Shown here: positions 1 to 64,000 of the stretch, piece after piece
Layout: each line of letters starts with the position of its first letter
How positions within the stretch are numbered: the stretch's first letter is position 1
Source: a virus
Virus record (IMG/VR): IMGVR_UViG_3300045988_154277
Length of the DNA: 64,000 nt
Direction: 5' to 3' (one strand)
Translations under genes and position numbers: made by a program
The notes under the pieces: model-generated
Told to the model about the DNA's origin: nothing
The model's database searches: none
What the model saw: the letters and a program-made list of their open reading frames with translations, nothing else

Positions 1-447
1 GTTGAGTTTCTTCTTCAGCTCTTCCACAAGAGCTGTCTGACCATTTTGAGCAGCACGGTTCGCCAATCGAGTTACCACTTCGACCATAGCTTTGGTGTCA
101 TCAGACAATGCACCTTTGGCATTCTTGATCTTGTCGAAGGTCGTCTCAACAGGATCTTTCTGTCTCTCGATGAAGAGGTCGATAATCCGATCGAAGAACT
201 TCCTTTTGATCGTCTTGGTAACCGATTTGATATACTGCTCGTTGTTCCAGAAATCAGGGTTCGATTGGAACGATGATGCATTAGTGGCCATGGAATCCAA
301 CAATGAATTGGTATCCATGTCGATGGCGGAGGTGGACTCTTCTCTGTACTTCGGCAAAGTCAGTTCCTTGTAGAAGTACTGGAAGATCTTAAGTCTTGGT
401 TTTCCCATGCTTGTTTCGATGCATGGATGTTTGGTGTACTGTGTCAT
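1..447 (-). CDS. hypothetical protein, N-terminal 149 codons (gene runs past window start)
   Basis: Hand translation of the minus strand from ATG at 447 (2 nt after the TAA of the upstream gene) is stop-free to position 1 (MTQYTKHPCIETSMGKPRLKIFQYF...). Absent from the ORF track because no stop lies in the window. Confidence 0.55.
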   Translation of the reverse strand, partial: MTQYTKHPCIETSMGKPRLKIFQYFYKELTLPKYREESTSAIDMDTNSLLDSMATNASSFQSNPDFWNNEQYIKSVTKTIKRKFFDRIIDLFIERQKDPVETTFDKIKNAKGALSDDTKAMVEVVTRLANRAAQNGQTALVEELKKKLN

Positions 448-449
448 GA

Positions 450-665
450 TTATTCCTCTTTTGTTTTAGGTGGCATAGGAGCTTCACAACAGATATCAAT
501 CACTCCAGAAACAGACGTATCAACGTATACCACAGGGATTCGATCACATCCTGTATAAACAGGTTCTGGTGTTTGACTGTTGATCCACACAGCGAGTGGA
601 AGATCTTGATTCTCTACTTTCTTTAGAAGTTCGATGACTTCTCTAACGGTTAGTTGTTTGTGCAT
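450..665 (-). CDS. hypothetical small protein (71 aa)
   Basis: ORF in the co-directional tightly packed gene string; stop lies 2 nt before the next ATG. Confidence 0.45.
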   Translation of the reverse strand: MHKQLTVREVIELLKKVENQDLPLAVWINSQTPEPVYTGCDRIPVVYVDTSVSGVIDICCEAPMPPKTKEE

Positions 666-952
666 GATACCTCCTTAAGCAGTTGTTCTACTGCTTTTTG
701 AATGTACGGCAACGCAGCTTTTCCATAGTCGTTCGGCTCAGAGAGTTTCTCCTCTTCAAAGCGGATGACAACACCGGTATGTCCGATGTATTGATCCCCT
801 TTGAACACGTCAATCTTGGCATAGCCTGTACTAGCATCTACCAAGCTGATAAATGTAGTAGCCAGGATGTCGTCTTGATACCCAACATCAACAAGTAAGT
901 CAGGTGTGTTGTTCACATGACATCTCATCTTTTTAGCAGTCAGCCTCATCAT
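650..952 (-). CDS. hypothetical protein (100 aa)
   Basis: ORF in the same string; its start region overlaps the upstream gene end by about 20 nt. Confidence 0.45.
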   Translation of the reverse strand: MMRLTAKKMRCHVNNTPDLLVDVGYQDDILATTFISLVDASTGYAKIDVFKGDQYIGHTGVVIRFEEEKLSEPNDYGKAALPYIQKAVEQLLKEVSCTNN

Positions 953-1997
953 CTTCTTCTCCTATGATAATGTATTCGTCGTCTTTGGTATCCATCAGAG
1001 ACTGATACGTCTCGACCCGCTCGATCGCTGCTGCGATCTGCTGGATCAGGATAGCATCACGCTGTTCTTCCGGTGTATGCTGTATCAAGCTGATCACCCG
1101 TTCCACGGAAGGATAGTCCTGCAGAACTTGTCCTTGTGCATGGATCCGTTCTGTGATCAGTTGTGTGAGGTTGTCAAAAGCCTCGAGTCTCTGTTCTGGT
1201 TCCCAATCGTTCAAGATCAGACACAACCTCATGAAGAAATCCAACGTGATATCTTCATGTTGTTGTTCTATGTAACTCGTGATGGGAGCGGTATCGTCCG
1301 TATCAGTACCAACACTTGCGGCATGTTTGTAGAGGTTGTACTCACGGGTGATGTTCTCCATCGCCAGTTCGTTGTATTTGTTGAAGACTGGAGTGAGGAA
1401 CAGTCCAGATGAAGCAGTAGCGTCCATCAACATATTAAGGAACTTAAGACGACCTTCATTGTATTTTTGAGCATCAAGGGAACCGAACTCATTCCGCAAC
1501 GGTTCTCTATTCATCACCATCACGGCATACGATGCGAATGAGATATAGTCCAGATCGTGGAGCAGAGCCCAACTGGGATGTTGCTTGATCTGATTAAGAT
1601 CATATCCGATCTTGGTGCTGTTGATCATAGCAGAGACATCACAAATGAAGTCGGGTGATATATTATCAACGTTCTTTGCATACTGCTCCCATTCAACTGC
1701 GGATTTCTGTTCGTTGCATGAATCTCCCGGGATGTACACAACATCATGCCAGCAGATCGCAACGAGTACTTTCGCCAGGTCTTCTACCGTCAGTTCATCC
1801 TGGAAGAACTTTCGGTTATCTGGGTTCTTGTACTCCGCATCGAGAACTTGCAACATAGTCTCGACATGTTGCACGGTGTGGTACTTCGTTTTGTCAGTGG
1901 ACATCCGACTGACACCAGCATCCATCCACTGATGGATGTCAGGATACTCTTTGACTGTCAAGTCAATGACTGTATTGTTGGAAATGATTGGGTGCAT
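933..1997 (-). CDS. hypothetical protein (354 aa)
   Basis: Long ORF, first gene after promoter-like motif and hairpin; GGAGG-type RBS before ATG. Confidence 0.6.
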   Translation of the reverse strand: MHPIISNNTVIDLTVKEYPDIHQWMDAGVSRMSTDKTKYHTVQHVETMLQVLDAEYKNPDNRKFFQDELTVEDLAKVLVAICWHDVVYIPGDSCNEQKSAVEWEQYAKNVDNISPDFICDVSAMINSTKIGYDLNQIKQHPSWALLHDLDYISFASYAVMVMNREPLRNEFGSLDAQKYNEGRLKFLNMLMDATASSGLFLTPVFNKYNELAMENITREYNLYKHAASVGTDTDDTAPITSYIEQQHEDITLDFFMRLCLILNDWEPEQRLEAFDNLTQLITERIHAQGQVLQDYPSVERVISLIQHTPEEQRDAILIQQIAAAIERVETYQSLMDTKDDEYIIIGEEDDEADC

Positions 1998-2035
1998 AAT
2001 ACTACCTCCTGTTGATATAGTTTGTTGGTTCGTTA

Positions 2036-2057
2036 CTAGGTAATATATACGTGAAAG
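2036..2057 (-). promoter_or_regulatory. recurring AT-rich promoter-like motif (CTAGGTAATATATACGTGAAAG; minus-strand reading TTTCACGTATATATTAC)
   Basis: One of at least 7 intergenic copies of the same 17-20 nt motif. Here it points toward the minus-strand 354-aa gene. Confidence 0.4.
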
Positions 2058-2066
2058 AACATAGAA

Positions 2067-2100
2067 CTACACTAGATTGGGATATCCCAATCTAGTGTAG
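2067..2100. terminator. perfect 16-bp stem / 3-nt loop intergenic hairpin
   Basis: CTACACTAGATTGGGA tat TCCCAATCTAGTGTAG between two minus-strand genes; no U-tract. Confidence 0.5.
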
Positions 2101-2105
2101 ATATG

Positions 2106-3146
2106 TCATTTCTTCTCAGTATCAGGGGTTGGTTGTTCTTCAGGTTGAGCTTCCTGTTGTGGTTGTTCTTCCTGCGTAGCAACACTGTAGCCCTGTGCTT
2201 TCTTGGCGATCTCAGTAACCAACCTACGGAACCGTTGTTCCACAGATTTCAGGTACTTGATATCGTTGAAGATGATCCTGGTGTACACGAATACAGCTTG
2301 TGATTCAACGGTAGGTCCAGCATCATTACGGAACCTGTTGTTCGTAAGACCAGAGACCAGTTTACGAGTCTCCTTACTTACAGTTTTCAGGTTGGTAAGA
2401 ACACTGTTGCCTGCTTGCATACAAGATTTGATCTTGCTATCCACTTCTACGAACCTATCGTACGACGTGAATCCAAGCGTCTGTAGGGAAGACATCTTGC
2501 GTTGACGATCTTCGTAGGGTGTTTGATAGTTGGGACCAACCTTCATACCACCCGCTGGAACTTTTGAGTTGAACCTCTGCAGATATGTTGCACGTAAGCT
2601 ATCGATCGGAGCCGTTGGGAGAGACGGTTTCACCACATCATCGTACGTTACCTCGAAGTGTTTCTGCACGATCTCACACGTCTTGATAAAGCGAGAAGCA
2701 GAGGTCGAATGGAACTTCTCATTCTGCATCGACTCGACTTTGTCTTTGATGAACGCGAGTTGCTTCGTGTAGGAACGTTGACTACGAGAGAAGAACGCTT
2801 CTGCGAAATCCAACACCTTGGAGACGATCGTCTGCAGAGCGTGAATGAACGCAGTGATCCCTTTCTTCACAACACCACCGATTTCGCGAGCGGTTACTTC
2901 GATACCATACTGCGCAAGTGTATTACCGTAAAGAGACTCCACAGAACGAGTATACCCGTACTTCTGGATCACAGTATCGAGTATGGTGAGATGCTCGATC
3001 GAGTGCAAGATCTCTTCTGCTGTTCGGATCGCGTCTTCTGCTTCATTTATGGTGCTAACGAGCATACACTCAGCAGCGATCGCGTCCTCGATTGAGAAGA
3101 GATGGTCGTTCTTGGACGGAACGAGATTTTCAAATCCAAAACGCAT
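2106..3146 (-). CDS. helical protein, paralog family member A (346 aa)
   Basis: N-terminus MRFGFENL... and KYGYTRSVESLYGNT block are shared with the 246-aa and 323-aa neighbours. Confidence 0.6.
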   Translation of the reverse strand: MRFGFENLVPSKNDHLFSIEDAIAAECMLVSTINEAEDAIRTAEEILHSIEHLTILDTVIQKYGYTRSVESLYGNTLAQYGIEVTAREIGGVVKKGITAFIHALQTIVSKVLDFAEAFFSRSQRSYTKQLAFIKDKVESMQNEKFHSTSASRFIKTCEIVQKHFEVTYDDVVKPSLPTAPIDSLRATYLQRFNSKVPAGGMKVGPNYQTPYEDRQRKMSSLQTLGFTSYDRFVEVDSKIKSCMQAGNSVLTNLKTVSKETRKLVSGLTNNRFRNDAGPTVESQAVFVYTRIIFNDIKYLKSVEQRFRRLVTEIAKKAQGYSVATQEEQPQQEAQPEEQPTPDTEKK

Positions 3147-3172
3147 ATCGATCCTTCTTGTTTAAAACTAGA

Positions 3173-3203
3173 CATAGGAGGAGGAACAAGACCTCCTCCT
3201 ATG
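3173..3203. terminator. 12-bp stem intergenic hairpin
   Basis: CATAGGAGGAGG aacaaga CCTCCTCCTATG. Confidence 0.45.
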
Positions 3204-3228
3204 TCAAAGTTCATATAAGAGTTACAGC

Positions 3229-3969
3229 TTACTTAGCCGCGTTCTCTTCCGGAGCAGCTTGGTCAGCATTCTTGTCTTTCGACTTGTCGGCACCACCTGC
3301 ACGCTTCGCGGCAGCGATGAACGAGTTGGCAACTCGGATGACGTTTCTGTCGTCCTCGACCGCCTTCTTGATGGCATCACGCAGCTGTTGAATGTATTCA
3401 TCAGTAGCTGCATTCTGCGCTTCTTTGAGCTGATCTTCAAGTTGACTTTTTGTCTTCCCAAGTTCATTGACAGCCTGCTTCAGTTTATTGAGAGCAGCCG
3501 TGAACTTACCTTCATCGGTAATCTTACCATCGATCACAGATCCGCCTTTGATTTCGAACGGACCTTTGAACTTCAGCGAGTTCAGAGCAGAAGCAGTACG
3601 TTCTTTCTGGTTGAAGAGCCATTTGAAGAAATTCGTAACTTTCGCCCAAAGATCCTTCAGGATCTGCTTGATCTTCTGACCGAGACCCTTCTTGGCCTCT
3701 TCGTTCTCAGCTTCCATAGAAGCGGCGCTGCTGAAGTTCTCTCCATAGAGAGCTTCCAGAGAACGAGTCACGCCATATTTCTTGATGCACTTGCTGATGG
3801 CGTTGACGTTGTCATAAGTGCGAACCGTAGCGGTGAGTTCATGACACAGATCCAGGACATCGGAAGCAGCCTGATTGAACTGGATCAGAGAATCCAGGTA
3901 CTCATACGAAAGTTCACCAGAAGCTTTCGGAGCCATGCCCAGATTTTCAAAACCAAGATTGATACCCAT
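3229..3969 (-). CDS. helical protein, paralog family member B (246 aa)
   Basis: MGINLGFENLG... and KKYGVTRSLEALYGEN; paralog of the 2106-3146 product. Confidence 0.6.
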   Translation of the reverse strand: MGINLGFENLGMAPKASGELSYEYLDSLIQFNQAASDVLDLCHELTATVRTYDNVNAISKCIKKYGVTRSLEALYGENFSSAASMEAENEEAKKGLGQKIKQILKDLWAKVTNFFKWLFNQKERTASALNSLKFKGPFEIKGGSVIDGKITDEGKFTAALNKLKQAVNELGKTKSQLEDQLKEAQNAATDEYIQQLRDAIKKAVEDDRNVIRVANSFIAAAKRAGGADKSKDKNADQAAPEENAAK

Positions 3970-4123
3970 GAGTATTCACTCCTGTAAAGATGTTTGTACG
4001 TACATTTGCGAGATGATCATCACACACAAGAAGTCAAATGTAGTCTGAAGAGATAGACATACACGTAACCTCAACACATATGATGTCACCGTGAGACATG
4101 TTACAACTACACACTGTCTTGGT

Positions 4124-5050
4124 TTAGGAGTCCGTATCCATGAGACCGTACGGATCATTCGTCGCCACATCAAGATCTGATGCTGTGGTCGTAATGTCCT
4201 TTTCTGATACATTGCGTGTCTTGAAGTACCGGTAGTCCCACGTTACTTCCTGAAGCTTCTTGTACAGTACATTCAGGATCTTCTTAACACAGTTGTAGTA
4301 CCGTGTATCATCTGTTGTCAGTTCAAACTCTTGCATACACAGCGTGACAAGACGATACGTGTCGTGTTTACAAATGTATGTGTCTCGATTCCACACGGGG
4401 TAGTTTGCATTCAGAAACTCACAACAAGTACAATACTTATCTTCCGTGTAAGTATCCGGATCTTGTAAGTAACGTGTCAATGCTCTGTTGTATAGCGTCT
4501 TATAGAACTTATCGACAACATGGTTGATCGCGGTTGTGTAAAGGGCATGCTCTTTTTGGAACCCTTTATCGGTCGCTTCTTGTTCGTCTTTGAACGTATC
4601 AATGCGAGCATCTGCACAACAACCAAATATCTTCTTGATGATACCAGGTTCTGCGATGTGTTGTGTGCAAAGATCCATCACCCATTCAGGTAGCGGGTGA
4701 AACGCAGGTTGTTGTAGTGACTTTTGATTGGGTTCGTAGAACGATTTGGCGATACTTTCTACGGTGTATGGTATACAGTCGGGGTTGTCGATATGACATG
4801 TTCTAACCCAAGGGTCGCTGTTTTTATGTAGCCGATACATGATCTGGTCAACTACTGCTTCGTAGTTGATTTGCTCCGGTACAGGGATGATCTCTTTGAG
4901 AAACGTTATCAGAGTGTTTCGAAAGTTAGCGTCTACGGACGCTGGTATCTTGACATACCCATAGTTTCTCCAGACACTGTTCGCAAGTGGTTGGATCAAC
5001 CCGTCGATGGTTGCTTGGAATTCTTCTCTTGTTACGATGTTGTTCTCCAT
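4124..5050 (-). CDS. hypothetical protein (308 aa; start moved to MENNIV)
   Basis: ORF 4124-5083. Internal ATG at 5050 has a GAGGAG RBS and removes the overlap with the upstream gene. Confidence 0.5.
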   Translation of the reverse strand: MENNIVTREEFQATIDGLIQPLANSVWRNYGYVKIPASVDANFRNTLITFLKEIIPVPEQINYEAVVDQIMYRLHKNSDPWVRTCHIDNPDCIPYTVESIAKSFYEPNQKSLQQPAFHPLPEWVMDLCTQHIAEPGIIKKIFGCCADARIDTFKDEQEATDKGFQKEHALYTTAINHVVDKFYKTLYNRALTRYLQDPDTYTEDKYCTCCEFLNANYPVWNRDTYICKHDTYRLVTLCMQEFELTTDDTRYYNCVKKILNVLYKKLQEVTWDYRYFKTRNVSEKDITTTASDLDVATNDPYGLMDTDS

Positions 5051-5063
5051 AATGCTCCTCTTG

Positions 5064-5453
5064 TCATCTGTTGAATATCCCAAATCTTCTCTTGATCTTC
5101 ACTTTCACCGTTACCTTGGATAACCCAACCAAGTACATTTTGAAGTAGGGTTCTCCGTAGTTGCAGCAATCTCTGTTATGTTTGTTGATCTCTTCTACTA
5201 CACCAAGTGCAGCTCCCATCTGTTTTAACAGACTGTAATTCACGACACGAAGAGATACGTTCAGACTGTACTCCAACACCTTGTCGTGATACATCTCCTC
5301 CACACATCGACGATATGCATCGTGAACGAGGTCGTAGATACATCTGGTGATCTCATCACTTGGGTTCTTCGCATTCTTGATGCGGATCGACATGTTCTTC
5401 AATTGTTCTTCTTGTTTCTGGTAAACAAGATCGTAAAGTTGTTTGGCATCCAT
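5064..5453 (-). CDS. hypothetical protein (129 aa; start moved to MDAKQ)
   Basis: ORF 5064-5561. The upstream part overlaps a promoter-like AT-rich element (5480-5510), and an AAAGGA RBS precedes the ATG at 5453. Confidence 0.4.
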   Translation of the reverse strand: MDAKQLYDLVYQKQEEQLKNMSIRIKNAKNPSDEITRCIYDLVHDAYRRCVEEMYHDKVLEYSLNVSLRVVNYSLLKQMGAALGVVEEINKHNRDCCNYGEPYFKMYLVGLSKVTVKVKIKRRFGIFNR

Positions 5454-5534
5454 TGTTTCTAATTCCTTTCTACGTATGCATGCTATGATCACTTGACATT
5501 CAATATATTTAACCAATCTAACATGAGGTGTAAG

Positions 5535-6573
5535 ATGGCTTTCAAAAGACGTAAGATCCAACTGGATCCAGAGATGAAACAGAGGATGGAAAGTAGCAGT
5601 AGGAACATTTTCGAAGTGTTCTACTCTGCGACGACTACCCCCCCCAGGTGCGTTCCCACTTTGGACAGGTGAGTGGATCCTGAACTGTGCGGGTACTTAC
5701 CCAACATTCTACCAGAAAGCAGTAGAATATCAATCCAAAGGTACGATCCGTGCTGTGAGCAATGCTGATTATGAATCAGACTTAACTATATATGGAGAGT
5801 GTGGCGCATTCGTAATCCAAGGGAATGACATCCGTTTACCTAAGATCACTTCGTATGTGAAATCATGCAATCTCAAAAGCGACATCGGTGTTACACTACC
5901 TCCTGGTCTTCCTAACATCACAGGTACATTCGGTGGTATTTCCAGAAGGACAGATGCCGGATGGATCCACCCGAGTGGAGCGTTGAGTTTGATCAGAGAA
6001 CCTTTTGGTTGGGGTCCCGCCGGTAGTGATCCAACTTACGCTGGAGAACTTCAGTTCAACGCTAACGCATCGAACAGCATCTATGGAGCATCGGGTACCG
6101 TACAGCCTCCTTCTGTTCAGTTAGCGGCTTACATCCAAGTGTATCACGGAGTATCGGACCAATCTCTCGTCAACATCGGTGAACTCACCAACCAGATCTC
6201 TCAGTTATCTGCGAAAGTAACAGAACTCACCAGACAGTTGGATACCTACAAATCGAACAACTTCGGTGCTCCTGATCATAGCAATCGTGTTGTGTTGACT
6301 CCTGAAACATCGGCAACAGAACTATCATACACTCCGAATGTGAATGGATATATCTCGGGATACTTCATGCGAAAGGACGACGGAGCAACCCAGATCGACC
6401 TGATTGTAAATGGAGTTACCTATAGCAACTGGTCGAGACCTGGTTCGTATTACGTGAATGGTCACATGTCCGTACTGATGCCTGTGAAAGCAGGACAGAC
6501 GGTCGTTGTAAGAAGAGTCAGTGGTAATTGGAACAACAGGCTCAACTGGTTGTACTTCATCCCGTGTGCTTAA
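5535..6573 (+). CDS. tail-fibre-like protein, reading frame broken by a C8 homopolymer (two ORFs as sequenced: 5535-5672 and 5755-6573)
   Basis: GAGGTG RBS plus ATG at 5535; frame 0 stops at 5670. The +1 frame from 5578 onward encodes PPGAFPLWTGEWILNCAGTYPTFYQKAVEYQSKG...YGECGAFVIQGNDIRLPKIT, paralogous to the middle of the 605-aa fibre, but has no start codon. Deleting one C (C8 to C7) fuses both parts. Confidence 0.6.
5638..5645 (+). repeat. C8 homopolymer tract inside the fibre gene
   Basis: ACTACCCCCCCCAGG seen directly. Confidence 0.9.
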
Positions 6574-6575
6574 TA

Positions 6576-6616
6576 GTTGATAGAGTGAGGAGTATGACAC
6601 TCCTCACTCTATCAAC
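6576..6616. terminator. 18-bp stem bidirectional hairpin between convergent genes
   Basis: GTTGATAGAGTGAGGAGT atgac ACTCCTCACTCTATCAAC. Confidence 0.55.
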
Positions 6617-6618
6617 AT

Positions 6619-7590
6619 TCACTTCTCTATGATCTTTAAAAGAACTTGGCATTTCTTACCAACAAGCGTAGAGTATTTCATCACACTACGTACATTGTTG
6701 TCGATCTGTTTGACAAGCGTCTTCACGGTGTCGAGTTTGGTCTTCGCCATCTCTTTCGACATCTGGGTGTTGGACTTTGTGTCGTTAGCGATTGCTTTCG
6801 CCGTCGTATGGAAGTTACGAATGGCTCCGATGTAAGTGTTCATCTCATCGAACCGTGTAGCCAAAGTATTCAAACTGGTAGCATCGAACCATTTACCGTT
6901 GACAGGGTCCATACCATCCTCAGTATTGCGGACATCTTTTCCGTTACCAGACTCCTTTTTGAGTTGGTCTTGGGTGGTGGTCAGGGCGTTATCTTCCGTT
7001 TTAGATTGTTCCTCCTGTCCCTGTGCTTGTACGGTCTCTTCGTTCGTCTTCAGTGCTTTAAGCTTATCGGCTCGATCTTGGAACTCTTTCTGATTGTCCA
7101 AGATCTCTTTCAGGAACTTCGCGATCGACTCAGTTGATTCACCGTGTGTGGTATACTCTTTCTTGAGTTTATCCACATTCTTCGGATCTTGACATTTGTT
7201 CGCCAACTTACGAAGGAGATCAGCAGAGGCCTTCGTGCTGACAGACATCACCTCTGTGAGGTATCGAATCAACTTCGGGAAGAACTCAGTTACTTTATCC
7301 CACATCGTAGTCATCGTCTTGGAGATCCCTCCTGCAACTTCAACGCTAGAAGTATAACCTTCTTGTGCAAGTTGTAAGCCGACGATATCTTGAAACACAT
7401 GATCTGTACGCAATGTATCAATGTGATGTTCTAACCACATCAGATTACGACACAACACATCCAGATCCTCCAAGGACTGGAACAGTTCTCTCGATGTGTC
7501 ATTGTGCTGATCTTCTTTCAAGGTCAAAAGGATCCGTTCATCCATAGACAAGGATGGGTCCTTATAAAGCGGTGTAAAATTAAATGACAT
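6619..7590 (-). CDS. helical protein, paralog family member C (323 aa; start at MSFNFTPLY)
   Basis: ORF track starts at 7824, but that region contains the 7619-7651 hairpin. The ATG at 7590 has a GGAGAC RBS. The product resembles the 346- and 246-aa proteins. Confidence 0.55.
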   Translation of the reverse strand: MSFNFTPLYKDPSLSMDERILLTLKEDQHNDTSRELFQSLEDLDVLCRNLMWLEHHIDTLRTDHVFQDIVGLQLAQEGYTSSVEVAGGISKTMTTMWDKVTEFFPKLIRYLTEVMSVSTKASADLLRKLANKCQDPKNVDKLKKEYTTHGESTESIAKFLKEILDNQKEFQDRADKLKALKTNEETVQAQGQEEQSKTEDNALTTTQDQLKKESGNGKDVRNTEDGMDPVNGKWFDATSLNTLATRFDEMNTYIGAIRNFHTTAKAIANDTKSNTQMSKEMAKTKLDTVKTLVKQIDNNVRSVMKYSTLVGKKCQVLLKIIEK

Positions 7591-7618
7591 GATAGGTCTC
7601 CTGATTTTAGCATAGGAT

Positions 7619-7651
7619 GGAACCATGGGTGAGATACTCACCCATGGTTCC
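7619..7651. terminator. 15-bp stem / 3-nt loop hairpin
   Basis: GGAACCATGGGTGAG ata CTCACCCATGGTTCC. Confidence 0.55.
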
Positions 7652-7658
7652 AGATGTA

Positions 7659-9917
7659 TCAACGACTGCTGATATTTGCAGTATCGGTACCACGACCCCG
7701 ATTCGTAACACGATTGAGAGAAGTAGCATTCGTACTGATGTCTGTCTTCTCGTGGTTCGCATACGGAGCTGTAACAGTAAGGAACCTGGCTGCAGGAGAA
7801 CGTCCGATCTTGGCACCCCACCATGTGGGATTGAAGATCGTGTTCTTCTTGATCAAGGTTGCAGCTGCAAGTTTCCGCATCGACTTCGGCATCAAGTACA
7901 GTCGTTCACTGATCCCCAATGCAGACAAGGTATCCAGATACTCCATCAGGTTGTTGTTCCTGGTAAAGGTATCGAAGAACCCGATGTCTTGCATACTGAG
8001 GAACACAGCAGGACTGAGATCCTTGATGCTGAAACTCACATCGATCGCAGTTGGCAGGTTGGTACTGCTCCAACCAAACTCATCTTTCCCACGACTGATC
8101 GACATATCCGTGATCATTCCACACGGTACTGCGAATTTACCTTTGCAGTATGCGTTGATGATGAACGGAGAGGTGTACATGTTGTCACCTACTGATCTGG
8201 GAAGAGCGGCAGCCAACAACATCAGAAGAGGGATGTAGATGCTCTGGAAGATGGATGTAGGATCTCCATACCGAGCTCTCAACTGGATCGTGAACGAATA
8301 CGACTTACTGAAGGAACTACCTTTCCACACTTCAGGGATATCGATGAATCCACTACCATCGGTCAGGATCGCTCCGATGTCACCGATACCAACAGCACTT
8401 GCTGTTTTAGCAAGTAGTTCCATACCAACTGTTTTAGCGAAGTCACCGATCGATTTCTTCTCCGATAAGTTCTTCGCTAGACGCGCTACGAAACTACCAC
8501 CACCAGTATCATCGAACTCATCGCGTTTCTGTTGAGCGACTTGGTTTAACCTTTGACTGATCCCAGTAGGACCTGTCTGGTTGGAGATGTTTTCGGTACA
8601 GTTCAATCCACGTTCGATCCGGAATCCAACGAAGTCGCCAGCACCGAAGAGCGTTCCTTTCAAAGCTTCAAACGATTTGGTGAAGACACCCTTGGACTCG
8701 TTATTCTTGACTTCCGTGAAGTTGCCATCTTTGTCAACCTCATACTTCGGTTGAGGATTCACATAGTACTGAGACGTCTCTTGTTGACGTTTCCACTGTT
8801 CCTCCATCAACTGACGCGTTGTCACTTTCACACGCTGTGCGTTGAACAACATCGCACGTCGGTTCATGATGGTGAAGATATCAGGACCGTTCTTCAACAA
8901 CTCAGGGATCCCACAGTCGTTCGTGGAGAACTTCCCTGACTTTGAATACTCACTGATATCGATCGGCATCACGGATCGTGCGCTGTATCCTGCTTCTCGC
9001 ATGACCTGAGCGACAGTCTTGCCATCTGCATTCAGTACGATACCGTTATCATTCGCTGGTTGGGGTTTGTTTGTGTCGTTCGGAAGATCCTTCGTTCGAT
9101 CCGAACGTTGGAACATCCAGGTTGGATACAACCCCATACCAACAGCGAGATAACTGAGCATCGTGTTCACCGTCTCGTAGTAGAGAGGCATCGCTGGTTT
9201 GAAATAGTAGTACATCGTGATCCGTTCACTATCGAGTTTCATCATCCATCGGTTGATATGGAATGGAGCTAAGACAGGGAACGTGATCGCCCAGATCGCT
9301 GTACTGAACACCATGCGGATGATCTTACCAACCAAAGTGCGGATCGATCCTTGGTTCATCGCGATCGCAGCTTGACGATTACCACTAACGGTATAGAACT
9401 GAAGTACGTTGACGAACTCAGGAACACCCATCCTCATCCAGAGGATCTCCTGGTTGTCGTCGTACATTTCTGCATAGACTCTTCCCATACCAGAGGTGAA
9501 TGCCTCCATCCCAGGTATACGAAGTAAAGGAGGAACGATATCATCGTCTCGATTGAACTGCCAGTACGGGTTGATCGCATCATTCCCACCAACACGAGTA
9601 TCCGTGTAGTTCGGTGAGGCATAGAGCGACTTACCCTGAGCCATCTCGTCGGTGACTTTGTCTTTGTTCAAGGCTGCAGAAGATGCATCGGTCTGTTCCA
9701 CGTTCTTCAGGATATTCATCCACTGTGTCACGTTCGCAGTGATTTCACTGTTATCGGCATCTTGAGCCAAGACGAACCGTTCGATCTCCATAAGAGTTTT
9801 GAATGCTTTGTTCGGATCTTCTGCGATGCGGACTCCGTAGGGTGAGCGAACCCACCCGTTGGAGTCCCCACCAACAGATGTGATCCCAGCAGCATCTCTT
9901 AAGATCTGATAGGACAT
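7659..9917 (-). CDS. large virion-type protein (752 aa), function unknown
   Basis: Long ORF immediately downstream of the giant gene; hydrophobic segment VFSTAIWAITFPVLAPF. Confidence 0.6.
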   Translation of the reverse strand: MSYQILRDAAGITSVGGDSNGWVRSPYGVRIAEDPNKAFKTLMEIERFVLAQDADNSEITANVTQWMNILKNVEQTDASSAALNKDKVTDEMAQGKSLYASPNYTDTRVGGNDAINPYWQFNRDDDIVPPLLRIPGMEAFTSGMGRVYAEMYDDNQEILWMRMGVPEFVNVLQFYTVSGNRQAAIAMNQGSIRTLVGKIIRMVFSTAIWAITFPVLAPFHINRWMMKLDSERITMYYYFKPAMPLYYETVNTMLSYLAVGMGLYPTWMFQRSDRTKDLPNDTNKPQPANDNGIVLNADGKTVAQVMREAGYSARSVMPIDISEYSKSGKFSTNDCGIPELLKNGPDIFTIMNRRAMLFNAQRVKVTTRQLMEEQWKRQQETSQYYVNPQPKYEVDKDGNFTEVKNNESKGVFTKSFEALKGTLFGAGDFVGFRIERGLNCTENISNQTGPTGISQRLNQVAQQKRDEFDDTGGGSFVARLAKNLSEKKSIGDFAKTVGMELLAKTASAVGIGDIGAILTDGSGFIDIPEVWKGSSFSKSYSFTIQLRARYGDPTSIFQSIYIPLLMLLAAALPRSVGDNMYTSPFIINAYCKGKFAVPCGMITDMSISRGKDEFGWSSTNLPTAIDVSFSIKDLSPAVFLSMQDIGFFDTFTRNNNLMEYLDTLSALGISERLYLMPKSMRKLAAATLIKKNTIFNPTWWGAKIGRSPAARFLTVTAPYANHEKTDISTNATSLNRVTNRGRGTDTANISSR

Positions 9918-9927
9918 ATACTACTCC

Positions 9928-12900
9928 TTACGCTGGTACAGGTTTGGCAACATTGATTGCAGGTTCTCGTCTTGGTTTGGGACGGGACGCTGCTACCGCG
10001 TTCTGAGCGGTCTCTTTGGCATACGCCATCGCAGCAGTTAATGCTTTCTGAGCCCCTTCAGACGTTGCCTTCTCCTGAGCCACTTTGCTGTCAGATGTGA
10101 CGATGATCTGTTCCTTCATCAGGTTGACCATCTCAGCGAGTTTATCGACGATACTGCTGTTACCGGAAGTTGTCGCTTGGACGAGTGCTTCCGTTCCAGC
10201 AGCCTGTTGACTAGCAGCATCACCAGCCTTAGAAGGCTGTTTGCTCTCCAGATAAGCATTGACACCATCGTGTTTCGCCATCTGTTTGTCGCTGATGCTG
10301 GATGCTGTATTGACAGGTGATTTCGGTTTAGTGCCGGTGATCTTGTCCCAGAAGGTTTGCTTCTTCGGAGCGAACCGATCAAGAGCATCGTAGACGTCTT
10401 TCGCAGAACGTTTCGATTGACCTAACTCCGTATATTCACCAGGACCTTTCAAGTTACGACCGATGTTGTGGAGATCACTCATCGCCTCAACGACATTCTC
10501 TTTGTCGTTATCAACGAAATCTTCGGTGAGTGTAACTTTACCATCAGGTCCGACCACCTCTTTGGTAGAGGCTCTGCGTTCGAGTGCACCATGAAGACCT
10601 TCAACCGTACCTGTTGTTTTCTTGCGACGGTTGACGATCGATGCGTTCAACGATTGGCTGATGTCACTGGTACTTACTTCTCCATTGTCGTCTGTAGTAA
10701 GGGTGTCTTTTGCACCCAACAACATACCGCTGGTGTCGATCTGTTTACCAGTCATCCGATCCCAGAGACCGAGATGATGTTTCATACGAGTATGCTGATA
10801 CTCACGTCTCAGCTTGTCGTACTCTTCAGGACCAACCATCTTCACCGCTTCTTCAGCGGACATGCTCATGATCTTTTCGACATAAGCAGCTCGTTCTTCC
10901 TGACCACCTTTCAGTTTGTCAGCAAGAGCACGAGAGCCTGTTGCTGCGATATCTTTCAGATCGGTGATGAACCCTTCACCACTAGCATTCGTAGCAACAT
11001 CTTCAAGGTACCCAGCAGCTTTCCCAGCTAAGCCTGCGGCTTTACCGCGTGCCCACTTAAGTCCTGCTTTAGCACCTGTAACCATTTTGCCACGAAGTTT
11101 CGCTTTCAGCTCATCAACTTTATCATTGGCAGCTAGGATACCTTTACCTATGGTTTTAGCACCACCTAGTAGTGCGTTACCAACGGCTTTGTTACCTGCT
11201 ATATACTTAGAACCGAGCCATTTGGCTCCTTTCCAAGCATTCTTAAGGTTACCAAGTGCTTTCGCACCTGCCCACTTAAGTCCTTTAGCAGCTTTACCTG
11301 TTAGGTCGAACTTATCGTTGAGAGCTTTCGCACCCATAGCGGCTAACCCAACTGGTGAAGTGAACGTTGCTGCTTTCAGAAGCTTACTACCCCATCCAGG
11401 TTTCTTTATGGTTGCTCCTTCCAACGCCTTACTTACGATGTCTGATTTGGTGGCGGTGCTGGCACCTTTGTCTGTAGCACCCTCTTTAGTCTTACCTTCT
11501 TCTGCAGGTTTTGCTTCATCGGACGACTCGGTGGTCTTCTCAGATGATCCACCTTTGTTGCCCCACATCGATGTGACAGTTGCTTCGATGAGTGCTCGAC
11601 GACTGGATGCCGACGCATCGGGATAGTGTTCATCGACATAATCCCGAAGTTCTGATTTGAACTCAGCCACGGAGTCGGAAGTGTCCATCAGAGCTTGTGC
11701 GACGTTCTGAGGGATACTCAGTTTACCGCTATCTTTTTCCTCAGTCTTTTCTGCACCTTCCTTCTTCTCGTCTTTCTTACCGAAGCCGAGCTTCTTGGCT
11801 AACCAACCGCCAGCCTTAGCAGCGCCTGTTGCAGCAAGACCGACTGGTGTTGCATATTTCAGGAGGTTTTTAGTTCCTTTCCAGAACCCACCTTTGGCTG
11901 CCTCCAGCTTCTTCTTGGCTCCTTCATCACCTAGTGATGCTTTGTATTCCAAATCAGCACGTTCATCAGCATCGAGGTCTGTAGAAAACCCGGCCTTCCT
12001 GGACAACCAGTTGACACCACGAGTCGCTTTGTCTCGATCCAAAAGACCAAAAGTTAAACCAGAAGCGACACCTCCAAGTGCACCAGAAGCTTTCTCAGCG
12101 AAGTTCAGTTTATCCTGATCTACACCAAGAGCTGCCCCTGCATTACCCCAGCCTTTATATCCGTCGTAGAGACCTTTCGCTGCTGTGACGGCGAGACCGA
12201 CAGGTCCTGCAAACTTGGCAAGTCCTCCAGCGAGAGAACCCAATCCTCCAAGTTTACCAGCGATACCAGCAGCAGCTCCGCCGAGCTTCCCGAGACCACC
12301 GGACAGCAGTCCGCCTGCTTTCGTAGCGATGCCTCCTCCAGCACCTCCAAGAAGACCACCAACTTTGCTAAGTCCACCAGAGATCAACCCACCTGCTTTG
12401 CTGGCGATCGATCCACCGGCTTTACTCAGTACGGAACCAACGCGTCCTGTGATCCCACCCATATCTCCTTTTTGGAGAAGAGTACCGATGCCTTTACGCA
12501 TCAGTTTACCGACACCAGAATGGAGGAACTTACGACCGAGTTTGGTCTTGCGAAGGAGCTTCATACCTCCAGCAGCGAGTTTGTTACGTGCGAATTTGAG
12601 TGCTTTGCTCTTTACAGCATCCATCGCATCGTCCATCAACCCACCACCTTCTTCATCTCCTTGACCTTCACCAGATCCTTGTCCTTGGACTGTGCCTTCT
12701 CCACCTTGTGCAGCGGCTTTCGCTGCTGCATCTTCTGCCATCTTTTTCTTGCGTTCTTCAAGACGTTTTTCGTTGGCAGCTTGCTGTTCTTCAGCGGACA
12801 TGTTGGCTTCGGCTTGTTCGGCGTCTTTCTTGGCTTCTTCTTCTTTCTGATCCTTCTCGACACGACGATCTCGTTCTTCCTTCAGAAGATCGTAGATCTC

Positions 12901-15900
12901 GGTGATCTTGTTCAGAAGAAGATCGATACCAAGTTTACGTCCAGCTTTCGGTACTTCGGAGTCACCTTCTTTCTCTTTACTGAAGAATTTAGCGATCCCA
13001 GAACCTACCTTTTTAGCACCATCCCAAGCGGTACGGAAGAGACCACCCCATCCTTTGCGATTCCAGATGTTATCGTCTTCTTCCCCTTCTTTCTTCTTGG
13101 AAGGTCCACTTGATTTGGAGAACCAACCACTCACTTTGTCTTTGATACGACTGACCAGGGAGGGTTTCGCACCAGCTTGTGCTGTTTTATACTGTTCAGG
13201 TACTTGATCAGCACTGACGAATCTACCATCTGGACCATGCCATCTTCCGTTGGCATCCTGATAGTACTGTTTATCCTCTGGAACAGGTTCTTCCAGTGGT
13301 TTTGCATCTTTCTTACGGAATGGGTGTGTGATTCCTTTCCAGGCTTTGCTGCCCAACCACTTGCCACCTCTCCAAGCGCCACCAACGGTCTTCTTCGTGG
13401 TCCACCAAGACGCTTTACCAAGCCACTTGGCTGGAGTGAGCAACGCCTTGCCAACAGCAGGTGCTGCTTTCAGAGCACCTCCGATGACACGACCACCTCC
13501 ACTCAGAACACCTTTGGCGATGTTACCGTACATCCCCATCATCGCCGCCATCATGCGACCATAAGCTCCGATCAAACCACCGCCGATCTTACCACCTGCA
13601 CCGATGATAGAACCAAGGATTCCTTTGCCTTTGCCACCTCCTGGGATACCCATGATAGCAGAAAGCAAAGATTGGTTATCAGCGATCTGTCGTTGAGCAA
13701 ACAGTCTGAAGTCACTGTGGAATACAGACTCAGCCTCTCCTTCGAACTTCAGATCACCCTCTGGAGCTTTGGATTCTTCTTTCTTGGTAGCCTGTACCGT
13801 AGTAGCAGGAGTTGCATCGACTGCAGCTTCTTTCACTTCCGGTTTGTTGCGATGAAAGAGTCCCTTCATCTTACCGAAGAACCCAACCTTGTTGACATTC
13901 TTGATATCAGACTGAGGTTGATCTCTATGGAAGAAAGATCCGATCTTCTTGAAGAACCCTGGTTGTTTGGCTGCAACAGGTTCCGATTGACCGACTTCTT
14001 CGTCAGCATGTTGGAGAGTTGCATCCGGGATGGCATCTTTCGCGATGTCCTGAGGAGTGAACTCACCCTCATCTCCAGATCCTTCCAGCTGAGTAGCATT
14101 CAGCATCTTCGGATCGATCTTCTGTTCTCCGGGTTTCGCGTTCTTGTTGTACTTCTCGATCACCTTCTTGGCTGCTTCTGTACCTTTCTTGACGTCACCT
14201 TTGGCTTTCTCAAAAGCTTCCTTGACGTCTTTCTTGACACTGTCCGGGATGTGAGCCATGATCCAGCGACCGATCTTCGAACGACGAAACTTCAACCACC
14301 CATAACGAAGCTTCCTCCAGAGACCACGGATACCGGATGTCGCTTTGCTTTTGATCGCTCCACCAACACCTTTTTCCTGGATCTCTTTCTGGATATCCTC
14401 AAGCCCACTTACCATCTTCTTACGGATGTTGTCGAGGGCTTCTTTCCGTTTCTTGCTATCGGTGATCATACTCTTGTAAGAGGACAACTGACTCAGTACT
14501 TCACCGAGATACTTTTTGCGCTGATCAGCGCTTGGTATCACGGTGGAAATTCTCTTCAGATCATCCAATATCTTCTTCTGTGCACCGGTGGCTTTTAGAT
14601 CTGTTCCAAGCTTATTGAGGAACTTCCCGATGCTGTGCCCAGACTTGACTGCGTTGTCATAAAGAACACCGACTTGTTCCTGCATGGATTCTGGGAAATA
14701 CTTCACCAGTTCTTCTCTGCTTTGGAATGTCTCCACTAACTTACCGGTGACATCTTGGACTTTCTGTTTCGCACCTTTGACAGCATCTGTTGTTGTCTTA
14801 GGTGATTCCTTAGCACGCTCTTCCATGAGAGCACTGAATCCCATAGGACGATGTTCTTCTGGCGCAGTACCTTGTACGTTGGAAGTAACATTACCGACCT
14901 GCATCTCAGTGGTGGATGTTGCCCCACCAGCGGAATTCACAGCATCAAAGCCGATCCTACGAGAACCCTCTTGGGTATAAGTGGGTTTGGTTCTCCACTC
15001 AACACCATCCGTTGGATTGTATCCATCTGGCGGGATAGGACCATTAGAAGGTCTTCCACCACCGAGTAACTCGATGATACGATCCAGTTTATCTGGGATC
15101 CAACGACGAAGCGATGTTCTGCTGTCCGCATCGAATGCAACAGCTTCTTCAGCGACATCCGCAGCAGTACGGACTTTCACCTGTTTGGTAGAACGACGTT
15201 TGCCTTTGGAGGAACCACTAACCGTGTAGTTACCGGATGCACCTGGTGTAACAGTATACGCAGGTTCCGGCTTAACCTCTTCGTAGTGTTCCGGTATGTC
15301 ATTCTCTTCAGTGATTTCACTGTAACGGAAGCTGGGATCACTCATGTCGAATACCCAGCGTTTCTTCGTACAGAGCTTATTGATCTCTTCTACAGGGAGG
15401 GTCCCTGGTTGAAGAGGTGTGGACACGTTGATCGTCTCACTGTACCGATTGAGTCTTAAGTCAGAGGCAGAGATTACGTAGGTCGTAGGACCTGTTTTCA
15501 CGACAGAGTTTACGTGAGGCTTCTTCTGCTCACTCTCATCGTACTTGCTTTTCGCTTTGCTGTAAGTACGACCGATCACGGTGTCATCAGAGAAGAAATC
15601 AGTAACACCCTGTTTGGTTTTCTCATACTTCCCTTTCAGCCAACCAGCTGCTTTCGTGAGATCGTTGTTGATGAAATCAGGTGTCGCATATGCTGCTCCA
15701 CCGAGCACACCAGAGAGCTTATCAGCGAAGTCACCCTCTTTACCACCACGGTGCTTCCACCGCTGACGGAGCTTCTCCTCTTCTGCTTTCAGATGACGCA
15801 ATTCATCCATCTCATATGACGCAGTACGTTCTGCATCATCTTGGGTTTCCAAGTCAAGACGCAAGTCCTTCAATTCCTTCTGACTGTACGGTTGTCCAGT

Positions 15901-17940
15901 CTTAGGATTATAGAAGGTGGTTTTCTTCTTCTTGAGTTTGGGATCCAACATGTTGAGAAGACCAGCGTTCTTGACACCCTCTTTGTGAGTGGCGATATCG
16001 GAGAACAATTGAGACTGACCGAATCCTTCCGAAGCTCTCGCCATCATCTCCTGAATGTTGGTATCGTTCATACGATCTGAGATAGCAGCGTTGATACGAT
16101 CTACCATCATCCCACTTGGACGATTGGTCTTCGGATCTTTGGTCATATCCATTAACAACTGCACAAAAGCTTTTCTGGTAGCATGATCCTCAGGTATCCC
16201 GTCGAATACAAGCTTGATGTAAGACGAGGTGATGTCAGTTCTGTTCTCTGCACCAGGACTAGATAACGCTTGGTAATATTCGAGAAGTGTTTCATAATCG
16301 AAGAACCGAGCAGCCGTTGCAGAGTTGATCAAGAACCGTTTCAAGTGATCTTCCATCTTGGACATCTGCTCTTGAAGCTTCTCCGCTTTTGCAGTACCCT
16401 TCTTAGCGTTCTTGTTCGTTAAAAGGATCGCACGGAACTTACCCATCGTCTCACCCATACGGCGAGCACGATCTTCTTTGCTACCGAACTCTTTGGAGAT
16501 GAAGTCTTCTCTAGCTTCTTCAACGGTTGTGAGTTTCCTCTGATGAACGTTGAAGGTCATCTGGTTGATCTTAGCATTCGGAGCTAAGGTTTGCTGTAAC
16601 GCTTCTACCAGATTACCGATCCTCTCCAGGTGACGTGGCATTACTTCAACGATCGTCTGTCTCGTTGTATTGTCGAACGGAACCGCTTCGTTCGCTCCTT
16701 CCAACATACTGTTACGAACAGCTTGTTTGTTGAAGCTCGGGATCTTATCAGCGATCCACCCGAGGAGGGTACCGTATTCACCACGATGTCTCTCCGCGAA
16801 CTGCTGAAGCCATGAGATCCCTTTGTTCTTCATGAACATGCCTTTATTCTCGATCAGATCACGAAGTCCACCATACTGTTTCAGCTTATCTCCGAAAAGT
16901 TTCTTTGCTCCGAGTTGAGCACCAAGTCCGAGACCCATAGCAACAAGTTTCATGGGAGTGAGTTTCTCCCCACCCCCCATCATCTCCATCATGGAAGTCA
17001 TCATGTCCAACTGAGGGATGATCCCCCTGGTGACATTCTTTACACTTCCCATCAAACTCTTGGAGATGTTCTGCATCATGGTGCTGCGGAACGAAGACTG
17101 ATACTCCGAATAGGTCTGGAGACGAGATCCTCTGGAAGCAGCAAGTCCCCCAACTCTCAGATTACCAGCTTTCATGTAATCAGGAACGCTGGTATTCTTA
17201 CTGATCTCTTTCAGACGCTCTTCTGAGATCTTAGCGATCGCAACCGTCGCCTTATGGATGTCTTTCATCACGAAGAGTCCCTGATACTTCAGTTCAAGGC
17301 TCTTCTTCAAATAACCAGTATAAGTACCCGTCAAGAACTCAGCAACTGTACTGACACTGTCACCGATCTTGTTGAGTGCTTCATAAGAAGCTTTAAAATG
17401 TTCCTCATTCAGTTTACGGTCGACCATGCGTTCCGTATCCTGTTTGATGATCATCTGCTTCTGTACTTCAGCCTGTCCTTCGAAGATAGACTGTAACGAA
17501 GAGCGTATGGTTTCATTGCGGATCTCCGCTTCCATATCTCTCTTCTTCTCCGCAGGGATGATGCTCTCTTCCAGCTTCTTCTTGATGCTATCATACCACT
17601 TCTTGGGCATGATCTTCTCCACCATGGGCATGGAACGAAGTGTAATCTGTTTCATGCTGTTGACAGCTGGAGAGATCTCGCTGGCAAGGTCCTGTTGGAG
17701 CTTCTTGAAATCATCCACAGTAGCAATGGTCTCATCGACAAGTTGGCTGGTGTTTCCGAACCGATCTTTCAGTTCGTTGTGCAACCCTTTCAATGCACCT
17801 TTGCCTGTGCTCTTCAGAAGCTCAGAGACATTCTTCAATGTCTCAGAACCTTTCTTCTTATTGGAGCTGTCATCACCCATGTCGATATCAAACTCATCGA
17901 ACATGTCTGCGGATAGATTGTCGAATTGGTCAGCGCCCAT
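9928..17940 (-). CDS. giant virion-associated protein (2670 aa), Gly/Ala/Lys-rich repeats, tape-measure-like or ejection-protein-like
   Basis: 8-kb uninterrupted ORF; repeated blocks of the type KAGGLLSGGLGKLGGAAAGIAGKLGG and AKKLGFGKK. Plus-strand ORFs inside it are shadows. Confidence 0.75.
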   Translation of the reverse strand: MGADQFDNLSADMFDEFDIDMGDDSSNKKKGSETLKNVSELLKSTGKGALKGLHNELKDRFGNTSQLVDETIATVDDFKKLQQDLASEISPAVNSMKQITLRSMPMVEKIMPKKWYDSIKKKLEESIIPAEKKRDMEAEIRNETIRSSLQSIFEGQAEVQKQMIIKQDTERMVDRKLNEEHFKASYEALNKIGDSVSTVAEFLTGTYTGYLKKSLELKYQGLFVMKDIHKATVAIAKISEERLKEISKNTSVPDYMKAGNLRVGGLAASRGSRLQTYSEYQSSFRSTMMQNISKSLMGSVKNVTRGIIPQLDMMTSMMEMMGGGEKLTPMKLVAMGLGLGAQLGAKKLFGDKLKQYGGLRDLIENKGMFMKNKGISWLQQFAERHRGEYGTLLGWIADKIPSFNKQAVRNSMLEGANEAVPFDNTTRQTIVEVMPRHLERIGNLVEALQQTLAPNAKINQMTFNVHQRKLTTVEEAREDFISKEFGSKEDRARRMGETMGKFRAILLTNKNAKKGTAKAEKLQEQMSKMEDHLKRFLINSATAARFFDYETLLEYYQALSSPGAENRTDITSSYIKLVFDGIPEDHATRKAFVQLLMDMTKDPKTNRPSGMMVDRINAAISDRMNDTNIQEMMARASEGFGQSQLFSDIATHKEGVKNAGLLNMLDPKLKKKKTTFYNPKTGQPYSQKELKDLRLDLETQDDAERTASYEMDELRHLKAEEEKLRQRWKHRGGKEGDFADKLSGVLGGAAYATPDFINNDLTKAAGWLKGKYEKTKQGVTDFFSDDTVIGRTYSKAKSKYDESEQKKPHVNSVVKTGPTTYVISASDLRLNRYSETINVSTPLQPGTLPVEEINKLCTKKRWVFDMSDPSFRYSEITEENDIPEHYEEVKPEPAYTVTPGASGNYTVSGSSKGKRRSTKQVKVRTAADVAEEAVAFDADSRTSLRRWIPDKLDRIIELLGGGRPSNGPIPPDGYNPTDGVEWRTKPTYTQEGSRRIGFDAVNSAGGATSTTEMQVGNVTSNVQGTAPEEHRPMGFSALMEERAKESPKTTTDAVKGAKQKVQDVTGKLVETFQSREELVKYFPESMQEQVGVLYDNAVKSGHSIGKFLNKLGTDLKATGAQKKILDDLKRISTVIPSADQRKKYLGEVLSQLSSYKSMITDSKKRKEALDNIRKKMVSGLEDIQKEIQEKGVGGAIKSKATSGIRGLWRKLRYGWLKFRRSKIGRWIMAHIPDSVKKDVKEAFEKAKGDVKKGTEAAKKVIEKYNKNAKPGEQKIDPKMLNATQLEGSGDEGEFTPQDIAKDAIPDATLQHADEEVGQSEPVAAKQPGFFKKIGSFFHRDQPQSDIKNVNKVGFFGKMKGLFHRNKPEVKEAAVDATPATTVQATKKEESKAPEGDLKFEGEAESVFHSDFRLFAQRQIADNQSLLSAIMGIPGGGKGKGILGSIIGAGGKIGGGLIGAYGRMMAAMMGMYGNIAKGVLSGGGRVIGGALKAAPAVGKALLTPAKWLGKASWWTTKKTVGGAWRGGKWLGSKAWKGITHPFRKKDAKPLEEPVPEDKQYYQDANGRWHGPDGRFVSADQVPEQYKTAQAGAKPSLVSRIKDKVSGWFSKSSGPSKKKEGEEDDNIWNRKGWGGLFRTAWDGAKKVGSGIAKFFSKEKEGDSEVPKAGRKLGIDLLLNKITEIYDLLKEERDRRVEKDQKEEEAKKDAEQAEANMSAEEQQAANEKRLEERKKKMAEDAAAKAAAQGGEGTVQGQGSGEGQGDEEGGGLMDDAMDAVKSKALKFARNKLAAGGMKLLRKTKLGRKFLHSGVGKLMRKGIGTLLQKGDMGGITGRVGSVLSKAGGSIASKAGGLISGGLSKVGGLLGGAGGGIATKAGGLLSGGLGKLGGAAAGIAGKLGGLGSLAGGLAKFAGPVGLAVTAAKGLYDGYKGWGNAGAALGVDQDKLNFAEKASGALGGVASGLTFGLLDRDKATRGVNWLSRKAGFSTDLDADERADLEYKASLGDEGAKKKLEAAKGGFWKGTKNLLKYATPVGLAATGAAKAGGWLAKKLGFGKKDEKKEGAEKTEEKDSGKLSIPQNVAQALMDTSDSVAEFKSELRDYVDEHYPDASASSRRALIEATVTSMWGNKGGSSEKTTESSDEAKPAEEGKTKEGATDKGASTATKSDIVSKALEGATIKKPGWGSKLLKAATFTSPVGLAAMGAKALNDKFDLTGKAAKGLKWAGAKALGNLKNAWKGAKWLGSKYIAGNKAVGNALLGGAKTIGKGILAANDKVDELKAKLRGKMVTGAKAGLKWARGKAAGLAGKAAGYLEDVATNASGEGFITDLKDIAATGSRALADKLKGGQEERAAYVEKIMSMSAEEAVKMVGPEEYDKLRREYQHTRMKHHLGLWDRMTGKQIDTSGMLLGAKDTLTTDDNGEVSTSDISQSLNASIVNRRKKTTGTVEGLHGALERRASTKEVVGPDGKVTLTEDFVDNDKENVVEAMSDLHNIGRNLKGPGEYTELGQSKRSAKDVYDALDRFAPKKQTFWDKITGTKPKSPVNTASSISDKQMAKHDGVNAYLESKQPSKAGDAASQQAAGTEALVQATTSGNSSIVDKLAEMVNLMKEQIIVTSDSKVAQEKATSEGAQKALTAAMAYAKETAQNAVAASRPKPRREPAINVAKPVPA

Positions 17941-17960
17941 TGCGCAATCTCCTCAAGTTA

Positions 17961-18734
17961 TCAGAACGTCGGAATCGTAGAAGGAATGTAAGCGAAGTCG
18001 CAGTAGAGATCCAACTGTGCTCGCGTGGAGGTCAAAGCTTCCTGATACTGTTCCGGGTCTGGAATTAAAGTCTTATTCACATACGGTACTGTGAAGATCC
18101 TGGTATCGAAGAACCGTCCTTCCGATACGAACGCAACGGACAGATCTGTTCCTTCTTTCACGAACTCTTCGATGTTGTAGATCAACAGCAGTTTGTTGTC
18201 TGCATAATCATTCACAGGTGACGTATAACGGGGTTCTTTGGTGATGTCAAAGTGGACATTCGGCATCCTCTCTTGGAACGCTAATTGTAATGCGTTCAAC
18301 AGTTCATCGGGGTAGAGAGGGTTGGCGACATTCATGCGGATCCTGATGTCTACAGGTCTAGACGAAGCTGCTCGGTTGTGATGCTGGATCATCATCAGGA
18401 TATTACCGAACTCGTAATAGATCGAAGTGAACGGTGCTTTAAAGCAGATCATATCCACTTGATTCGGATCACTCAATAGCTCATCCAACTGTTTATCCGT
18501 ATGCTTCAATGCTGGGAAGTGAGTACAACATTCGTAATCATACTTCTTGTTGTACTCAGGAAGTTTATGAAGGATGTATGCCATCTCCTTCGGTACCTTC
18601 ACCAGATGCATCAGCGCACCCAATCTGAGATCCTGTAGATACTCAAGATCTACATAGATCCGTGTGACTGGACCCAGTTCTTGACGGATGAACTGCTCAC
18701 TTGTTTGATTGAACAAGTCCTGTAATTGGCTCAC
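17961..18734 (-). CDS. hypothetical protein (257 aa)
   Basis: ORF 21 nt upstream of the giant gene, same strand. Confidence 0.55.
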   Translation of the reverse strand: MSQLQDLFNQTSEQFIRQELGPVTRIYVDLEYLQDLRLGALMHLVKVPKEMAYILHKLPEYNKKYDYECCTHFPALKHTDKQLDELLSDPNQVDMICFKAPFTSIYYEFGNILMMIQHHNRAASSRPVDIRIRMNVANPLYPDELLNALQLAFQERMPNVHFDITKEPRYTSPVNDYADNKLLLIYNIEEFVKEGTDLSVAFVSEGRFFDTRIFTVPYVNKTLIPDPEQYQEALTSTRAQLDLYCDFAYIPSTIPTF

Positions 18735-18822
18735 GATAGAACCTCCTTATTATTCATAATATTCGATTTCGCATAGCATGCCTGGCTTACGTAGCAAGCT
18801 ATCACACAAAAAAGAAAGAGAT

Positions 18823-18855
18823 GGTAGGAGGGTGACATCATGTCACCCTCCTACC
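18823..18855. terminator. perfect 33-nt palindrome hairpin
   Basis: GGTAGGAGGGTGACATCATGTCACCCTCCTACC. Confidence 0.5.
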
Positions 18856-18883
18856 AGAGTCTCTCAAAGGTCAGCGATATCGT

Positions 18884-19936
18884 TTAGAGTGTGAACGATC
18901 CTGCCGGATACGTCGGCACACCCAGAGGTCCTGACGCCGCACTGACCAACGGCGAAGCAGCACCTGTTGCATAGGAGTTCGTATACATGACATTCCCGTT
19001 GACATCGATGGAGCTGGACGGAACCAGCATCGCAGGTGCCGGAGGTGCTCCGATCCCAGCGGTTGCAGGAACCAACTGCGGTTGTTGGTTGTACGCCATC
19101 GGCGTATTCTGCTGCCACGGTGCCAGGGTCTGCTGGGGTGCAACTTTCTCCACAGTCTGGGTAACCCAGGCGTAGAGCTGTGCATAGCCTTCCAGCGCAT
19201 CCAGATGTTCCTCCAGTTCCTCTCTGTGCAGATCGATCCCACACAGATCACGGCTCCACGGATCCATCGCACTGAGTAGTCCGATGATCACATGAAGTTT
19301 GGCATCCGTTTCCGGGATACCGAGCAACTTGGCCGTATAGGTATACGTTCCGGAGATATCATCCGTCCCGAGGAATGTCGAGATGAGGATCTGGAATACT
19401 TCCCAGGTCTTCTTCCGGTATTTGGAATGCTCCTTGATGTAGTCTTCGTTGAAGACACAGCACTGCGCTTCGGCGGTCTTGGTCTTCTTGTTGTAGAAGA
19501 TGGTGAGGAGGTCGATCGACCGGATCTTCTCCAGTTCATCCATCATCGTTGCGTCGACTTTGTCGATGATCCTCGACATCAGCGGGAACTGGGAGTAGTT
19601 GTCATCCTTCTTCTCCACCGCATCCTGGATCATCTTCTTCATCAAGGATTTAAGGATCAGAGCACAGAGTGTGTTCATGCTGTTGTAGAACCACTCTCTT
19701 GCCCGGTTGATCCCAATGCACTCTTTGAACGGGTTGAGGATCGCAAGATCCTCATGACCAGGCATCCCTTCATAGAAGAATGCCACGATCTTGGTCTTCT
19801 TGCCATCCACCACCGTAACCGGCTGTTGGGTCGAGAGGTTCTTGATCGTATGGTCGTCCTGCACTTGGAAGACGTTCCCGATCTCGATCAGCAACTTCTC
19901 GAAGTTCGCCAATGAGTCTTTGTCGATTGTTTTCAT
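18884..19936 (-). CDS. hypothetical protein (350 aa), Pro/Ala/Gln-rich C-terminus
   Basis: Long ORF. Confidence 0.55.
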   Translation of the reverse strand: MKTIDKDSLANFEKLLIEIGNVFQVQDDHTIKNLSTQQPVTVVDGKKTKIVAFFYEGMPGHEDLAILNPFKECIGINRAREWFYNSMNTLCALILKSLMKKMIQDAVEKKDDNYSQFPLMSRIIDKVDATMMDELEKIRSIDLLTIFYNKKTKTAEAQCCVFNEDYIKEHSKYRKKTWEVFQILISTFLGTDDISGTYTYTAKLLGIPETDAKLHVIIGLLSAMDPWSRDLCGIDLHREELEEHLDALEGYAQLYAWVTQTVEKVAPQQTLAPWQQNTPMAYNQQPQLVPATAGIGAPPAPAMLVPSSSIDVNGNVMYTNSYATGAASPLVSAASGPLGVPTYPAGSFTL

Positions 19937-19960
19937 ATTGATCCTTTATAGTTGATGTTG

Positions 19961-21664
19961 TTACAACGAGTAACTCGAAAAGGTGTTCGCGTTGATCGAC
20001 TGACCAAGCTGATGATCAGGGATCGTATGTCCTCCTTGGAAGGGAGCCTGTCCAGGGGGCAGGTTGGCTTCCGGAGTATATACTGGTTCGTCTTCCAGCA
20101 TATATTTATTATCTCCGAATGCGTTCGGTCCCAACCGTTTCATGATCGTTTCATCCGCTAACGATGAGAGCATACTCGCGTTGGAATTCAGAGTATCGAG
20201 CTTACAAATCATCGGATTCATGAGACCACCGAGTCGTCCGTTGGTCTCATAGAACCCGTCTTCCGGACTCGTTGTATTCCGCTGATCATCGAAGTAGTTC
20301 AGATCCAACAGGATCTCACCGGTCAGGTTGCAGATCGCCATCAGGTCGAACTCTCCATTTACGGCACGTAAGATCGGGAACAGTTCGTTCTCCAACGTCA
20401 TCTTGAAGAGTTCTACCATCTTCTTCATCTGCTCAGGGGTCGACTGCGCCAGAGAGTGGATCGGTTCGTAGAACTCCCAGATGCCGGATGGCGTTGCCAT
20501 GAACTGATCGCTCTTGATCCAGCTATTATACCGGAACGAGATATCAGCCAACCCACACCCCGGAAGGATCGAGGTGATCGTGGATGCAACCATCGAACAC
20601 ATCTTGTTCCGGAGGGACATGTTCTCCTGCGGAGTGATACCCCAACCACCCTGGTTCGGTACCTTGATCGGTCGGATGTTGATGTTCGGGAACATCGACT
20701 GCAACTGCATCAAGGTGATCGGACGAGAGGTATCAATCCCTTGTTTCGGGATGCTGTAGTTGGAGTTCGGAAGTTCCTGGGTGAATGTTGTCCGGACCAC
20801 ATCTGCTTGTACGTTCGGAGTAGCCGGAAGGATCGAACTCTTCATGAAGTCATCATCCGACCGTGCTAACGCCGCATCCAAAGCATGCATCACAGTGTTC
20901 AGCTGATGCTTCGGAGATTTCAACACGGAGCTGATGTTCTTCGCCCCTTCATCCACCACGTTGTTGGTGATCGCCAGAGGACCGTACGCTCCAACCATGG
21001 TGTTGGGGTCGCTGGTATCGATCATCCCCATGAGATCTCCAGGAGTACCCAGGAATAGCTGTTCGCTGGATGCTGACATCATGGAAGTCAAGGCGGAGAT
21101 CAAATCCGTATCGTGAGATACGGTGTATTTCCTGACCCCTCCTCTCATCCCGATCTCATTGTGAAGATAGGTGATCGTTGCATGGGTGAACACCAATACC
21201 GCTCTCGGATTGATCGACTGAGTCAACGGATTCACCGGTTCCTCAGCTCCGAGATTATCCAGACCTGCCACATATCCACTTCCGATAAATCGTGTGGATG
21301 CAGATGGTGCTGCCATCCGGATACCGTGGTTGATTGGGTTGTCATCGATCGTCAACACGAAACTCCAGGTATTGGAGAGCTCGTAGGTGTTCAGCAAGGA
21401 TCCGAAATCCTCCGGAAGGATCGCTGTTACAACACTTTTTGCTTTGCCTGCTCCGTTCGGTGCTACAGCTTCCTGCAGAGTGGACGCTCTGCCGACCACA
21501 TCGTTGTAGAACTGAGGAGTCAGGTTGTAGGCATATGACCGAAGCACCTGTGTTGGTAAGAGCTTCGGCGAGAATAAGAACAGGGTCGCTTGAGGACCCA
21601 TGTAGTCGCCGAGGTGTGCCTGCATGCCATACAGGTTGGCGACGAACTGGTTGTAGTCTTGCAT
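19961..21664 (-). CDS. hypothetical virion-type protein (567 aa)
   Basis: Long ORF; no motif recognised. Confidence 0.55.
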   Translation of the reverse strand: MQDYNQFVANLYGMQAHLGDYMGPQATLFLFSPKLLPTQVLRSYAYNLTPQFYNDVVGRASTLQEAVAPNGAGKAKSVVTAILPEDFGSLLNTYELSNTWSFVLTIDDNPINHGIRMAAPSASTRFIGSGYVAGLDNLGAEEPVNPLTQSINPRAVLVFTHATITYLHNEIGMRGGVRKYTVSHDTDLISALTSMMSASSEQLFLGTPGDLMGMIDTSDPNTMVGAYGPLAITNNVVDEGAKNISSVLKSPKHQLNTVMHALDAALARSDDDFMKSSILPATPNVQADVVRTTFTQELPNSNYSIPKQGIDTSRPITLMQLQSMFPNINIRPIKVPNQGGWGITPQENMSLRNKMCSMVASTITSILPGCGLADISFRYNSWIKSDQFMATPSGIWEFYEPIHSLAQSTPEQMKKMVELFKMTLENELFPILRAVNGEFDLMAICNLTGEILLDLNYFDDQRNTTSPEDGFYETNGRLGGLMNPMICKLDTLNSNASMLSSLADETIMKRLGPNAFGDNKYMLEDEPVYTPEANLPPGQAPFQGGHTIPDHQLGQSINANTFSSYSL

Positions 21665-21702
21665 GTTAGCCTCCTATGCGTTGTGCTAGACTTGGTTATG
21701 GG

Positions 21703-22866
21703 TTACACTCCGTGTTGATCCATCACACACAGACTCGCTACCGCATATACGGTGAAGTCGATGTAGTATTGATCCACGAAGTCGTCACTGTGTTTTATTT
21801 CAATGTAAGCTTCATCCAGCCAATTCTTAGTGATGTCGATCTCAACCACCGTGTTGTTCATCGGGGGTTTGGTAAGATCATGCCAGTACCATCTTGCGAA
21901 TGCGTTGAACACTTCGTCGATGTGGTATTGGTCCATCATGGCTGACTGTTGAGAACTGATGCCTTTGTACCGATTGTACAACTCGTATTTGTGATCGGAT
22001 ACGATGTTCTTATCCAGTGTGATATGGAGATGATAGTCAGTGGCTTCGATCATACCTAACGCTTGGACGAGCGTCATGAACCCCCACCTCCGATCCACAT
22101 CTTCTTCTCCATATTTCACACCTTCTCCTGCAGGATCGAACGGTGGTTCGATCTCTGCTGAGATCACAGAGCACATCGGTACACCGAAGTCCAAAGCTCG
22201 GATCGTTTTCAGATCTTTCAGTGTGATATCGTCCTGCAGGAACACTTTGGTGAACGGATCCACCTCATGCTCCGGGATGTAATCACAAATGTATGGTAAC
22301 TCTGACACATACCTCGGATCACTTCGCATACCAAGAACTCTCTCCAGAACATCCACGTTGGCGGAGTCGTGTCCGAAGATACACTTGTGTACGATGTGGT
22401 CCAAGTTCCGCATCAACGCTTCTGCTTTGGGGTTCCAATACAGAGAGTTGCATACGGCTCTCAGGATATGACTGTGGATGGTCCTCGGACAACAGAGTCC
22501 GATCCCTGTCATCTGCAGCACACCGGTGATCCCATTCAAGAACTTCACGGTCTTGACGTTCGCCAATGAAGATCCTTGATGCATCTTCTGATAGATCCCG
22601 TTGATCTGGATATCGGATGTCCACCAACGTTTCTTCAGATCGATCGGTTCCGATGTGACGAACATCCGCTCGATTACTTGATTACCGACAACTTCCACTG
22701 TCTTGTATTTGTGGAATCCCGCACTCATCAGAGCTACGATATCGACATCCCAACCATACCAGTGGATATCATCCATGCGCTCCCCATCGGAGAACACCGG
22801 AACCACCGATGAGAACTTCGCATCCGATTGATACCTCGATGGTATCGGTACTAAATCATACAACAT
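21703..22866 (-). CDS. hypothetical protein (387 aa)
   Basis: Long ORF; AGGAGG RBS. Confidence 0.55.
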   Translation of the reverse strand: MLYDLVPIPSRYQSDAKFSSVVPVFSDGERMDDIHWYGWDVDIVALMSAGFHKYKTVEVVGNQVIERMFVTSEPIDLKKRWWTSDIQINGIYQKMHQGSSLANVKTVKFLNGITGVLQMTGIGLCCPRTIHSHILRAVCNSLYWNPKAEALMRNLDHIVHKCIFGHDSANVDVLERVLGMRSDPRYVSELPYICDYIPEHEVDPFTKVFLQDDITLKDLKTIRALDFGVPMCSVISAEIEPPFDPAGEGVKYGEEDVDRRWGFMTLVQALGMIEATDYHLHITLDKNIVSDHKYELYNRYKGISSQQSAMMDQYHIDEVFNAFARWYWHDLTKPPMNNTVVEIDITKNWLDEAYIEIKHSDDFVDQYYIDFTVYAVASLCVMDQHGV

Positions 22867-22890
22867 GTTAACCTCCTAACGTTGTTCACA

Positions 22891-22911
22891 TCTAGTAATA
22901 TATAGTTGAAA
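22891..22911 (-). promoter_or_regulatory. promoter-like motif copy (TCTAGTAATATATAGTTGAAA)
   Basis: Motif family; precedes the minus-strand 387-aa gene. Confidence 0.35.
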
Positions 22912-22926
22912 TCACTCTCAGGATAT

Positions 22927-24255
22927 TTACAAAATATATCCTAGGTTCGTGTTGAACGCGATCGATTCCAACCGATCTCTGTTCACCAGACTCGGAGTTA
23001 TAAGGTGATACATGTTGAGATTTACATAATACCATTCCACCAAGGTTCCTCTGGTTGCTGCGATCAAGATCTCACCCAACCAGGTTTTGGATAACGTAAC
23101 TTCGCTGTACTTGTGGATCGAAGTTTTCCAGTTCAGGAAGATCTTACGAAGTTGATCTAGCAGTGGTCCGAAGATCATATCCGTCTGTTGATAGACTCCG
23201 AATCGATCGTACGTGTAGATCTCAGGTTCTTGTTGGTCACAGGACAACCGAACGGTTACATCCGTGTATGGGACATGACAGAAGAACTCGATGAACTCAT
23301 CGAAATCGATCCCTTCCTCCAACCCGGATATTTGATCCATCAGAGGAGTAAGCGGATAACTCTCAGAAAGATGTACGTCTGCACAAGCCATGTCGAAGTA
23401 GCCACAGGCTAAATTTCGATCCTCTAGGTAAGGGAGCAGCGCATCCATCGTGAGGTAAGAAGGAGTGTTCAAACAGACCATGGTGACAGGGTCATATTGA
23501 CCTCGGAACATGAACTCATCGATCAAACATCTCGGATCTTCTTTCGCGTTTAAGCCGATCAACTCATCCACCAAGGTGAACAACCCATCTTGGTTCTTCT
23601 CATAGAAGACCAGATCCTTCAATAGATTGATCACCGTGGCAGGACGTTCTGGAGTTACCTTCTGTCGGATGTTGAATGCGAGGTCGTTCGGACACCAGCG
23701 GACGAAGTCACTGTCCATCCGAGTGTTCGATACGATCTGAAGCATATTGTCCAAATACTCCACGATCCCACACAGACCTCTGTAGTTGCCCATCGGGATC
23801 CGATCTGGTGTATCCGGATAGATCGGTCGTGCTACAGGGAGAGTGATGTTCGTGCTATCACTGATCTTCATCCCTAACACATAGTTCGACAATAAGAAAT
23901 CGATCGTTTGTGTAAAGAGGAAGGTCTCTGTAATACAACCTGGTTTACCATACGTCGCAGAGATAGGAACAAGCACTGGGGGAGTCCGATAAACTCCCCC
24001 AGTGTATATATCTCTATGCATTTGAAGACATCTTGGGTCGAATGTTTCATCGGTGATGAAGGTATGTGCGATCAGATACCCGTCCCAGGTGGAATACACC
24101 TTGTAGAATGCCAAAGGAGGAACACGGATGTTCCTCCCATAAGTCCAGGTATCTTGGGTACCCATACCGTCCCAAGTGTCTTCGCTTGTCTCTCCGAGGA
24201 TCATGGCACCAGGTCGATAGATCCGGTTCGGAACCGGAAGGATCGCCTTGATCAT
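22927..24255 (-). CDS. hypothetical protein (442 aa)
   Basis: Long ORF. Confidence 0.55.
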   Translation of the reverse strand: MIKAILPVPNRIYRPGAMILGETSEDTWDGMGTQDTWTYGRNIRVPPLAFYKVYSTWDGYLIAHTFITDETFDPRCLQMHRDIYTGGVYRTPPVLVPISATYGKPGCITETFLFTQTIDFLLSNYVLGMKISDSTNITLPVARPIYPDTPDRIPMGNYRGLCGIVEYLDNMLQIVSNTRMDSDFVRWCPNDLAFNIRQKVTPERPATVINLLKDLVFYEKNQDGLFTLVDELIGLNAKEDPRCLIDEFMFRGQYDPVTMVCLNTPSYLTMDALLPYLEDRNLACGYFDMACADVHLSESYPLTPLMDQISGLEEGIDFDEFIEFFCHVPYTDVTVRLSCDQQEPEIYTYDRFGVYQQTDMIFGPLLDQLRKIFLNWKTSIHKYSEVTLSKTWLGEILIAATRGTLVEWYYVNLNMYHLITPSLVNRDRLESIAFNTNLGYIL

Positions 24256-24261
24256 CGTTGT

Positions 24262-25875
24262 TTACCCCACTTGTTTTGTTTGCTCGATTTCAAGCAGCCA
24301 ATCGTAGAACGAGCAGATCGCCACGATCGTGATCTCCTGTGGTTCGATCAGCTTCCCATTGAGGTTGTCCTGATCCAACCAATCCCACAACCACGGAGCG
24401 GTGTTGTACACGTATCCGGTCAGGAGGAGTTTGTTGGTCAGTTCCTGGATGTAGTTATCCCAGTCCTTCCCAGATGCTCCGAACGGAGATGCTTCCAGCC
24501 TCTGCTTGCAACGACGGTACACATCGGTTGCACCAACGTTCAGTCGGAACTGTCCATCGTTGATCATCGAACTGACACCTTGATCGGAGGACTGTTGCAT
24601 GGTCATCGCATGCGCCAGCGTCTGATAATTGGTATCCAACTGGAAGAGAACCATCTGAAGCAGAGCCACCAGCTTGGTATACTCCGGACTCTTCAGGTAG
24701 AGGATCCCACGTCCACCACCGATGTCATCGCTGTAGAACATACTGCACAGCATCTGGTTGATCGGAGTTGGAGTGATCGGATGTTTCGCATAATAAGCGA
24801 GCACCGTCTCGTAGTCCTCAGGATCGATCCCGTAGAGGTTGAGATACTTCTTCGTGTTCTCCACAGCAACCGAGATCAACATCCGAGTATCACTCGTCTT
24901 GCGAGAGGTCATCGAGTCGATCTCGATCTGAGCCGTGTTGCCGTCATCCTCATGTTTGGTTGTGATCGGTTTACGACTGTAGGTTGGGAGTTTGTTGATG
25001 GTACTGTAGACCGTACGGATCGCTCGTTTGACCGAGACGATGATGTAGGTCATCAAGTTCCCGTCGCGGATGCTCAGATCCACATTGACGAACTGACGGA
25101 TTAACAACTGACTCTTCAAATAGAGAGTCAGATTGAAACTGTTATATCCATGCATCAGCGAGCTCAGAGAAGTCTCCGTTACCTGATTCACCGTATGCTC
25201 GATATAGTGATCGAGTTTGGCGATCAGCAACTGATACTTCCGATTAAACAGTCGACTGAAGATGTTCGCACACTGGATCTCTTTCAGCTTGCTGTCGATG
25301 TGTTGACTGAGATTCTTCATCATCGTACTGAACATCGGACAGAGCATCTTGCAGAGCAATGTGATCGTCATGAGATCGATCACCTCCGGCGGATGGAATG
25401 TCAACTCGGCGCTGTCCTGTGCTCGCTTCCCAGCACCTTCGAACAATCCGATCGGCATGTTCCCAACCACATATGCTCTGAGTTTGTCACAGAGGTTGAT
25501 GTTGCGATCCAGGAGATCCAGATAGGATCCGAGGTCTCCGATGAACTGCTCCAGATCGTACATGTTCCCATGACATTCCTGGAAATAGTTGTTGATCCGT
25601 CCATGCATCAGTCCGATGCAGGTTGCCAGTTCTGTTTTGTCATCCGAGCTCAATGTGTTCATGAACGCGTTGACCGATGCGAAGATCACATTCCATCCAT
25701 CATCGCCTCTGGATGGGTTGAGTTTCACATAAGTACTGATCTTGAAGACGAAGAGATCCTTCGTCTTATCCAACAGAGATTTCAGTTCCGTGTCGGAATG
25801 CTCGACATCCAGTTCGCTGATGTCGAGTTTCGCACACGTCACTTTTTCGTCTGTTACGAAAGGTTCGAATTGCAT
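24262..25875 (-). CDS. hypothetical protein (537 aa)
   Basis: Long ORF. Confidence 0.55.
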   Translation of the reverse strand: MQFEPFVTDEKVTCAKLDISELDVEHSDTELKSLLDKTKDLFVFKISTYVKLNPSRGDDGWNVIFASVNAFMNTLSSDDKTELATCIGLMHGRINNYFQECHGNMYDLEQFIGDLGSYLDLLDRNINLCDKLRAYVVGNMPIGLFEGAGKRAQDSAELTFHPPEVIDLMTITLLCKMLCPMFSTMMKNLSQHIDSKLKEIQCANIFSRLFNRKYQLLIAKLDHYIEHTVNQVTETSLSSLMHGYNSFNLTLYLKSQLLIRQFVNVDLSIRDGNLMTYIIVSVKRAIRTVYSTINKLPTYSRKPITTKHEDDGNTAQIEIDSMTSRKTSDTRMLISVAVENTKKYLNLYGIDPEDYETVLAYYAKHPITPTPINQMLCSMFYSDDIGGGRGILYLKSPEYTKLVALLQMVLFQLDTNYQTLAHAMTMQQSSDQGVSSMINDGQFRLNVGATDVYRRCKQRLEASPFGASGKDWDNYIQELTNKLLLTGYVYNTAPWLWDWLDQDNLNGKLIEPQEITIVAICSFYDWLLEIEQTKQVG

Positions 25876-25925
25876 ACGACGCTACCTCCTATGTTGATGG
25901 GTGTTATTCCTTCGATACGCTCTCT

Positions 25926-25945
25926 AGTAGTAATATATATTCAAG
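25926..25945 (-). promoter_or_regulatory. promoter-like motif copy (AGTAGTAATATATATTCAAG)
   Basis: Motif family; precedes the minus-strand 537-aa gene. Confidence 0.35.
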
Positions 25946-27149
25946 CTTGCGCTGAGGGTTCTTGGAGTTCTCCAGTCAGAGCTTTCTCCAGATAGGGGAT
26001 GTGTTCCGATATCGCTTGTACCAAATGAAGGATCCACTGCTCATCTTTCGATCTCTGTTCCAGATAGTAGAAGACCGTATCGTATTGCAACTCCAGCATC
26101 TTGGTGAAGAACACACTGAGTGGTCTTCGATCACATACGAAGTCGCATCCCCAGCTGGAGATATCGGCGACATATCCTTTCAGATAAGTCACGAACTTCT
26201 GTTGCATCTCACCTACAGACGAGGGATCCTCTTTGGTATGCAAGAACGTATCCTGATGCATCTTGAGAAGACCTTTGTGTAACTCCAAGATCTTACTGGT
26301 GTGATAGTGAAGTTTATCTTCCTTCATTTCAGCAAACGTTTGAGTTTGCTGCTCACACCCCACTTGGTAATCTTCCAGATTGGCTTGCGTAGCGAGGGAT
26401 GCTTGATGTATAGCTTCCCACATAGCAGTCCGATCTTCATCTTCGTCTCCAGGCGCATAGAACGTGTCCTCCATCGGTACTTTGTTCAAATCATCTTTGT
26501 AATTCTGTAGAGCAGACATGAATGGAGATAACAACTCCAATACTTTACTGGAACCGATCGGTCTGCGATCATCCATGTCTATGTCTTTGTTGATCTCTGC
26601 GAACAGATCTGAAATACGCTTACGAAGCGGTGGATGATCTCGATCAACCAGAAGAGTCATGATCGCCTTGTATCGCTTGAGGTAATCCAACATGTAGACG
26701 GGATCTTGTCTGCGTTCTCTTAACTCTTTCTGGAGAGCCTCTACGGTTCTGGTCGCCGAGATGTACTGTGCGAACGCGTGACAGATCCGCGTGAATATTT
26801 GGGGATCTTTGGCAACAGCACGTCTGACTGCTTTGTATGCAGGACGATCCAATCGTTCCTGTAAAGCCATTCGGATCTCATCGGTAAACTTCATGTTGGT
26901 AGAAGAGGTTCCGAACTCAGGGAACTTCTTGGCGATCCTCGGGAACTCCTGTGTTCCGAAAGTTGTGATTTGTTTCTCCAAACGAAGCTGTTCCGGTGTT
27001 TTGGTAGAGACGAGTCTGTACTCATCCCCACCAAACCGTATCAATAGATCTTCTGGTTCATTGCAAAATCCAAAGTCCAACTGAACCTCTTTGGACTCCT
27101 TCGTTGTTTTGTTATAGAGAACTAGTATGTCTCTTGGTGCTTCTTCCAT
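25941..27149 (-). CDS. hypothetical protein (402 aa)
   Basis: Long ORF; first gene of the minus-strand block. Confidence 0.55.
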   Translation of the reverse strand: MEEAPRDILVLYNKTTKESKEVQLDFGFCNEPEDLLIRFGGDEYRLVSTKTPEQLRLEKQITTFGTQEFPRIAKKFPEFGTSSTNMKFTDEIRMALQERLDRPAYKAVRRAVAKDPQIFTRICHAFAQYISATRTVEALQKELRERRQDPVYMLDYLKRYKAIMTLLVDRDHPPLRKRISDLFAEINKDIDMDDRRPIGSSKVLELLSPFMSALQNYKDDLNKVPMEDTFYAPGDEDEDRTAMWEAIHQASLATQANLEDYQVGCEQQTQTFAEMKEDKLHYHTSKILELHKGLLKMHQDTFLHTKEDPSSVGEMQQKFVTYLKGYVADISSWGCDFVCDRRPLSVFFTKMLELQYDTVFYYLEQRSKDEQWILHLVQAISEHIPYLEKALTGELQEPSAQA

Positions 27150-27205
27150 GTTAACCTCCTATCTTTGGCAAAAAATGTACACCTGATATACATTAATATT
27201 GCCTA

Positions 27206-27244
27206 CGTTGGATAGGTTGAGTATCGAACTCAACCTATCCAACG
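27206..27244. terminator. 17-bp stem hairpin
   Basis: CGTTGGATAGGTTGAGT atcga ACTCAACCTATCCAACG. Confidence 0.5.
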
Positions 27245-27300
27245 TATGTGCACAACAATCATTTTCAATGAGAAATATATATTCAAAACTCGGATGAACT

Positions 27301-27522
27301 TCACGGGTTACGTGGAGGTTTCGGTCGATTGGAGTGTGGTAGGTTACTGAGGAAGAATGTGAGGATCGTGGTGAGCGAGGTAATTAAGTAACAGATGAAC
27401 AGTACCTTACATGTTAAATAAAACCAGTCCGGTTGATCATTCACATACGTTACTAAATACCAAAGTGCTAACAGGTGAATGATGTTGTCCATCATCGCCA
27501 TATGGAATACTTTTGTTGTCAT
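27301..27522 (-). CDS. small membrane protein (73 aa, two hydrophobic helices)
   Basis: ORF 27301-27549; AAAGGA RBS before the internal ATG (MTTKVFHMAMM...). Confidence 0.4.
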   Translation of the reverse strand: MTTKVFHMAMMDNIIHLLALWYLVTYVNDQPDWFYLTCKVLFICYLITSLTTILTFFLSNLPHSNRPKPPRNP

Positions 27523-27582
27523 AATGGTTGTTCCTTTCTTACGTCTCATTCTATGAATAAAACAACGTTAGGAGTTACACAC

Positions 27583-27783
27583 ATGCCTACTATCAATCGT
27601 GGTACATCGGGCACCTACGCGGTGTCTTCGGATAAAACAACAACCAAACAGACTGTTACACCTCGCAAGACGACGAAACGTGTCGTTGTATCTGAACAAT
27701 CTGATGTGGTTTACACTAAGTTACCGACCAAGCGACTTACTAAAATAGTTTCGATGGAAAAGATCTCCAAGAAACGCAGATGA
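27583..27783 (+). CDS. small basic protein (66 aa)
   Basis: AGGAG RBS plus ATG (MPTINRGTSG...); followed by a hairpin. Confidence 0.45.
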   Translation: MPTINRGTSGTYAVSSDKTTTKQTVTPRKTTKRVVVSEQSDVVYTKLPTKRLTKIVSMEKISKKRR

Positions 27784-27808
27784 GCAAGTATCGCGTTGCC
27801 GTATCTTA

Positions 27809-27846
27809 CTACTAGAGTGTGGTGAGCTGACACCACACTCTAGTAG
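27809..27846. terminator. 16-bp stem hairpin
   Basis: CTACTAGAGTGTGGTG agctga CACCACACTCTAGTAG. Confidence 0.5.
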
Positions 27847-27906
27847 ACATCTATGCTGGATCCGGCATGGTATGCCATTTAGACTATATAGAAGAAGGAG
27901 GCGAAT

Positions 27907-30900
27907 ATGCCATTCACATTCGATATGTCACCGAGTGAAGAGCGTCTTCTCTACGACAAGTTCTTCCGGACGAATATGTTCCGTAGGATCAATGATCTTA
28001 CGAGATTGTGGAACCGAGAGGATCTTGTTGAATACCCCGTAGGGAGTATGCTTCACTTGATCGACGATAACTTCTTGATGAACCATCCTGTTGTGTTGGT
28101 TCCCGATACCTCTGGTTGGTCTATGACCAGAAAACCAGACCGTAAGTTCGTGATGCACATCATAGAACCGGTACCTGCAACAGCGATCCCTCTTACAGAA
28201 ACCTTCGCTCTACCTACCTCAGGGGTGTCTGTTACGATCTTGAACTTCAAGAAGCGTAATCAGAACCTGATGCGTCCTGTTGTGAAGATGGAGGATTTTC
28301 CGAGTCCGATGCGTCCTGAAGTACAGAGTATCATCTCGTACAACGCACTTTACCGTGCTCGTATCTTTGGACTGTTGCGAGGATATCGTCGGTTCAATTA
28401 CATCTTCACCAACATCTTCAATACCATCTGCTCGATCGGAACGGGAAGACGACATTTCATCCCGATCCCTGTCGGAGATAAGGTCTTTGATCGAAACAAG
28501 TTCATGACCTCTTTTATCAAACACGATAAAGGTTCTCTGAAACTTGCAGAAGATCCGTGGTATCTGTTCATGGTTCACTTCATGGGGTGGTTGAACACCC
28601 AAAACACACCCTCTCTGTTCGAGAAAGTCCCTGAGAAGTATTGGGAATATATCAACTTCGTTCTGTATACAAGAACCAAAGTTCTTGTTCTCAATATGAA
28701 GCTCTTGAAAGAGTTCAACGAAGGGAACAAGATCCTTTGGCGGGTGATGAATTTGATCAACCTGATGGCTGAGGAAGGTCATCAAGCTGCGATGCAGGAC
28801 TTCGGTGATGTTCCGGTTGCATGTGATACACAAGAAGAACCAGGAGAACTCGCTGTTCAAGCGGATACTCCTTTTACAGAAGAGAAGGAACCGATCCATG
28901 TCACTACTCAAGAGACTGCTTCTGATCGTGACAACCAAGATCAGAGTACTGTTCCACAAGGATCCCCCAGAGAGGAAGATCAGGTAAACGAGGTTACCTT
29001 ACAGCAACCTCCTGCGGAACCTGCCCCCAAACAACAGGAACCCCCGTCTCCTGTGAAGACGATGTTCACTTCTCCTACCAGGAGGAAACCCATCCCGTAT
29101 CTCACCACTCAGCAGAGAGTCAAACGGGAGACTGATGAGTTCGAAAAGTATCTCGATTTCGAACCTCAGACGCTGACGATCGATCCCAAGTGGTTAGAAG
29201 TAGAGATGGTGGAGGGGAAACAGAATGCTCCCGAGTTCAAAGAGAACATGACGGAAGAGGAACAGAAAACCTCCAACCAGAAGTTCTTGAATGAGATTGA
29301 CGAAGGAGCGAAGACTCATATCGAGAATGATCAACATCTCAACAACTATCAAGCAGAGCAAGCGAAGAAACTCGCTGAAGCATACAAGAACATCAAAGTT
29401 GGAGATAAGACGATCGAACAGATCATCCAGGAAGTACCAGATGACACGGTTGCAACCAACACGTTGAATTTCTTGGAGGACGATCCGGATATCGTGGATA
29501 AGTCCATGTTGAAATCTTCCGTTGCTACGTTCGAACACGACTACATGAAGAAACTCTTCCTTCGGGATATGGTGATGAACCTCACCTCATTCAACAAACA
29601 AGGGATGTTCCTGAAGCAAGTGGATGTGGAAGACGTCAGCGATAGTCTGAACCAGCTGATGGAGTACAAAGTCACCTACGAGGATACAAGCAAGAAAACG
29701 CACGTCATCCGATTCAAACTTCCCAAAGTAGATGAGAGAGGATACTGTTATGTGAACGGTACGCTTAGCGTCCTGAAGAAACAGAGAGTCCCTCTTCCGA
29801 TCTGTAAGATCAACCCGACAACTGTTACGTTGACCAGCAACTACAACAAGTATCTGGTGGTGCGGAATGTCACGGTGGCTCACAGTTATATCAACTACAT
29901 CGAGTCGATCCTGAACAAAGGCAATACACCAGAACATCCTGTTGTTGTTCAGCTGAACACCAAGACTTGGAACGATGTGACACTCCCCTACGAGTACACC
30001 TCGTTGGCGAAGAAATACCTCAGCATCAAACTCTCGTTGACAGAGACAGTTGAGTTCTATTTCAACCTGGAAGGAAGACACCAGTGGTTGAGGGATGTTG
30101 GGGGTCTCTTACCAGAGGACTTGGACCTCGTAAAATCGATCGAGAGCGACGCGAAATGCCTTGCTGTAGCGTACGTTGGGAAGCGTCTAATCGGGTTCAT
30201 AGATATCAACAACATATTTACCGTGATCAACTTGGACGACCATACAACCTCTGCTTCTACGACGATCATCGATTTCTTGTGTGAGCAGTTGAATGTAGCT
30301 CCGACTCCGCTGTCAGAGTGGACGGATTTCAAACTGTTGGAGACAACGGTTCCTGTGATCTTCGCTCTCTGTTATCGGTACGGTCTGAGTGAGATGTTGA
30401 ACTACACCAAGACACAGTATCGTATCTTGGAATCAGGAGAACGTTCCTATCGGAACTGGTCTGATGTTGTAATACGGTTCGCAGATAAGACGCTGATCAT
30501 CCCGAGGTCTCCTCTGGTGAACAGCATGCTGTTCGCTGGGTTGAACTTCTTCCAGTTGAACAAGATCAATATGGAAGAGATGGACAGTAAAGATATCTAC
30601 TACGATCTTCTCCAGAGCAAGAAACGTTCTGTTCATTTCCTGAAAGGGATCGATAACTTCTTCGATCTGTTCGTGGATCCGATCTCCAGAGAGGTTCTGG
30701 AACAGATGAAAGAACCAACCAATGCAAGAGATATCCTGATCCGTGCTACTCAGCTTCTGACGACAGAAGATCACAAACCTCAGGCTTCCAGCACCAACTT
30801 CCGATTCCGTTCTTATGAACAGATCAATAGTGCGATATACAAAGTACTGAGTCGATCCTTCGCCAACTACAGAAGCAAGAGTGTAGGCGCTACTCACAAG

Positions 30901-31269
30901 TGGAGTATCGCAGATTACGAAGTGCAGCAGATGGTTATGCAGGATCAGTTAAAAGAGAATGTCGACATCATCAACCCCATCAACGACATCAAGTATCAGG
31001 AGGAGTTCTCCCATGCTGGATTCGCTGGTGGACGGAAGAGTCTGCAGAGTTTTACAGTCCCAGATCGTCAGTATCCGAAAGATGCTGTCGGTATCATCTC
31101 AGAGGCTACCGTCGATAGTGCGAAGACTGCATTCGCAGCGTCCACTTCGATGGATCCGACGATCGTCAATATGCGTGGGATGACACTCACCTCTAACCCA
31201 GATGAGTTGAAACCTACTCAGATCTTGTCGATCAGTTCTTTGATCATGCCTGGAGTGACGCAAGATGAT
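27907..31269 (+). CDS. multisubunit RNA polymerase beta-like subunit, exon 1 (about 1121 codons)
   Basis: GAAGGAGG RBS. NTPEHPVVVQLN resembles beta ETPEGPNIGLIN, and the C-terminal SLIMPGVTQDD resembles beta SLIPFLEHDD. The ORF is closed by a TAA that lies at the 5' edge of group I intron A. Confidence 0.6.
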
Positions 31270-31681
31270 TAACATTATAACAGTCCGGTATACCCGAAGA
31301 GGGTGTGCTTGTTACCATTCCTAATACTAGGAAGTTCTTAAGGTTCTACATACTACAACGTAGCTCAAAAGGCAAGCGTGATAGTCGCGAAAGCAGAAAG
31401 AAATGTAGAAATGACCTATGCTGAAATAAAAGCCTGTTACAAGGTGCTAAGGGTTGCTAACAAGGAATTACTAGTAGCGAAGTCTTGTCTATAAGACAGG
31501 ATGTGCTCAACGACTAGGGGGTTAATCGCCCCGTACCCGCCAAGTGGCGCTGGGAAACGGAATGGACCCTAACAGATTAAGCTGAGGGTTTGACATAGTC
31601 TCTACATCTACGGAAAGCGTAGAGCAGAACTTAATGTTCGGGTGATGAGTAACGATCATCACTGAAGATAAAGAGCAAGCG
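31270..31681 (+). ncRNA. group I intron A (ORF-less); core to about 31622 plus a possible 3' extension
   Basis: P7 halves GACTAG (31512-31517) and TAGTC (31596-31600). Q/R region GGATGTGCTCAACGACTAGG parallels Tetrahymena GGAUGCAGUUCACAGACUAA. P9 hairpin CTACG gaaag CGTAG (31608-31622). Extra hairpin GTGATGA gtaacga TCATCAC (31642-31662). Confidence 0.65.
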
Positions 31682-31690
31682 TCAAAATTT

Positions 31691-32047
31691 AAACATTACT
31701 GAACCGTATACTGGAAACAGTGTGCGTGCATAGACCCTTTAATTGTCTGGGAGTTCCTAAAGCCTGTTGGACCACAACGTGACTTGTAAAAGTGAGCGTG
31801 ATGGTGACGAAAGTAGAAAGAATCAACAGGATGTCTCATGCTGCAATAAAAGTCTACTTCTAGTAGATGCTAAAAGACAGTAACAATGGATAATCAGCAG
31901 CCGAGATCCTTCACGGAGGATCAGGTTCATCGACTAGACCTGAGAAGGTCGTACCCCTCAAGTGAGGCTGCGGAAATAAGGGTCCGCTAAACGTATCGTA
32001 AGATACGCATGTGTGAGATATAGTCAGTACATCATGCGAAACGCATG
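31691..32047 (+). ncRNA. group I intron B (ORF-less), homologous to intron A along its whole length
   Basis: R: TTCATCGACTAGACC (31932-31937 is GACTAG). S: GAGATATAGTCAG (32021-32025 is TAGTC), nearly identical to Tetrahymena AAGAUAUAGUCGG. P9: CATGCG aaa CGCATG (32033-32047). Aligns with intron A from AACATTA onward. Confidence 0.65.
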
Positions 32048-33241
32048 AGCTGGGTAACCATTCCCGGGACGGAAGTAACGACTCCGTCTGAACACAAAAG
32101 CGTAAGTATCCACCTCTCTCACTACCTTCCCACTGAGAAGTGTGAAGTGTCTCGTCTTCGTACAGGTTACGAGAAGATCGTAGCCCATCGTTGTAATCCT
32201 CCCTTCGCTTATGCTGCAGAAGCAGATGGTGTGATCGAAGCTATCGATCAGGAAGCGAAGATCCTTCGTGTGAAGTACAAAGATAAAACCGTTGCCGTAT
32301 CGTTCGGTGATGATTACACTAAGAACGGCGGTGGTGGATTCTACTGTACTCAGAACATCGTAATCAACGGATACGAAGAAGGAGATAAGGTCAAGCGTGG
32401 AGATATTATCATCTACAACGACCGGTTCTTCACTCCTGATCCGTACAGCAAACAAGTCAATTGGAACATCGGTGTGTTGAAAGACGTCGTTCTTATCGAC
32501 GGTGACAGTACACTGGATGACAGTTGCATCATGGATCATGATCTTGCTAAGGATCTTGCATTCAACCCTGTCCATATCCGTGACATCGTGGTCACCAAGA
32601 AGACTACGATCCACAAATATGCATCCATAGGAACAGAGGTCAAATCGATCGATCCTCTGATGATCTTCGACCAGTCGGAACTGAATGAAGATATGTTCGG
32701 TGGACTGGATGAAGATGCGATCCGTCTGTTGGGTAAGATCAACAAGAGAACTCCGAAAGCCAAGTTCACTGGTAAAGTAGTCGCACTGGATGCGTTCTAC
32801 ATCGGAGGGATCCAAGACATGGCTCCTGGTGTTCGTGGGTTGGTCAGTCTGATCAACAAGATGAAATATCAGAAACACCAAGCTGCGAAAGGAACTGTCA
32901 ACCAGGACAACTACCCTGTTTCTCAGAACATCACTCAGTCCAACCGGATCGGTATGACCGAACTGGATGAAGAGACGGTGATCTTCCGGTTCTATATCCA
33001 GCAGGATATGAAGATGAACGGTGGAGACAAAGTGGAGTTCGATAGTTCCTTGAAATCCGTCTGCACAGGTATCTCGAACAACTCCTGGGTGAGTGAAGAT
33101 GGTTCGTTGGTAGGACATGCTCTGTTCTCCACGATCGGTATCGACAACCGTATCATCAACTCTCCTAAGATCGAAGGGATGTGCAACAAGATCTTGGAGA
33201 CTGCGGAACAACAGATCCTCAAGATGTATTTCGAAGAGTGA
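32048..33241 (+). CDS. multisubunit RNA polymerase beta-like subunit, 3' exon (about 398 codons; exact 3' splice site uncertain by a few nt)
   Basis: Matches to E. coli beta: [32 protein letters not shown] versus [58 protein letters not shown] versus [43 protein letters not shown]...NKILET versus GDKMAGRHGNKGVISKI...GQILET. The ATG at 32045 used by the ORF track lies inside intron P9. Confidence 0.6.
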   Translation, partial: [397 protein letters not shown]

Positions 33242-33246
33242 ATAAG

Positions 33247-33284
33247 GTACTGTAGGGTGATGGATGTCCATCACCCTACAGTAC
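33247..33284. terminator. perfect 38-nt palindrome hairpin
   Basis: GTACTGTAGGGTGATGGA tg TCCATCACCCTACAGTAC. Confidence 0.5.
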
Positions 33285-33288
33285 AACT

Positions 33289-33672
33289 TCACAGTTTGTA
33301 GTAGATCTCCGATTCATCATACGGAGTATTGTCCTTGATCCAATAAGACCAGAACCGTTGAAGTTTCGTCTTACCATACCGGAAGAACGACACTTGTTCG
33401 ATCTCCACGAACCCACGGATCGTTTTTGTTTTATCCCCCTTGACACGGGTTGGAGGATCGTATCGCAACGCGTACGTCAAGATCTTGGTATCACGTTTCA
33501 ACGACTCCTTGAAGAAATACGTCGTCAGGACTCGCTGACGGATCGCATGACCCAAGAACTTCTGTAGGATCGGTCCGATCTTGGCTGTGTCGTTCGTGTG
33601 GAATGCTCCGAACCGATAGCTGGATCGGAGGTGCTGGTCCATAGCGGACAAAGTACGGTAGACGTAGAACAT
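33289..33672 (-). CDS. hypothetical protein (127 aa; start at MFYVYRTL)
   Basis: ORF track gives 33289-33798. AAGGAG RBS precedes the ATG at 33672, which sits 2 nt after the TGA of the upstream gene. Confidence 0.5.
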   Translation of the reverse strand: MFYVYRTLSAMDQHLRSSYRFGAFHTNDTAKIGPILQKFLGHAIRQRVLTTYFFKESLKRDTKILTYALRYDPPTRVKGDKTKTIRGFVEIEQVSFFRYGKTKLQRFWSYWIKDNTPYDESEIYYKL

Positions 33673-33674
33673 CC

Positions 33675-34112
33675 TCAACTCCTTAAGATTGTTGTATAAT
33701 TGGTCTGATCGACATGTTTCAATTTCACGATATCCGTATTCGTAAGCCAGTCGTAAGTCCAGTTCAGGCAGAGCATATCGTCTTCTGACTTCCCCCATAC
33801 GAATGATACACGGATCTCAGCTTGTCCGCAGAGGACGCCTTGCTCAGCAACCTGTTCTTGATACCGGCAGATCTTGTTGATGTCGTATGCATATACCGTA
33901 TACTGCTTGAACTTCAAGAAGTGATACAGGTTCGTAAACTCTCGGTTGATGAGTTGTTCCAACTCATCCAGTCGTACACGACGAGTGAGCATATTCTTGC
34001 TCTTATCGTAGAGAAGATCTGGTCGTTTACGGATCTTCAGCCCGATCTGGTCAGTCGTGTAGTGGATCGCTTGCGTGATGGTGGTGTTCTCCTTGTCTGT
34101 TTTCGTTGTCAT
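33675..34112 (-). CDS. hypothetical protein (145 aa)
   Basis: ORF; stop abuts the next ATG. Confidence 0.5.
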   Translation of the reverse strand: MTTKTDKENTTITQAIHYTTDQIGLKIRKRPDLLYDKSKNMLTRRVRLDELEQLINREFTNLYHFLKFKQYTVYAYDINKICRYQEQVAEQGVLCGQAEIRVSFVWGKSEDDMLCLNWTYDWLTNTDIVKLKHVDQTNYTTILRS

Positions 34113-34223
34113 GTTTTGATTCCTCTTGTGTTGTGGTTGAGTGTACTTAATGGTGTGAGTAACTTAAGTATTTACCAACTACGATTCACCCTATGCGAAC
34201 AAACTTAACATAGGAGAATAACG

Positions 34224-35588
34224 ATGAATATTCTGAGTGACATGGACACATTCGACAGTGGTGACAACCCGAATTTCAACACGGGAACACTGCTCGATCT
34301 ACCCACTGGTAAATACGTACAAGGTGTGGATGATGAGTGGTATCTAACCGGTGGATTACCGATGCACATCACGGTATTCGGTGGTCGTAATGGACATTTC
34401 AAGAGTACGATCACCAACGCTTGTGCTCAACGTATCACCGCGATCTATCCGGACAGTGACCTGATCGTGGAGGATACGGAAGACAGTCTCACCAAAGACA
34501 AAGACCGCGCTTATGCGATGGCTGAAGAGCTGGCTCCGCAAGTGAATAAGAATAACGTTCAGTGGTTGAAAGGCATCGACTACGATCTCGACAGCTTCGA
34601 TAAGTGGTTCAAAGACTACTGTATCAAGAAAGAAGCCAATGCCAAAGATCTCATGGTGGAAACTCCGTTCTACGATGAGAAGACTCAAAAACCTCTTCGT
34701 GTGATGATCCCCACCACGATGATGATGGACAGCATCACTGAACTGGTAACCGCAGTGGAAGAGGACATGGTCAACGGTGAGAAGACTCAAGGGATCGGTG
34801 ACCCGAAGAACAATACTGTCGCTATGGTGGATGGCAACAAGAAAACACTGTGGATCCGAACCATGCGTCGTCGTTGTCAGAAGTACGGGATCATCTTCGT
34901 TGGTACAGGACATTACGATAAGATCCTAGAGATGGATCCTTACTCACCGACTCCCAAAGAGACCATCGTCGGGAAACAGTCGTATAAGTTGAAACGCTGC
35001 GGTAGCAATCTCAAGTTCCTAGCATCCATCTATGCGATCACCAACGCTACCCTCCTTGTCGATAGCAACAAAGAACCGCTTTACGACGATGGTACTTCTG
35101 CATCGAAGGATATCTTCCAAGTGGATGTTACGTTGGAACGTTGTAAGACAGCTTGCTCTGGAACAACAACTCCGTTCGTTGCATCGCAGACCAAAGGATT
35201 CCTGAATGCTGTTACCAACTACCACTACCTCAGACTGAACAACTACTTCGGTCTGAACGGCAACAAGCAAAAGCAGCAACCGTTCCTGATGCCAGATACT
35301 ACGATCTCTCGCAATACCGTTCGTCAGATCGCAGGATCCTCTCCTCAAGTGAGACGTGCACTGGAACTGGCTGCACAGTACTGCTTCATCAAGAACAACT
35401 GGAACACAAGAGATCTTCATGTGGATTTCAGTATGGATCCTGCCAAGGTCTTCGATATCCTGAACAGCGATAAGAAGAAGACATTGGTTCAAGACATCCT
35501 CAACACCAGAGGATACTGGACCTATGGTCAGTGTGACATCCCATACATGAGTCTGATCCGCATGTTGGAGCTTGTAAAACAAGGATAA
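34224..35588 (+). CDS. RecA-superfamily recombinase, UvsX-like (454 aa)
   Basis: TVFGGRNGHFKST resembles the non-canonical UvsX P-loop (GPSKSFKS type); a second block MIPTTMMMDSITEL. AGGAGA RBS. Confidence 0.4.
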   Translation: MNILSDMDTFDSGDNPNFNTGTLLDLPTGKYVQGVDDEWYLTGGLPMHITVFGGRNGHFKSTITNACAQRITAIYPDSDLIVEDTEDSLTKDKDRAYAMAEELAPQVNKNNVQWLKGIDYDLDSFDKWFKDYCIKKEANAKDLMVETPFYDEKTQKPLRVMIPTTMMMDSITELVTAVEEDMVNGEKTQGIGDPKNNTVAMVDGNKKTLWIRTMRRRCQKYGIIFVGTGHYDKILEMDPYSPTPKETIVGKQSYKLKRCGSNLKFLASIYAITNATLLVDSNKEPLYDDGTSASKDIFQVDVTLERCKTACSGTTTPFVASQTKGFLNAVTNYHYLRLNNYFGLNGNKQKQQPFLMPDTTISRNTVRQIAGSSPQVRRALELAAQYCFIKNNWNTRDLHVDFSMDPAKVFDILNSDKKKTLVQDILNTRGYWTYGQCDIPYMSLIRMLELVKQG

Positions 35589-35595
35589 TACATAT

Positions 35596-35633
35596 CTAAC
35601 ACTAGAGTGGCAACAACACCACTCTAGTGTTAG
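35596..35633. terminator. 15-bp stem hairpin
   Basis: CTAACACTAGAGTGG caacaaca CCACTCTAGTGTTAG. Confidence 0.5.
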
Positions 35634-35640
35634 ATGTTTA

Positions 35641-36108
35641 TTACGCGGGGATGAAGTAGAAGAGTTTCATCCGATTCGGTGTCTCGGTGGTAACGATGTG
35701 TGTCACACAATACATAAGACGTCCATCCGAAGCGGAGAACTTTTGTTTGCGGATCAGGATCTGACCCTGCATCTGCTCGATGGTATCACCCTCTTCCAGA
35801 TGATCTTTCTGAGCACACCAGTCGGTCCAGAGAGATTCTGTGATCGCAACTGCGTTGCTCGGAACAGAAGGATGCTGGTGATCACTGAAGAACAGTCCGT
35901 CTTCCCAGTAGTAATTGTTACCACTGCCAGGTTCGTTGGTCACGTGTTTGAGCGCCAGTTCCACCGTATCCACAAGACTGAGGATCTTGTTGTCCACAAC
36001 AGCACGACTTGCGGTACTGATGTCGCTCACCATCTCACCAGCGAGAACGGTCTTGATGTACGCTTCCACAGTCTGTTTCAGCTGTGCCTTGAATTGTTCT
36101 TTCGTCAT
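35641..36108 (-). CDS. hypothetical protein (155 aa)
   Basis: ORF divergent from the fibre operon. Confidence 0.5.
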   Translation of the reverse strand: MTKEQFKAQLKQTVEAYIKTVLAGEMVSDISTASRAVVDNKILSLVDTVELALKHVTNEPGSGNNYYWEDGLFFSDHQHPSVPSNAVAITESLWTDWCAQKDHLEEGDTIEQMQGQILIRKQKFSASDGRLMYCVTHIVTTETPNRMKLFYFIPA

Positions 36109-36148
36109 AGAAGAACTCCAAACGACCCCCAGCTGATATTCCTCGCAT

Positions 36149-36157
36149 GGGGGGGGG
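36149..36157. repeat. G9 homopolymer tract in the divergent promoter region of the fibre operon
   Basis: GCATGGGGGGGGGTAAGCC between the gene starts at 36108 (minus) and 36288 (plus). Confidence 0.9.
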
Positions 36158-36287
36158 TAAGCCGCCCCATACTTGGTTCACGAATGTGTTCTATACCATG
36201 CTTCTGTACCTCTGATCACAGCCTCGTCTAACGCCATGCTATGGCTCAAAACTACCTTGAAAAACCAAGCACATAAGGAGCTTAGAT

Positions 36288-37526
36288 ATGTCTACTGCGC
36301 CTATCCCACCTGTGGTGCGTTCTCCCCTCGTAAGGGATGTGACAGACGCATCGCAGAACAGATCGAAGCAGTTCATCCCCTCCGCATACGCCGTCGGCAA
36401 ACTGTTCACCGGCGTTACGTTGAAGGATGACATCGATCTGGATACTTACGTGGCACCAGGTGTGTCGCGTGTGAATACGTATAAAAACGGACCTCCGGTT
36501 ACCAGTCCTGGTTATCTGGTGATCCACACCGTGAACCCGGATGAGGATAAGAGTACCCTCAAGTATCGGTATCGTCAGATCTACTATCCAGACAGCACCA
36601 CGGAGACAACTCCCTATACTCGTGTGGGTAACAGCACGAATGGAACTACTATCACTTGGTCTGTGTGGACCACGATGGGTGGTAACTGGGTATGTGAGAT
36701 CTTGGGTGGTAACAAAACTGGTATCGTCAACTACATGTACCACTCGTTCAACAGCTGGACGCTTACCCTGCCTGATCCTAAACTGTATGTAACAGGAACC
36801 AGGATCGGATTGACCCAGTGGGTGAACAACGGTAAGGTGGTCTGGGGAACGAACGAACAGGTCACAACCCCTGATATCTCTGAAGAAGGAACTGTGGTTG
36901 GTGCCCTTCAATATATTTTTCAGATTGTACCTAAAAAACAACCGGATGGTAGTAGTGTAAACATATGGGCTCTGGATGTAGACAACAACATCGATGGTAC
37001 CGTCGAAAAGTTGGTGGAGAACTTCCAGAGCAAGGTCGATACGATCAATACCACGATCACGAACCTTACGAACCGCGTTGCTAAAGAAGAACAGACCCGT
37101 GCTTCAGAGGACACTGCGATCCGTAATGAGTTCCGTGCAGCAGATACTGCATTAGAGAACGATTTGAATGCGAAAATCGAAAAGAAGCAGCGTTTGATGA
37201 AGCACTTCATCAATGTAACTAACGCAACAGTTACGAATGGTTCTGGAAACTACGATATATCCGAGTTCGACTATACGCTGGAAGTGATCGCTAATGGAAC
37301 CATTTCAATCTATCCATCCAGCTCCGGAAATGCAGGACCGCATGGCGCACGACTTGTGTTGCATCTTCATCCAGGAATCACCACCGTTGTCAAATACATC
37401 AAGGGGGGACCTGAATATGCAGAGGAAACATTCCAAAACACAAGCACGTCCGATATCCTTGTTATCGATATGCAACTTACATACGTTAACAACACAACGA
37501 CGTGGACTGTCCTGGAAGTAGGATGA
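36288..37526 (+). CDS. tail fibre / receptor-binding-like protein (412 aa)
   Basis: AAGGAG RBS; Thr/Asn/Gly-rich beta-type sequence with a central coiled segment (NLTNRVAKEEQTRASEDTAIRNEFRAAD); located in the fibre locus. Confidence 0.5.
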   Translation: MSTAPIPPVVRSPLVRDVTDASQNRSKQFIPSAYAVGKLFTGVTLKDDIDLDTYVAPGVSRVNTYKNGPPVTSPGYLVIHTVNPDEDKSTLKYRYRQIYYPDSTTETTPYTRVGNSTNGTTITWSVWTTMGGNWVCEILGGNKTGIVNYMYHSFNSWTLTLPDPKLYVTGTRIGLTQWVNNGKVVWGTNEQVTTPDISEEGTVVGALQYIFQIVPKKQPDGSSVNIWALDVDNNIDGTVEKLVENFQSKVDTINTTITNLTNRVAKEEQTRASEDTAIRNEFRAADTALENDLNAKIEKKQRLMKHFINVTNATVTNGSGNYDISEFDYTLEVIANGTISIYPSSSGNAGPHGARLVLHLHPGITTVVKYIKGGPEYAEETFQNTSTSDILVIDMQLTYVNNTTTWTVLEVG

Positions 37527-37551
37527 TCTATCTAAATAAGGACACAACATC

Positions 37552-39369
37552 ATGCCTAATGATTTTATCACAACAAGAACCCCAGGTTCCCGTACTTCAA
37601 CGTACGGACTGGCGGATCACATAGCGGATACAAATGCTAATCCGCATCCTCAGTATCTGCTGAAGGACGATTACATCACTGGTGGTGCTGTAACTGACGG
37701 TAAATTGGAAGCACATATCAAAGATCTCAATGCACACGCTGGCGTACTCGCTTCGATCCAAATGCTGAACAACTATGTGTTGATATCGAAGTTCACTGAG
37801 CTCTTGAGTGCGAATCTGTATCATGATTATGCAAACGACAGTAGCGAAGCACATGCTGCATCTATGTCTGCTGTGAATGGCGCATATGGTGCAGCGCTGA
37901 CTGCGCTGAGCCAACATACGGTTCAGTATGCACAAAATGCCGCAGTAACAGGGCATCGTGATTCTGAGAACCAAGAGCTGTATGCACATCGAGTGCATAC
38001 ACATACATTGGAAGAACTGGGTGGAGCTACCAGTTTGCTCCCAGATCTGGATAAGAGGTATTCTCAACTTGGTCATAACCACGATGACCGATATGCTCTT
38101 ATCACACACTACCACAACTACCTTGCGCAGTCTGATCTTGAATCAGTCGGTATCTATCCGAACACGACGATCGGTATCGCTGGTACTGATACAGAGACTG
38201 GTGCTGTTACCGATCCGTTTGATTTCAATGACGAGACGCAACAGGGGAATGTTTCGATATCTCCTACTGTGATGTCTTCTGCGTTGAACAAACCAGACAT
38301 CACAACTCCGAGTGCCGCTTCGTTTTTGAATATCACCACAGAGATAACCTCTGCTGACAAAGAAGACGATAGTGATACTACCATCTACGGAGAACGGTAT
38401 GTGTCTCAGTCTTTGACCACCGATAATGGCATCTACTACCGTATCGGTCATCGTGCTGCTGGTTCATTGGCTGAAGGTCAGGATGAGTCTGCTCTCTGGA
38501 CTTGGAGTGATTGGCAACCTGTTGGTGGAGGTTCGAAGGATATCTTCGAGGTGTTTTACTCGACATCAACGGCTACACCAAGAGGCGCATTTCCACTGTG
38601 GACTGGTGAGATGATCACGAACTGTAAAACGCTATATCCGACGTTCTACCAGAAAGCGCTGGAATATCAAACCAGCGGTAAGATCCGAGTGGTTACCCCC
38701 ACTGTTTACGAACAAGAGCTGACTACGTACGGTGAGTGTGGTGCATTCGTGATCGACACAGCGACTGGTAACATTCGTCTTCCGAAGATCACAAGATTTA
38801 TCAGTTCTTTGGATGCGGTTGGTGATATCGGCGTCGCGAAGAACGATATGCTTGTTGACCACACTCACACAAATGATTACACAAATGTCAGTGGCAACGC
38901 ATCCCCGACTGCTGATGGAGTTCATGGTAGTGCCATGCCTGCAGAACGCGCAACTAGAAACACTACAGTGTCTGCAAGTAATTCTAAAACCACAGTTGGT
39001 AATGAAGTCCAACCCAAACACGTTCGTTTGGCGCTGTACATCCAGGTGTACAACTCGATTACGGCATCTGCGATCACTGATCTGGATGCTCGTGTTGGTG
39101 TGCTGGAACAAAATGCGATCATGTTCGCAAGACATGATTTCACAGCATCCCAGTGGAACGATAACAGTGATGGTACCTTCACTTATACGTTCAATACGAA
39201 CCACTTCACTTCATCTCACATTTACATGAATGAGACAGGAGGGTCGGTCCTTGTTGATGAATCCGTAGAAGTGCATATTGAGGGTCCAACTGAAACTGAC
39301 GCATCTTCGCGTAAAGTCAGATTGGTCTCCCCACAGCGGTTCTCCGGATACATCATCACATTGGGGTAA
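37552..39369 (+). CDS. tail fibre protein with His-box repeats (605 aa)
   Basis: NANPHPQY, LNAHAG, HRVHTHTLEE, LGHNHDDRYALITHYHNY motifs. Its internal module GAFPLWTGEMITNCKTLYPTFYQKALEYQTSGKIRVV...YGECGAFVID...IRLPKIT is shared with the 5535-6573 gene. Confidence 0.6.
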   Translation: MPNDFITTRTPGSRTSTYGLADHIADTNANPHPQYLLKDDYITGGAVTDGKLEAHIKDLNAHAGVLASIQMLNNYVLISKFTELLSANLYHDYANDSSEAHAASMSAVNGAYGAALTALSQHTVQYAQNAAVTGHRDSENQELYAHRVHTHTLEELGGATSLLPDLDKRYSQLGHNHDDRYALITHYHNYLAQSDLESVGIYPNTTIGIAGTDTETGAVTDPFDFNDETQQGNVSISPTVMSSALNKPDITTPSAASFLNITTEITSADKEDDSDTTIYGERYVSQSLTTDNGIYYRIGHRAAGSLAEGQDESALWTWSDWQPVGGGSKDIFEVFYSTSTATPRGAFPLWTGEMITNCKTLYPTFYQKALEYQTSGKIRVVTPTVYEQELTTYGECGAFVIDTATGNIRLPKITRFISSLDAVGDIGVAKNDMLVDHTHTNDYTNVSGNASPTADGVHGSAMPAERATRNTTVSASNSKTTVGNEVQPKHVRLALYIQVYNSITASAITDLDARVGVLEQNAIMFARHDFTASQWNDNSDGTFTYTFNTNHFTSSHIYMNETGGSVLVDESVEVHIEGPTETDASSRKVRLVSPQRFSGYIITLG

Positions 39370-39372
39370 TTA

Positions 39373-39379
39373 CCCCCCC
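39373..39379. repeat. C7 homopolymer tract between the fibre gene and the LRR gene
   Basis: GGGGTAATTACCCCCCCTCAG. Lies inside the 123-nt start-codon-free open leader of the LRR frame. Confidence 0.9.
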
Positions 39380-39437
39380 TCAGTTTAAATATACGCTTAT
39401 TGACTGGGGCGGGGTAACCGCTGCTCGCATCACAGGG

Positions 39438-41069
39438 TTGGAGTCGAATGAGTCCAACATATCAGCGTTGTACGTCCCATCCTTCATCACAGATGAGGAT
39501 GGGGTACAGTATCCTGTGAAATCTGTTGGTTTGAAAGCGTTCGCGGGTAATCCGAACCTTGTCAAAATCTATTTTGGAGAAGGTATCGAAGAGCTTCGTG
39601 AACAAGTATGTTACCACTGCTCTAACTTGGAGTCGGTATCACTTCCGTCTACACTACGTTATATGTGGAATGCGTTTCAAGAGTGTGGGAAGATAACTAC
39701 GTTGGAGTTACCAGCTAATCTGGAATACCTCGGATCAAGTTGGATATATTCGATGGTAGGACTTACTGGGGTGATCAACATCCCAGCTAAGGTAACTGAG
39801 ATCAATATAACAGCCATCTCGTCAGAGCATATAACCGGGTTTAATGTAGCAGCTGCTAATCCCAACTACAAATCCGTCGATGGGTGCTTGTTCACCAAAG
39901 ATGGAACAACGTTGTGTTTAGTACCGTCATCCGCTGATTGGGTGACTGAATATGTTACACCAGATGGTGTAACAACGATTTGGACAAGTGCATTTTCTAC
40001 CAACCGCAGTCTTGTCACATTGACACTTAGCGAAGGGGTTGTATCTGCACCAAGCGCAATCGGTAGCTGCACAAAGTTGATACAGTTGAATCTACCGTCT
40101 ACTCTAACAACCAACCCATTCCAATCCCTCGCCAATATGTACAGCTTATCTGCGATTACCGTATCGGAGAATAGTCAGACATTTGCGGCGGTGGATGGAG
40201 TGATGTTCACCAAAGATCTGAATACATTGATCAAGTATCCTCCTAAGAAAGAAGCAGCATATATCGTACCTTCTACTACCAAAATACTTGGTAGTGGTGC
40301 GTTCTCTTTAGGTAGGATGCAGTCTCTCACCTTGAATGAAGGATTACTTGCTATTTATTCAGATGCATTACGGTCTGTGATCAAAGTTCCAAGTGATAGT
40401 ACACTGAATGTGTTGCGTATTCCGAACACGGTCAACTCTATCGCCAACAACGGATTGTTTGAAGCGTTCTGGTCTGGCTTTGAAGTAGACAACACACATC
40501 CTTATTATTCCACGGATGGTTCTGTTCTTTATAACAAAAATAAGACTGCAGCTCTTGTGTATACCTGTGATACCTCCGCTCCTCACGATCGAGAAGTAAC
40601 ACTTCCATCTACCGTTGAGGAGATCGGTTTAGGTTTCTCACATAACAACAGTCCACTTGTGAAGTTAGATCTGAGTCGAACCAAAGTAACGGTTCTTCCG
40701 CAGTTCACTTGGTTCTCAACAGCGAACGACGGTAATGAACGAACTCTTTTGCTTCCAAACACGTTAACAAGGATCAATTATAACAGCATCCGAATCGTAA
40801 GTGCAAGAACTCTCACGATACCGGCTGGTGTAACTACCATTGAATCTGCTGCGATAGGGTTGGATAATGCAGAGGAGATCGTGTTCGAAGATCCAGGGCA
40901 AGCTGGATCTGATGGAGTTAAGGTGTTCAACCTGACAACCTTCAACAGCATCTTCTGGACTATATCTCCAAGGTGTGTTGTTCGTGGGTATAAAGGATCT
41001 GAAGACAACTTGTCTCCAGCTGAACAAATCGCCAAGCAGTATACATTGCTGTTTGAACCACTCGGTTAA
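39438..41069 (+). CDS. BspA-type leucine-rich-repeat surface-protein-like domain protein (543 aa), probable fibre/adhesin component
   Basis: Repeats of the form xxSVxxIGxxAFxxCxxLxxIxLPxxL throughout. No ATG: the track uses TTG at 39438, and the frame is open upstream back to 39315. Confidence 0.5.
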   Translation: MESNESNISALYVPSFITDEDGVQYPVKSVGLKAFAGNPNLVKIYFGEGIEELREQVCYHCSNLESVSLPSTLRYMWNAFQECGKITTLELPANLEYLGSSWIYSMVGLTGVINIPAKVTEINITAISSEHITGFNVAAANPNYKSVDGCLFTKDGTTLCLVPSSADWVTEYVTPDGVTTIWTSAFSTNRSLVTLTLSEGVVSAPSAIGSCTKLIQLNLPSTLTTNPFQSLANMYSLSAITVSENSQTFAAVDGVMFTKDLNTLIKYPPKKEAAYIVPSTTKILGSGAFSLGRMQSLTLNEGLLAIYSDALRSVIKVPSDSTLNVLRIPNTVNSIANNGLFEAFWSGFEVDNTHPYYSTDGSVLYNKNKTAALVYTCDTSAPHDREVTLPSTVEEIGLGFSHNNSPLVKLDLSRTKVTVLPQFTWFSTANDGNERTLLLPNTLTRINYNSIRIVSARTLTIPAGVTTIESAAIGLDNAEEIVFEDPGQAGSDGVKVFNLTTFNSIFWTISPRCVVRGYKGSEDNLSPAEQIAKQYTLLFEPLG

Positions 41070-41078
41070 CAACATGAT

Positions 41079-41111
41079 AACTTCTTGGGAGTATGTATCT
41101 CCCAAGAAGTT
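41079..41111. terminator. 13-bp stem hairpin
   Basis: AACTTCTTGGGAG tatgtat CTCCCAAGAAGTT. Confidence 0.5.
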
Positions 41112-41134
41112 CTATTAACAACAAGGATAACATT

Positions 41135-41482
41135 ATGTCTTACATCAAACATATGGGTAAGTTGGAACACGGAGGTGCTATCGGTGTCCCTGATTACCAA
41201 CAAGGGATCGTTATCCCTTGGGTAGATGGGTCCGGTTCTATGCAAGAGATAGGTGGTTCCAGTCGTAATATCCAGAAACAATACACGATACCTCAAGATG
41301 GATGGGTGATCGGACGACTTGGTGCAACTCACTACTCAGTCAACGGGATTTGGGTGAACCAAGGACAGGACAGCTACAACGGAGAAGGTTGTATCCCTGT
41401 GAAACAAGGCGACATCCTTGGTTGTGCAGCCAACTCACCATCAGATCATGTTTATTTCTACCCAGCTGTGGGGGGGGGGTAA
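41135..41482 (+). CDS. small fibre-locus paralog 1 (115 aa) ending in a G10 tract
   Basis: MSYIKHMGKLEHGG... ends PAVGGG-stop, with GGGGGGGGGG at 41470-41479 directly before the TAA. Confidence 0.55.
   Translation: MSYIKHMGKLEHGGAIGVPDYQQGIVIPWVDGSGSMQEIGGSSRNIQKQYTIPQDGWVIGRLGATHYSVNGIWVNQGQDSYNGEGCIPVKQGDILGCAANSPSDHVYFYPAVGGG
41470..41479 (+). repeat. G10 homopolymer tract at the 3' end of paralog 1
   Basis: Seen directly. Confidence 0.9.
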
Positions 41483-41512
41483 TTACCTTCTTGATGAGAG
41501 GAGGGCTGCCTA

Positions 41513-41902
41513 ATGTATACCAAATATATGGGAGCTCTCACTCCGAGTGTATGCGGTGCGCCTGATTACTCCAAGGCTGAGAACAGACCTTACACTACCA
41601 ACTCCAACGGCACTCGCGCATTCCATTACACAGAGTCACAATCGGGTTGGTTGTTCATCCAGTATGTGGCTGATGCGTTCGAAAGTAACCGTGCGAATCG
41701 ATTGATGATTGATGGAACTGCATTTGTGTTCAACGATACTAATGGAGCGAAGCATTACATCGATTATGTGTCGTATCAAGTTCCGATCGGTGCAGGAAGT
41801 ACTTGGGATTTCTCCTTCCAAGGGCAACGTGCTACAGTCACGTTCGTTCCATCGGGGGGGGGGTCGTTAGCTAACGACCTGATCTACGAGGAGGTGGCGT
41901 GA
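41513..41902 (+). CDS. small fibre-locus paralog 2 (129 aa) with a G10 tract 13 codons before its stop
   Basis: MYTKYMGALTPSV...VPSGGGSLANDLIYEEVA; GAGAGGAGGG RBS; G10 at 41854-41863. Confidence 0.55.
   Translation: MYTKYMGALTPSVCGAPDYSKAENRPYTTNSNGTRAFHYTESQSGWLFIQYVADAFESNRANRLMIDGTAFVFNDTNGAKHYIDYVSYQVPIGAGSTWDFSFQGQRATVTFVPSGGGSLANDLIYEEVA
41854..41863 (+). repeat. G10 homopolymer tract near the 3' end of paralog 2
   Basis: Seen directly. Confidence 0.9.
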
Positions 41903-42234
41903 TGGCTTACGTAAAACACATGGGGATCTTATCCCACGTTTATGCCGATATGGAGATCGACTACGCCAATGCTGTCACGCTTACCAGTAGCGAAACATAC
42001 ATCGCACCCAATGCAGGTGTATACTACGCGAAAGGTCACTCCACGAACAGTGGATCAGCGTCGATCATCGTCAGGGCTGTGAAAGGTGATGTACCGGCTA
42101 TCACCAACCAAGCTATCGTAACAGAAGGTAGCTACGACTTACACGCTAGTGTGGTGGTCGGCAAAGGTGACAGTTGTTCGATGATCGCAACCAGATGCAA
42201 CAATCTCGTGATACGGTTCTATCCATTCAAGTAA
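41902..42234 (+). CDS. small fibre-locus paralog 3 (110 aa)
   Basis: MAYVKHMGILSHV...; start overlaps the stop of paralog 2. Confidence 0.5.
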   Translation: MAYVKHMGILSHVYADMEIDYANAVTLTSSETYIAPNAGVYYAKGHSTNSGSASIIVRAVKGDVPAITNQAIVTEGSYDLHASVVVGKGDSCSMIATRCNNLVIRFYPFK

Positions 42235-42240
42235 TAGATC

Positions 42241-42277
42241 GTAGGATGTAGGTGGGATATCCCACCTACATCCTACC
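42241..42277. terminator. 17-bp stem / 3-nt loop hairpin
   Basis: GTAGGATGTAGGTGGGA tat CCCACCTACATCCTAC. Confidence 0.55.
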
Positions 42278-42282
42278 TTACG

Positions 42283-42870
42283 CTACTTATTGCGTTTGTT
42301 TGTAGTAGTGGTCGTGGTACTCGAGTGATCGTCTACCCGCTGTATCTGATACCACTCTTGTTTCTGTTCACGAGATCCGATCAGCTCCTTTAAGTTGAGA
42401 GTGAGCGTGAACAGGTATCCAATGATGATACCGATACCGCCGATAACTGCAAAGAACGCATACACCCAGATCGACACATGTTCCAAGTGTTTGATACGTT
42501 TCTCAAACCCAGCATGTACATCAGCAGAACTGTTGTTCAGTTCCAATATGTGCCTGATGTTGTTATTGATCTCGGTGATATCTTTTTGCAAACCACTGAT
42601 GTCTTCCTTCTGAGCATTTTGTCGTTGCTCAAAATCACGACGGCGTTCTTGCTCCCCACTGAGAATCGTACCGATCTTAGTCAATTCATTTTTCAACTCA
42701 TTATCCCTCTTTGTTTGATCTAATTGAGAGGTAGTGAGCATCTCAACCATCGTAGTTAAGCGTCCTTCGATCCTCTGGTTTTCCTCTTTTCTAGATTGTA
42801 GAGATGCTTTGATCTCTCCGATCTGCTGCTGTTGAATACAGACAGCCTGATGTGTCGTTTCCTCAGCCAC
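42283..42870 (-). CDS. coiled-coil protein with C-terminal transmembrane helix (195 aa)
   Basis: Gln/Glu/Lys-rich helical body, then VSIWVYAFFAVIGGIGIIIGYLFTL, then a TTTTT tail. Confidence 0.5.
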   Translation of the reverse strand: MAEETTHQAVCIQQQQIGEIKASLQSRKEENQRIEGRLTTMVEMLTTSQLDQTKRDNELKNELTKIGTILSGEQERRRDFEQRQNAQKEDISGLQKDITEINNNIRHILELNNSSADVHAGFEKRIKHLEHVSIWVYAFFAVIGGIGIIIGYLFTLTLNLKELIGSREQKQEWYQIQRVDDHSSTTTTTTNKRNK

Positions 42871-42884
42871 AACGCACCTCCTTC

Positions 42885-44537
42885 CTAGTGTATCGTAGAC
42901 CAGACTTTGCCGATCGCACCGATGTGATTGTGCTCCACAGCCATCTGACGGGTTGTGGTCGTACCGTAGATGTCGAAACTGACACCCATGTATTTCACAA
43001 TGTTGATCATATCGGTAACCAACGCTTTATCGATCTCCTGATCCTCGGTCAGGTACGAAGTGATATCAGCCAATACCGTGTCGATATCATCCACCATCTT
43101 GACAAGGCTATTCGTCGCTGCCAGATATTTCTCCATATCCAGAAGAGAGAGTCTGACATCTTTAAACTCCTTCATCGTCTTGTAAACGGACATGAACTTC
43201 ACATCCATCGGAGTTTTTTGTTCTGTGAAGACTTTATCCACAGAGCCTTTCAGAGAGTTCAAACTGGTCTCTCTCTGTTTGACAAGGTTCACCATGGGAA
43301 CCAGAGTGCTCTTATAATCTTCACTCCGCATCAACTTCCTTCTGAAATCGATCAGAGCAGCCAGAACACCCTGTCCATACGCCTGGATATCCAGCACTGT
43401 ATAGACTTGTTCCAGACTCATACAAGCGTTCTGGTAGGTACCTTTCATACCGCTTGGGATGGGGATATCTAGGTTCGTTACCTGAGTGATCGGAATGCTC
43501 TCGGCTTTCAGACACATCGTCGTATGCGATTCGTAGTAATACCGCATCTCAGAACGCTTCAGGTCTTTGTAGAATTTGAAGATATTGGTCTTGAATGTAT
43601 TGCCGATCTTGAGGAACACATCGGTCACACCGATGAAGATCTTCAGAAGACCGGTTCCGATCCCTTCGGTAGATGTGGTATCCAGAGTACGGAGGTAATT
43701 GTGATAGACTTCCAGCTTACGAAGGTCCTGATAAAGAGCATCACTGTTCCAAGGAATGAACGGATACTTGGATGCACAGACACGGAGGATCTCTTCTGAT
43801 TTCTCGGACTTATCATCCTTGTCATCTTCTTCATCTTCAGGATCCTCTTCCTCAGAGTCATCTTTATCTTTGTCTTTCTTGGACTTAGACTTCTTGTCTG
43901 ACTTATCATCTTCGTCGTCAGACTCTTCATCATCGTCCTCTTTGTCCTCATCGGAATCTGTATCATCATCTTCGTCAGAATCATCCTTATCATCAGAATC
44001 ATCATCATCGTCTTCTGACTCATCCTCCGGGTCAGGCTCTTCGTCTTCTTCATCCTCAGAGTCCTCATCCTTCTTGGATTTGGCGTTGCGGTAGATATAT
44101 CGTTCTTCAGACTTCTCTTCTTCGTCTTCCGGCTCATCGTCAGAAGTGTCTTCACCACCAACAAGATCCCATACTTTATCGACGAACGCTTTGATTTCAC
44201 GACCATCCTTCTTGATCCAGTCGTATTCAACATCGATCTTGATATCAGTATCGTACTTGTCTTTCAGTTCCTTCTCGATCTTCTTGAGAACATCAGACCA
44301 GTCGTCTTTTGTAAGGCTTTCCAGAGTGGAGAAATTGTGTTCTTCCTTTACAAAATCAGGACCATCGGAATAGTCGTTCAATAGTTTACAGATCATCCGA
44401 GAGATGACGTAACGGTTGAGCTCTTTGTCATCCTCTTCCTTCTCATCGGAACTCTCTTTCTCATTCCGAAGGTGCGTTGGTCGGATCGGTCGAAGACCTT
44501 CCGTCCCTAACGCAGACAAGCTAAACTTGGAAATCAT
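42885..44537 (-). CDS. protein with an approximately 130-aa Asp/Glu-rich low-complexity region (550 aa)
   Basis: DSEDEEDEEPDPEDESEDDDDDSDDKDDSDEDDDTDSDEDKEDDDEESDDEDDK... Confidence 0.55.
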   Translation of the reverse strand: MISKFSLSALGTEGLRPIRPTHLRNEKESSDEKEEDDKELNRYVISRMICKLLNDYSDGPDFVKEEHNFSTLESLTKDDWSDVLKKIEKELKDKYDTDIKIDVEYDWIKKDGREIKAFVDKVWDLVGGEDTSDDEPEDEEEKSEERYIYRNAKSKKDEDSEDEEDEEPDPEDESEDDDDDSDDKDDSDEDDDTDSDEDKEDDDEESDDEDDKSDKKSKSKKDKDKDDSEEEDPEDEEDDKDDKSEKSEEILRVCASKYPFIPWNSDALYQDLRKLEVYHNYLRTLDTTSTEGIGTGLLKIFIGVTDVFLKIGNTFKTNIFKFYKDLKRSEMRYYYESHTTMCLKAESIPITQVTNLDIPIPSGMKGTYQNACMSLEQVYTVLDIQAYGQGVLAALIDFRRKLMRSEDYKSTLVPMVNLVKQRETSLNSLKGSVDKVFTEQKTPMDVKFMSVYKTMKEFKDVRLSLLDMEKYLAATNSLVKMVDDIDTVLADITSYLTEDQEIDKALVTDMINIVKYMGVSFDIYGTTTTRQMAVEHNHIGAIGKVWSTIH

Positions 44538-44594
44538 AGTTGTATTCCTTTTGTTATGTTGTTTCTATTCGAGTCATACGATGGCTCAAGATAC

Positions 44595-44635
44595 GATCTA
44601 TAGGTAGGGTAGTTACACTACCCTACCTATAGATC
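44595..44635. terminator. 18-bp stem hairpin
   Basis: GATCTATAGGTAGGGTAG ttaca CTACCCTACCTATAGATC. Confidence 0.55.
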
Positions 44636-44640
44636 ACGTG

Positions 44641-46323
44641 TTAAGCGAATGGATCGTACGTGTCTTCCTCTGCAGGAGGTTGTTCTGCTTCTACAACCGT
44701 TGGTTCTTTCGGTTCCTCTTCTTTGGGGAGAGGTTCCTGAGGAACAGGTTGTTCTGATTGAGGTTCCGTTACATTCTGGAAAAGCGCCAACCCTCCAGCA
44801 TCCGTCACCTCATTGTTGTTGTCGCTGTAGATATCGGGCACACTAGTGTCCTTATCCAAGTAGATATCATCCATGATACCTAGAACAGGACCCATGAACC
44901 GATACGCACAGTACCGATCCTCCTTCGGCGGCGGCGGCTCATCACGGTGTTTACTCCAACATAACGTCAAATAAGGCACTTCGTTCATGTTCCTTTCGAT
45001 ATACATGAAGATCAATCCAGTCAACTCCCTTCGGAATCCTTTACAGTCACCGAGATGGATCGCACCGTAGGATTTGACAACGTTGGCTTGACCACTTGCG
45101 TTTAACTCCTCAGCACGACTATCCAACTGAAGACCATGCAGCATCAGACAGTTGTTCCTCTGTCCGTAGTTGTACATCTTCTGCATCAACTTCTGAAGAC
45201 GTTTGGCTGGATTGTCACTATCCTCATCTACTCTCATCAGTGTGATGTAGTCGATGACCGTTGCAACAACCTCGTAGCCTTTCCTTTTCAGTTCTTCCAT
45301 CTCTTTCACGAAGTCTGAGTAACCGAAGTTCTCATCCTTACGCATCATGATGAACTTGATCCCGTTGCTGTTGAAATACCGAGCAACTTGCTCAGCCATC
45401 TCGCGCATCGGCATGTCTTTGGGAGGCTCTGCTCTCATCGCATTAACATAAGCCGACACCACCATACTGTTGGCGTTCTCAGGAACTTCGTTCTCCAAGG
45501 AGATCAATACCACACATGGGATCATACCAGGTTGTACATCTACTTTCCCGTAGACCGTACACCATCTGGCACAGTTCATCAACATCTGAGATTTATAGTT
45601 GTGAGAGGATGCTGCGAATGCCCACGACTCTCCTCTCTTGAATCCTCTGTCTTCTCCCAACATCCGGTTCAATGCCTTCAACCCAGTTGGGAATACATTG
45701 GATTTCCTCTTGTTCCTGTAGTTATCCAGAGACTTCATCAGAGCATTCGCATCTGTCATATCGACGTTGTCGATCGTCTCTGACATCCCGAATCCACCCT
45801 CTGCTGACTTCACCAGATCTCTTGCATATTCCGCCACATCATTCAAGATGATGTCGTTTGTCATGTCATCCGTTGGGTTGAATTGACTTCCACGGATCTG
45901 CATCTTCTGGATGATTCCCATGGACTTCGCCATCGCAACCCAGTTGCTCATCCTGTGAAGCAACCGAGTGACGCGCCGATCACTGATCTCTTCACTGTTT
46001 AGAAGAAGACTGCTTAACTGCTCCACGATCACGGGATCTTTCTGAGCCAGATCACTCTTCTTCAGTTTCACCACGATACGATTGATCTCTGCTTTCTTGC
46101 TGAGATCCGCATCTCTGGTGACGATATCCTGGATGATCTCGAAGAACACATCCAGATCTTTGTTCAGGATCTCTGGCTTCTTCTTCTTCGTAGCCATGTA
46201 GATATCCAAGATCGAGCCCAATGTCTCCTTGGAGTTGTCTGATTTAGAAAATGCTGCCAGACATACAGCATCCAACATGAAATCCGTATTAATCGCTATC
46301 ACGAGTTCACCTACCTCTTCCAA
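44641..46323 (-). CDS. DnaB-family replicative helicase-like protein (560 aa) with degenerate Walker A
   Basis: TGLKALNRMLGEDRGFKRGESWAFAASSHNYKSQ versus DnaB TGFTELD...IIVAARPSMGKT; VVLISLENE versus LIFSLEMP; VIDYITLMRVDEDSDNPAKRLQKL versus MIDYLQLMRVPALSDNRTLEI. Confidence 0.5.
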   Translation of the reverse strand: MEEVGELVIAINTDFMLDAVCLAAFSKSDNSKETLGSILDIYMATKKKKPEILNKDLDVFFEIIQDIVTRDADLSKKAEINRIVVKLKKSDLAQKDPVIVEQLSSLLLNSEEISDRRVTRLLHRMSNWVAMAKSMGIIQKMQIRGSQFNPTDDMTNDIILNDVAEYARDLVKSAEGGFGMSETIDNVDMTDANALMKSLDNYRNKRKSNVFPTGLKALNRMLGEDRGFKRGESWAFAASSHNYKSQMLMNCARWCTVYGKVDVQPGMIPCVVLISLENEVPENANSMVVSAYVNAMRAEPPKDMPMREMAEQVARYFNSNGIKFIMMRKDENFGYSDFVKEMEELKRKGYEVVATVIDYITLMRVDEDSDNPAKRLQKLMQKMYNYGQRNNCLMLHGLQLDSRAEELNASGQANVVKSYGAIHLGDCKGFRRELTGLIFMYIERNMNEVPYLTLCWSKHRDEPPPPKEDRYCAYRFMGPVLGIMDDIYLDKDTSVPDIYSDNNNEVTDAGGLALFQNVTEPQSEQPVPQEPLPKEEEPKEPTVVEAEQPPAEEDTYDPFA

Positions 46324-46374
46324 AGCTCATGCTATGCTTAAATGTCAACCCCTTACTATAGAGGTATCCAAATC

Positions 46375-48147
46375 ATGCAATCTTTTATCAAGTTCATCGC
46401 GGATGTCACCATCCCTTATAATCCGGACTGGTTGGCAGATCCGGACAAGATGTTCCGTTCGCTTAGCACAGAAGGTAAAGTATACTTCCTGATGCAACAA
46501 GCGATCGCCCTCAACTACCTTGAGCGAGTATACGATAAGGGTCTTCCGACACTTATTAAAGAGTATAAAGAGAAGGTCACCAAATGGTGGCTGGTTGACC
46601 TCGAATATGAGGTCAATGCTCTTGAGACAGACGATCCTTCTCTGGAGAAGGAAGGGTATCTCAATATCCTGGCTCTTCTCGATGATGACCGTAGCAACCA
46701 GATCGATGCGGAACGCTGTTCCGATTGGGCATCTCATCAACGAGAAGATGCTCCTGTTGCTATGAAAAATACATTCTATAGTCCATACTTGCGTTTCGCT
46801 GAACGAGCCCGCAGGTCGGAGACGTTGGCAGACGGTGAACATGCCCAGAGCACAGAGTCATTCAGTGTCCCTGGTCCAGTCACTCTTCCGACGTTCACCT
46901 ACCAGGGAGCGATCCTCAGCGTGCGTCACGATTTGAGTTATTCCGGTTATAAGTACGATTACACATCCAATCACAAATACGGGACATCCCAGTATGGATT
47001 GGGTGTTGGGTCCATCTTCTCCTACTGGAGAGGATATAACTGGACTGACTTCAAATTTAATAGTGTGGTGGGAGTGCTCGCTGCACAGTGTTTGGATTTG
47101 GATACAAACACCTTCCCAAACAACTCGCTCCTTTGGGCTTACTACTTCGTTTACTGCAAAGTGACCGGATGGCAACCGAAAGGTGCAAGTGAATCGAATT
47201 ACATTTGGCTCTCGTCTGAATCGAACTTTCTCAGACGCTGTGTGCTCAGCTTCTTGATCGATCTTCGTGATCGATACAAGGTCCAGTTTGACGATAGTGA
47301 GCTTCTGGCTCGCTTGATGCAAGGGGATACGGCTGAGGATGCAGATCAACTACACGCATTTCTGAAGGCATCCGAGCCGACAGAAGTAAGTGTCGAGATG
47401 TATCACGCTTTTCAGAAGAGTCCCTTCGCTCGTTTCGACGAGCTCGACTTGATCAAACATAAGAGGTTGTCTAGTCGTGAGTTGATGGATGCTACCATCG
47501 ATGCGAGGAACTCGGAAACGGACCCATCCGACACCCAGCAGGATGATGATTCAACATCGGGTAGATCCCGTCGTCGCAGAACCAGTAGACCCTCCAGTGA
47601 ACCGAATCTGTCGGACAGCAGCTTCGATCAACTGGATGAAGAGACTGGGATGACGGAAGATCCGGCACAGCCTGATGGTGAAGACGAAGAAGCTGCGGCC
47701 ACTGAAGATCCCAACACTGATGAGTTGTCGGACAACAACTTCGATGAGTTGGATCAGAACATGGACCCGGAAGCTGACGCTACTACTCCTGACGAAGAGC
47801 CGACCGACCCTGAAGGGAACCCTGAGGGCACAGAAGATACAACACACAACACACAACACACACAAGTACCTGATATGCCCGATATGGATGACAAGAAGGG
47901 CGTGAAGCTCGAACTGAGTGCGGGTGAGACCGCAAATTCGGTTCTTTACAGGATAGAGTTGGAGTCGTTCATTGATTCACTCCTAGCGAACTCTCCCAAT
48001 TTCTTGTCAGCACAGAAGGTTGAGCTGTTGAAACGTGTCAAAGCGTACTGGCTCAATCGTCTTTCACCTGAAAGCTTGGTGAACTTGCTGAACTCCATCA
48101 TCAAGTTACCCAAGTATCTTAACATCAACAAGAATAAGGACAAATAA
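46375..48147 (+). CDS. hypothetical protein immediately upstream of the capsid-candidate gene (590 aa; acidic, probably disordered C-terminal half)
   Basis: ORF track starts at 46342; ATG at 46375 has a GAGGT RBS. Contains an AACACAC x3 heptamer repeat at 47841-47861. Confidence 0.5.
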   Translation: MQSFIKFIADVTIPYNPDWLADPDKMFRSLSTEGKVYFLMQQAIALNYLERVYDKGLPTLIKEYKEKVTKWWLVDLEYEVNALETDDPSLEKEGYLNILALLDDDRSNQIDAERCSDWASHQREDAPVAMKNTFYSPYLRFAERARRSETLADGEHAQSTESFSVPGPVTLPTFTYQGAILSVRHDLSYSGYKYDYTSNHKYGTSQYGLGVGSIFSYWRGYNWTDFKFNSVVGVLAAQCLDLDTNTFPNNSLLWAYYFVYCKVTGWQPKGASESNYIWLSSESNFLRRCVLSFLIDLRDRYKVQFDDSELLARLMQGDTAEDADQLHAFLKASEPTEVSVEMYHAFQKSPFARFDELDLIKHKRLSSRELMDATIDARNSETDPSDTQQDDDSTSGRSRRRRTSRPSSEPNLSDSSFDQLDEETGMTEDPAQPDGEDEEAAATEDPNTDELSDNNFDELDQNMDPEADATTPDEEPTDPEGNPEGTEDTTHNTQHTQVPDMPDMDDKKGVKLELSAGETANSVLYRIELESFIDSLLANSPNFLSAQKVELLKRVKAYWLNRLSPESLVNLLNSIIKLPKYLNINKNKDK

Positions 48148-48149
48148 CA

Positions 48150-50387
48150 ATGTCTGCTATTGACAAATACCTGAAGCAGCTTGAAACTGCGTTCGCCAAT
48201 ACTGGCAAAGCTGGTGATCTGGTTGGTATCGGTCGCTCGACGTACGACGCTGTTGGGAAATACCTTACCACCCGCAACATGATCAAGCGTGGCGCCTATG
48301 AACAGATGTCCATCAGCAACGAATCCATGAGCTTCGAAACTGCGATGAACGCGCAGGGCGTCGATGGTCTGAAAGACCTCGTTGAGAGTTGCGGCGTTCC
48401 GCAGGCTTACGTCAAGGACTGCTGCAAGACCATCCTGAACATCATGAACCGTTGCTCGCAGGGTGCGGCCGCTGCTTGGCAGCAGCAGAACCTCCGTGCG
48501 GATCACACGGCCAACGGTCAGGCGGAAGCTCGTCCGCTCTCCTCGATCTACAGCTCCGACGTTGCTGGCATTCTGAACAGCACCGCTGTGGCCGGTCAGG
48601 AAGCGTTCGGTACCAACGTCGATATGGCGGTTCCGGATATGAAGGTTGCCATCACGGTTGCCATCATGGACTTCCATGTCCGTCTGATCCCCCGCGTTAT
48701 GCCGACCCGTTCCACGACTCAGCCGAACGTCTCCTACACCAAGGAGTGGCTGGAAGTTTACGATCTCACCGGCAACACCAAAGACAGCCAGCGTCTCGTT
48801 GACCTGTACGCCGATCCGTCCTTCGCTCGCAATGAGCTGAAACTGATCGAAGTCAACCCGGCCAACGATCCGGAACAGAAGTTCATCAACGGTGATGGTA
48901 CGCTCAAGTTCGGCCCGAAGGCCAACATCCTCGAGCTCTCCACCCGTGAGGACAAATACGGTTACAGCCATATCAACCGCACCGACCTGATCGCGGACAA
49001 CGTCCAGATCAAGTTCGTTCGTGTCGCTCTGACCTTCAACGGTGGCGAAGCGGAATACTTCGACTGCGAAGTTCCGATCAGCAAGAACCGTCTGACCCGT
49101 ATGGTCAACGCCAACGACTCTGCGATGCGCAATGCAGACATCAAGTTCCGTACCTACCTCCGCAAGAGTGCGATGATGGCGAACGGCTCTGCGTCCGGCA
49201 TCCTCTCGAACCTGAGCGACAGCGAAGCGTTCGTCCTTGACTTCAACGTCAAGCCGAGCATCTCTCTGAAGTGGGGTATCGCGGACTGTCTTGCGGACGT
49301 CAGCGTCAGCGTTCGTCACGATATCGACAACGCTCAACTCAGCGGATTCGCGACCTCTCTGATGAGCAGCGGCGCTCTGAGCCTGATCGGTTATGAACTC
49401 GACGCTCGTTTCTCGGAAGAGAACCTGCGCAAGACCTCCATCGCGGTTATGACCCACCGTGTTCCGTTCTCGTTCGATATCCCGATCGGTCGGAACTATG
49501 TGTTCGATTACGCGATCGGTCAGGTCAATGCGGAAGAGAACGCCACCAACCTCACCAAGGTCATCGGTCTCGGTCAGGACAAGGTTGCGCTCGAACTCGG
49601 CATCCGTACCATCGAAGATGTCTACGATCGCATCCGTGCGGTCAGCCCGAACCCGGTCGATCGTCCCGAATATGTCGGCACCAACTATGTTGCTGGCGAC
49701 AAGGTTCGCCCGTCCATCTTCATCGGCGATCTGGATCTGACCAATCTGGAAACCATCCGTGATGCTGACCGTGCTGGCGACATCAAGCAGAAGGCCATCT
49801 CCATGCTGACCGCTGCTACCAGCCGTATCCTTCAGGAGTCCTTCCTGCAGCAGCAGCTCGGTGGTTCGACCACGGCTACCTTCAAGGGTATCACCAGCAT
49901 CGAGATCCTCGGCAACGTCATCGGTATGCCGCACATCCACGACCATATGTCCAAGGATGATGGTCGCAACGTCGGTGACGGTGTGGAATACGTTCTCGTT
50001 CTGCCGAACGGCGTGAAGATCGAGTTCGTGACCTCCACCTTCGACAGCATGCGCGACAAGATCGTCATGTGGCCGACCATCCCGAACAACACCGAAAGTG
50101 AACTGCACTTCGCTCACAACTGGGACTATGGGTGCATGGTTGCCCATTACACCCCGAGTGGTGAAGCGGCTCACCATCGTCTGTTCGGCAACATCCGTGA
50201 ACTGCCGATCGTCGTCAACCCGCTGGGTCTCATCATCCAGGTCAAGGGTATCGAGCTGGCGAACGGTATCGCTCTCGATGGCGTCGTCCGTCCGACCTTC
50301 AACGTCAACGTGGAAGGCTCGGTTGTCACGACTGTCAACGGAACGATCACCACGGCTCCGGAACAGGGTGGCACTGAAGAGCCCTGA
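48150..50387 (+). CDS. highly expressed, codon-recoded 745-aa protein; candidate major capsid protein (alternative: another very abundant structural or shell protein)
   Basis: AAGGA RBS. G+C and codon choice visibly differ from neighbours (CTG, CGT, CCG, GGT, AAC, TTC, ATC, ACC dominate). Size is typical of jumbo-phage major capsid proteins. A full-length antisense ORF (828 aa) is a GC3 shadow. Confidence 0.45.
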   Translation: MSAIDKYLKQLETAFANTGKAGDLVGIGRSTYDAVGKYLTTRNMIKRGAYEQMSISNESMSFETAMNAQGVDGLKDLVESCGVPQAYVKDCCKTILNIMNRCSQGAAAAWQQQNLRADHTANGQAEARPLSSIYSSDVAGILNSTAVAGQEAFGTNVDMAVPDMKVAITVAIMDFHVRLIPRVMPTRSTTQPNVSYTKEWLEVYDLTGNTKDSQRLVDLYADPSFARNELKLIEVNPANDPEQKFINGDGTLKFGPKANILELSTREDKYGYSHINRTDLIADNVQIKFVRVALTFNGGEAEYFDCEVPISKNRLTRMVNANDSAMRNADIKFRTYLRKSAMMANGSASGILSNLSDSEAFVLDFNVKPSISLKWGIADCLADVSVSVRHDIDNAQLSGFATSLMSSGALSLIGYELDARFSEENLRKTSIAVMTHRVPFSFDIPIGRNYVFDYAIGQVNAEENATNLTKVIGLGQDKVALELGIRTIEDVYDRIRAVSPNPVDRPEYVGTNYVAGDKVRPSIFIGDLDLTNLETIRDADRAGDIKQKAISMLTAATSRILQESFLQQQLGGSTTATFKGITSIEILGNVIGMPHIHDHMSKDDGRNVGDGVEYVLVLPNGVKIEFVTSTFDSMRDKIVMWPTIPNNTESELHFAHNWDYGCMVAHYTPSGEAAHHRLFGNIRELPIVVNPLGLIIQVKGIELANGIALDGVVRPTFNVNVEGSVVTTVNGTITTAPEQGGTEEP

Positions 50388-50430
50388 TCTTGGCATAACC
50401 AAGACACTCGTATAACGAGTTAGTATAGGC

Positions 50431-50464
50431 ATCAGGTGTAGTAGGACAACCTACTACACCTGAT
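50431..50464. terminator. 15-bp stem hairpin after the recoded gene
   Basis: ATCAGGTGTAGTAGG acaa CCTACTACACCTGAT; preceded by a small ACTCG tataa CGAGT hairpin. Confidence 0.55.
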
Positions 50465-50477
50465 CCTAGCTATTTGA

Positions 50478-50807
50478 TTAGTTGTATTGTTTTGTAACTT
50501 CGTGGTATTGCAGTTCCATCGAACCTGCATGATGTTGTTGGTAAAGAAGTTGAGCACGATGTATTGTACCACAACAAGTAACTTCCCAATAAGATCGATA
50601 TACATCCATGAGATCAGCGTTTTCATCCATTTCAGCACGCTTCAATTCAACAGAACATTTGGCACATCGGACATTACACACTGCGAATTGATTTTTGGCG
50701 TAAGGGCACAACAACCCAACTCGATCATCTCCTGGTAACTTCTGTACATAGATGTTACCTTTTATATCGATATCGATCCTTTCCGACAACATATCGTATT
50801 TGATCAT
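50478..50807 (-). CDS. Cys-rich zinc-ribbon-like small protein (109 aa)
   Basis: CPYAKNQFAVCNVRCAKC...CCG cysteine pattern. Confidence 0.4.
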   Translation of the reverse strand: MIKYDMLSERIDIDIKGNIYVQKLPGDDRVGLLCPYAKNQFAVCNVRCAKCSVELKRAEMDENADLMDVYRSYWEVTCCGTIHRAQLLYQQHHAGSMELQYHEVTKQYN

Positions 50808-50888
50808 AAAAACCTCCTGTTATAGCAAGCGAAAAAGAAAAGGAGAAGGACGAAATATCCTTCTCCTGTACAGTGGTGCAGGGACCTC

Positions 50889-52703
50889 TTATTTTGAGGT
50901 CTCTACGCTCACACGGTTGGTTGGAACTTGGATCGTTTTTAGGTCCAGATTCAGGTGATGTTGTTCTGCGAACAGACTGAGCATTTCGTCATATCCAGGG
51001 ATGTTGAAATGCTGCTCACAAAGCTTGACTGCATTCTCTACAACGGCTGGATATCTGGAGAAGAACTCGAAGATATACTCAGCGTTCTGTTTGACGATCT
51101 TGTCTGCATACTTCTTCTCTGCTTTGGTCTTCTCTTTCGGTGGGAGAAGATCGATCTCTTCTCTCATCCTTTGTAGTTCCTCGATCGAATATGGACAACC
51201 TGTGATCCAGAGTACCGTAGCCTCTTTTGTCTCACGGGAGATGTTCATCGCGATCGTGATACTGGGATAGAACGAAGTTACATCCAAGTCACAACAGAGT
51301 CGATAGATGCCGGTTGGATCGTCAGACTCCTGCATACAACGACTACCCTTGTATCGCATCAGAGATGGACTGAGTACAGTACCGCCGACGTTGCTGATTA
51401 GTTTATCATAACTCTTCGCCATGGAACCAGATACGGTTCCAGGCACAGCTCCTTTAGATAGGCAATACTCGTAGAACTGTGCTTTTAACTGTACTGTCTG
51501 ATGAGCGAAGTCGTCCAACAGGGATGGTCCTGTCAACATGATCATCGAGGATATGTCGGTTGTGACATGATCTAGGATGTTGGGTTGCAGAACGTCGAAG
51601 CAGTTATATACAGCGTAGCCTACTTTGTCCTTGGTCTGCATCAGGTAGTGAGTTTGATTTGATCCGAACTTCATCTTACCAGCACCCAGGTTCTTCCCAC
51701 AAATATAATCCAATGTGTACATGACCTCACGTCCTTTTACCTTACGGAGTCGTCCATACAGACACATGGGATCCACCCAGTAACTATATCCAGGACATTT
51801 CAAGATATGCCACTTGTCTGCCAGATGTTCCACCTTCCGTTTGTCCTCTTCGAATTTAAACATTCGAAACTCAGGAGGAACATCAGGGTGTGCGAAGAGT
51901 TCAACTGGATCCAACCCACGGAACAGAGCACGTCTTGGGATCCAATCCAATTCGTAAGCATCGTTCCAAGCCAACAAGAAATCTGGTTTACACAGGATCG
52001 CTGTTCTTACGGATTGCTCGATCAACTCTTTCTCATTGGAGCACATGATGAACTTCGGTGTCCACTCTTCTGGGATGAACACTTTTTTGGCTTTGTCATT
52101 GAGCTGACTGTAGATGTTGTTCAACTCAAGATTCCACCGATCCATCAACTCCTGTCTCCAGTTCTCAGATGGTTGGAACCATTCTTGCAAGATCCAACAG
52201 TAGATCGTCCGGGTTTTCCAATCACAGTAACCGTTCAGGATGATCTGCTCATCTCCGAGAACGGAGGTTTCAATATCCATCACTCCGATGTCATAGGTTG
52301 TGATACCCTTCTTCGAAGCTTCGATATACTCCAACTTCATTTGGATCTCAGGATCGATATCTGCTCCATACACATAAGGACTCTCTAAGAGCTTCCGTGT
52401 GTTGATGTAGCCATATGTAGGGTAACCTAACGCTTTCGCTAAGGTCTCTCCCATCTTCTTATACTGACAGATATAGACATCCAGTTCTGACAGTTTTGCA
52501 CTCTCTCGTTTGTTCTCGTAGTTGCGAAGTCCTTTTCTCGCAACCCACACTCGTACCATAGGGTTCCTTACGATGTGTAGTTTGGACTCCAAGGTATCGA
52601 CATCTTTCACCATAGCCACGATCCCATCCATACCGGAAGGATTGTTGGATGGAGGGATATAACAACTGTGGATGAAGTTACAATTCGGTATCGGGTTATA
52701 CAT
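50889..52703 (-). CDS. family B (T4 gp43-like) DNA polymerase, N-terminal part only: exonuclease domain plus palm motif A
   Basis: Exo I YDIGVMDIETS. Motif A DLDVTSFYPSITIAMNISRET versus RB69/T4 DLTSLYPSIIRQVNISPET. ORF ends about 139 aa after motif A with no KxxxNSxYG or YGDTDS. Confidence 0.7.
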   Translation of the reverse strand: MYNPIPNCNFIHSCYIPPSNNPSGMDGIVAMVKDVDTLESKLHIVRNPMVRVWVARKGLRNYENKRESAKLSELDVYICQYKKMGETLAKALGYPTYGYINTRKLLESPYVYGADIDPEIQMKLEYIEASKKGITTYDIGVMDIETSVLGDEQIILNGYCDWKTRTIYCWILQEWFQPSENWRQELMDRWNLELNNIYSQLNDKAKKVFIPEEWTPKFIMCSNEKELIEQSVRTAILCKPDFLLAWNDAYELDWIPRRALFRGLDPVELFAHPDVPPEFRMFKFEEDKRKVEHLADKWHILKCPGYSYWVDPMCLYGRLRKVKGREVMYTLDYICGKNLGAGKMKFGSNQTHYLMQTKDKVGYAVYNCFDVLQPNILDHVTTDISSMIMLTGPSLLDDFAHQTVQLKAQFYEYCLSKGAVPGTVSGSMAKSYDKLISNVGGTVLSPSLMRYKGSRCMQESDDPTGIYRLCCDLDVTSFYPSITIAMNISRETKEATVLWITGCPYSIEELQRMREEIDLLPPKEKTKAEKKYADKIVKQNAEYIFEFFSRYPAVVENAVKLCEQHFNIPGYDEMLSLFAEQHHLNLDLKTIQVPTNRVSVETSK

Positions 52704-52750
52704 AAGCGTTCCTTTTCGTTGTTCGTCAAAGTATCGTTCGAAGTGCTTAC

Positions 52751-52795
52751 TTAGTAATATATACGTAAGATAGGGCTGACCCTATCTTACGTATA
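52751..52795 (-). promoter_or_regulatory. promoter-like motif copy (TTAGTAATATATACGTAAGA) fused to a 16-bp stem hairpin
   Basis: Motif family; TATACGTAAGATAGGG ctga CCCTATCTTACGTATA; upstream of the polymerase gene. Confidence 0.4.
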
Positions 52796-52802
52796 CACTA
52801 GT

Positions 52803-53273
52803 TCAAAGCTGTTGTACGTCAGCATCTCGCAGATCGATCTCAACCTTCTTTGGTTGAAACGCTTGGCTCAATGTTGCTTCCATCTTGGGATCATCCAGTT
52901 CCACATGGAACGGGTCTCCCAAACACGCTTTCCCTCTACGGTCCATCACGAGTCCTTGGAACTCAAGATTCGTCAACTGCATAAACTGAACCGTGTGGTT
53001 GTTCCCTGAATCATAGAGCCCACGATCATCCATCGCAGGTAACAGTTTGTGTACCTGGATCGGTACGAGACTCTTATCGTCTTTGGGATTACCAACACAC
53101 ATACATCCTGGTTTCGAGATGGAGATGAAGTTCCACCCAGGATAACGTTTCATGATGTTGAGGAGATACTCTCCGATGTTGTTCATATCAACTGTATCAG
53201 AGGGAGTACGTTTCGGTTCCATCCCTGCAGCTCGTAGAGCGCGCCGTCTCTTCTTCGCTTGTCGTTCGGACAT
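52803..53273 (-). CDS. hypothetical protein with basic N-terminus KKRRRALRAAG (156 aa)
   Basis: ORF. Confidence 0.45.
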   Translation of the reverse strand: MSERQAKKRRRALRAAGMEPKRTPSDTVDMNNIGEYLLNIMKRYPGWNFISISKPGCMCVGNPKDDKSLVPIQVHKLLPAMDDRGLYDSGNNHTVQFMQLTNLEFQGLVMDRRGKACLGDPFHVELDDPKMEATLSQAFQPKKVEIDLRDADVQQL

Positions 53274-53287
53274 GTTTAGATCCTATC

Positions 53288-53842
53288 TCACTTCTGGTTC
53301 AATACATTACAACAGAACGTCCAGTTACACGCGATCGCATCCGCTGAATGTTCTTTCAACTTATATCTTTCGGACTCTTCGAACTGGATCTCCGGGATCT
53401 TGCGGATGGCTTTCTGCACATCCAGTTTACCTGAGTCTCCACGTCCGACTGCTCGTTTGATCACTTTCGGTTGGAAGGTATACAGTTTGATCTGATACGT
53501 CTTCCATAAGAACAACTCGACAGCTGTGATCCAACCCAATAAGGCTGCATACGCTGACGGTCTAAATCGATTAAAGAATGCATCTTCCGAACAGATGTAG
53601 TTCGGTCTGTATTCTGCATAGAGATCACTGACCATCTCTTCTGTCTTCAATAGAGTCAGAAGACGACGTCCACACAATTCCACCATCGGTCGCATGATCG
53701 ACCGATCCAAGTCTTTGGATGGTTCCATCACTCCGTAATCCAAGATCTGGAGTAGATTTTGACCCTTGTAATAATCACCGATCGCCCATCCTGCGAAGGT
53801 GAGTCCGGGGTCGAAGCTTAAGATCCGTACTGCATCCGACAT
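53288..53842 (-). CDS. RuvC-like Holliday junction resolvase (184 aa)
   Basis: ILSFDPGLTFAGWAI (RuvC N-terminal catalytic Asp motif) and EHSADAIA (C-terminal catalytic motif). Confidence 0.6.
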   Translation of the reverse strand: MSDAVRILSFDPGLTFAGWAIGDYYKGQNLLQILDYGVMEPSKDLDRSIMRPMVELCGRRLLTLLKTEEMVSDLYAEYRPNYICSEDAFFNRFRPSAYAALLGWITAVELFLWKTYQIKLYTFQPKVIKRAVGRGDSGKLDVQKAIRKIPEIQFEESERYKLKEHSADAIACNWTFCCNVLNQK

Positions 53843-53868
53843 GATACCTCCTGATCAGGTACCACATC

Positions 53869-54012
53869 GTTATTCTTCGATGTCTTCAAGATCATCGCCT
53901 TCGTTGTTCTCCACTGTGGAAGAACCGGGATCCATCACTTCCAGACTATCGAGAGTCACCTCTTCTTCAGTTGCCTGAGGAGGTTGTTTTTGTTTCTGTT
54001 TCGGCATATGTA
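53869..54012 (-). CDS. possible small acidic protein (47 aa)
   Basis: GGAGAT RBS plus ATG (MPKQKQKQPPQATEEEVTLDSLEV...DIEE); below the ORF-track size cut-off. Confidence 0.3.
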
Positions 54013-54040
54013 CATCTCCGTGTTGATCAAAAAGAAAATA

Positions 54041-54086
54041 GGAGAGGATGCAAGATCCTCTCCTAGTATGGTGAACTCAGTTCACC
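54041..54086. terminator. two consecutive hairpins after the 157-aa recoded gene
   Basis: AGGAGAGGAT gcaag ATCCTCTCCT and GGTGAAC tca GTTCACC. Confidence 0.5.
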
Positions 54087-54088
54087 GA

Positions 54089-54562
54089 TCAGCCATGGAT
54101 CGCCTTGAACGCAGCTTCCACTTCTTTGGCAGCCTGATCCAGAGCTCCGCCTTCCTCAGCCAGACGCTTCGGAACTTTGTGCTGGAACTTCACGGAGACC
54201 ACGCCGTAGTTGTGATGAACTTCGCCGTTCGGATCACGGGGGTTCTTCGTTTCGACATGCTCTTTCATGCCGACAACGATACGACCGTTGCCGAGTCCGG
54301 CTTTGAGAACGCAGTCACGATGATCGTTCTTGACGTGATCCTTGAGGAACCCAACCGAACGTTCGGTGAGAGTGTCGATGGCCGCAGATTCCGCTTTCTT
54401 GAATTCGGCATATTCCGGAATGCCGTTCTCCTTGAAGAACTTGTTCAGTTCATCCTGAGACATGGTGAAATCGCCGTTCGACCGACGGGTGACCTCGCCA
54501 AGTCCTTCGACGTTGTAAGACTTCTGTTCGAATTCCTTCTTCTCTTTCGCTTCTTCGCTCAT
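54089..54562 (-). CDS. second codon-recoded, probably very highly expressed small protein (157 aa)
   Basis: AGGAG RBS; same host-optimal codon style as the 745-aa gene; own promoter-like motif upstream; double hairpin downstream. Confidence 0.55.
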   Translation of the reverse strand: MSEEAKEKKEFEQKSYNVEGLGEVTRRSNGDFTMSQDELNKFFKENGIPEYAEFKKAESAAIDTLTERSVGFLKDHVKNDHRDCVLKAGLGNGRIVVGMKEHVETKNPRDPNGEVHHNYGVVSVKFQHKVPKRLAEEGGALDQAAKEVEAAFKAIHG

Positions 54563-54686
54563 GAGAAAACTCCTGTTTTGATGTTGTTGTCTTTGATGTA
54601 CGCTACCTTATTACCGTAGGTGTCCAGGACTACGGGAAGCTTCACACTAACTTGTGTTCCAGGTTCACTTATCAGGATCTGCTTCA

Positions 54687-54707
54687 TAGTGTTATATATA
54701 CGTAAAT
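54687..54707 (-). promoter_or_regulatory. promoter-like motif copy (TAGTGTTATATATACGTAAAT)
   Basis: Motif family, variant TATATATAAC; upstream of the 157-aa gene. Confidence 0.35.
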
Positions 54708-54859
54708 ATGTTTTGACGTGATTTGACACAAAAGAGAAAGTATGCGAACATATTAATGGAAAGTGTTCTGTCCAGAGAATCACTTCCCAAATTAGTATGC
54801 TAACAAAACAATGATAAGTCAGGATTTCGTTGTAATGTTAGCATATCACTCGTTGTTTG

Positions 54860-55012
54860 TTACTGACGGATCACACAGTCATAAGTGTGACCGGTCAACC
54901 AGACCTCATACTGGATCTGGGCAACGGCACGTTGCATGGCGGTCAACAAATCATCACCACGTGCTAGAAACTCGTTTTTCAGAGTCTCGTATCTGTAGCC
55001 AAACTCAGACAT
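54860..55012 (-). CDS. tiny protein, paralog pair member 1 (50 aa)
   Basis: GAGGAGGTGG RBS plus ATG; MSEFGYRYETLKNEFLARGDDLLTAMQRAVAQIQYEVWLTGHTY... Confidence 0.4.
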   Translation of the reverse strand: MSEFGYRYETLKNEFLARGDDLLTAMQRAVAQIQYEVWLTGHTYDCVIRQ

Positions 55013-55115
55013 AGTTCCACCTCCTCTCGTATGACGTTGTGTGATGCTATCAAGTTACCTGACAATTTGACGGCTCACGGTTGTATGTAATCAGGACGAA
55101 ACTAACAACGAGACA

Positions 55116-55144
55116 CAGAGAGGTAGTGTGTAGCTACCTCTCTG
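55116..55144. terminator. 11-bp stem hairpin
   Basis: CAGAGAGGTAG tgtgtag CTACCTCTCTG. Confidence 0.4.
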
Positions 55145-55242
55145 TACCTTCTATTGTAAGTTCTCCTGTATGTAGTAAAAAAGAATCATCAAGCATCATG
55201 TTCTGAGTCAGGATCAGAACACAATACTTGATGATCGTAGGA

Positions 55243-55262
55243 CTATAGCTAATTAGCTATAG
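55243..55262. promoter_or_regulatory. perfect 20-bp palindrome CTATAGCTAATTAGCTATAG
   Basis: Seen directly; overlaps the stop codon of the 55253-55396 gene. Could be an operator or a terminator. Confidence 0.45.
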
Positions 55263-55396
55263 GTACGTCCTGTTGTACGGACTTCGTACTGTATCTGTGA
55301 CACAGCCAAATTCATCGCATCCAGGATATCGTACCCAGCAGCTACGAATTGGTGATACAATTCATAGTAGCGTTGATGAAACGTCTTCACGTATTC
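55253..55396 (-). CDS. tiny protein, paralog pair member 2 (47 aa, GTG start)
   Basis: AAAGGAGGTG RBS plus GTG; VKTFHQRYYELYHQFVAAGYDILDAMNLAVSQIQYEVRTTGRTYS; shares the AxxQIQYEV block with member 1. Confidence 0.4.
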   Translation of the reverse strand, partial: EYVKTFHQRYYELYHQFVAAGYDILDAMNLAVSQIQYEVRTTGRTYS

Positions 55397-55479
55397 ACCT
55401 CCTTTCTGAGAGTTGAACACAAGTAGGCAGCTTCCTGACAACTGTTCTACCTGTGTTGTGATCTCTTGACTTCAAACAA

Positions 55480-55516
55480 GACACTGTACCGTAGCTCGCA
55501 ACTACGGTACAGTGTC
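55480..55516. terminator. 15-bp stem hairpin
   Basis: GACACTGTACCGTAG ctcgcaa CTACGGTACAGTGTC. Confidence 0.45.
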
Positions 55517-55584
55517 GCTTTCTATCAAGAAACCACAGGGTTGAAAAAGAGAGCGACGATACAGCAAGTGTCGCTCTAAGAATC

Positions 55585-55610
55585 GCGGGTGCACAAACTA
55601 GTGCACCCGC
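55585..55610. terminator. 10-bp stem hairpin
   Basis: GCGGGTGCAC aaactag TGCACCCGC. Confidence 0.4.
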
Positions 55611-55618
55611 ATCTTACA

Positions 55619-55640
55619 CTAAGTAATATATACGTGAAAA
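55619..55640. promoter_or_regulatory. promoter-like motif copy (CTAAGTAATATATACGTGAAAA)
   Basis: Identical core to the copy at 2036. Here it lies 65 nt upstream of a plus-strand gene, so its orientation is ambiguous. Confidence 0.35.
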
Positions 55641-55705
55641 TAGTTCCATCTACACTTTTCTAAGTGACTGTTCAAAACCATCTTTTGAATCAAAAAGAGG
55701 TCATT

Positions 55706-58282
55706 ATGTTTATCACACGTTTTGAAATACACTTATACAAACCACTCCTACACAACAACATCAAACATGTAGTTGTGAATGATCTAACTCAGCAGACGGT
55801 ATTGGTTGCACCGAATGGATTCGGGAAGAGTTCGATCATGAGAGAGTTGACTCCTTACCCTGCTTGTCGCTCTGACTATGAGAAGCAAGGTAAGAAGATC
55901 ATCGAGATCCAACATGAGAAATCTTACTACATCCTTACATCGGATTTCAGTAAGATCAATGGAGCACATAGCTTCATCAAAGATGATGAAGAACTGAACC
56001 AGAGTGGCACCACAGAGGTGCAGGAGAGCTTGGTTGCACAACATTTCGGATACACTCAGGTGATCGACAAACTGTTATCCGGTGAGTATCAGGTCTGCTC
56101 TATGAGTGTAGCTGCTCGTAAGGAGTTGATCTACAGTACTTACCCAACATCATTAACGTTCATCTTGGATAAGTACCAAGCTTTGAAATCCAAGATCAGA
56201 ACATGCAGCAATCAGTTGAAGTTGCTGAATGAGAGAAAACTCAAGTTAACCGATCTTCTGTTGAAAGACGAAACACTTCAGTACTTTGAACAGTATCGGA
56301 AAGATCTCAACCGTGCACTCAGTGTTTTGGATCGTGAGATCTATGCGATGAACAAAACGTCTGGTGATATCAAGAACCGAATTACGACGTTAAAGATGGA
56401 ACGTGGGTCTGAAGCTGAGGTATCATTAGAGACGATCCTTCAGGAGTGTAAGAACATCTCCATGGAGATGTTCGAACTGAAGTTGAACCATGAGGTAGAT
56501 CTTGTTGTCCCTGCACAACTGGATCGGCTGATCGGGAAGTTAAGTGCACAAGCTGAGACACATCATGAGAAGAAGAACACTTTAACAGAACGAGGAACTC
56601 AGTTGAGTTCTGAGATCGATAAGATCCGTACTTCTCTTCAGAACGACACGGCTACGGCGATCCAGGAGTGTAAACGGTTGATCGAAGTCCAAGAGGAGAT
56701 CGTCCGGCAGAACACGATGGACGACGATACACCTGTTGTTCCATTGGAAGAGGCTCTGAAGTTGGAAGAGAACATAGATAAGATCCGAGAGGATCTTCAA
56801 TTCTTACAGGGATATCTTCCACTGATCACGCATAAAGAGTACAACGATCTTCTAGCCAAACGCGCACTACTGGAAGGCAGGATCCATCAGGTAGAACCGG
56901 AAGTATCACGGTTGGAGAATGTGATCGGTGAAGTCCAGAAGAAGATCCACTCTTTAAAGGACAAACACTCGTATCCATCAGACTGCAAACGCACTTGTAA
57001 GTTGAGAGAGAACTTGGAATCCGTTCTTCTATCTTACCAATTGGAGTTGAAAGATTACGAGACTTCTTATCAACGGGATCGTAAGATCCTACAGGAAGCA
57101 AAACAGCAGTATGACGAAGCAAATACAAAGGTTGAAGGGCAGAGAGCAGCGAGGCTTATTTTGCTCAAACTGGAGACACTTTTCACCCGCAAAACCTGGG
57201 GTCTTTTTGTGTGTTCTGATCTTGATCCATTAGACGCGATCAATCAGGACGTTACGAAAATCATCAACCGTTGTCTGAAGGTTGTTCAGAAAGCCAAAGC
57301 ACATGCTAAAGTCAAAGAGGCAGAGGACAAACTAACAGGACTTCGTGCGAAGTTGTTAGGTCTCCAAGCATCCGATCAACCTGTGAAAGAGTATCTCACG
57401 AAATCTCTGGTTGAGAAAGAGTATGAGTTGAATCAGATCGGGAAACAACTCTCCTTACTGGATCAGAGATTATCGTCTACAGAACTCGCTCTTCAGGTTT
57501 ACAAAGATCATCTGAATCTCCATAATCGTATCACTCACCTCAATGGTGTGTATCATCTATGGCAACAGCTCTATGTGCATGAAGAGGAGTTGCGATGCCT
57601 GGACGATATGGTGTGGTATCTTCAAGATGTGAAGAATCAGATCAACGAGAAGTTGAGAGAGTTGGAGACGATCGTCAAAGAACAGTCCGGATATCTGACC
57701 CGATTGAAAGAAGAGATCGAACCATCGATCCAGGAGATCTCAGGTAAGATGAAGAAGTTGGTCGCTGTAGCGGAACAACTATCTCCTGTATCAGGGATCC
57801 CTTATCGGTATACCGTAAGATACGTCAACACAGTTTTGCAGTTGGCGAATATGTTTATCCGTCAGGTGTGGAACTACGACATCGAACTGGCTTATTTCGA
57901 TGAGAACAAACAGAATGATTTCGACTTCAACTTCCGGTTGTTGATCAACCACAACAGTGAAGTGAAAGATATCAAACTCTGTTCGAAGAGCCAGAAGTCG
58001 ATCATCAATCTGGTGATGCGGTTGGCGATCTGCATCTATCGTGGATACATCCATCAGTATCCTCTGAAACTGGATGAGATCGATGATGGTTGCAGTCCGA
58101 TCCATCAGGATCGGTTGACTTCGTTCCTTGTGGAGTTTCTGAACAAAAAGAATATCCTACAAGCGTTCATCGTCAACCAATCGGTTGCTGTAAGCAGTAG
58201 CTTCACGGATGCTGGTATGATCTTGTTGTCGGAAGATGAGATCGTTCCGGAACACTGTGTTGTAAAGTCCAAAGTCAATTGA
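55706..58282 (+). CDS. SbcC/Rad50 (T4 gp46)-like coiled-coil ATPase (858 aa from the ATG at 55706)
   Basis: Walker A VAPNGFGKSS; about 600-aa coiled-coil middle; signature-like CSKSQKS; Walker B/D-loop LKLDEIDDG. AAGAGG RBS. Confidence 0.6.
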   Translation: MFITRFEIHLYKPLLHNNIKHVVVNDLTQQTVLVAPNGFGKSSIMRELTPYPACRSDYEKQGKKIIEIQHEKSYYILTSDFSKINGAHSFIKDDEELNQSGTTEVQESLVAQHFGYTQVIDKLLSGEYQVCSMSVAARKELIYSTYPTSLTFILDKYQALKSKIRTCSNQLKLLNERKLKLTDLLLKDETLQYFEQYRKDLNRALSVLDREIYAMNKTSGDIKNRITTLKMERGSEAEVSLETILQECKNISMEMFELKLNHEVDLVVPAQLDRLIGKLSAQAETHHEKKNTLTERGTQLSSEIDKIRTSLQNDTATAIQECKRLIEVQEEIVRQNTMDDDTPVVPLEEALKLEENIDKIREDLQFLQGYLPLITHKEYNDLLAKRALLEGRIHQVEPEVSRLENVIGEVQKKIHSLKDKHSYPSDCKRTCKLRENLESVLLSYQLELKDYETSYQRDRKILQEAKQQYDEANTKVEGQRAARLILLKLETLFTRKTWGLFVCSDLDPLDAINQDVTKIINRCLKVVQKAKAHAKVKEAEDKLTGLRAKLLGLQASDQPVKEYLTKSLVEKEYELNQIGKQLSLLDQRLSSTELALQVYKDHLNLHNRITHLNGVYHLWQQLYVHEEELRCLDDMVWYLQDVKNQINEKLRELETIVKEQSGYLTRLKEEIEPSIQEISGKMKKLVAVAEQLSPVSGIPYRYTVRYVNTVLQLANMFIRQVWNYDIELAYFDENKQNDFDFNFRLLINHNSEVKDIKLCSKSQKSIINLVMRLAICIYRGYIHQYPLKLDEIDDGCSPIHQDRLTSFLVEFLNKKNILQAFIVNQSVAVSSSFTDAGMILLSEDEIVPEHCVVKSKVN

Positions 58283-58284
58283 TA

Positions 58285-58320
58285 TCTAGAGGTAGTGGAG
58301 GATCCTCCACTACCTCTAGA
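58285..58320. terminator. 17-bp stem / 3-nt loop hairpin
   Basis: TCTAGAGGTAGTGGAGG atc CTCCACTACCTCTAGA. Confidence 0.55.
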
Positions 58321-58326
58321 ACTCTA

Positions 58327-59190
58327 TCACATCTTAGTGATCGTAACATCGTTGTTGTTGGTGGATACACGGAACTTCTTATCGGTCCCTCTGATCGCAA
58401 TGACATTTTGAGATTCGTTGATCAACTCGTAACTTCGTTTTACGAAGGGGTGTTCTGAGTTGTTCAAGATATACTCGATCACTTGATAGTGGTACTCGTC
58501 AAGTTTCTTATACTTGATATACTCGTTAAAATCTGAGTTGATGGGATGAACTTTCCCTGAGATGTGATCCGTTTCGAATGAGTGACTGACGATCATCTGG
58601 CATTTCGTCTCAGCGTAGATCACCATCTGAGTACTGCGGTCTACGAAGTTCACAACATCGTAGCAGACCGTCTTCGGGTAGTCGATCGCTCCTGTTACCG
58701 TGAACAGTTGGTTGTTCAGACTGAAATCGAAGTTCTTCCTCTGTGCATCAGTCACAGCAGTACGGATCAATGTGACATTGTACTCCTGTTCATCTATCTG
58801 TGCGATCGTTAAACAAGAGATGTAACTCTTACGACAAGCGTTCACCTGGATGTCGATGATCATACTGTTGTTGTACAGGTACATCTCATTATAGTTCTCC
58901 AAATCAACGTACAGTCGGATGCTGTCATTGTTTCGTTCGATCGCATACGTGAATGTCTTACCATGCTCCAGATCAACGATCTCCAATGATCCTGCGATAC
59001 AGACGTTAGAAAAGAAGGTATAGTTGAAATGGTACCGTTCTCCTCCGACGATTACATCGTACTTCATGTACTTGTCTTTAATAGTTTTCTGAAGTACAGT
59101 GATGTTGTACTCATCGTCAAAACGTTTGTGTCGAGGCATGATGTTGTTCACGACGGTAGCGTTCGCATACCACATGAATTTAAGGTCCAT
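58327..59190 (-). CDS. hypothetical protein (287 aa; start at MDLKF)
   Basis: ORF track gives 58327-59205; GGAGGT RBS before the ATG at 59190. Confidence 0.5.
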   Translation of the reverse strand: MDLKFMWYANATVVNNIMPRHKRFDDEYNITVLQKTIKDKYMKYDVIVGGERYHFNYTFFSNVCIAGSLEIVDLEHGKTFTYAIERNNDSIRLYVDLENYNEMYLYNNSMIIDIQVNACRKSYISCLTIAQIDEQEYNVTLIRTAVTDAQRKNFDFSLNNQLFTVTGAIDYPKTVCYDVVNFVDRSTQMVIYAETKCQMIVSHSFETDHISGKVHPINSDFNEYIKYKKLDEYHYQVIEYILNNSEHPFVKRSYELINESQNVIAIRGTDKKFRVSTNNNDVTITKM

Positions 59191-59303
59191 GTTACCTACC
59201 TCCAACGTTATAAGTTATAATGTGCATACCATGACTCCTAGCCCCACTGTTCCGGGTCATGGTATGGCAAAATCAACAGAAACTAGAATGGAAGGAGATC
59301 ATC

Positions 59304-60116
59304 ATGAACAATGCGATCGATCTTGCTTTAACAACGATTACGAATGAAATACCTCCTGATGTGTTGGCTTATGCGTTCAGCACCAGAGAGGAAGAAGAGA
59401 AGACATGGAGTGTTCAGCAGATGGTTCTGGATAAGGTGATCCAGGATCGTGTGTTGAAAGATATGAACGTTCACGGTGGTAAACTGAAACATATCGTTCT
59501 ACTCCCCAAATACAGAGAAAAACTCCGTATGGATGTACAGGATGCTTATATGCACACGGGTCCGTTCTCCCTGTATCGTATCCCACCGGAGGAACGGGAA
59601 GGGCTTCCTCTCGTAGAAGTACATGGGTTGACGTATCGCGGCAACTATGCTGGATATGTCCCCAATATGAACGGCTGGGCTGGTGGTGTGAATCTAAACA
59701 CACTTGGACAGGCTGTGTTAGACAGTCATACTTTCGCATCCTCTCCGCCGAAGCCCAATGTGGAGCTTCTGAGTGGTGACCTTGTGAAGCTATGGCCTGC
59801 ACAGCATTCGATCATCGTGTGGGTGATGAGTTGTCGTATCGCTTACGACAAGGACTTCACCAACCTGAACACCAGTGCGTTGGAGACATTTGAAGAGTTG
59901 TGCCTGGAAGCTACCAAAGCCTACATCTACAATCAAACGATCATCGCTCTTGATAGAGGATACGTGGAATCTGGTTATGAGATCGGTGAGATGAAACGTA
60001 CCATCGACACTTACGCTGATAGTCGACAACGCTATCGTGAGTTAAGAGAGCAACTCGTCGGAGCTATGAACTTGGATCCGAGCCGGATCATCGAACTGGC
60101 AAGCTTCATCCTTTGA
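59304..60116 (+). CDS. hypothetical protein (270 aa; start at MNNAIDL)
   Basis: ORF track gives 59259; GGAAGGAG RBS before the ATG at 59304. Confidence 0.5.
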   Translation: MNNAIDLALTTITNEIPPDVLAYAFSTREEEEKTWSVQQMVLDKVIQDRVLKDMNVHGGKLKHIVLLPKYREKLRMDVQDAYMHTGPFSLYRIPPEEREGLPLVEVHGLTYRGNYAGYVPNMNGWAGGVNLNTLGQAVLDSHTFASSPPKPNVELLSGDLVKLWPAQHSIIVWVMSCRIAYDKDFTNLNTSALETFEELCLEATKAYIYNQTIIALDRGYVESGYEIGEMKRTIDTYADSRQRYRELREQLVGAMNLDPSRIIELASFIL

Positions 60117-60129
60117 TGTGAAACAAAAA

Positions 60130-60164
60130 GAGAAGGTAGGACCTGGATGGTACCTACCTTCTCT
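60130..60164. terminator. 12-bp stem hairpin
   Basis: AGAGAAGGTAGG acctggatggta CCTACCTTCTCT. Confidence 0.4.
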
Positions 60165-60167
60165 TAC

Positions 60168-60548
60168 TTATTTGGATTTTTCATCAGATCGCTTATCAGG
60201 TTCCAGATCTAACGATCGTGTAATCCGTTCTGGAAGTTGATAGATCGGATTTACCTTGACCAACGATTCCAACTCCTTCATGGCCTGACGATGAAATGTC
60301 TTTGCAAGTTCTTTATCGATCTTCAAGGCATTCTTCATCCAAGCGTTGTCTCTCAGATTACAAATGTAGTTCTTCAGACCATCGATGGTGGTTAACAACG
60401 ACAACACGATCCTCCAGAGTAACTTGGTCTCCACTGAGTAGTTCAGTGCGATCGACACGTGGTGCATACCAACGAAGATCGACGCAAGTACACTCAGGAA
60501 CGCCACGAGTGTCATCAACCAACAGTATCCGTTCCAATCACCCATCAA
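60168..60548 (-). CDS. small N-terminally anchored membrane protein 1 (126 aa)
   Basis: N-terminal hydrophobic helix WLMTLVAFLSVLASIFVGM, then a polar C-terminal domain. Confidence 0.5.
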   Translation of the reverse strand: MMGDWNGYCWLMTLVAFLSVLASIFVGMHHVSIALNYSVETKLLWRIVLSLLTTIDGLKNYICNLRDNAWMKNALKIDKELAKTFHRQAMKELESLVKVNPIYQLPERITRSLDLEPDKRSDEKSK

Positions 60549-60565
60549 CTGATCTCCTTCCGTGT

Positions 60566-60859
60566 TTACAGATGTCTTCTATTGATAATGTAAGTATTAC
60601 GATATTCACGCATCTCTTCGAAAACTTTGAGACGGTCTTCTTTCGATGGAGCGTAAGCGGCTTTATTGGATAGTTCTGTGATCTTCTGGTCACGATACTT
60701 CGAACACCAGATACGATCTTCAACCGTCTTGATGCCAACTTTCACAACAAGTCTCGTGATATCAGCGATGATAAGTGAAATCAATGTTACCAACAACATA
60801 ACACCTGCCATGAGCATGACGGTGTAGTAATATGCCCATTCCAATGTTAGATCAATCAT
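60566..60859 (-). CDS. small N-terminally anchored membrane protein 2 (97 aa; start at MIDLT)
   Basis: GGAGAAG RBS; ATG overlaps the upstream TGA; helix YYYTVMLMAGVMLLVTLISLII. Confidence 0.5.
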   Translation of the reverse strand: MIDLTLEWAYYYTVMLMAGVMLLVTLISLIIADITRLVVKVGIKTVEDRIWCSKYRDQKITELSNKAAYAPSKEDRLKVFEEMREYRNTYIINRRHL

Positions 60860-61128
60860 CACTTCTCCGTTTGTTTGATGAGTGTTGTATAGTTGCGAGA
60901 AACTTTGATGATCTGGGCACAAGCATTATCAAGGGTTTGTAAACACTCGTTGTGTTTGCCTTGCTCAGCAAGGACTTTTGCTTTGGTGACCAACAGACCG
61001 ATCGCGTTGAACTGTCTGGTAAGTCTGTAGAATTTGAGAACCTTGTTCAGGTCCTTAATCGTAGATCTTGCGATGTAGATCGTCTCAACTGCGAGAACGA
61101 TCAACAGAATACTGTTGAATAGTGTCAT
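60859..61128 (-). CDS. small N-terminally anchored membrane protein 3 (89 aa)
   Basis: Helix LFNSILLIVLAVETIYI. Confidence 0.5.
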   Translation of the reverse strand: MTLFNSILLIVLAVETIYIARSTIKDLNKVLKFYRLTRQFNAIGLLVTKAKVLAEQGKHNECLQTLDNACAQIIKVSRNYTTLIKQTEK

Positions 61129-61475
61129 GATATCTCCTTCAATAATGTAAGTGGTTGTTCGAACTCACTAAGTGTGAGTCCATCTGGGTTGTAATAGGTA
61201 AACGCTGTCTTGACATTCTCCCTGGCTGCTAAGTAGTGTGTCTTGATATCAAGGATCACTTCTCGTTCCAGCTCAGGTGCGATGTTCCTCTGTTTCAGCT
61301 TAACGTAATTATCCATAAGCTCTAACACAGTAGTGTATTGTATCAGAGCTAATGTGATGTATTCCGAGTATCGCATCACTTGAATGAAACGTTTTCTTAT
61401 CTTGATGAAGAGCCATAAACTCGCGATTACCTCCAATACGAGAAAAGAGCAAAGTATGATAACCAATATATCCAT
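61125..61475 (-). CDS. small N-terminally anchored membrane protein 4 (116 aa; start at MDILVII)
   Basis: ORF track start 61526 lies inside a hairpin; GGAGG RBS before the ATG at 61475; helix ILVIILCSFLVLEVIASLWLFI. Confidence 0.5.
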   Translation of the reverse strand: MDILVIILCSFLVLEVIASLWLFIKIRKRFIQVMRYSEYITLALIQYTTVLELMDNYVKLKQRNIAPELEREVILDIKTHYLAARENVKTAFTYYNPDGLTLSEFEQPLTLLKEIS

Positions 61476-61483
61476 AAGAACCT

Positions 61484-61545
61484 CCGTATCTAATGTGAGC
61501 CATACAACTATCCATAGGGTAGTCATACGCTCACATTAGATACTT
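61484..61545. terminator. 15-bp stem with 28-nt structured loop
   Basis: GTATCTAATGTGAGC ... GCTCACATTAGATAC. Confidence 0.45.
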
Positions 61546-61549
61546 GATG

Positions 61550-62539
61550 TTATTTGGTGATGTTGAATCGTGAAGCACTCACCAAAGTGATCAGGTTCTT
61601 GAAGAATACGGTGAAGCGTGCATCCTCACCATACTCGAGAACACCAATCCTCTTCAGATCCTCTTTGCATTCCGGAGTATTGAGAACATCCGGAAGGGCG
61701 ACATCGTCTATGTCGTCAATAAGATGCGCGAGCAGATCGTTCAGGATCTCATTGTACCGACGCTCCGATGTTCCATAGATACCGAACTGGTTCGTAATAG
61801 CTGCGATGAAATGGTCCATCAACATACGACCGATCTCCGGTGTGAATTCGCAATTGGATGATACAGACGGGACACACACTTTGACCGATGATGCTTGGTC
61901 CACTTGTTTGGTCACGATGTTCCGTTCTATTTTGAAGATCTCAGAGAACTCTTCGAGTCTGGGATCCGTATGATCTGAACTCACACGGAGCAAATATCTC
62001 AGGAAGAAGAACGGGATCTCTCCCAGTCTTCCGATGAACTGAGCGGACTCCTCACCGTGGTTGTCCGTGATGTGATCGAGTATCGCCACGAGCTGCCAGT
62101 AGCGGATTTCATGTTTGTTAAACGGAACAACGAGTTCCTTCCGCTGAAGTTGACCCATCGGGTCATACAGCTCAACCACGATCCTGTTTTCGGATCTCTT
62201 CACGGAGAAAAAGTACCGCGTGAACCGTCTTTTCAGTTCCGTCAGTTCCTGGATCAACATCCACTCGTATTCACGAGCCATGTAGTCCGTCACTGACGAC
62301 GCTGTCAATATAGAACTGACGATGCGTCCCGTAATCAGACCGGCTTCATGGGCGAACGCCTCCGGGTTCTGATCAACCATGTAGTTCCGTTGCGGTACTC
62401 CGATATTCGGAACCGCAGCCTGCGGGATGATCTGCGCGAAATTAGTGTTGACAAAGTCAGGCGACTGTCCATACATGTTGTTTTGCATCTTTTGTTCTCC
62501 TATGCTTGATGCGTTAAGGGATGGGTGATATGGTATCAC
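61550..62539 (-). CDS. hypothetical protein (329 aa)
   Basis: Long ORF. Confidence 0.55.
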   Translation of the reverse strand: MIPYHPSLNASSIGEQKMQNNMYGQSPDFVNTNFAQIIPQAAVPNIGVPQRNYMVDQNPEAFAHEAGLITGRIVSSILTASSVTDYMAREYEWMLIQELTELKRRFTRYFFSVKRSENRIVVELYDPMGQLQRKELVVPFNKHEIRYWQLVAILDHITDNHGEESAQFIGRLGEIPFFFLRYLLRVSSDHTDPRLEEFSEIFKIERNIVTKQVDQASSVKVCVPSVSSNCEFTPEIGRMLMDHFIAAITNQFGIYGTSERRYNEILNDLLAHLIDDIDDVALPDVLNTPECKEDLKRIGVLEYGEDARFTVFFKNLITLVSASRFNITK

Positions 62540-62553
62540 CCATCCCGATTGTT

Positions 62554-63087
62554 TTACTTGAACCAGAGTTTGGTCTCACTCTTAGTCAGCTTGAAGTCAT
62601 ACTGTTCAGCGATCTTCATCCACGTACGGATCATCTCTTTCGGGATGATCCCCGAAGAGTAATCGAGCAACTTAATGTAATCTTTCTCGACGTACATGAT
62701 CCGGTTGTTGGGATACTTGTCGTGATCCGTATGAGTTGTGATCAGATATCTTCTCTTCGCATACTGGAAGAAGAACTTGTGAACTCCTCTTACCAGATGG
62801 GAGGTATATCCCTGATCGCGTTTGGTCACCATCTCATAACCTCTTCCGAGGAAGAGGAAGAGCTGGTATGCATGTTTGATGTAGTCTTTCTTCTTGGTAG
62901 GGAGTTTGTTGAACTCCAAGTCCAACTCACTTTCTTCCAGCTGGAAGAACTCCATCAGGAACTGATCGGATGTCTTCTCTTTCAGAAGACCCAGTGTTCC
63001 AACCGTCTGTGTGATGATCTGACAAAGGCAGACCATCGCTGATTCGTTGAATTTGCTTACTGCTTTAAAGTCGTAGTCAATTTGCAT
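62554..63087 (-). CDS. hypothetical protein (177 aa)
   Basis: ORF. Confidence 0.5.
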   Translation of the reverse strand: MQIDYDFKAVSKFNESAMVCLCQIITQTVGTLGLLKEKTSDQFLMEFFQLEESELDLEFNKLPTKKKDYIKHAYQLFLFLGRGYEMVTKRDQGYTSHLVRGVHKFFFQYAKRRYLITTHTDHDKYPNNRIMYVEKDYIKLLDYSSGIIPKEMIRTWMKIAEQYDFKLTKSETKLWFK

Positions 63088-64000
63088 TATTAGCCTCCAT
63101 TTCTTTTCTGATTTCAGATTTCACAAACATTCCAAGATCGGTGTAGATAAACGTGTCTTGCTTACATACACAACAACCATTGTCCGGATCCGCCTGGATC
63201 ACTCCAGAATACAACAAACGTCGATATTCACGTTTATGTGTATCGTACTTATAATACGGGAATACAGCTTTCTTGGTGGTATCTTTCAGTGTATTATAGA
63301 ACTCGAGTTTCCACTCCTCATCTGCATCACCGAGTATGTTGTCGAACCATGCAAGCCATGAAAACTGCAACGGTTCCAGAGATGCACCCACCTCTTCTCC
63401 TTTCTGAGTCAGACGATACTTGACAGTGGTAGTTGACCCGGACTTCTGAATCAACCCTTGGTTGTACATTGTTGCGAGTAGAGTCTTATGCTGAATCTGT
63501 GTGATATTGATGTCCAGAAATCCTCTGATACAAAGACTAGAAACCTCTTCTACTCCTTTCTGCTTGAGAGCATAAAGTATTCTGAGATTCATCTCACGAC
63601 ACTGCCGTGCGACTACTTTGTTCCCGTTAGACCGAAGATCCTCATTAATCACCGAAACACGTAACTTCTTCACGCGCTCACGAACCGATGGAACATTTTC
63701 TTCCCCATCTTTCGGAACATCCTCGAACGGGTCATCTTCCTTCGGTGGTTCCTGAGGCTTCGGAGGCTTAACAGGAACAGGTACATCTCTCGTCCTAACC
63801 ATGATACCGTGTACTCTCTTGTCCTCCGGGATCATATCGAAAGGATCATGAAGTTCAACGCGGATCGTGTGTGTGGACTGATCATACCACACTTGGAAAT
63901 AGAACCGAGCATACAACCCGTTCTTCATCTGGGACAACATCTGCATGATGTGCCAGATCATCTCGTAGATGGCCACAGTACCAAGCACTGTATTGAATTT
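63077..64000 (-). CDS. protein with winged-helix (MarR/PadR-like) DNA-binding-type segment; gene probably continues beyond the window end
   Basis: LRILYALKQKGVEEVSSLCIRGFLDINITQIQHKTLLATMYNQGLIQKSG...KYRLTQKGEEVG. The frame is open to the last base of the window. Confidence 0.45.
   Translation of the reverse strand, partial: KFNTVLGTVAIYEMIWHIMQMLSQMKNGLYARFYFQVWYDQSTHTIRVELHDPFDMIPEDKRVHGIMVRTRDVPVPVKPPKPQEPPKEDDPFEDVPKDGEENVPSVRERVKKLRVSVINEDLRSNGNKVVARQCREMNLRILYALKQKGVEEVSSLCIRGFLDINITQIQHKTLLATMYNQGLIQKSGSTTTVKYRLTQKGEEVGASLEPLQFSWLAWFDNILGDADEEWKLEFYNTLKDTTKKAVFPYYKYDTHKREYRRLLYSGVIQADPDNGCCVCKQDTFIYTDLGMFVKSEIRKEMEANNAN

Follow-up and report, generated by a model that had tools for sequence, protein, structure and literature searches.

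Codon bias consistent with translational selection in the major capsid protein gene of an uncultivated phiKZ-related jumbo phage

In many phages, codon usage in head and tail genes leans towards the codons that the host prefers (Lucks et al., 2008; PMC2266997). In the phiKZ group the capsid is built from 1,620 chains of the major capsid protein (MCP) in phiKZ itself (PMC11297242) and from 1,615 in SPN3US (PMC10052503). The phiKZ MCP, gp120, is cut at E163|N164 (PMC11297242), and the SPN3US protease cuts after AXE (PMC10052503). A 64-kb stretch of DNA, hereafter the window, was analysed from a 278,450-bp contig of an uncultivated phage that comes from gut and rumen metagenomes. A preliminary description of the window had singled out one long ORF for its codon usage and had proposed it as the best candidate for the MCP gene. 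The features considered here are collected in Table 1.

Table 1. Features of the MCP locus and of other genes of the window referred to in the text.
Feature	Coordinates	Strand	Remarks
MCP gene, phiKZ gp120 type, strongly codon-biased	48150..50387	+	745-aa ORF
Predicted N-terminal propeptide, aa 1-151	48150..48602	+	putative removal by prohead protease at [S/G/A]-x-E151|AFG
Shine-Dalgarno-like AAGGA	48136..48140	+	9 nt before the MCP ATG, within the 3' end of the upstream gene
Artefactual antisense ORF	47946..50432	-	828 aa; sense codon position 1 pairs with antisense position 3
Candidate terminator or RNA-stabilising hairpin	50431..50464		perfect 15-bp inverted repeat, 4-nt loop; putative function
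Upstream gene, phiKZ gp119 position	46342..48147	+	601 aa by first start, called as 590 aa
DnaB-like helicase, divergent; synteny anchor (phiKZ gp118 position)	44641..46323	-	Pfam PF20307, E 6e-49
DNA polymerase; synteny anchor	50889..52703	-	PHROG 3011, E 4e-90
phiKZ-like internal head protein gene	3229..3969	-	Pfam PF12699, E 1.6e-9; PC1 3.0, Nc 40.8; third on the codon-bias axis
157-aa gene of unknown function	54089..54562	-	second on the codon-bias axis; biased in relatives too

Profile searches identified the product of the 745-aa ORF. It matched Pfam PF25620 (PhiKZ_MCP) over aa 251-654 with 54.4 bits against a cut-off of 27 (E 8e-15), and PHROG 3231, 'major head protein' (E 9e-15). Ninety-eight homologues were found, on contigs of up to 314 kb, and all 97 that have an annotated domain carry PF25620. 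In a profile search of the PDB the best match was 8bfl_A of phage phiKp24 (E 4e-19), and phiKZ gp120 (8y6v_a) was matched with E 3.8e-15. Direct alignment to gp120 with hhalign gave a probability of 98.1% (E 9.4e-14) over 461 columns, with columns 213-708 of the present protein aligned to gp120 residues 229-733. An AF2 model (pLDDT 79.5, pTM 0.66) was compared with known structures using Foldseek, and 8bfl (E 7e-29), 8y6v (E 2e-27) and 7x30 ranked on top, followed by HK97-fold capsids and encapsulins; TM scores of the fold matches were 0.66-0.70, normalised to the target, with 0.70 for phiKZ gp120. Neither megablast nor tblastn (E <= 1e-5) of the gene found a match among 50,697 phage records, so that only profile and fold methods tie it to known phages. 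We conclude that the ORF encodes the MCP of an uncultivated phiKZ-related jumbo phage, with an HK97 fold as predicted by the model. The proposal of the preliminary description, which had suggested a search for an HK97 fold and a comparison with phiKZ-like MCPs, is thus borne out, and a capsid gene can be named in a 278-kb phage that BLAST cannot tie to any isolate.

Glu151 and Gly154 are invariant in 42 homologues of the MCP, and the motif [S/G/A]-x-E151|AFG is present in all 42; the loop that contains it (aa 147-154) has a pLDDT below 50 in the model. Conservation of the motif points to a likely protease site. The primary product is probably a 745-aa precursor that the prohead protease cleaves behind Glu151.

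The MCP gene lies in a neighbourhood whose synteny is kept from the closest relatives through to phiKZ. The upstream gene has the same orientation and stops 3 bp before the MCP start; its product had no match in Pfam, PHROG or the PDB. The inverted repeat separates two convergent genes and lies 44 nt beyond the MCP stop codon. A Shine-Dalgarno core was found at positions -18 to -4 in 25 of the 31 ATG genes of the window, compared with 11% of random 15-mers. A scan for sigma-70 and terminator consensus sequences around the MCP gene gave no more matches than expected by chance. The motif AACATCAAC was considered as a leader or promoter element and rejected: it occurs 50 times where 23 matches are expected, but most of these are intragenic and correspond to Asn-Ile-Asn codons. 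Neither the window nor 38 related loci yielded a tRNA gene; the analysis covers 64 kb of the 278-kb genome, and phage-encoded tRNAs may be present elsewhere.

Two further marks of a phiKZ-like phage are present, an internal head protein gene and a gene for the beta subunit of a phage-type multisubunit RNA polymerase. The latter contains two ORF-less group I introns 17 nt apart, in the region of 31200-32150, for which the predicted ligated junction of the pre-mRNA is ...GATGAT|AGCAAGCGTCAAAATTT|CGTAAG...; these tandem introns are a more unusual feature of the window than the codon bias of the MCP gene. No protein of the window was identified as chimallin, and single-sequence PDB searches with three window proteins were blank. 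With 64 of 278 kb visible, membership of the Chimalliviridae is not claimed.

The G+C content of the MCP gene is 0.568, visibly above its flanks as had been described; 1-kb windows elsewhere have about 0.43-0.52, and the window as a whole about 0.47. The effective number of codons (Nc) is 33.6, compared with 52.0±4.9 in the remaining genes encoding 150 aa or more (z = -3.7), and GC3 is 0.731, compared with 0.550±0.062 (z = 2.9). When the amino acid sequence was redrawn with the codon usage of the rest of the window, GC3 was 0.532±0.017 (z = 11.7) and Nc 52.8±1.5 (z = -13), and the bias is therefore not due to amino acid content. GC1 and GC2 are within the normal range (z = 1.6 and 1.0). At third positions, C rises from 0.27 in the rest to 0.47 in the MCP gene and A falls from 0.20 to 0.05, while G is unchanged (0.27 and 0.26). 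The higher G+C content thus follows from the increase in C3.

The shift was resolved into individual codons by comparison with the 26 other long ORFs of the window; a 43-gene reference gives values within 0.02. The codons preferred in the MCP gene, given with their fraction there and then in the rest, are TTC (1.00, 0.84), ATC (0.96, 0.85), GGT plus GGC (0.93, 0.54), AAC (0.90, 0.66), CCG (0.89, 0.34), AAG (0.79, 0.50), GAA (0.70, 0.50), ACC (0.70, 0.29), CGT (0.65, 0.33; CGC 0.32 in the MCP gene) and CTG (0.54, 0.26; CTC 0.38 in the MCP gene). TTG, AGA, ACA and CCA are absent from the gene (0.25, 0.20, 0.24 and 0.23 in the rest), and GGA is reduced to 0.04 from 0.29. The preliminary description, according to which these favoured codons were used almost exclusively, was right in every direction and overstated the case for CTG, CGT, ACC, GAA and AAG. 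Fisher tests showed significant enrichment of CGT, GTT and GAA, nominal enrichment only of GGT, and depletion of TTG, GTG, GGG, CGG and GAG. The bias is codon-specific and is not a general shift in base composition. Its strength is even over the length of the gene except for a drop in the first 75 codons, and the part encoding the propeptide is biased to the same degree as the mature part. The term 'codon-recoded', used previously, is a misnomer: the gene is codon-optimised and nothing is recoded. Gene calling missed the MCP in two related loci (L021 and L024); in L021 the frame is open and gives no sign of stop-codon recoding.

In a principal component analysis built without the MCP gene, the gene was placed beyond the extreme of the first axis of the other genes, beside the internal head protein gene. 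It had been described as unlike the rest of the phage. The bias is real, and the gene is the far end of a shared gradient on which others vary, not a lone exception. Five of the other codon-biased genes (54089-54562, 35641-36108, 18884-19936, 19961-21664 and 24262-25875) had no match in Pfam, PHROG or the PDB, and the AF2 model of the 157-aa protein was unusable (pLDDT 46.5).

The same bias accompanies the MCP gene in relatives. Of 33 related loci, with identities of 22-99% and G+C contents of 32-55%, 25 have it as the top-ranked gene for GC3 and 25 for Nc; some of the loci are near-duplicates, so that the counts overstate their independence. The codon preference vectors of the related MCP genes correlate with that of the window with rho of 0.27-0.98, at least 0.65 in 28 of the 33. 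Two relatives were compared gene by gene. The MCP is 94% identical to that of L002, where flanking genes are 81-99% identical, and 78% identical to that of L004, where they are 41-91% identical (66-72% for the four largest neighbours). As judged by these alignments, the MCP gene has been inherited vertically with its neighbouring genes. At conserved residues the same codon is used in the MCP gene at a fraction of 0.82 (L002) and 0.63 (L004), compared with 0.61-0.77 in flanking genes of similar identity and 0.33-0.53 in flanking genes, respectively, with one exception in each case. The exception is the upstream gene, for which the fraction (0.90 and 0.64) equals or exceeds that of the MCP gene.

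We consider it highly probable that the codon bias of this MCP gene results from long-term translational selection on the most heavily made protein of the phage. From the copy number of about 1,600 per capsid in phiKZ and SPN3US, the MCP is presumably highly expressed, and a phiKZ-type capsid with a similar number of copies would make it the largest translational load of the phage. Long-term selection at synonymous sites would have pushed the gene to the codons read best by the host tRNA pool. The favoured set would comprise the C-ending codons of two-fold pyrimidine boxes together with CGT/CGC, GGT/GGC, CCG, CTG/CTC, ACC, GTC/GTT, CAG, AAG and GAA, and the disfavoured set almost all A-ending codons plus AGA, AGG, TTG and TTA. 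The selective agent may be translational efficiency or accuracy.

Selection or mutation could instead act on the nucleic acid rather than on decoding, through avoidance of A- or AU-rich RNase sites, mRNA stability or structure, escape from host nucleases or defences, transcription-associated mutation, or biased gene conversion at a recombination hot spot. The almost wholesale loss of A-ending codons is what such a process might produce, the strong hairpin after the gene would suit it, and similarity to L002 is mosaic around the MCP gene. We nevertheless regard it as improbable. The gene favours GAA over GAG and is enriched in CGT and GTT, and its G-ending codons are depleted rather than enriched. 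No bias is seen in the upstream gene (Nc 54.8), which is co-oriented, separated by only 3 bp and probably part of the same transcript. Within the MCP gene the bias is uniform apart from the dip at its start. Moreover, the pattern matches that of T4 gp23, for which the host and its optimal codons are known.

Recent acquisition of the gene by horizontal transfer, from a donor of higher G+C content, was raised as an alternative in the preliminary description. It would account for the G+C content and for the sharp change in composition at both gene boundaries, which makes the gene a compositional island. Such a transfer is very improbable, and the unchanged G3, the codon-specific shifts, the gradient shared with other genes of the window and the family-wide bias lead us to reject it. 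Neither GC1 nor GC2 departs from the usual range, the depleted codons include several that end in G, and the syntenic MCP gene is the most biased in relatives across the whole range of genomic backgrounds. In addition, identity of the MCP to L002 and L004 is in step with that of the flanking genes, no mobility gene is found among the annotated neighbours, and the window has no tRNA gene.

Judged only by its size and codon bias, the product could be any abundant protein of about 700 aa, such as a tail sheath or the nuclear-shell protein chimallin; that the product is a structural or shell protein of this kind and not a capsid protein is scarcely credible when all sequence, profile and fold matches are to jumbo-phage MCPs and then to HK97-fold capsids and encapsulins, and when the gene occupies the gp120 position in phiKZ synteny.

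The 828-aa ORF on the opposite strand exists as described, and was rightly regarded as an artefact. The MCP gene contains no TTA, CTA or TCA codon where about 12 are expected (P about 4e-6), and the antisense frame is open because these three codons are stops in it. That this ORF is a real overlapping gene constraining the sense codons can be dismissed with near certainty: it is longer than the sense ORF and open in several relatives too, but its openness follows mechanically from the missing codons, single TCA or CTA codons break it in relatives as close as 94% (a single TCA in L002), its translation is of low complexity and rich in R, V and D, and it is the sense frame that scores highly in the codon model and whose product has the homologues. 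Of the two long ORFs that overlap here, it is thus the sense one that should be annotated.

With Escherichia coli as a proxy for the host, the codon adaptation index (CAI) was calculated against its ribosomal-protein, EF-Tu and EF-G genes. The MCP gene scored 0.616 and the other genes 0.399±0.062 (z = 3.5), a difference of the kind anticipated in the preliminary description. Its codon usage correlates with that of the proxy (r = 0.82), and the best codon agrees for 14 of 18 amino acids. The best codons for Lys (AAG), Val (GTC), Ser (AGC) and Ala (GCG) differ from those of E. coli; CTC is used at 0.38 compared with 0.05, and GCA and GTA at about 0 compared with 0.27 and 0.26. The preferences common to the MCP gene and E. 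coli occur in many bacteria. An enterobacterial-like host, as had been suggested, is thus not established.

A host among Prevotella or other Bacteroidota, suggested by sample names and a genome-wide preference for ATC and TTC, is unlikely given the frequency of Shine-Dalgarno cores. A scan of 185,579 species genomes returned two matches only, a Clostridia metagenome-assembled genome (MAG) from sheep colon and a Prevotellaceae MAG from rumen; these conflict, and probably reflect binning noise. The MCP genes of the clade share a fingerprint of high C3 and near-zero A3, with AAG, GTC and CTC favoured and GCA and GTA absent. Ribosome-binding sites are strong. The classical hosts of phiKZ-like phages are Proteobacteria. 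We suggest, tentatively and with some doubt, that the window could represent a large and deeply divergent phiKZ-like clade of human-gut and ruminant metagenomes, and that this fingerprint could point to a host outside the Proteobacteria, for example in the Clostridia or Negativicutes. If so, MCP codon preference could be read as a measure of the host tRNA pool and used in assigning hosts to such phages; as it stands, the set of preferred codons is a usable clue to the host and is not decisive.

The bias of this MCP gene is one more example of a rule published in 2008 and opens no new question; the rule applies throughout the phiKZ-type MCP family, irrespective of genomic base composition. In phiKZ, gp120 likewise has the highest GC3 (0.43, compared with 0.21-0.40) and the lowest Nc (37.1) among 26 neighbouring genes. 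The two proteins are of similar length (747 aa for gp120), have an HK97 fold with extra domains, by prediction in the present case, and have an N-terminal propeptide, here predicted, of about 150-160 aa ending in x-E, although they are only about 18-22% identical. In both neighbourhoods a DnaB-like helicase gene on the other strand is followed by a head gene, the MCP gene and a polymerase; the counterpart of the present polymerase is the gp123 'polymerase' downstream of the phiKZ MCP gene. They differ in the upstream neighbour, which in phiKZ is the 177-aa gp119, and in the orientation of the downstream polymerase, which is on the opposite strand here, unlike in phiKZ. The best PDB match by both profile and fold is the major head protein of phiKp24 (PDB 8BFL), a Klebsiella jumbo phage and thus one with an enterobacterial host; the deposited chain has 570 aa and is 16% identical to the present MCP.

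The analogy drawn previously with T4 gp23 also stands. Gene 23 is the most codon-biased gene of its region, with an Nc of 34.2 and the highest GC3, and its CAI for E. coli is 0.685 compared with 0.355±0.065 for the other genes (z = 5.1). Its product belongs to another MCP family and has 521 aa, and its host is known; it is an HK97-fold capsid protein processed by a protease, as is predicted for the present MCP. T4 gp23 follows the preferences of E. coli for Lys, Val and Ala, and the present MCP gene does not.

The preliminary description had proposed that the 745-aa ORF encodes a major capsid protein (MCP), and family, profile, predicted fold and gene order all support this identity. The protein matched Pfam PhiKZ_MCP (PF25620; 54.4 bits, cut-off 27) and PHROG 3231, 'major head protein' (E 9e-15). 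Database searching brought up 98 homologues, all of them from metagenomes and on contigs of up to 314 kb, with PF25620 in all but one. A profile built from 42 of them matched four solved capsid proteins, including those of phiKp24 (8bfl, E 4e-19) and phiKZ (gp120; 8y6v, E 4e-15), with 461 columns aligned to gp120 at a probability of 98.1%. When the AlphaFold model (pLDDT 79.5, pTM 0.66) was searched with Foldseek, the jumbo-phage capsid proteins of phiKp24, phiKZ and Staphylococcus phage S6 came first, followed by P1, T4, HK97 and encapsulins. The gene order in the window is DnaB-like helicase (minus strand), a plus-strand gene, MCP and DNA polymerase; the phiKZ equivalent is gp118 helicase, gp119 head protein, gp120 and gp123 polymerase. 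Megablast and tblastn searches of 50,697 phage records gave no match to the MCP. The gene is a new addition to a known family, from whose other members it has diverged strongly.

The window lies within a 278,450-bp ENA contig (BRIT16-1_SAMN02333979_METAG-scaffold_10) and carries a gene for an RNA polymerase beta subunit of phiKZ type, with only 23–29% identity to those of cultured phiKZ-like phages. Two group I introns, A and B, split this gene; they lack ORFs and are paralogous, about 59% identical to each other. Both matched Rfam RF00028 along the whole model, with scores short of its gathering threshold: 43.1 bits (E 2e-9) for A and 21.8 bits for B. With splice sites that place a T at the end of the 5' exon and a G at the end of the intron, splicing would yield an uninterrupted ORF of 1,506 aa. 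Only intron A is present in the related locus L043 (99% identical protein) and only intron B in L044 (79%), and both give an identical junction peptide.

Coordinates of the features discussed in the text
Feature	Coordinates	Strand	Remarks
Internal head protein gene	3229-3969	-	246 aa; Pfam phiKZ_IP (internal head or 'inner body' proteins), E 1.6e-9
Raised-GC3 gene	18884-19936	-	
Raised-GC3 gene	19961-21664	-	
Raised-GC3 gene	21703-22866	-	
Raised-GC3 gene	22927-24255	-	
Raised-GC3 gene	24262-25875	-	PHROG 3209 (function unknown)
RNA polymerase beta gene	27907-33241	+	
Intron A, group I	31270-31673	+	404 nt
Micro-exon between introns	31674-31690	+	17 nt
Intron B, group I	31691-32100	+	410 nt
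Listed ORF	32045-33241		398 aa; begins within intron B
Gene upstream of MCP	46342-48147	+	
Antisense ORF	47946-50432	-	828 aa
MCP gene	48150-50387	+	745 aa
Inverted repeat	50431-50464		Perfect, 15 bp, 4-nt loop
Second most codon-biased gene	54089-54562	-	157 aa

The motif [S/G/A]-x-E followed by A/S-F-G occupies the position of MCP residue Glu151 in 42/42 aligned homologues, and the model is disordered in this region. In phiKZ, gp120 is cleaved between Glu163 and Asn164 (PMC11297242), and the SPN3US protease cleaves after AXE (PMC10052503). Cleavage of the MCP is predicted after Glu151, which would leave a mature subunit of 594 aa.

The unusual codon usage of the MCP gene was confirmed. Its G+C is 0.568, and the 2-kb stretch holding it reaches 0.54–0.57, against 0.41–0.52 in every other 1-kb window. 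The codons listed as preferred or avoided in the preliminary description were given in the right direction. In the MCP gene, CCG (0.89), TTC (1.00), ATC (0.96), AAC (0.90), CAG (0.96), GGT plus GGC (0.93), CGT plus CGC (0.97) and CTG plus CTC (0.92) dominate, and ACC (0.70), GAA (0.70) and AAG (0.79) are favoured more mildly. TTG, AGA, ACA, CCA, GTA, TCA, CTA, TTA and ATA are absent, and GGA and GCA stand at 2–4%, whereas in other genes each avoided codon makes up 5–30% of the usage of its amino acid. Per-gene statistics for the 44 genes called with a self-trained codon model gave an MCP Nc of 33.6 and GC3 of 0.731, compared with 52.0±4.9 and 0.550±0.062 in other window genes of at least 150 aa. 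When the amino-acid sequence was redrawn 2,000 times from the codon usage of the rest of the window, GC3 was 0.532±0.017 (maximum 0.595) and Nc 52.8±1.5 (minimum 47.9). These redraws never neared the observed values, and the bias is far beyond chance; GC1 and GC2 are unremarkable. The bias spans the predicted propeptide and the mature part, with a dip in the first 75 codons only, which is consistent with translational selection.

The antisense ORF of 828 aa had been called an artefact, and this holds. Because sense codon position 1 pairs with position 3 of the antisense codon, an antisense stop arises wherever the sense strand reads TTA, CTA or TCA; the MCP gene has none of these codons against ~12 expected (P about 4e-6). 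One TCA interrupts the antisense frame in the related locus L002 (MCP 94% identical), and the frame is also broken in L004, L005, L006 and L007. The ORF is a side effect of the codon bias of the MCP gene.

Selection on decoding can be separated from a compositional cause by the codon specificity of the shift, along with the gradient, family-wide bias and control genes described below. At third codon positions, C makes up 0.27 in the rest of the window but 0.47 in the MCP gene, A drops from 0.20 to 0.05, and G is unchanged (0.27 and 0.26). The G-ending codons TTG, GTG, GGG, CGG and GAG are significantly depleted, and T- or A-ending CGT, GTT and GAA are enriched. The co-oriented upstream gene, which ends 3 bp before the MCP start, is unbiased (Nc 54.8), and this speaks against mutation tied to transcription or to the region.

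Projected on the first axis of an RSCU principal component analysis computed without it, the MCP gene scored 5.15, against −1.96 to 4.24 in other genes; it marks the extreme of a gradient rather than being alien. Next on this axis is the 157-aa gene (Nc 38.3), also biased in L002, L004, L005 and L006. Its protein has only five homologues, no family match and an unusable AF2 model (pLDDT 46.5); like the MCP, it is probably made in very large amounts. Third is the internal head protein gene (Nc 40.8), whose products are plentiful in the virions of phiKZ-like phages. GC3 is raised to 0.56–0.70 in a run of minus-strand genes at 18884-25875, which split from the MCP gene on a different axis (PC2 mostly negative); none had a Pfam or PDB sequence match.

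The bias is family-wide. Among 33 related loci, some near-duplicates (22–99% MCP identity, 32–55% G+C), GC3 is highest for the MCP gene in 25 and Nc lowest for it, likewise in 25, and the preference vectors of MCP against flanks correlate with that of the window at rho 0.27–0.98 (at least 0.65 in 28). Apart from the upstream gene, every neighbour preserves fewer codons at conserved residues than the MCP gene does, and identity to relatives changes in parallel in the MCP and flanking genes. Recent transfer from a GC-richer donor, which the preliminary description had offered as an alternative, is rejected in view of the codon-specific shift, the gradient, the family-wide bias and this concordance of identities.

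Compared with L002, nucleotide identity is 0.93–0.97 at ~45750-48550 (the helicase 5' part and upstream gene) and 0.81–0.88 in mid-MCP and most flanks. In the upstream gene, 90% of conserved residues have retained their codon, yet the gene lacks codon bias. Together, these patterns suggest a mosaic or recombination tract. The inverted repeat, 44 nt past the MCP stop and between convergent genes, has no T-run; it may act as a terminator in both directions or as a hairpin that stabilises RNA.

The claim of an enterobacterial-like host is neither established nor excluded. Scored against E. coli genes for ribosomal proteins, EF-Tu and EF-G as a stand-in for the host, the MCP gene had a CAI of 0.616 against 0.399±0.062 for other window genes. 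The best codon agrees for 14/18 amino acids, and the correlation of its codon fractions with those of the E. coli genes (r = 0.82) is as good as that of T4 gp23 (r = 0.79). AAG (0.79 versus 0.32 in E. coli), GTC (0.51 versus 0.10), CTC (0.38 versus 0.05), and GCA and GTA (about 0 versus 0.27 and 0.26) depart. The shift is nearer in direction to that of phiKZ in Pseudomonas (rho 0.78) than to that of T4 (rho 0.46), indicating that the shared part of the preference is generic. Shine-Dalgarno cores precede 25/31 ATG genes (11% by chance), and such cores before most genes make a Bacteroidota host unlikely. A species-genome scan gave only two, mutually conflicting matches, one in a Clostridia MAG from the colon of sheep and the other in a rumen MAG of Prevotellaceae. 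Two IMG/VR contigs of 235–238 kb (L018 and L020) encode MCPs 31–32% identical to that of the window with nearly the same codon fractions (r = 0.93–0.96), which suggests that members of this family infect one type of host even when highly diverged. Across all window genes, ATC (0.85) and TTC (0.84–0.85) are high even outside the MCP gene, and GAT (0.66–0.67), TGT (0.72–0.73) and CAT (0.54–0.55) are favoured over their C-ending partners; this unevenness may be a host effect or avoidance of all-A/T triplets.

Translational selection on the MCP gene, as originally proposed, is supported by codon specificity, the gradient, family-wide conservation and two control genes. A T=27 capsid holds about 1,600 MCP copies (PMC11297242, PMC10052503), a plausible reason for a heavy translational load. 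The bias is an already published phenomenon: the same pattern was documented for phage head and tail genes in 2008 (Lucks et al.; PMC2266997). Both controls behave like the MCP gene of the window: phiKZ gp120 has the top GC3 and bottom Nc among 26 neighbouring genes, and T4 gp23 has an E. coli CAI of 0.685 against 0.355±0.065 and an Nc of 34.2.

Follow-up and report, generated by a model that had tools for sequence, protein, structure and literature searches.

The stretch of DNA analysed here (the window, 64,000 nucleotides) carries on its minus strand an open reading frame at 50889..52703 that starts with ATG and encodes a protein of 604 amino acids. An AAGGA ribosome-binding site lies 7 nt 5' of the ATG, and a promoter-like motif, CGTATATATTAC, preceded by a hairpin, is located 51 nt 5' of the same codon (52754..52765, minus strand). 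Where chance would give 0.13 copies of this motif in the window, there are 4, each lying on the minus strand and upstream of a minus-strand ORF; it may serve as a promoter. The stop codon is followed after 22 nt by a terminator-like hairpin with an 11-bp stem and then TTTTCTTTTT (50841..50867, minus strand). Next come a small Cys-rich ORF of 109 aa (50478..50807, minus strand), which has a separate AGGAGG ribosome-binding site and is conserved in relatives, and the convergent gene of a major capsid protein of the phiKZ type, 745 aa long (48150..50387, plus strand; Pfam PF25620, PhiKZ_MCP, E 8e-15). The initial annotation described the latter as a convergent recoded gene. Its orientation is as described, but no sign of recoding was seen: the gene has no in-frame stops and is distinguished only by its higher GC content (55% versus about 46%), and its antisense frame is open. 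The Cys-rich ORF, described from the outset as unrelated, gave no match in Pfam or PHROG and shares 36% identity (E 7e-13) with the ORF at the same position in a 69%-identical relative; it is not polymerase sequence.

The window belongs to a phiKZ-related jumbo phage with a genome of about 279 kb, which stems from a human-gut metagenome and represents an uncultured, divergent clade. Besides the capsid gene, its phiKZ-like genes encode multisubunit RNA polymerase beta pieces (phrog_3148), a DnaB-like helicase (phrog_3213), SbcC and RuvC, and the flanks of the window hold further RNA polymerase subunits, topoisomerase II and terminase. A group I intron-like RNA interrupts the RNA polymerase beta gene within the window. 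A Pfam search for chimallin and other markers among the unannotated window ORFs gave nothing useful.

The 604-aa protein comprises an N-terminal domain, a 3'-5' exonuclease domain, a first palm segment that carries motif A and, at the C-terminus, a helical tail, all features below being on the minus strand. Exo I and a T4/RB69-like motif A had been spotted at the start, and both align in register with T4 gp43. Exo I (MDIETS, residues 142-147, 52263..52280) aligns to its T4 counterpart, with D143 present in 42 of the 43 aligned homologues and E145 in all of them. Exo II reads WNDAYELDW (51942..51968; WNiegFDvpYI in T4), its residues being N247, Y250 and E251. N247 is found in 43/43 homologues, and position 251, Asp in 35, is Glu in 8 that all belong to the subclade of this protein. 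Exo III (YAVYNCFD, 51594..51617), aligned to YisYNiiD of T4, has an invariant Y366 and D370 (43/43). Motif A and the next conserved stretch, DLDVTSFYPSITIAMNISRET (residues 472-492, 51228..51290), align to T4 FDLTSLYPSIIRQVNISPETI; D472 and D474 are present in every aligned homologue (43/43), Y479 and P480 in 40 of the 43, and the catalytic Asp is assigned to Asp474. The tail (residues 507-581, 50961..51185) consists in the predicted structure of helices at 507-518, 522-566 and 571-581 (pLDDT about 65-89) and ends in a conserved element, ENAVxLCxxxFNLPxYxEML, that is kept even in 26%-identical cultured homologues; the tail is a candidate docking surface for a partner chain. Judged on sequence, the motifs of this ORF are far beyond chance.

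The relationship to T4 gp43 is visible only by profile comparison, with 21% identity across the columns aligned. When 39 homologues are combined in a profile, residues 120-494 align to gp43 85-430 (97.7% probability, E 2.5e-12, hhalign), with Exo I, II, III and motif A all in register. When the 604-aa protein itself was the query, a PDB sequence search and a Pfam hmmscan returned no match; PF03104 is precomputed on many of its homologues. Foldseek with the predicted structure found RB69 gp43 as the best match (E 1.3e-13). Taken together, hhalign, Foldseek and the homologues identify the protein as a family-B DNA polymerase of the PF03104 exonuclease/N-terminal region. Closer at hand are phrog_3011, 'DNA polymerase' (E 4.3e-90, residues 36-504), and gp44 of Salmonella phage SPN3US (28% identity, E 1e-38), of which the protein is, by sequence comparison, an orthologue; SPN3US gp18 shows no similarity to it. 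Identity to every cultured homologue is about 26-28%, and tblastn with this N-terminal half (N-half) matches 308 jumbo-phage records.

The ORF truly ends between motif A and motif B, as had been proposed. It contains neither KxxxNSxYG nor YGDTDS, also as described, and the distance of about 139 residues initially given between motif A and the end is slightly off, to no consequence: the end lies 112 residues past the end of DLDVTSFYPSITIAMNISRET, or 132 past D472. This end is natural and no error, because relatives keep the stop, the terminator-like hairpin and the order of the genes, and the lengths of homologues agree. Stop and terminator are identical in a 97%-identical relative, and the gene order is shared with the 69%-identical one. 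The stop falls 8-159 residues past motif A in 43/43 aligned homologues, all devoid of motifs B and C, and 74 of 76 homologues measure 402-630 aa. The other two, of 923 and 931 aa, have their extra sequence on the N-terminal side and not on the C-terminal. HNH-like ORFs are fused upstream of the N-half in some relatives.

A frameshift, mis-assembly or premature stop in a once full-length polymerase gene has nothing specific in its favour beyond the shortness of the gene compared with T4 gp43, and it is exceedingly improbable. Dozens of independent assemblies share this end point, and an independent ENA scaffold (ERZ28568400 BRIT16-1_SAMN02333979_METAG-scaffold_10) has a sequence identical to that of the window. 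Neither DNA alignment with two relatives nor a six-frame HMM search revealed a frameshift at the gene end or polymerase-like sequence downstream in any frame, where the conserved small ORF and the capsid gene follow directly. There is likewise hardly any chance that an intron, intein or homing endonuclease interrupts the gene, with a second exon or extein nearby, as in phages 25 and 44RR or in MIJ3. The intron-like RNA of the RNA polymerase beta gene and the HNH-like ORFs of relatives would fit such an event, but Rfam has no match in 50300-51000, neither intein blocks nor an endonuclease ORF is present past the gene, and the C-terminus is the conserved helical tail. Moreover, no coding sequence for a C-terminal half (C-half) lies within about 95 kb downstream (lower coordinates) or about 94 kb upstream (higher coordinates).

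In phiKZ-like phages the exonuclease and the polymerase reside on two chains (Kazlauskas & Venclovas 2011, PMC3201878). For SPN3US, gp18 and gp44 were described as a split-subunit DNA polymerase (Thomas et al. 2016/2017, PMC5105663, PMC5694885), in a statement that, as worded there, cites Cornelissen 2012. A split family-B polymerase (PolB) of this kind has been published as the standard arrangement in all phiKZ-related jumbo phages (PMC3201878, PMC5105663, PMC5694885, PMC7824862), and non-adjacent halves are therefore the rule in this group and no oddity. The likeness to the split gp43 genes of T4-like phages drawn in the initial annotation thus stands as far as a two-piece PolB is concerned; the distance between the halves, presented there as the unusual point, is ordinary for phiKZ-related phages.

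The family of the C-half (SPN3US gp18, phrog_2927, Pfam PF20286 and PF00136) is large, with more than 1632 clusters when grouped at 90% identity and, at 50%, 887 representatives. The best 150 of these 887 (E<=1e-30) are 704-782 aa long apart from one of 967 aa, and none is fused; wherever sampled, the C-half stands as a protein of its own. Its profile aligns to residues 453-582 of T4 gp43, motif B included, in a weak match (E 0.0015, 16.7% probability), and RB69 gp43 is the best structural match for the predicted structures of both halves. By profile and fold comparison the two are complementary, the N-half corresponding to about 85-430 of T4/RB69 gp43 and the C-half family to the fingers domain onward. 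They also co-occur: the 308 records with an N-half compare with 302 phage records for the C-half, with the same spread of hosts and genera, and in seven cultured genomes the two genes are 28-52 kb apart.

As first noted, the two halves are not adjacent in this window, and no motif B or C sequence of a polymerase occurs anywhere in its 64,000 nt by regex or C-half HMM. The few DTDS/NSxYG regex matches in six frames are all in non-polymerase ORFs, one of them tail-fibre-like and the other a poly-acidic ORF of 550 aa (42885-44537). A six-frame search of the window with the C-half profile HMM gave nothing at E<1, and PHROG scans of 35 large window ORFs revealed no second polymerase piece. Beyond the window, where the remaining half had been expected, the HMM was equally negative in the 9 kb past each end (on the identical ENA scaffold) and in collinear 97-98% contigs, namely IMG/VR 3300045988_142450 (positions 1-135,684) and 10 kb more on UONW01000014, so that about 146 of the about 279 kb were covered. 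These contigs were followed first to the left, along the synteny with SPN3US, and later to the right, where the closeness of terminase and C-half genes in cultured phages pointed. In most cultured relatives checked the C-half gene is 14-29 kb from the terminase gene, which is not so here. In an alignment-based IMG/VR scan for the C-half, the best 80 of at least 600 matches did not include the target contigs. Searches of protein collections with a 14-sequence alignment, the family consensus and exhaustive representatives returned C-halves whose top listed entries were not linkable to this genome, the word-index search being driven by the alignment's first sequence. No repeated motif of at least 14 nt was able to sample the whole genome in one scan. 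Since about 146 of about 279 kb contained no C-half, we infer its presence in this genome from the family. The initial proposal of an N-terminal PolB piece, with fingers, palm and thumb on a separate non-adjacent gene, is supported on these terms.

The negative search, together with the lack of any other DNA polymerase family among the large ORFs scanned, also speaks for a clade that has no gp18-type C-half, the ORF being an orphan exonuclease or the subunit of an unrecognised partner while another polymerase replicates the genome. We consider this very unlikely. The search covered little more than half of the genome, the halves co-occur in essentially all cultured relatives, and a motif A so strictly conserved points to a polymerase partner that works. 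A related scenario, that the human-gut clade lacks a gp18-type C-half and that the protein acts alone or its motif A works with a partner module so far unrecognised, has a slim chance of being correct. In a milder version, the partner may be encoded more than 90 kb away and the active site may be built in trans with the motif A of the 'exonuclease' chain.

Very probably, the 604-aa protein is the N-terminal subunit of a two-chain PolB that joins a gp18-type partner encoded elsewhere, with a proposed assembly after translation and a putative composite active site. The partner would be the product of a separate gene of the SPN3US gp18 family, of about 700-750 aa, elsewhere in the about 279-kb genome, and from it would come the fingers (with KIxNNxxSG, similar to motif B), a long insert of helices, the hairpin of motif C (SDTDS) and the thumb. 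Once translated, the chains would associate into the active polymerase, perhaps with the help of the conserved helices at the C-terminus of the N-half. In the stand-alone model of the N-half, residues 439-490, the motif A region, have pLDDT <50. The combination of a motif A that is invariant in the N-half and predicted to be disordered alone suggests a composite site, in which the motif A strand would complete the palm sheet of the C-half, the N-half contributing motif A and the C-half motif C. Synthesis and proofreading would then be united in one heterodimer.

This arrangement is contradicted by the assignment of Kazlauskas & Venclovas (2011, PMC3201878), who located the two catalytic aspartates (D229 and D398 of EL) in the polymerase chain. 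Accounts of the partner as a polymerase that lacks only the exonuclease domain (PMC3201878; Iyer et al. 2021, PMC7824862) agree with a stand-alone proofreading exonuclease, a catalytically self-sufficient polymerase chain and a motif A-like stretch that is a relic, as does the predicted lack of a confident fold for the motif A region in isolation. Several observations make this unlikely. D472, D474 and the YPS that follows are invariant or nearly so across sequences of 26-97% identity, which is unexpected for a relic, and the profile alignment puts motif A in register with T4 D408. On the partner side, 13 of 136 C-halves, that of SPN3US among them, have Asn in the column of EL D229, and a self-sufficient C-half would have its motifs in the non-canonical order B, A, C. 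In the C-half model, only helices lie between the fingers and the motif C hairpin, and the C-half therefore appears to have no motif A strand.

Known systems put the two-chain PolB of this phage in perspective. The closest are the phiKZ-type split enzymes (SPN3US gp44/gp18; OBP, EL, phiKZ and 201phi2-1), which belong to the same family, phrog_3011, and share its domain content and end point past motif A, its genome type (phiKZ-type capsid protein, multisubunit RNA polymerases, divergent DnaB) and the non-adjacent partner gene. The 604-aa protein differs from their cultured members in its low identity to them and its origin in an uncultured human-gut clade, in an extra insert of about 40 residues past motif A, in having Glu instead of Asp in Exo II, and in a partner that would be farther off than the 28-52 kb of cultured relatives. 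The T4-related Aeromonas phages 25 and 44RR likewise have a PolB made of two reassembling polypeptides (43A/43B), and the halves of phage 25 gp43 co-purify and are active (Petrov et al. 2010, as summarised in PMC2988022), which makes a two-chain PolB experimentally plausible. Their cistrons, according to the same summary, are adjacent, with an untranslated spacer or a seg endonuclease gene between them, and the enzyme is a close relative of T4 gp43. In contrast, the gene studied here is followed by a terminator, the Cys-rich ORF and the convergent capsid gene, with no C-half within tens of kb, and its product falls in the divergent PhiKZ PolB cluster and is no close relative of T4 gp43. Jumbo phage MIJ3 and PA5oct-like phages also have their PolB in pieces, encoded by ORFs that lie side by side, have split-intein blocks and enclose an HNH gene (PMC6892783), none of which is found here. 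T4/RB69 gp43 itself, which shares Exo I-III and motif A in register, is one chain of 898-903 aa with a sequence identity of only 11-21%; relative to it, the phiKZ-type C-half has about 200 additional residues, a helical insert, ahead of motif C.

The 604-aa protein is thus a divergent addition to an already published kind of split polymerase. For such ORFs of gut jumbo phages the fitting name is 'DNA polymerase, N-terminal (exonuclease and motif A) subunit', and they should not be flagged as truncated genes or pseudogenes. The point of wider interest concerns the whole family, beyond this window: the evidence suggests that the catalytic Asp of motif A is on the chain usually called the exonuclease. 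If true, the phiKZ-type replicase depends on its two chains for synthesis and proofreading alike, which would bear on how replisomes are built in phages without a recognisable sliding clamp or primase.

The 604-aa product of the minus-strand ORF at 50889..52703, which opens with ATG, is the exonuclease and motif A piece of a family-B DNA polymerase (PolB) and is referred to here as the N-half. It falls in the PHROGs family phrog_3011, 'DNA polymerase' (E 4.3e-90), and matches gp44 (594 aa) of Salmonella phage SPN3US at 28% identity (E 1e-38). Alignment to SPN3US gp18, a member of the separately encoded fingers, palm and thumb family (the C-half), gave no similarity; gp44 and gp18 are assigned to phrog_3011 and phrog_2927, both labelled DNA polymerase. 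Iyer et al. 2021 (PMC7824862) count a divergent PolB without a fused exonuclease among the traits that define group 1 jumbo phages. The initial annotation had proposed a split family-B polymerase, and this is correct given the phrog_3011 and gp44 matches and the literature on the arrangement. That arrangement has already been described and is not new, and the N-half is a divergent human-gut representative of the known phiKZ-type split polymerase. Its peculiarities are modest: an insert of ~40 residues after motif A, a partner gene that would be unusually distant, and the acidic residue of Exo II (51942-51968, minus strand; residue 251), which is Glu in the N-half and its 7 closest aligned relatives and Asp in the remaining 35 aligned family members.

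The genomic setting is that of a phiKZ-related phage. The window encodes a PhiKZ_MCP capsid protein, pieces of a multisubunit RNA polymerase beta subunit (phrog_3148), a jumbo-phage-type DnaB-like helicase (phrog_3213), UvsX-like, RuvC-like and SbcC-like proteins, and a 2670-aa tail-fibre-like protein. It is identical to ENA scaffold BRIT16-1_SAMN02333979_METAG-scaffold_10 (278,450 bp; 0 mismatches over a 22.5 kb overlap), and near-identical contigs occur in IMG/VR and in a deposited 'human gut metagenome' assembly (UONW01000014, 279,059 bp). No close cultured phage was found, the best tblastn identities being 25-28%. A 543-aa ORF (39438-41069, plus strand) carries BspA-type leucine-rich repeats (PF13306, E 9.5e-32), which are common in gut anaerobes; their presence fits a human-gut origin and may hint at host range.

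Several other loci deserve mention. A 772-nt gap without ORFs separates two RNA polymerase beta-like ORFs, 27907-31272 (phrog_3148 positions 2-1050) and 32045-33241 (positions 1045-1421), and matches the Rfam group I intron RF00028 twice on the plus strand, at 31266-31624 (full model, 43.1 bits against a gathering threshold of 50, E 2e-9) and more weakly at 31700-32048 (21.7 bits, E 0.005). One or two introns that lack an endonuclease probably interrupt this beta-subunit gene, as opposed to a true split. In UONW01000014, the 98% relative, an HNH endonuclease gene (phrog_59) adjoins a transposase gene (phrog_506, E 1.8e-81) at 2936-5296 of locus L110, and the pair is flanked by genes for an RNA polymerase subunit and the topoisomerase II large subunit. 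A tRNA-Thr(TGT) gene (940-1014 of locus L106) lies ~25 kb right of the terminase gene. The contig IMGVR_UViG_3300045988_163688 (361,040 bp) is a perfect hairpin, with the same locus at 38,568-60,076 (reversed; L102) and 300,965-322,473 (L103) and paired coordinates summing to 361,041; this is an assembly artefact, and the unique sequence amounts to ~180 kb.

Within the N-half, MDIETS occupies residues 142-147 and DLDVTSFYPSITIAMNISRET residues 472-492, with the stop codon 112 residues beyond. A six-frame regex scan of the 64-kb window located motif A in the N-half only and returned no credible match to KxxxNSxYG or YGDTDS. An AAGGA ribosome-binding site precedes the start codon, and a terminator-like hairpin with an 11-bp stem and a T-run (50867-50841, minus strand) lies 22 nt past the stop. 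Further upstream is a copy of CGTATATATTAC (52754-52765), itself preceded by a hairpin; three other copies lie at 2040-2051, 54691-54702 and 55623-55634, all four on the minus strand and upstream of minus-strand ORFs, and one with 1 mismatch, compared with 0.13 expected. The contained TATATTAC resembles the phiKZ early-promoter consensus, and CGTATATATTAC is a candidate phage promoter. Downstream, a 109-aa Cys-rich ORF (50478..50807, minus strand) has its own AGGAGG ribosome-binding site and no Pfam or PHROG family. Its position and sequence are kept in the 69% relative (36% identity, E 7e-13), with the shared motifs CP...C.V.CAKCSV, and its product may be a zinc-binding protein whose gene is co-transcribed with, or follows, the polymerase gene. 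The convergent capsid gene (48150-50387, plus strand) has a GC content of 55% against ~46% in its surroundings and a fully open antisense frame of 828 codons (47946-50432, minus strand), which looks like the strong codon bias of a highly expressed gene; it had been described as recoded, of which we saw no sign.

The N-half stop is a natural gene end and not damage. A frameshift or intein at the break had been raised as something to check, and the result is negative: an Rfam search of 50300-51000 gave no match, and the 97% relative is identical at the stop codon, the terminator hairpin and the ribosome-binding site of the following gene. Gene order is retained in the 69% relative (RuvC, a 156-aa ORF, the N-half, the small Cys-rich ORF, the convergent capsid gene), and a C-half HMM had no match in any frame of the window and the relatives' flanks. 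In a large protein collection, 74 of 76 homologues measure 402-630 aa, and the two longer ones (923 and 931 aa) have an N-terminal Cys-rich HNH-like extension of ~330 aa and lack C-terminal polymerase sequence. In P0012 and P0013 (relatives at 62% and 58% identity) such an HNH-like endonuclease sequence is fused in frame to the N-half, which may come from read-through of a homing endonuclease gene into the polymerase or from a fusion made in gene calling. All sequences in a 43-sequence alignment end 8-159 residues past motif A, and the C-terminal element ENAVxLCxxxFNLPxYxEML is kept even in 26%-identical cultured homologues.

Profiles and models place the break between motif A and the fingers. 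A 39-sequence N-half profile aligns residues 120-494 with T4 gp43 85-430 (97.7% probability, E 2.5e-12), with Exo I (DIE), Exo II (WNxxxFD), Exo III (YxxxD) and motif A (FDLTSLYPSIIRQVNISPET) in register, and the N-half AlphaFold model (mean pLDDT 83, confident over residues 1-435) has RB69 gp43 chains as its top structural matches (E ~1e-13, ~455 aligned columns). The C-half family, aligned from 14 cultured phages, contains a motif B-like KIxNNxxSG, an invariant SDTDS and MKNEY...KHY. Its profile aligns weakly (residues 99-182 with T4 453-582, spanning motif B; E 0.0015). The position of the break agrees with the initial annotation. The model of the BONAISHI C-half (pLDDT 87) shows two long finger helices, a ~200-residue all-helical insert, and then the motif C hairpin and thumb; its best structural match is RB69 gp43.

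The two halves travel together. Among cultured phages the N-half occurs in 308 records and the C-half in 302, the genus and host distribution being the same for both, and in seven genomes with comparable coordinates the genes are convergent and 28-52 kb apart. An exhaustive search found 887 C-half representatives at E<=1e-30, and the stand-alone form is general since the best 150 of them are 704-782 aa long, with one of 967 aa. In the window's phage, the HMM found no C-half in ~146 kb of the ~279-kb genome, comprising the window and 9 kb beyond each end on the identical ENA scaffold, positions 1-135,684 of the 97% IMG/VR contig and a further 10 kb of the 98% gut contig. Large flanking ORFs encode topoisomerase II subunits, RNA polymerase subunits, a helicase, terminase, structural proteins, an HNH endonuclease and a transposase. 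Most of the cultured relatives checked have their C-half gene 14-29 kb away from terminase, and none was found at that spacing here. We nonetheless consider it very probable that this genome encodes one.

A two-chain polymerase has an experimentally validated analogue in Aeromonas phage 25, whose 43A and 43B halves co-purify and are active (PMC2988022), but there the cistrons are adjacent and the enzyme is a close T4 relative. In the N-half family, D472 and D474 are invariant (43/43) and Y479 and P480 are found in 40/43. Residues 439-490 form the only internal region with pLDDT <50, as would be expected for a strand needing a partner sheet, and the C-half model has no strand from the fingers to motif C. 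For the polymerase chain of phage EL, Kazlauskas & Venclovas (2011) marked D229 as the first of the catalytic residues. In a 136-sequence alignment this column lies in a helical region and is Asn in 13 C-halves, including that of SPN3US, and another aspartate (EL-like D291, in a GDLYHL stretch; locus L016) is more conserved (126/136). Because motif A is invariant in its aspartates and poorly ordered in the isolated chain model, the C-half model is strandless from the fingers to motif C, and the D229 column admits Asn, we infer that the polymerase active site is probably composite, with motif A supplied by the 'exonuclease' chain. This indication of motif A on the exonuclease chain is family-wide, and it is the sole point here that merits specialist attention.
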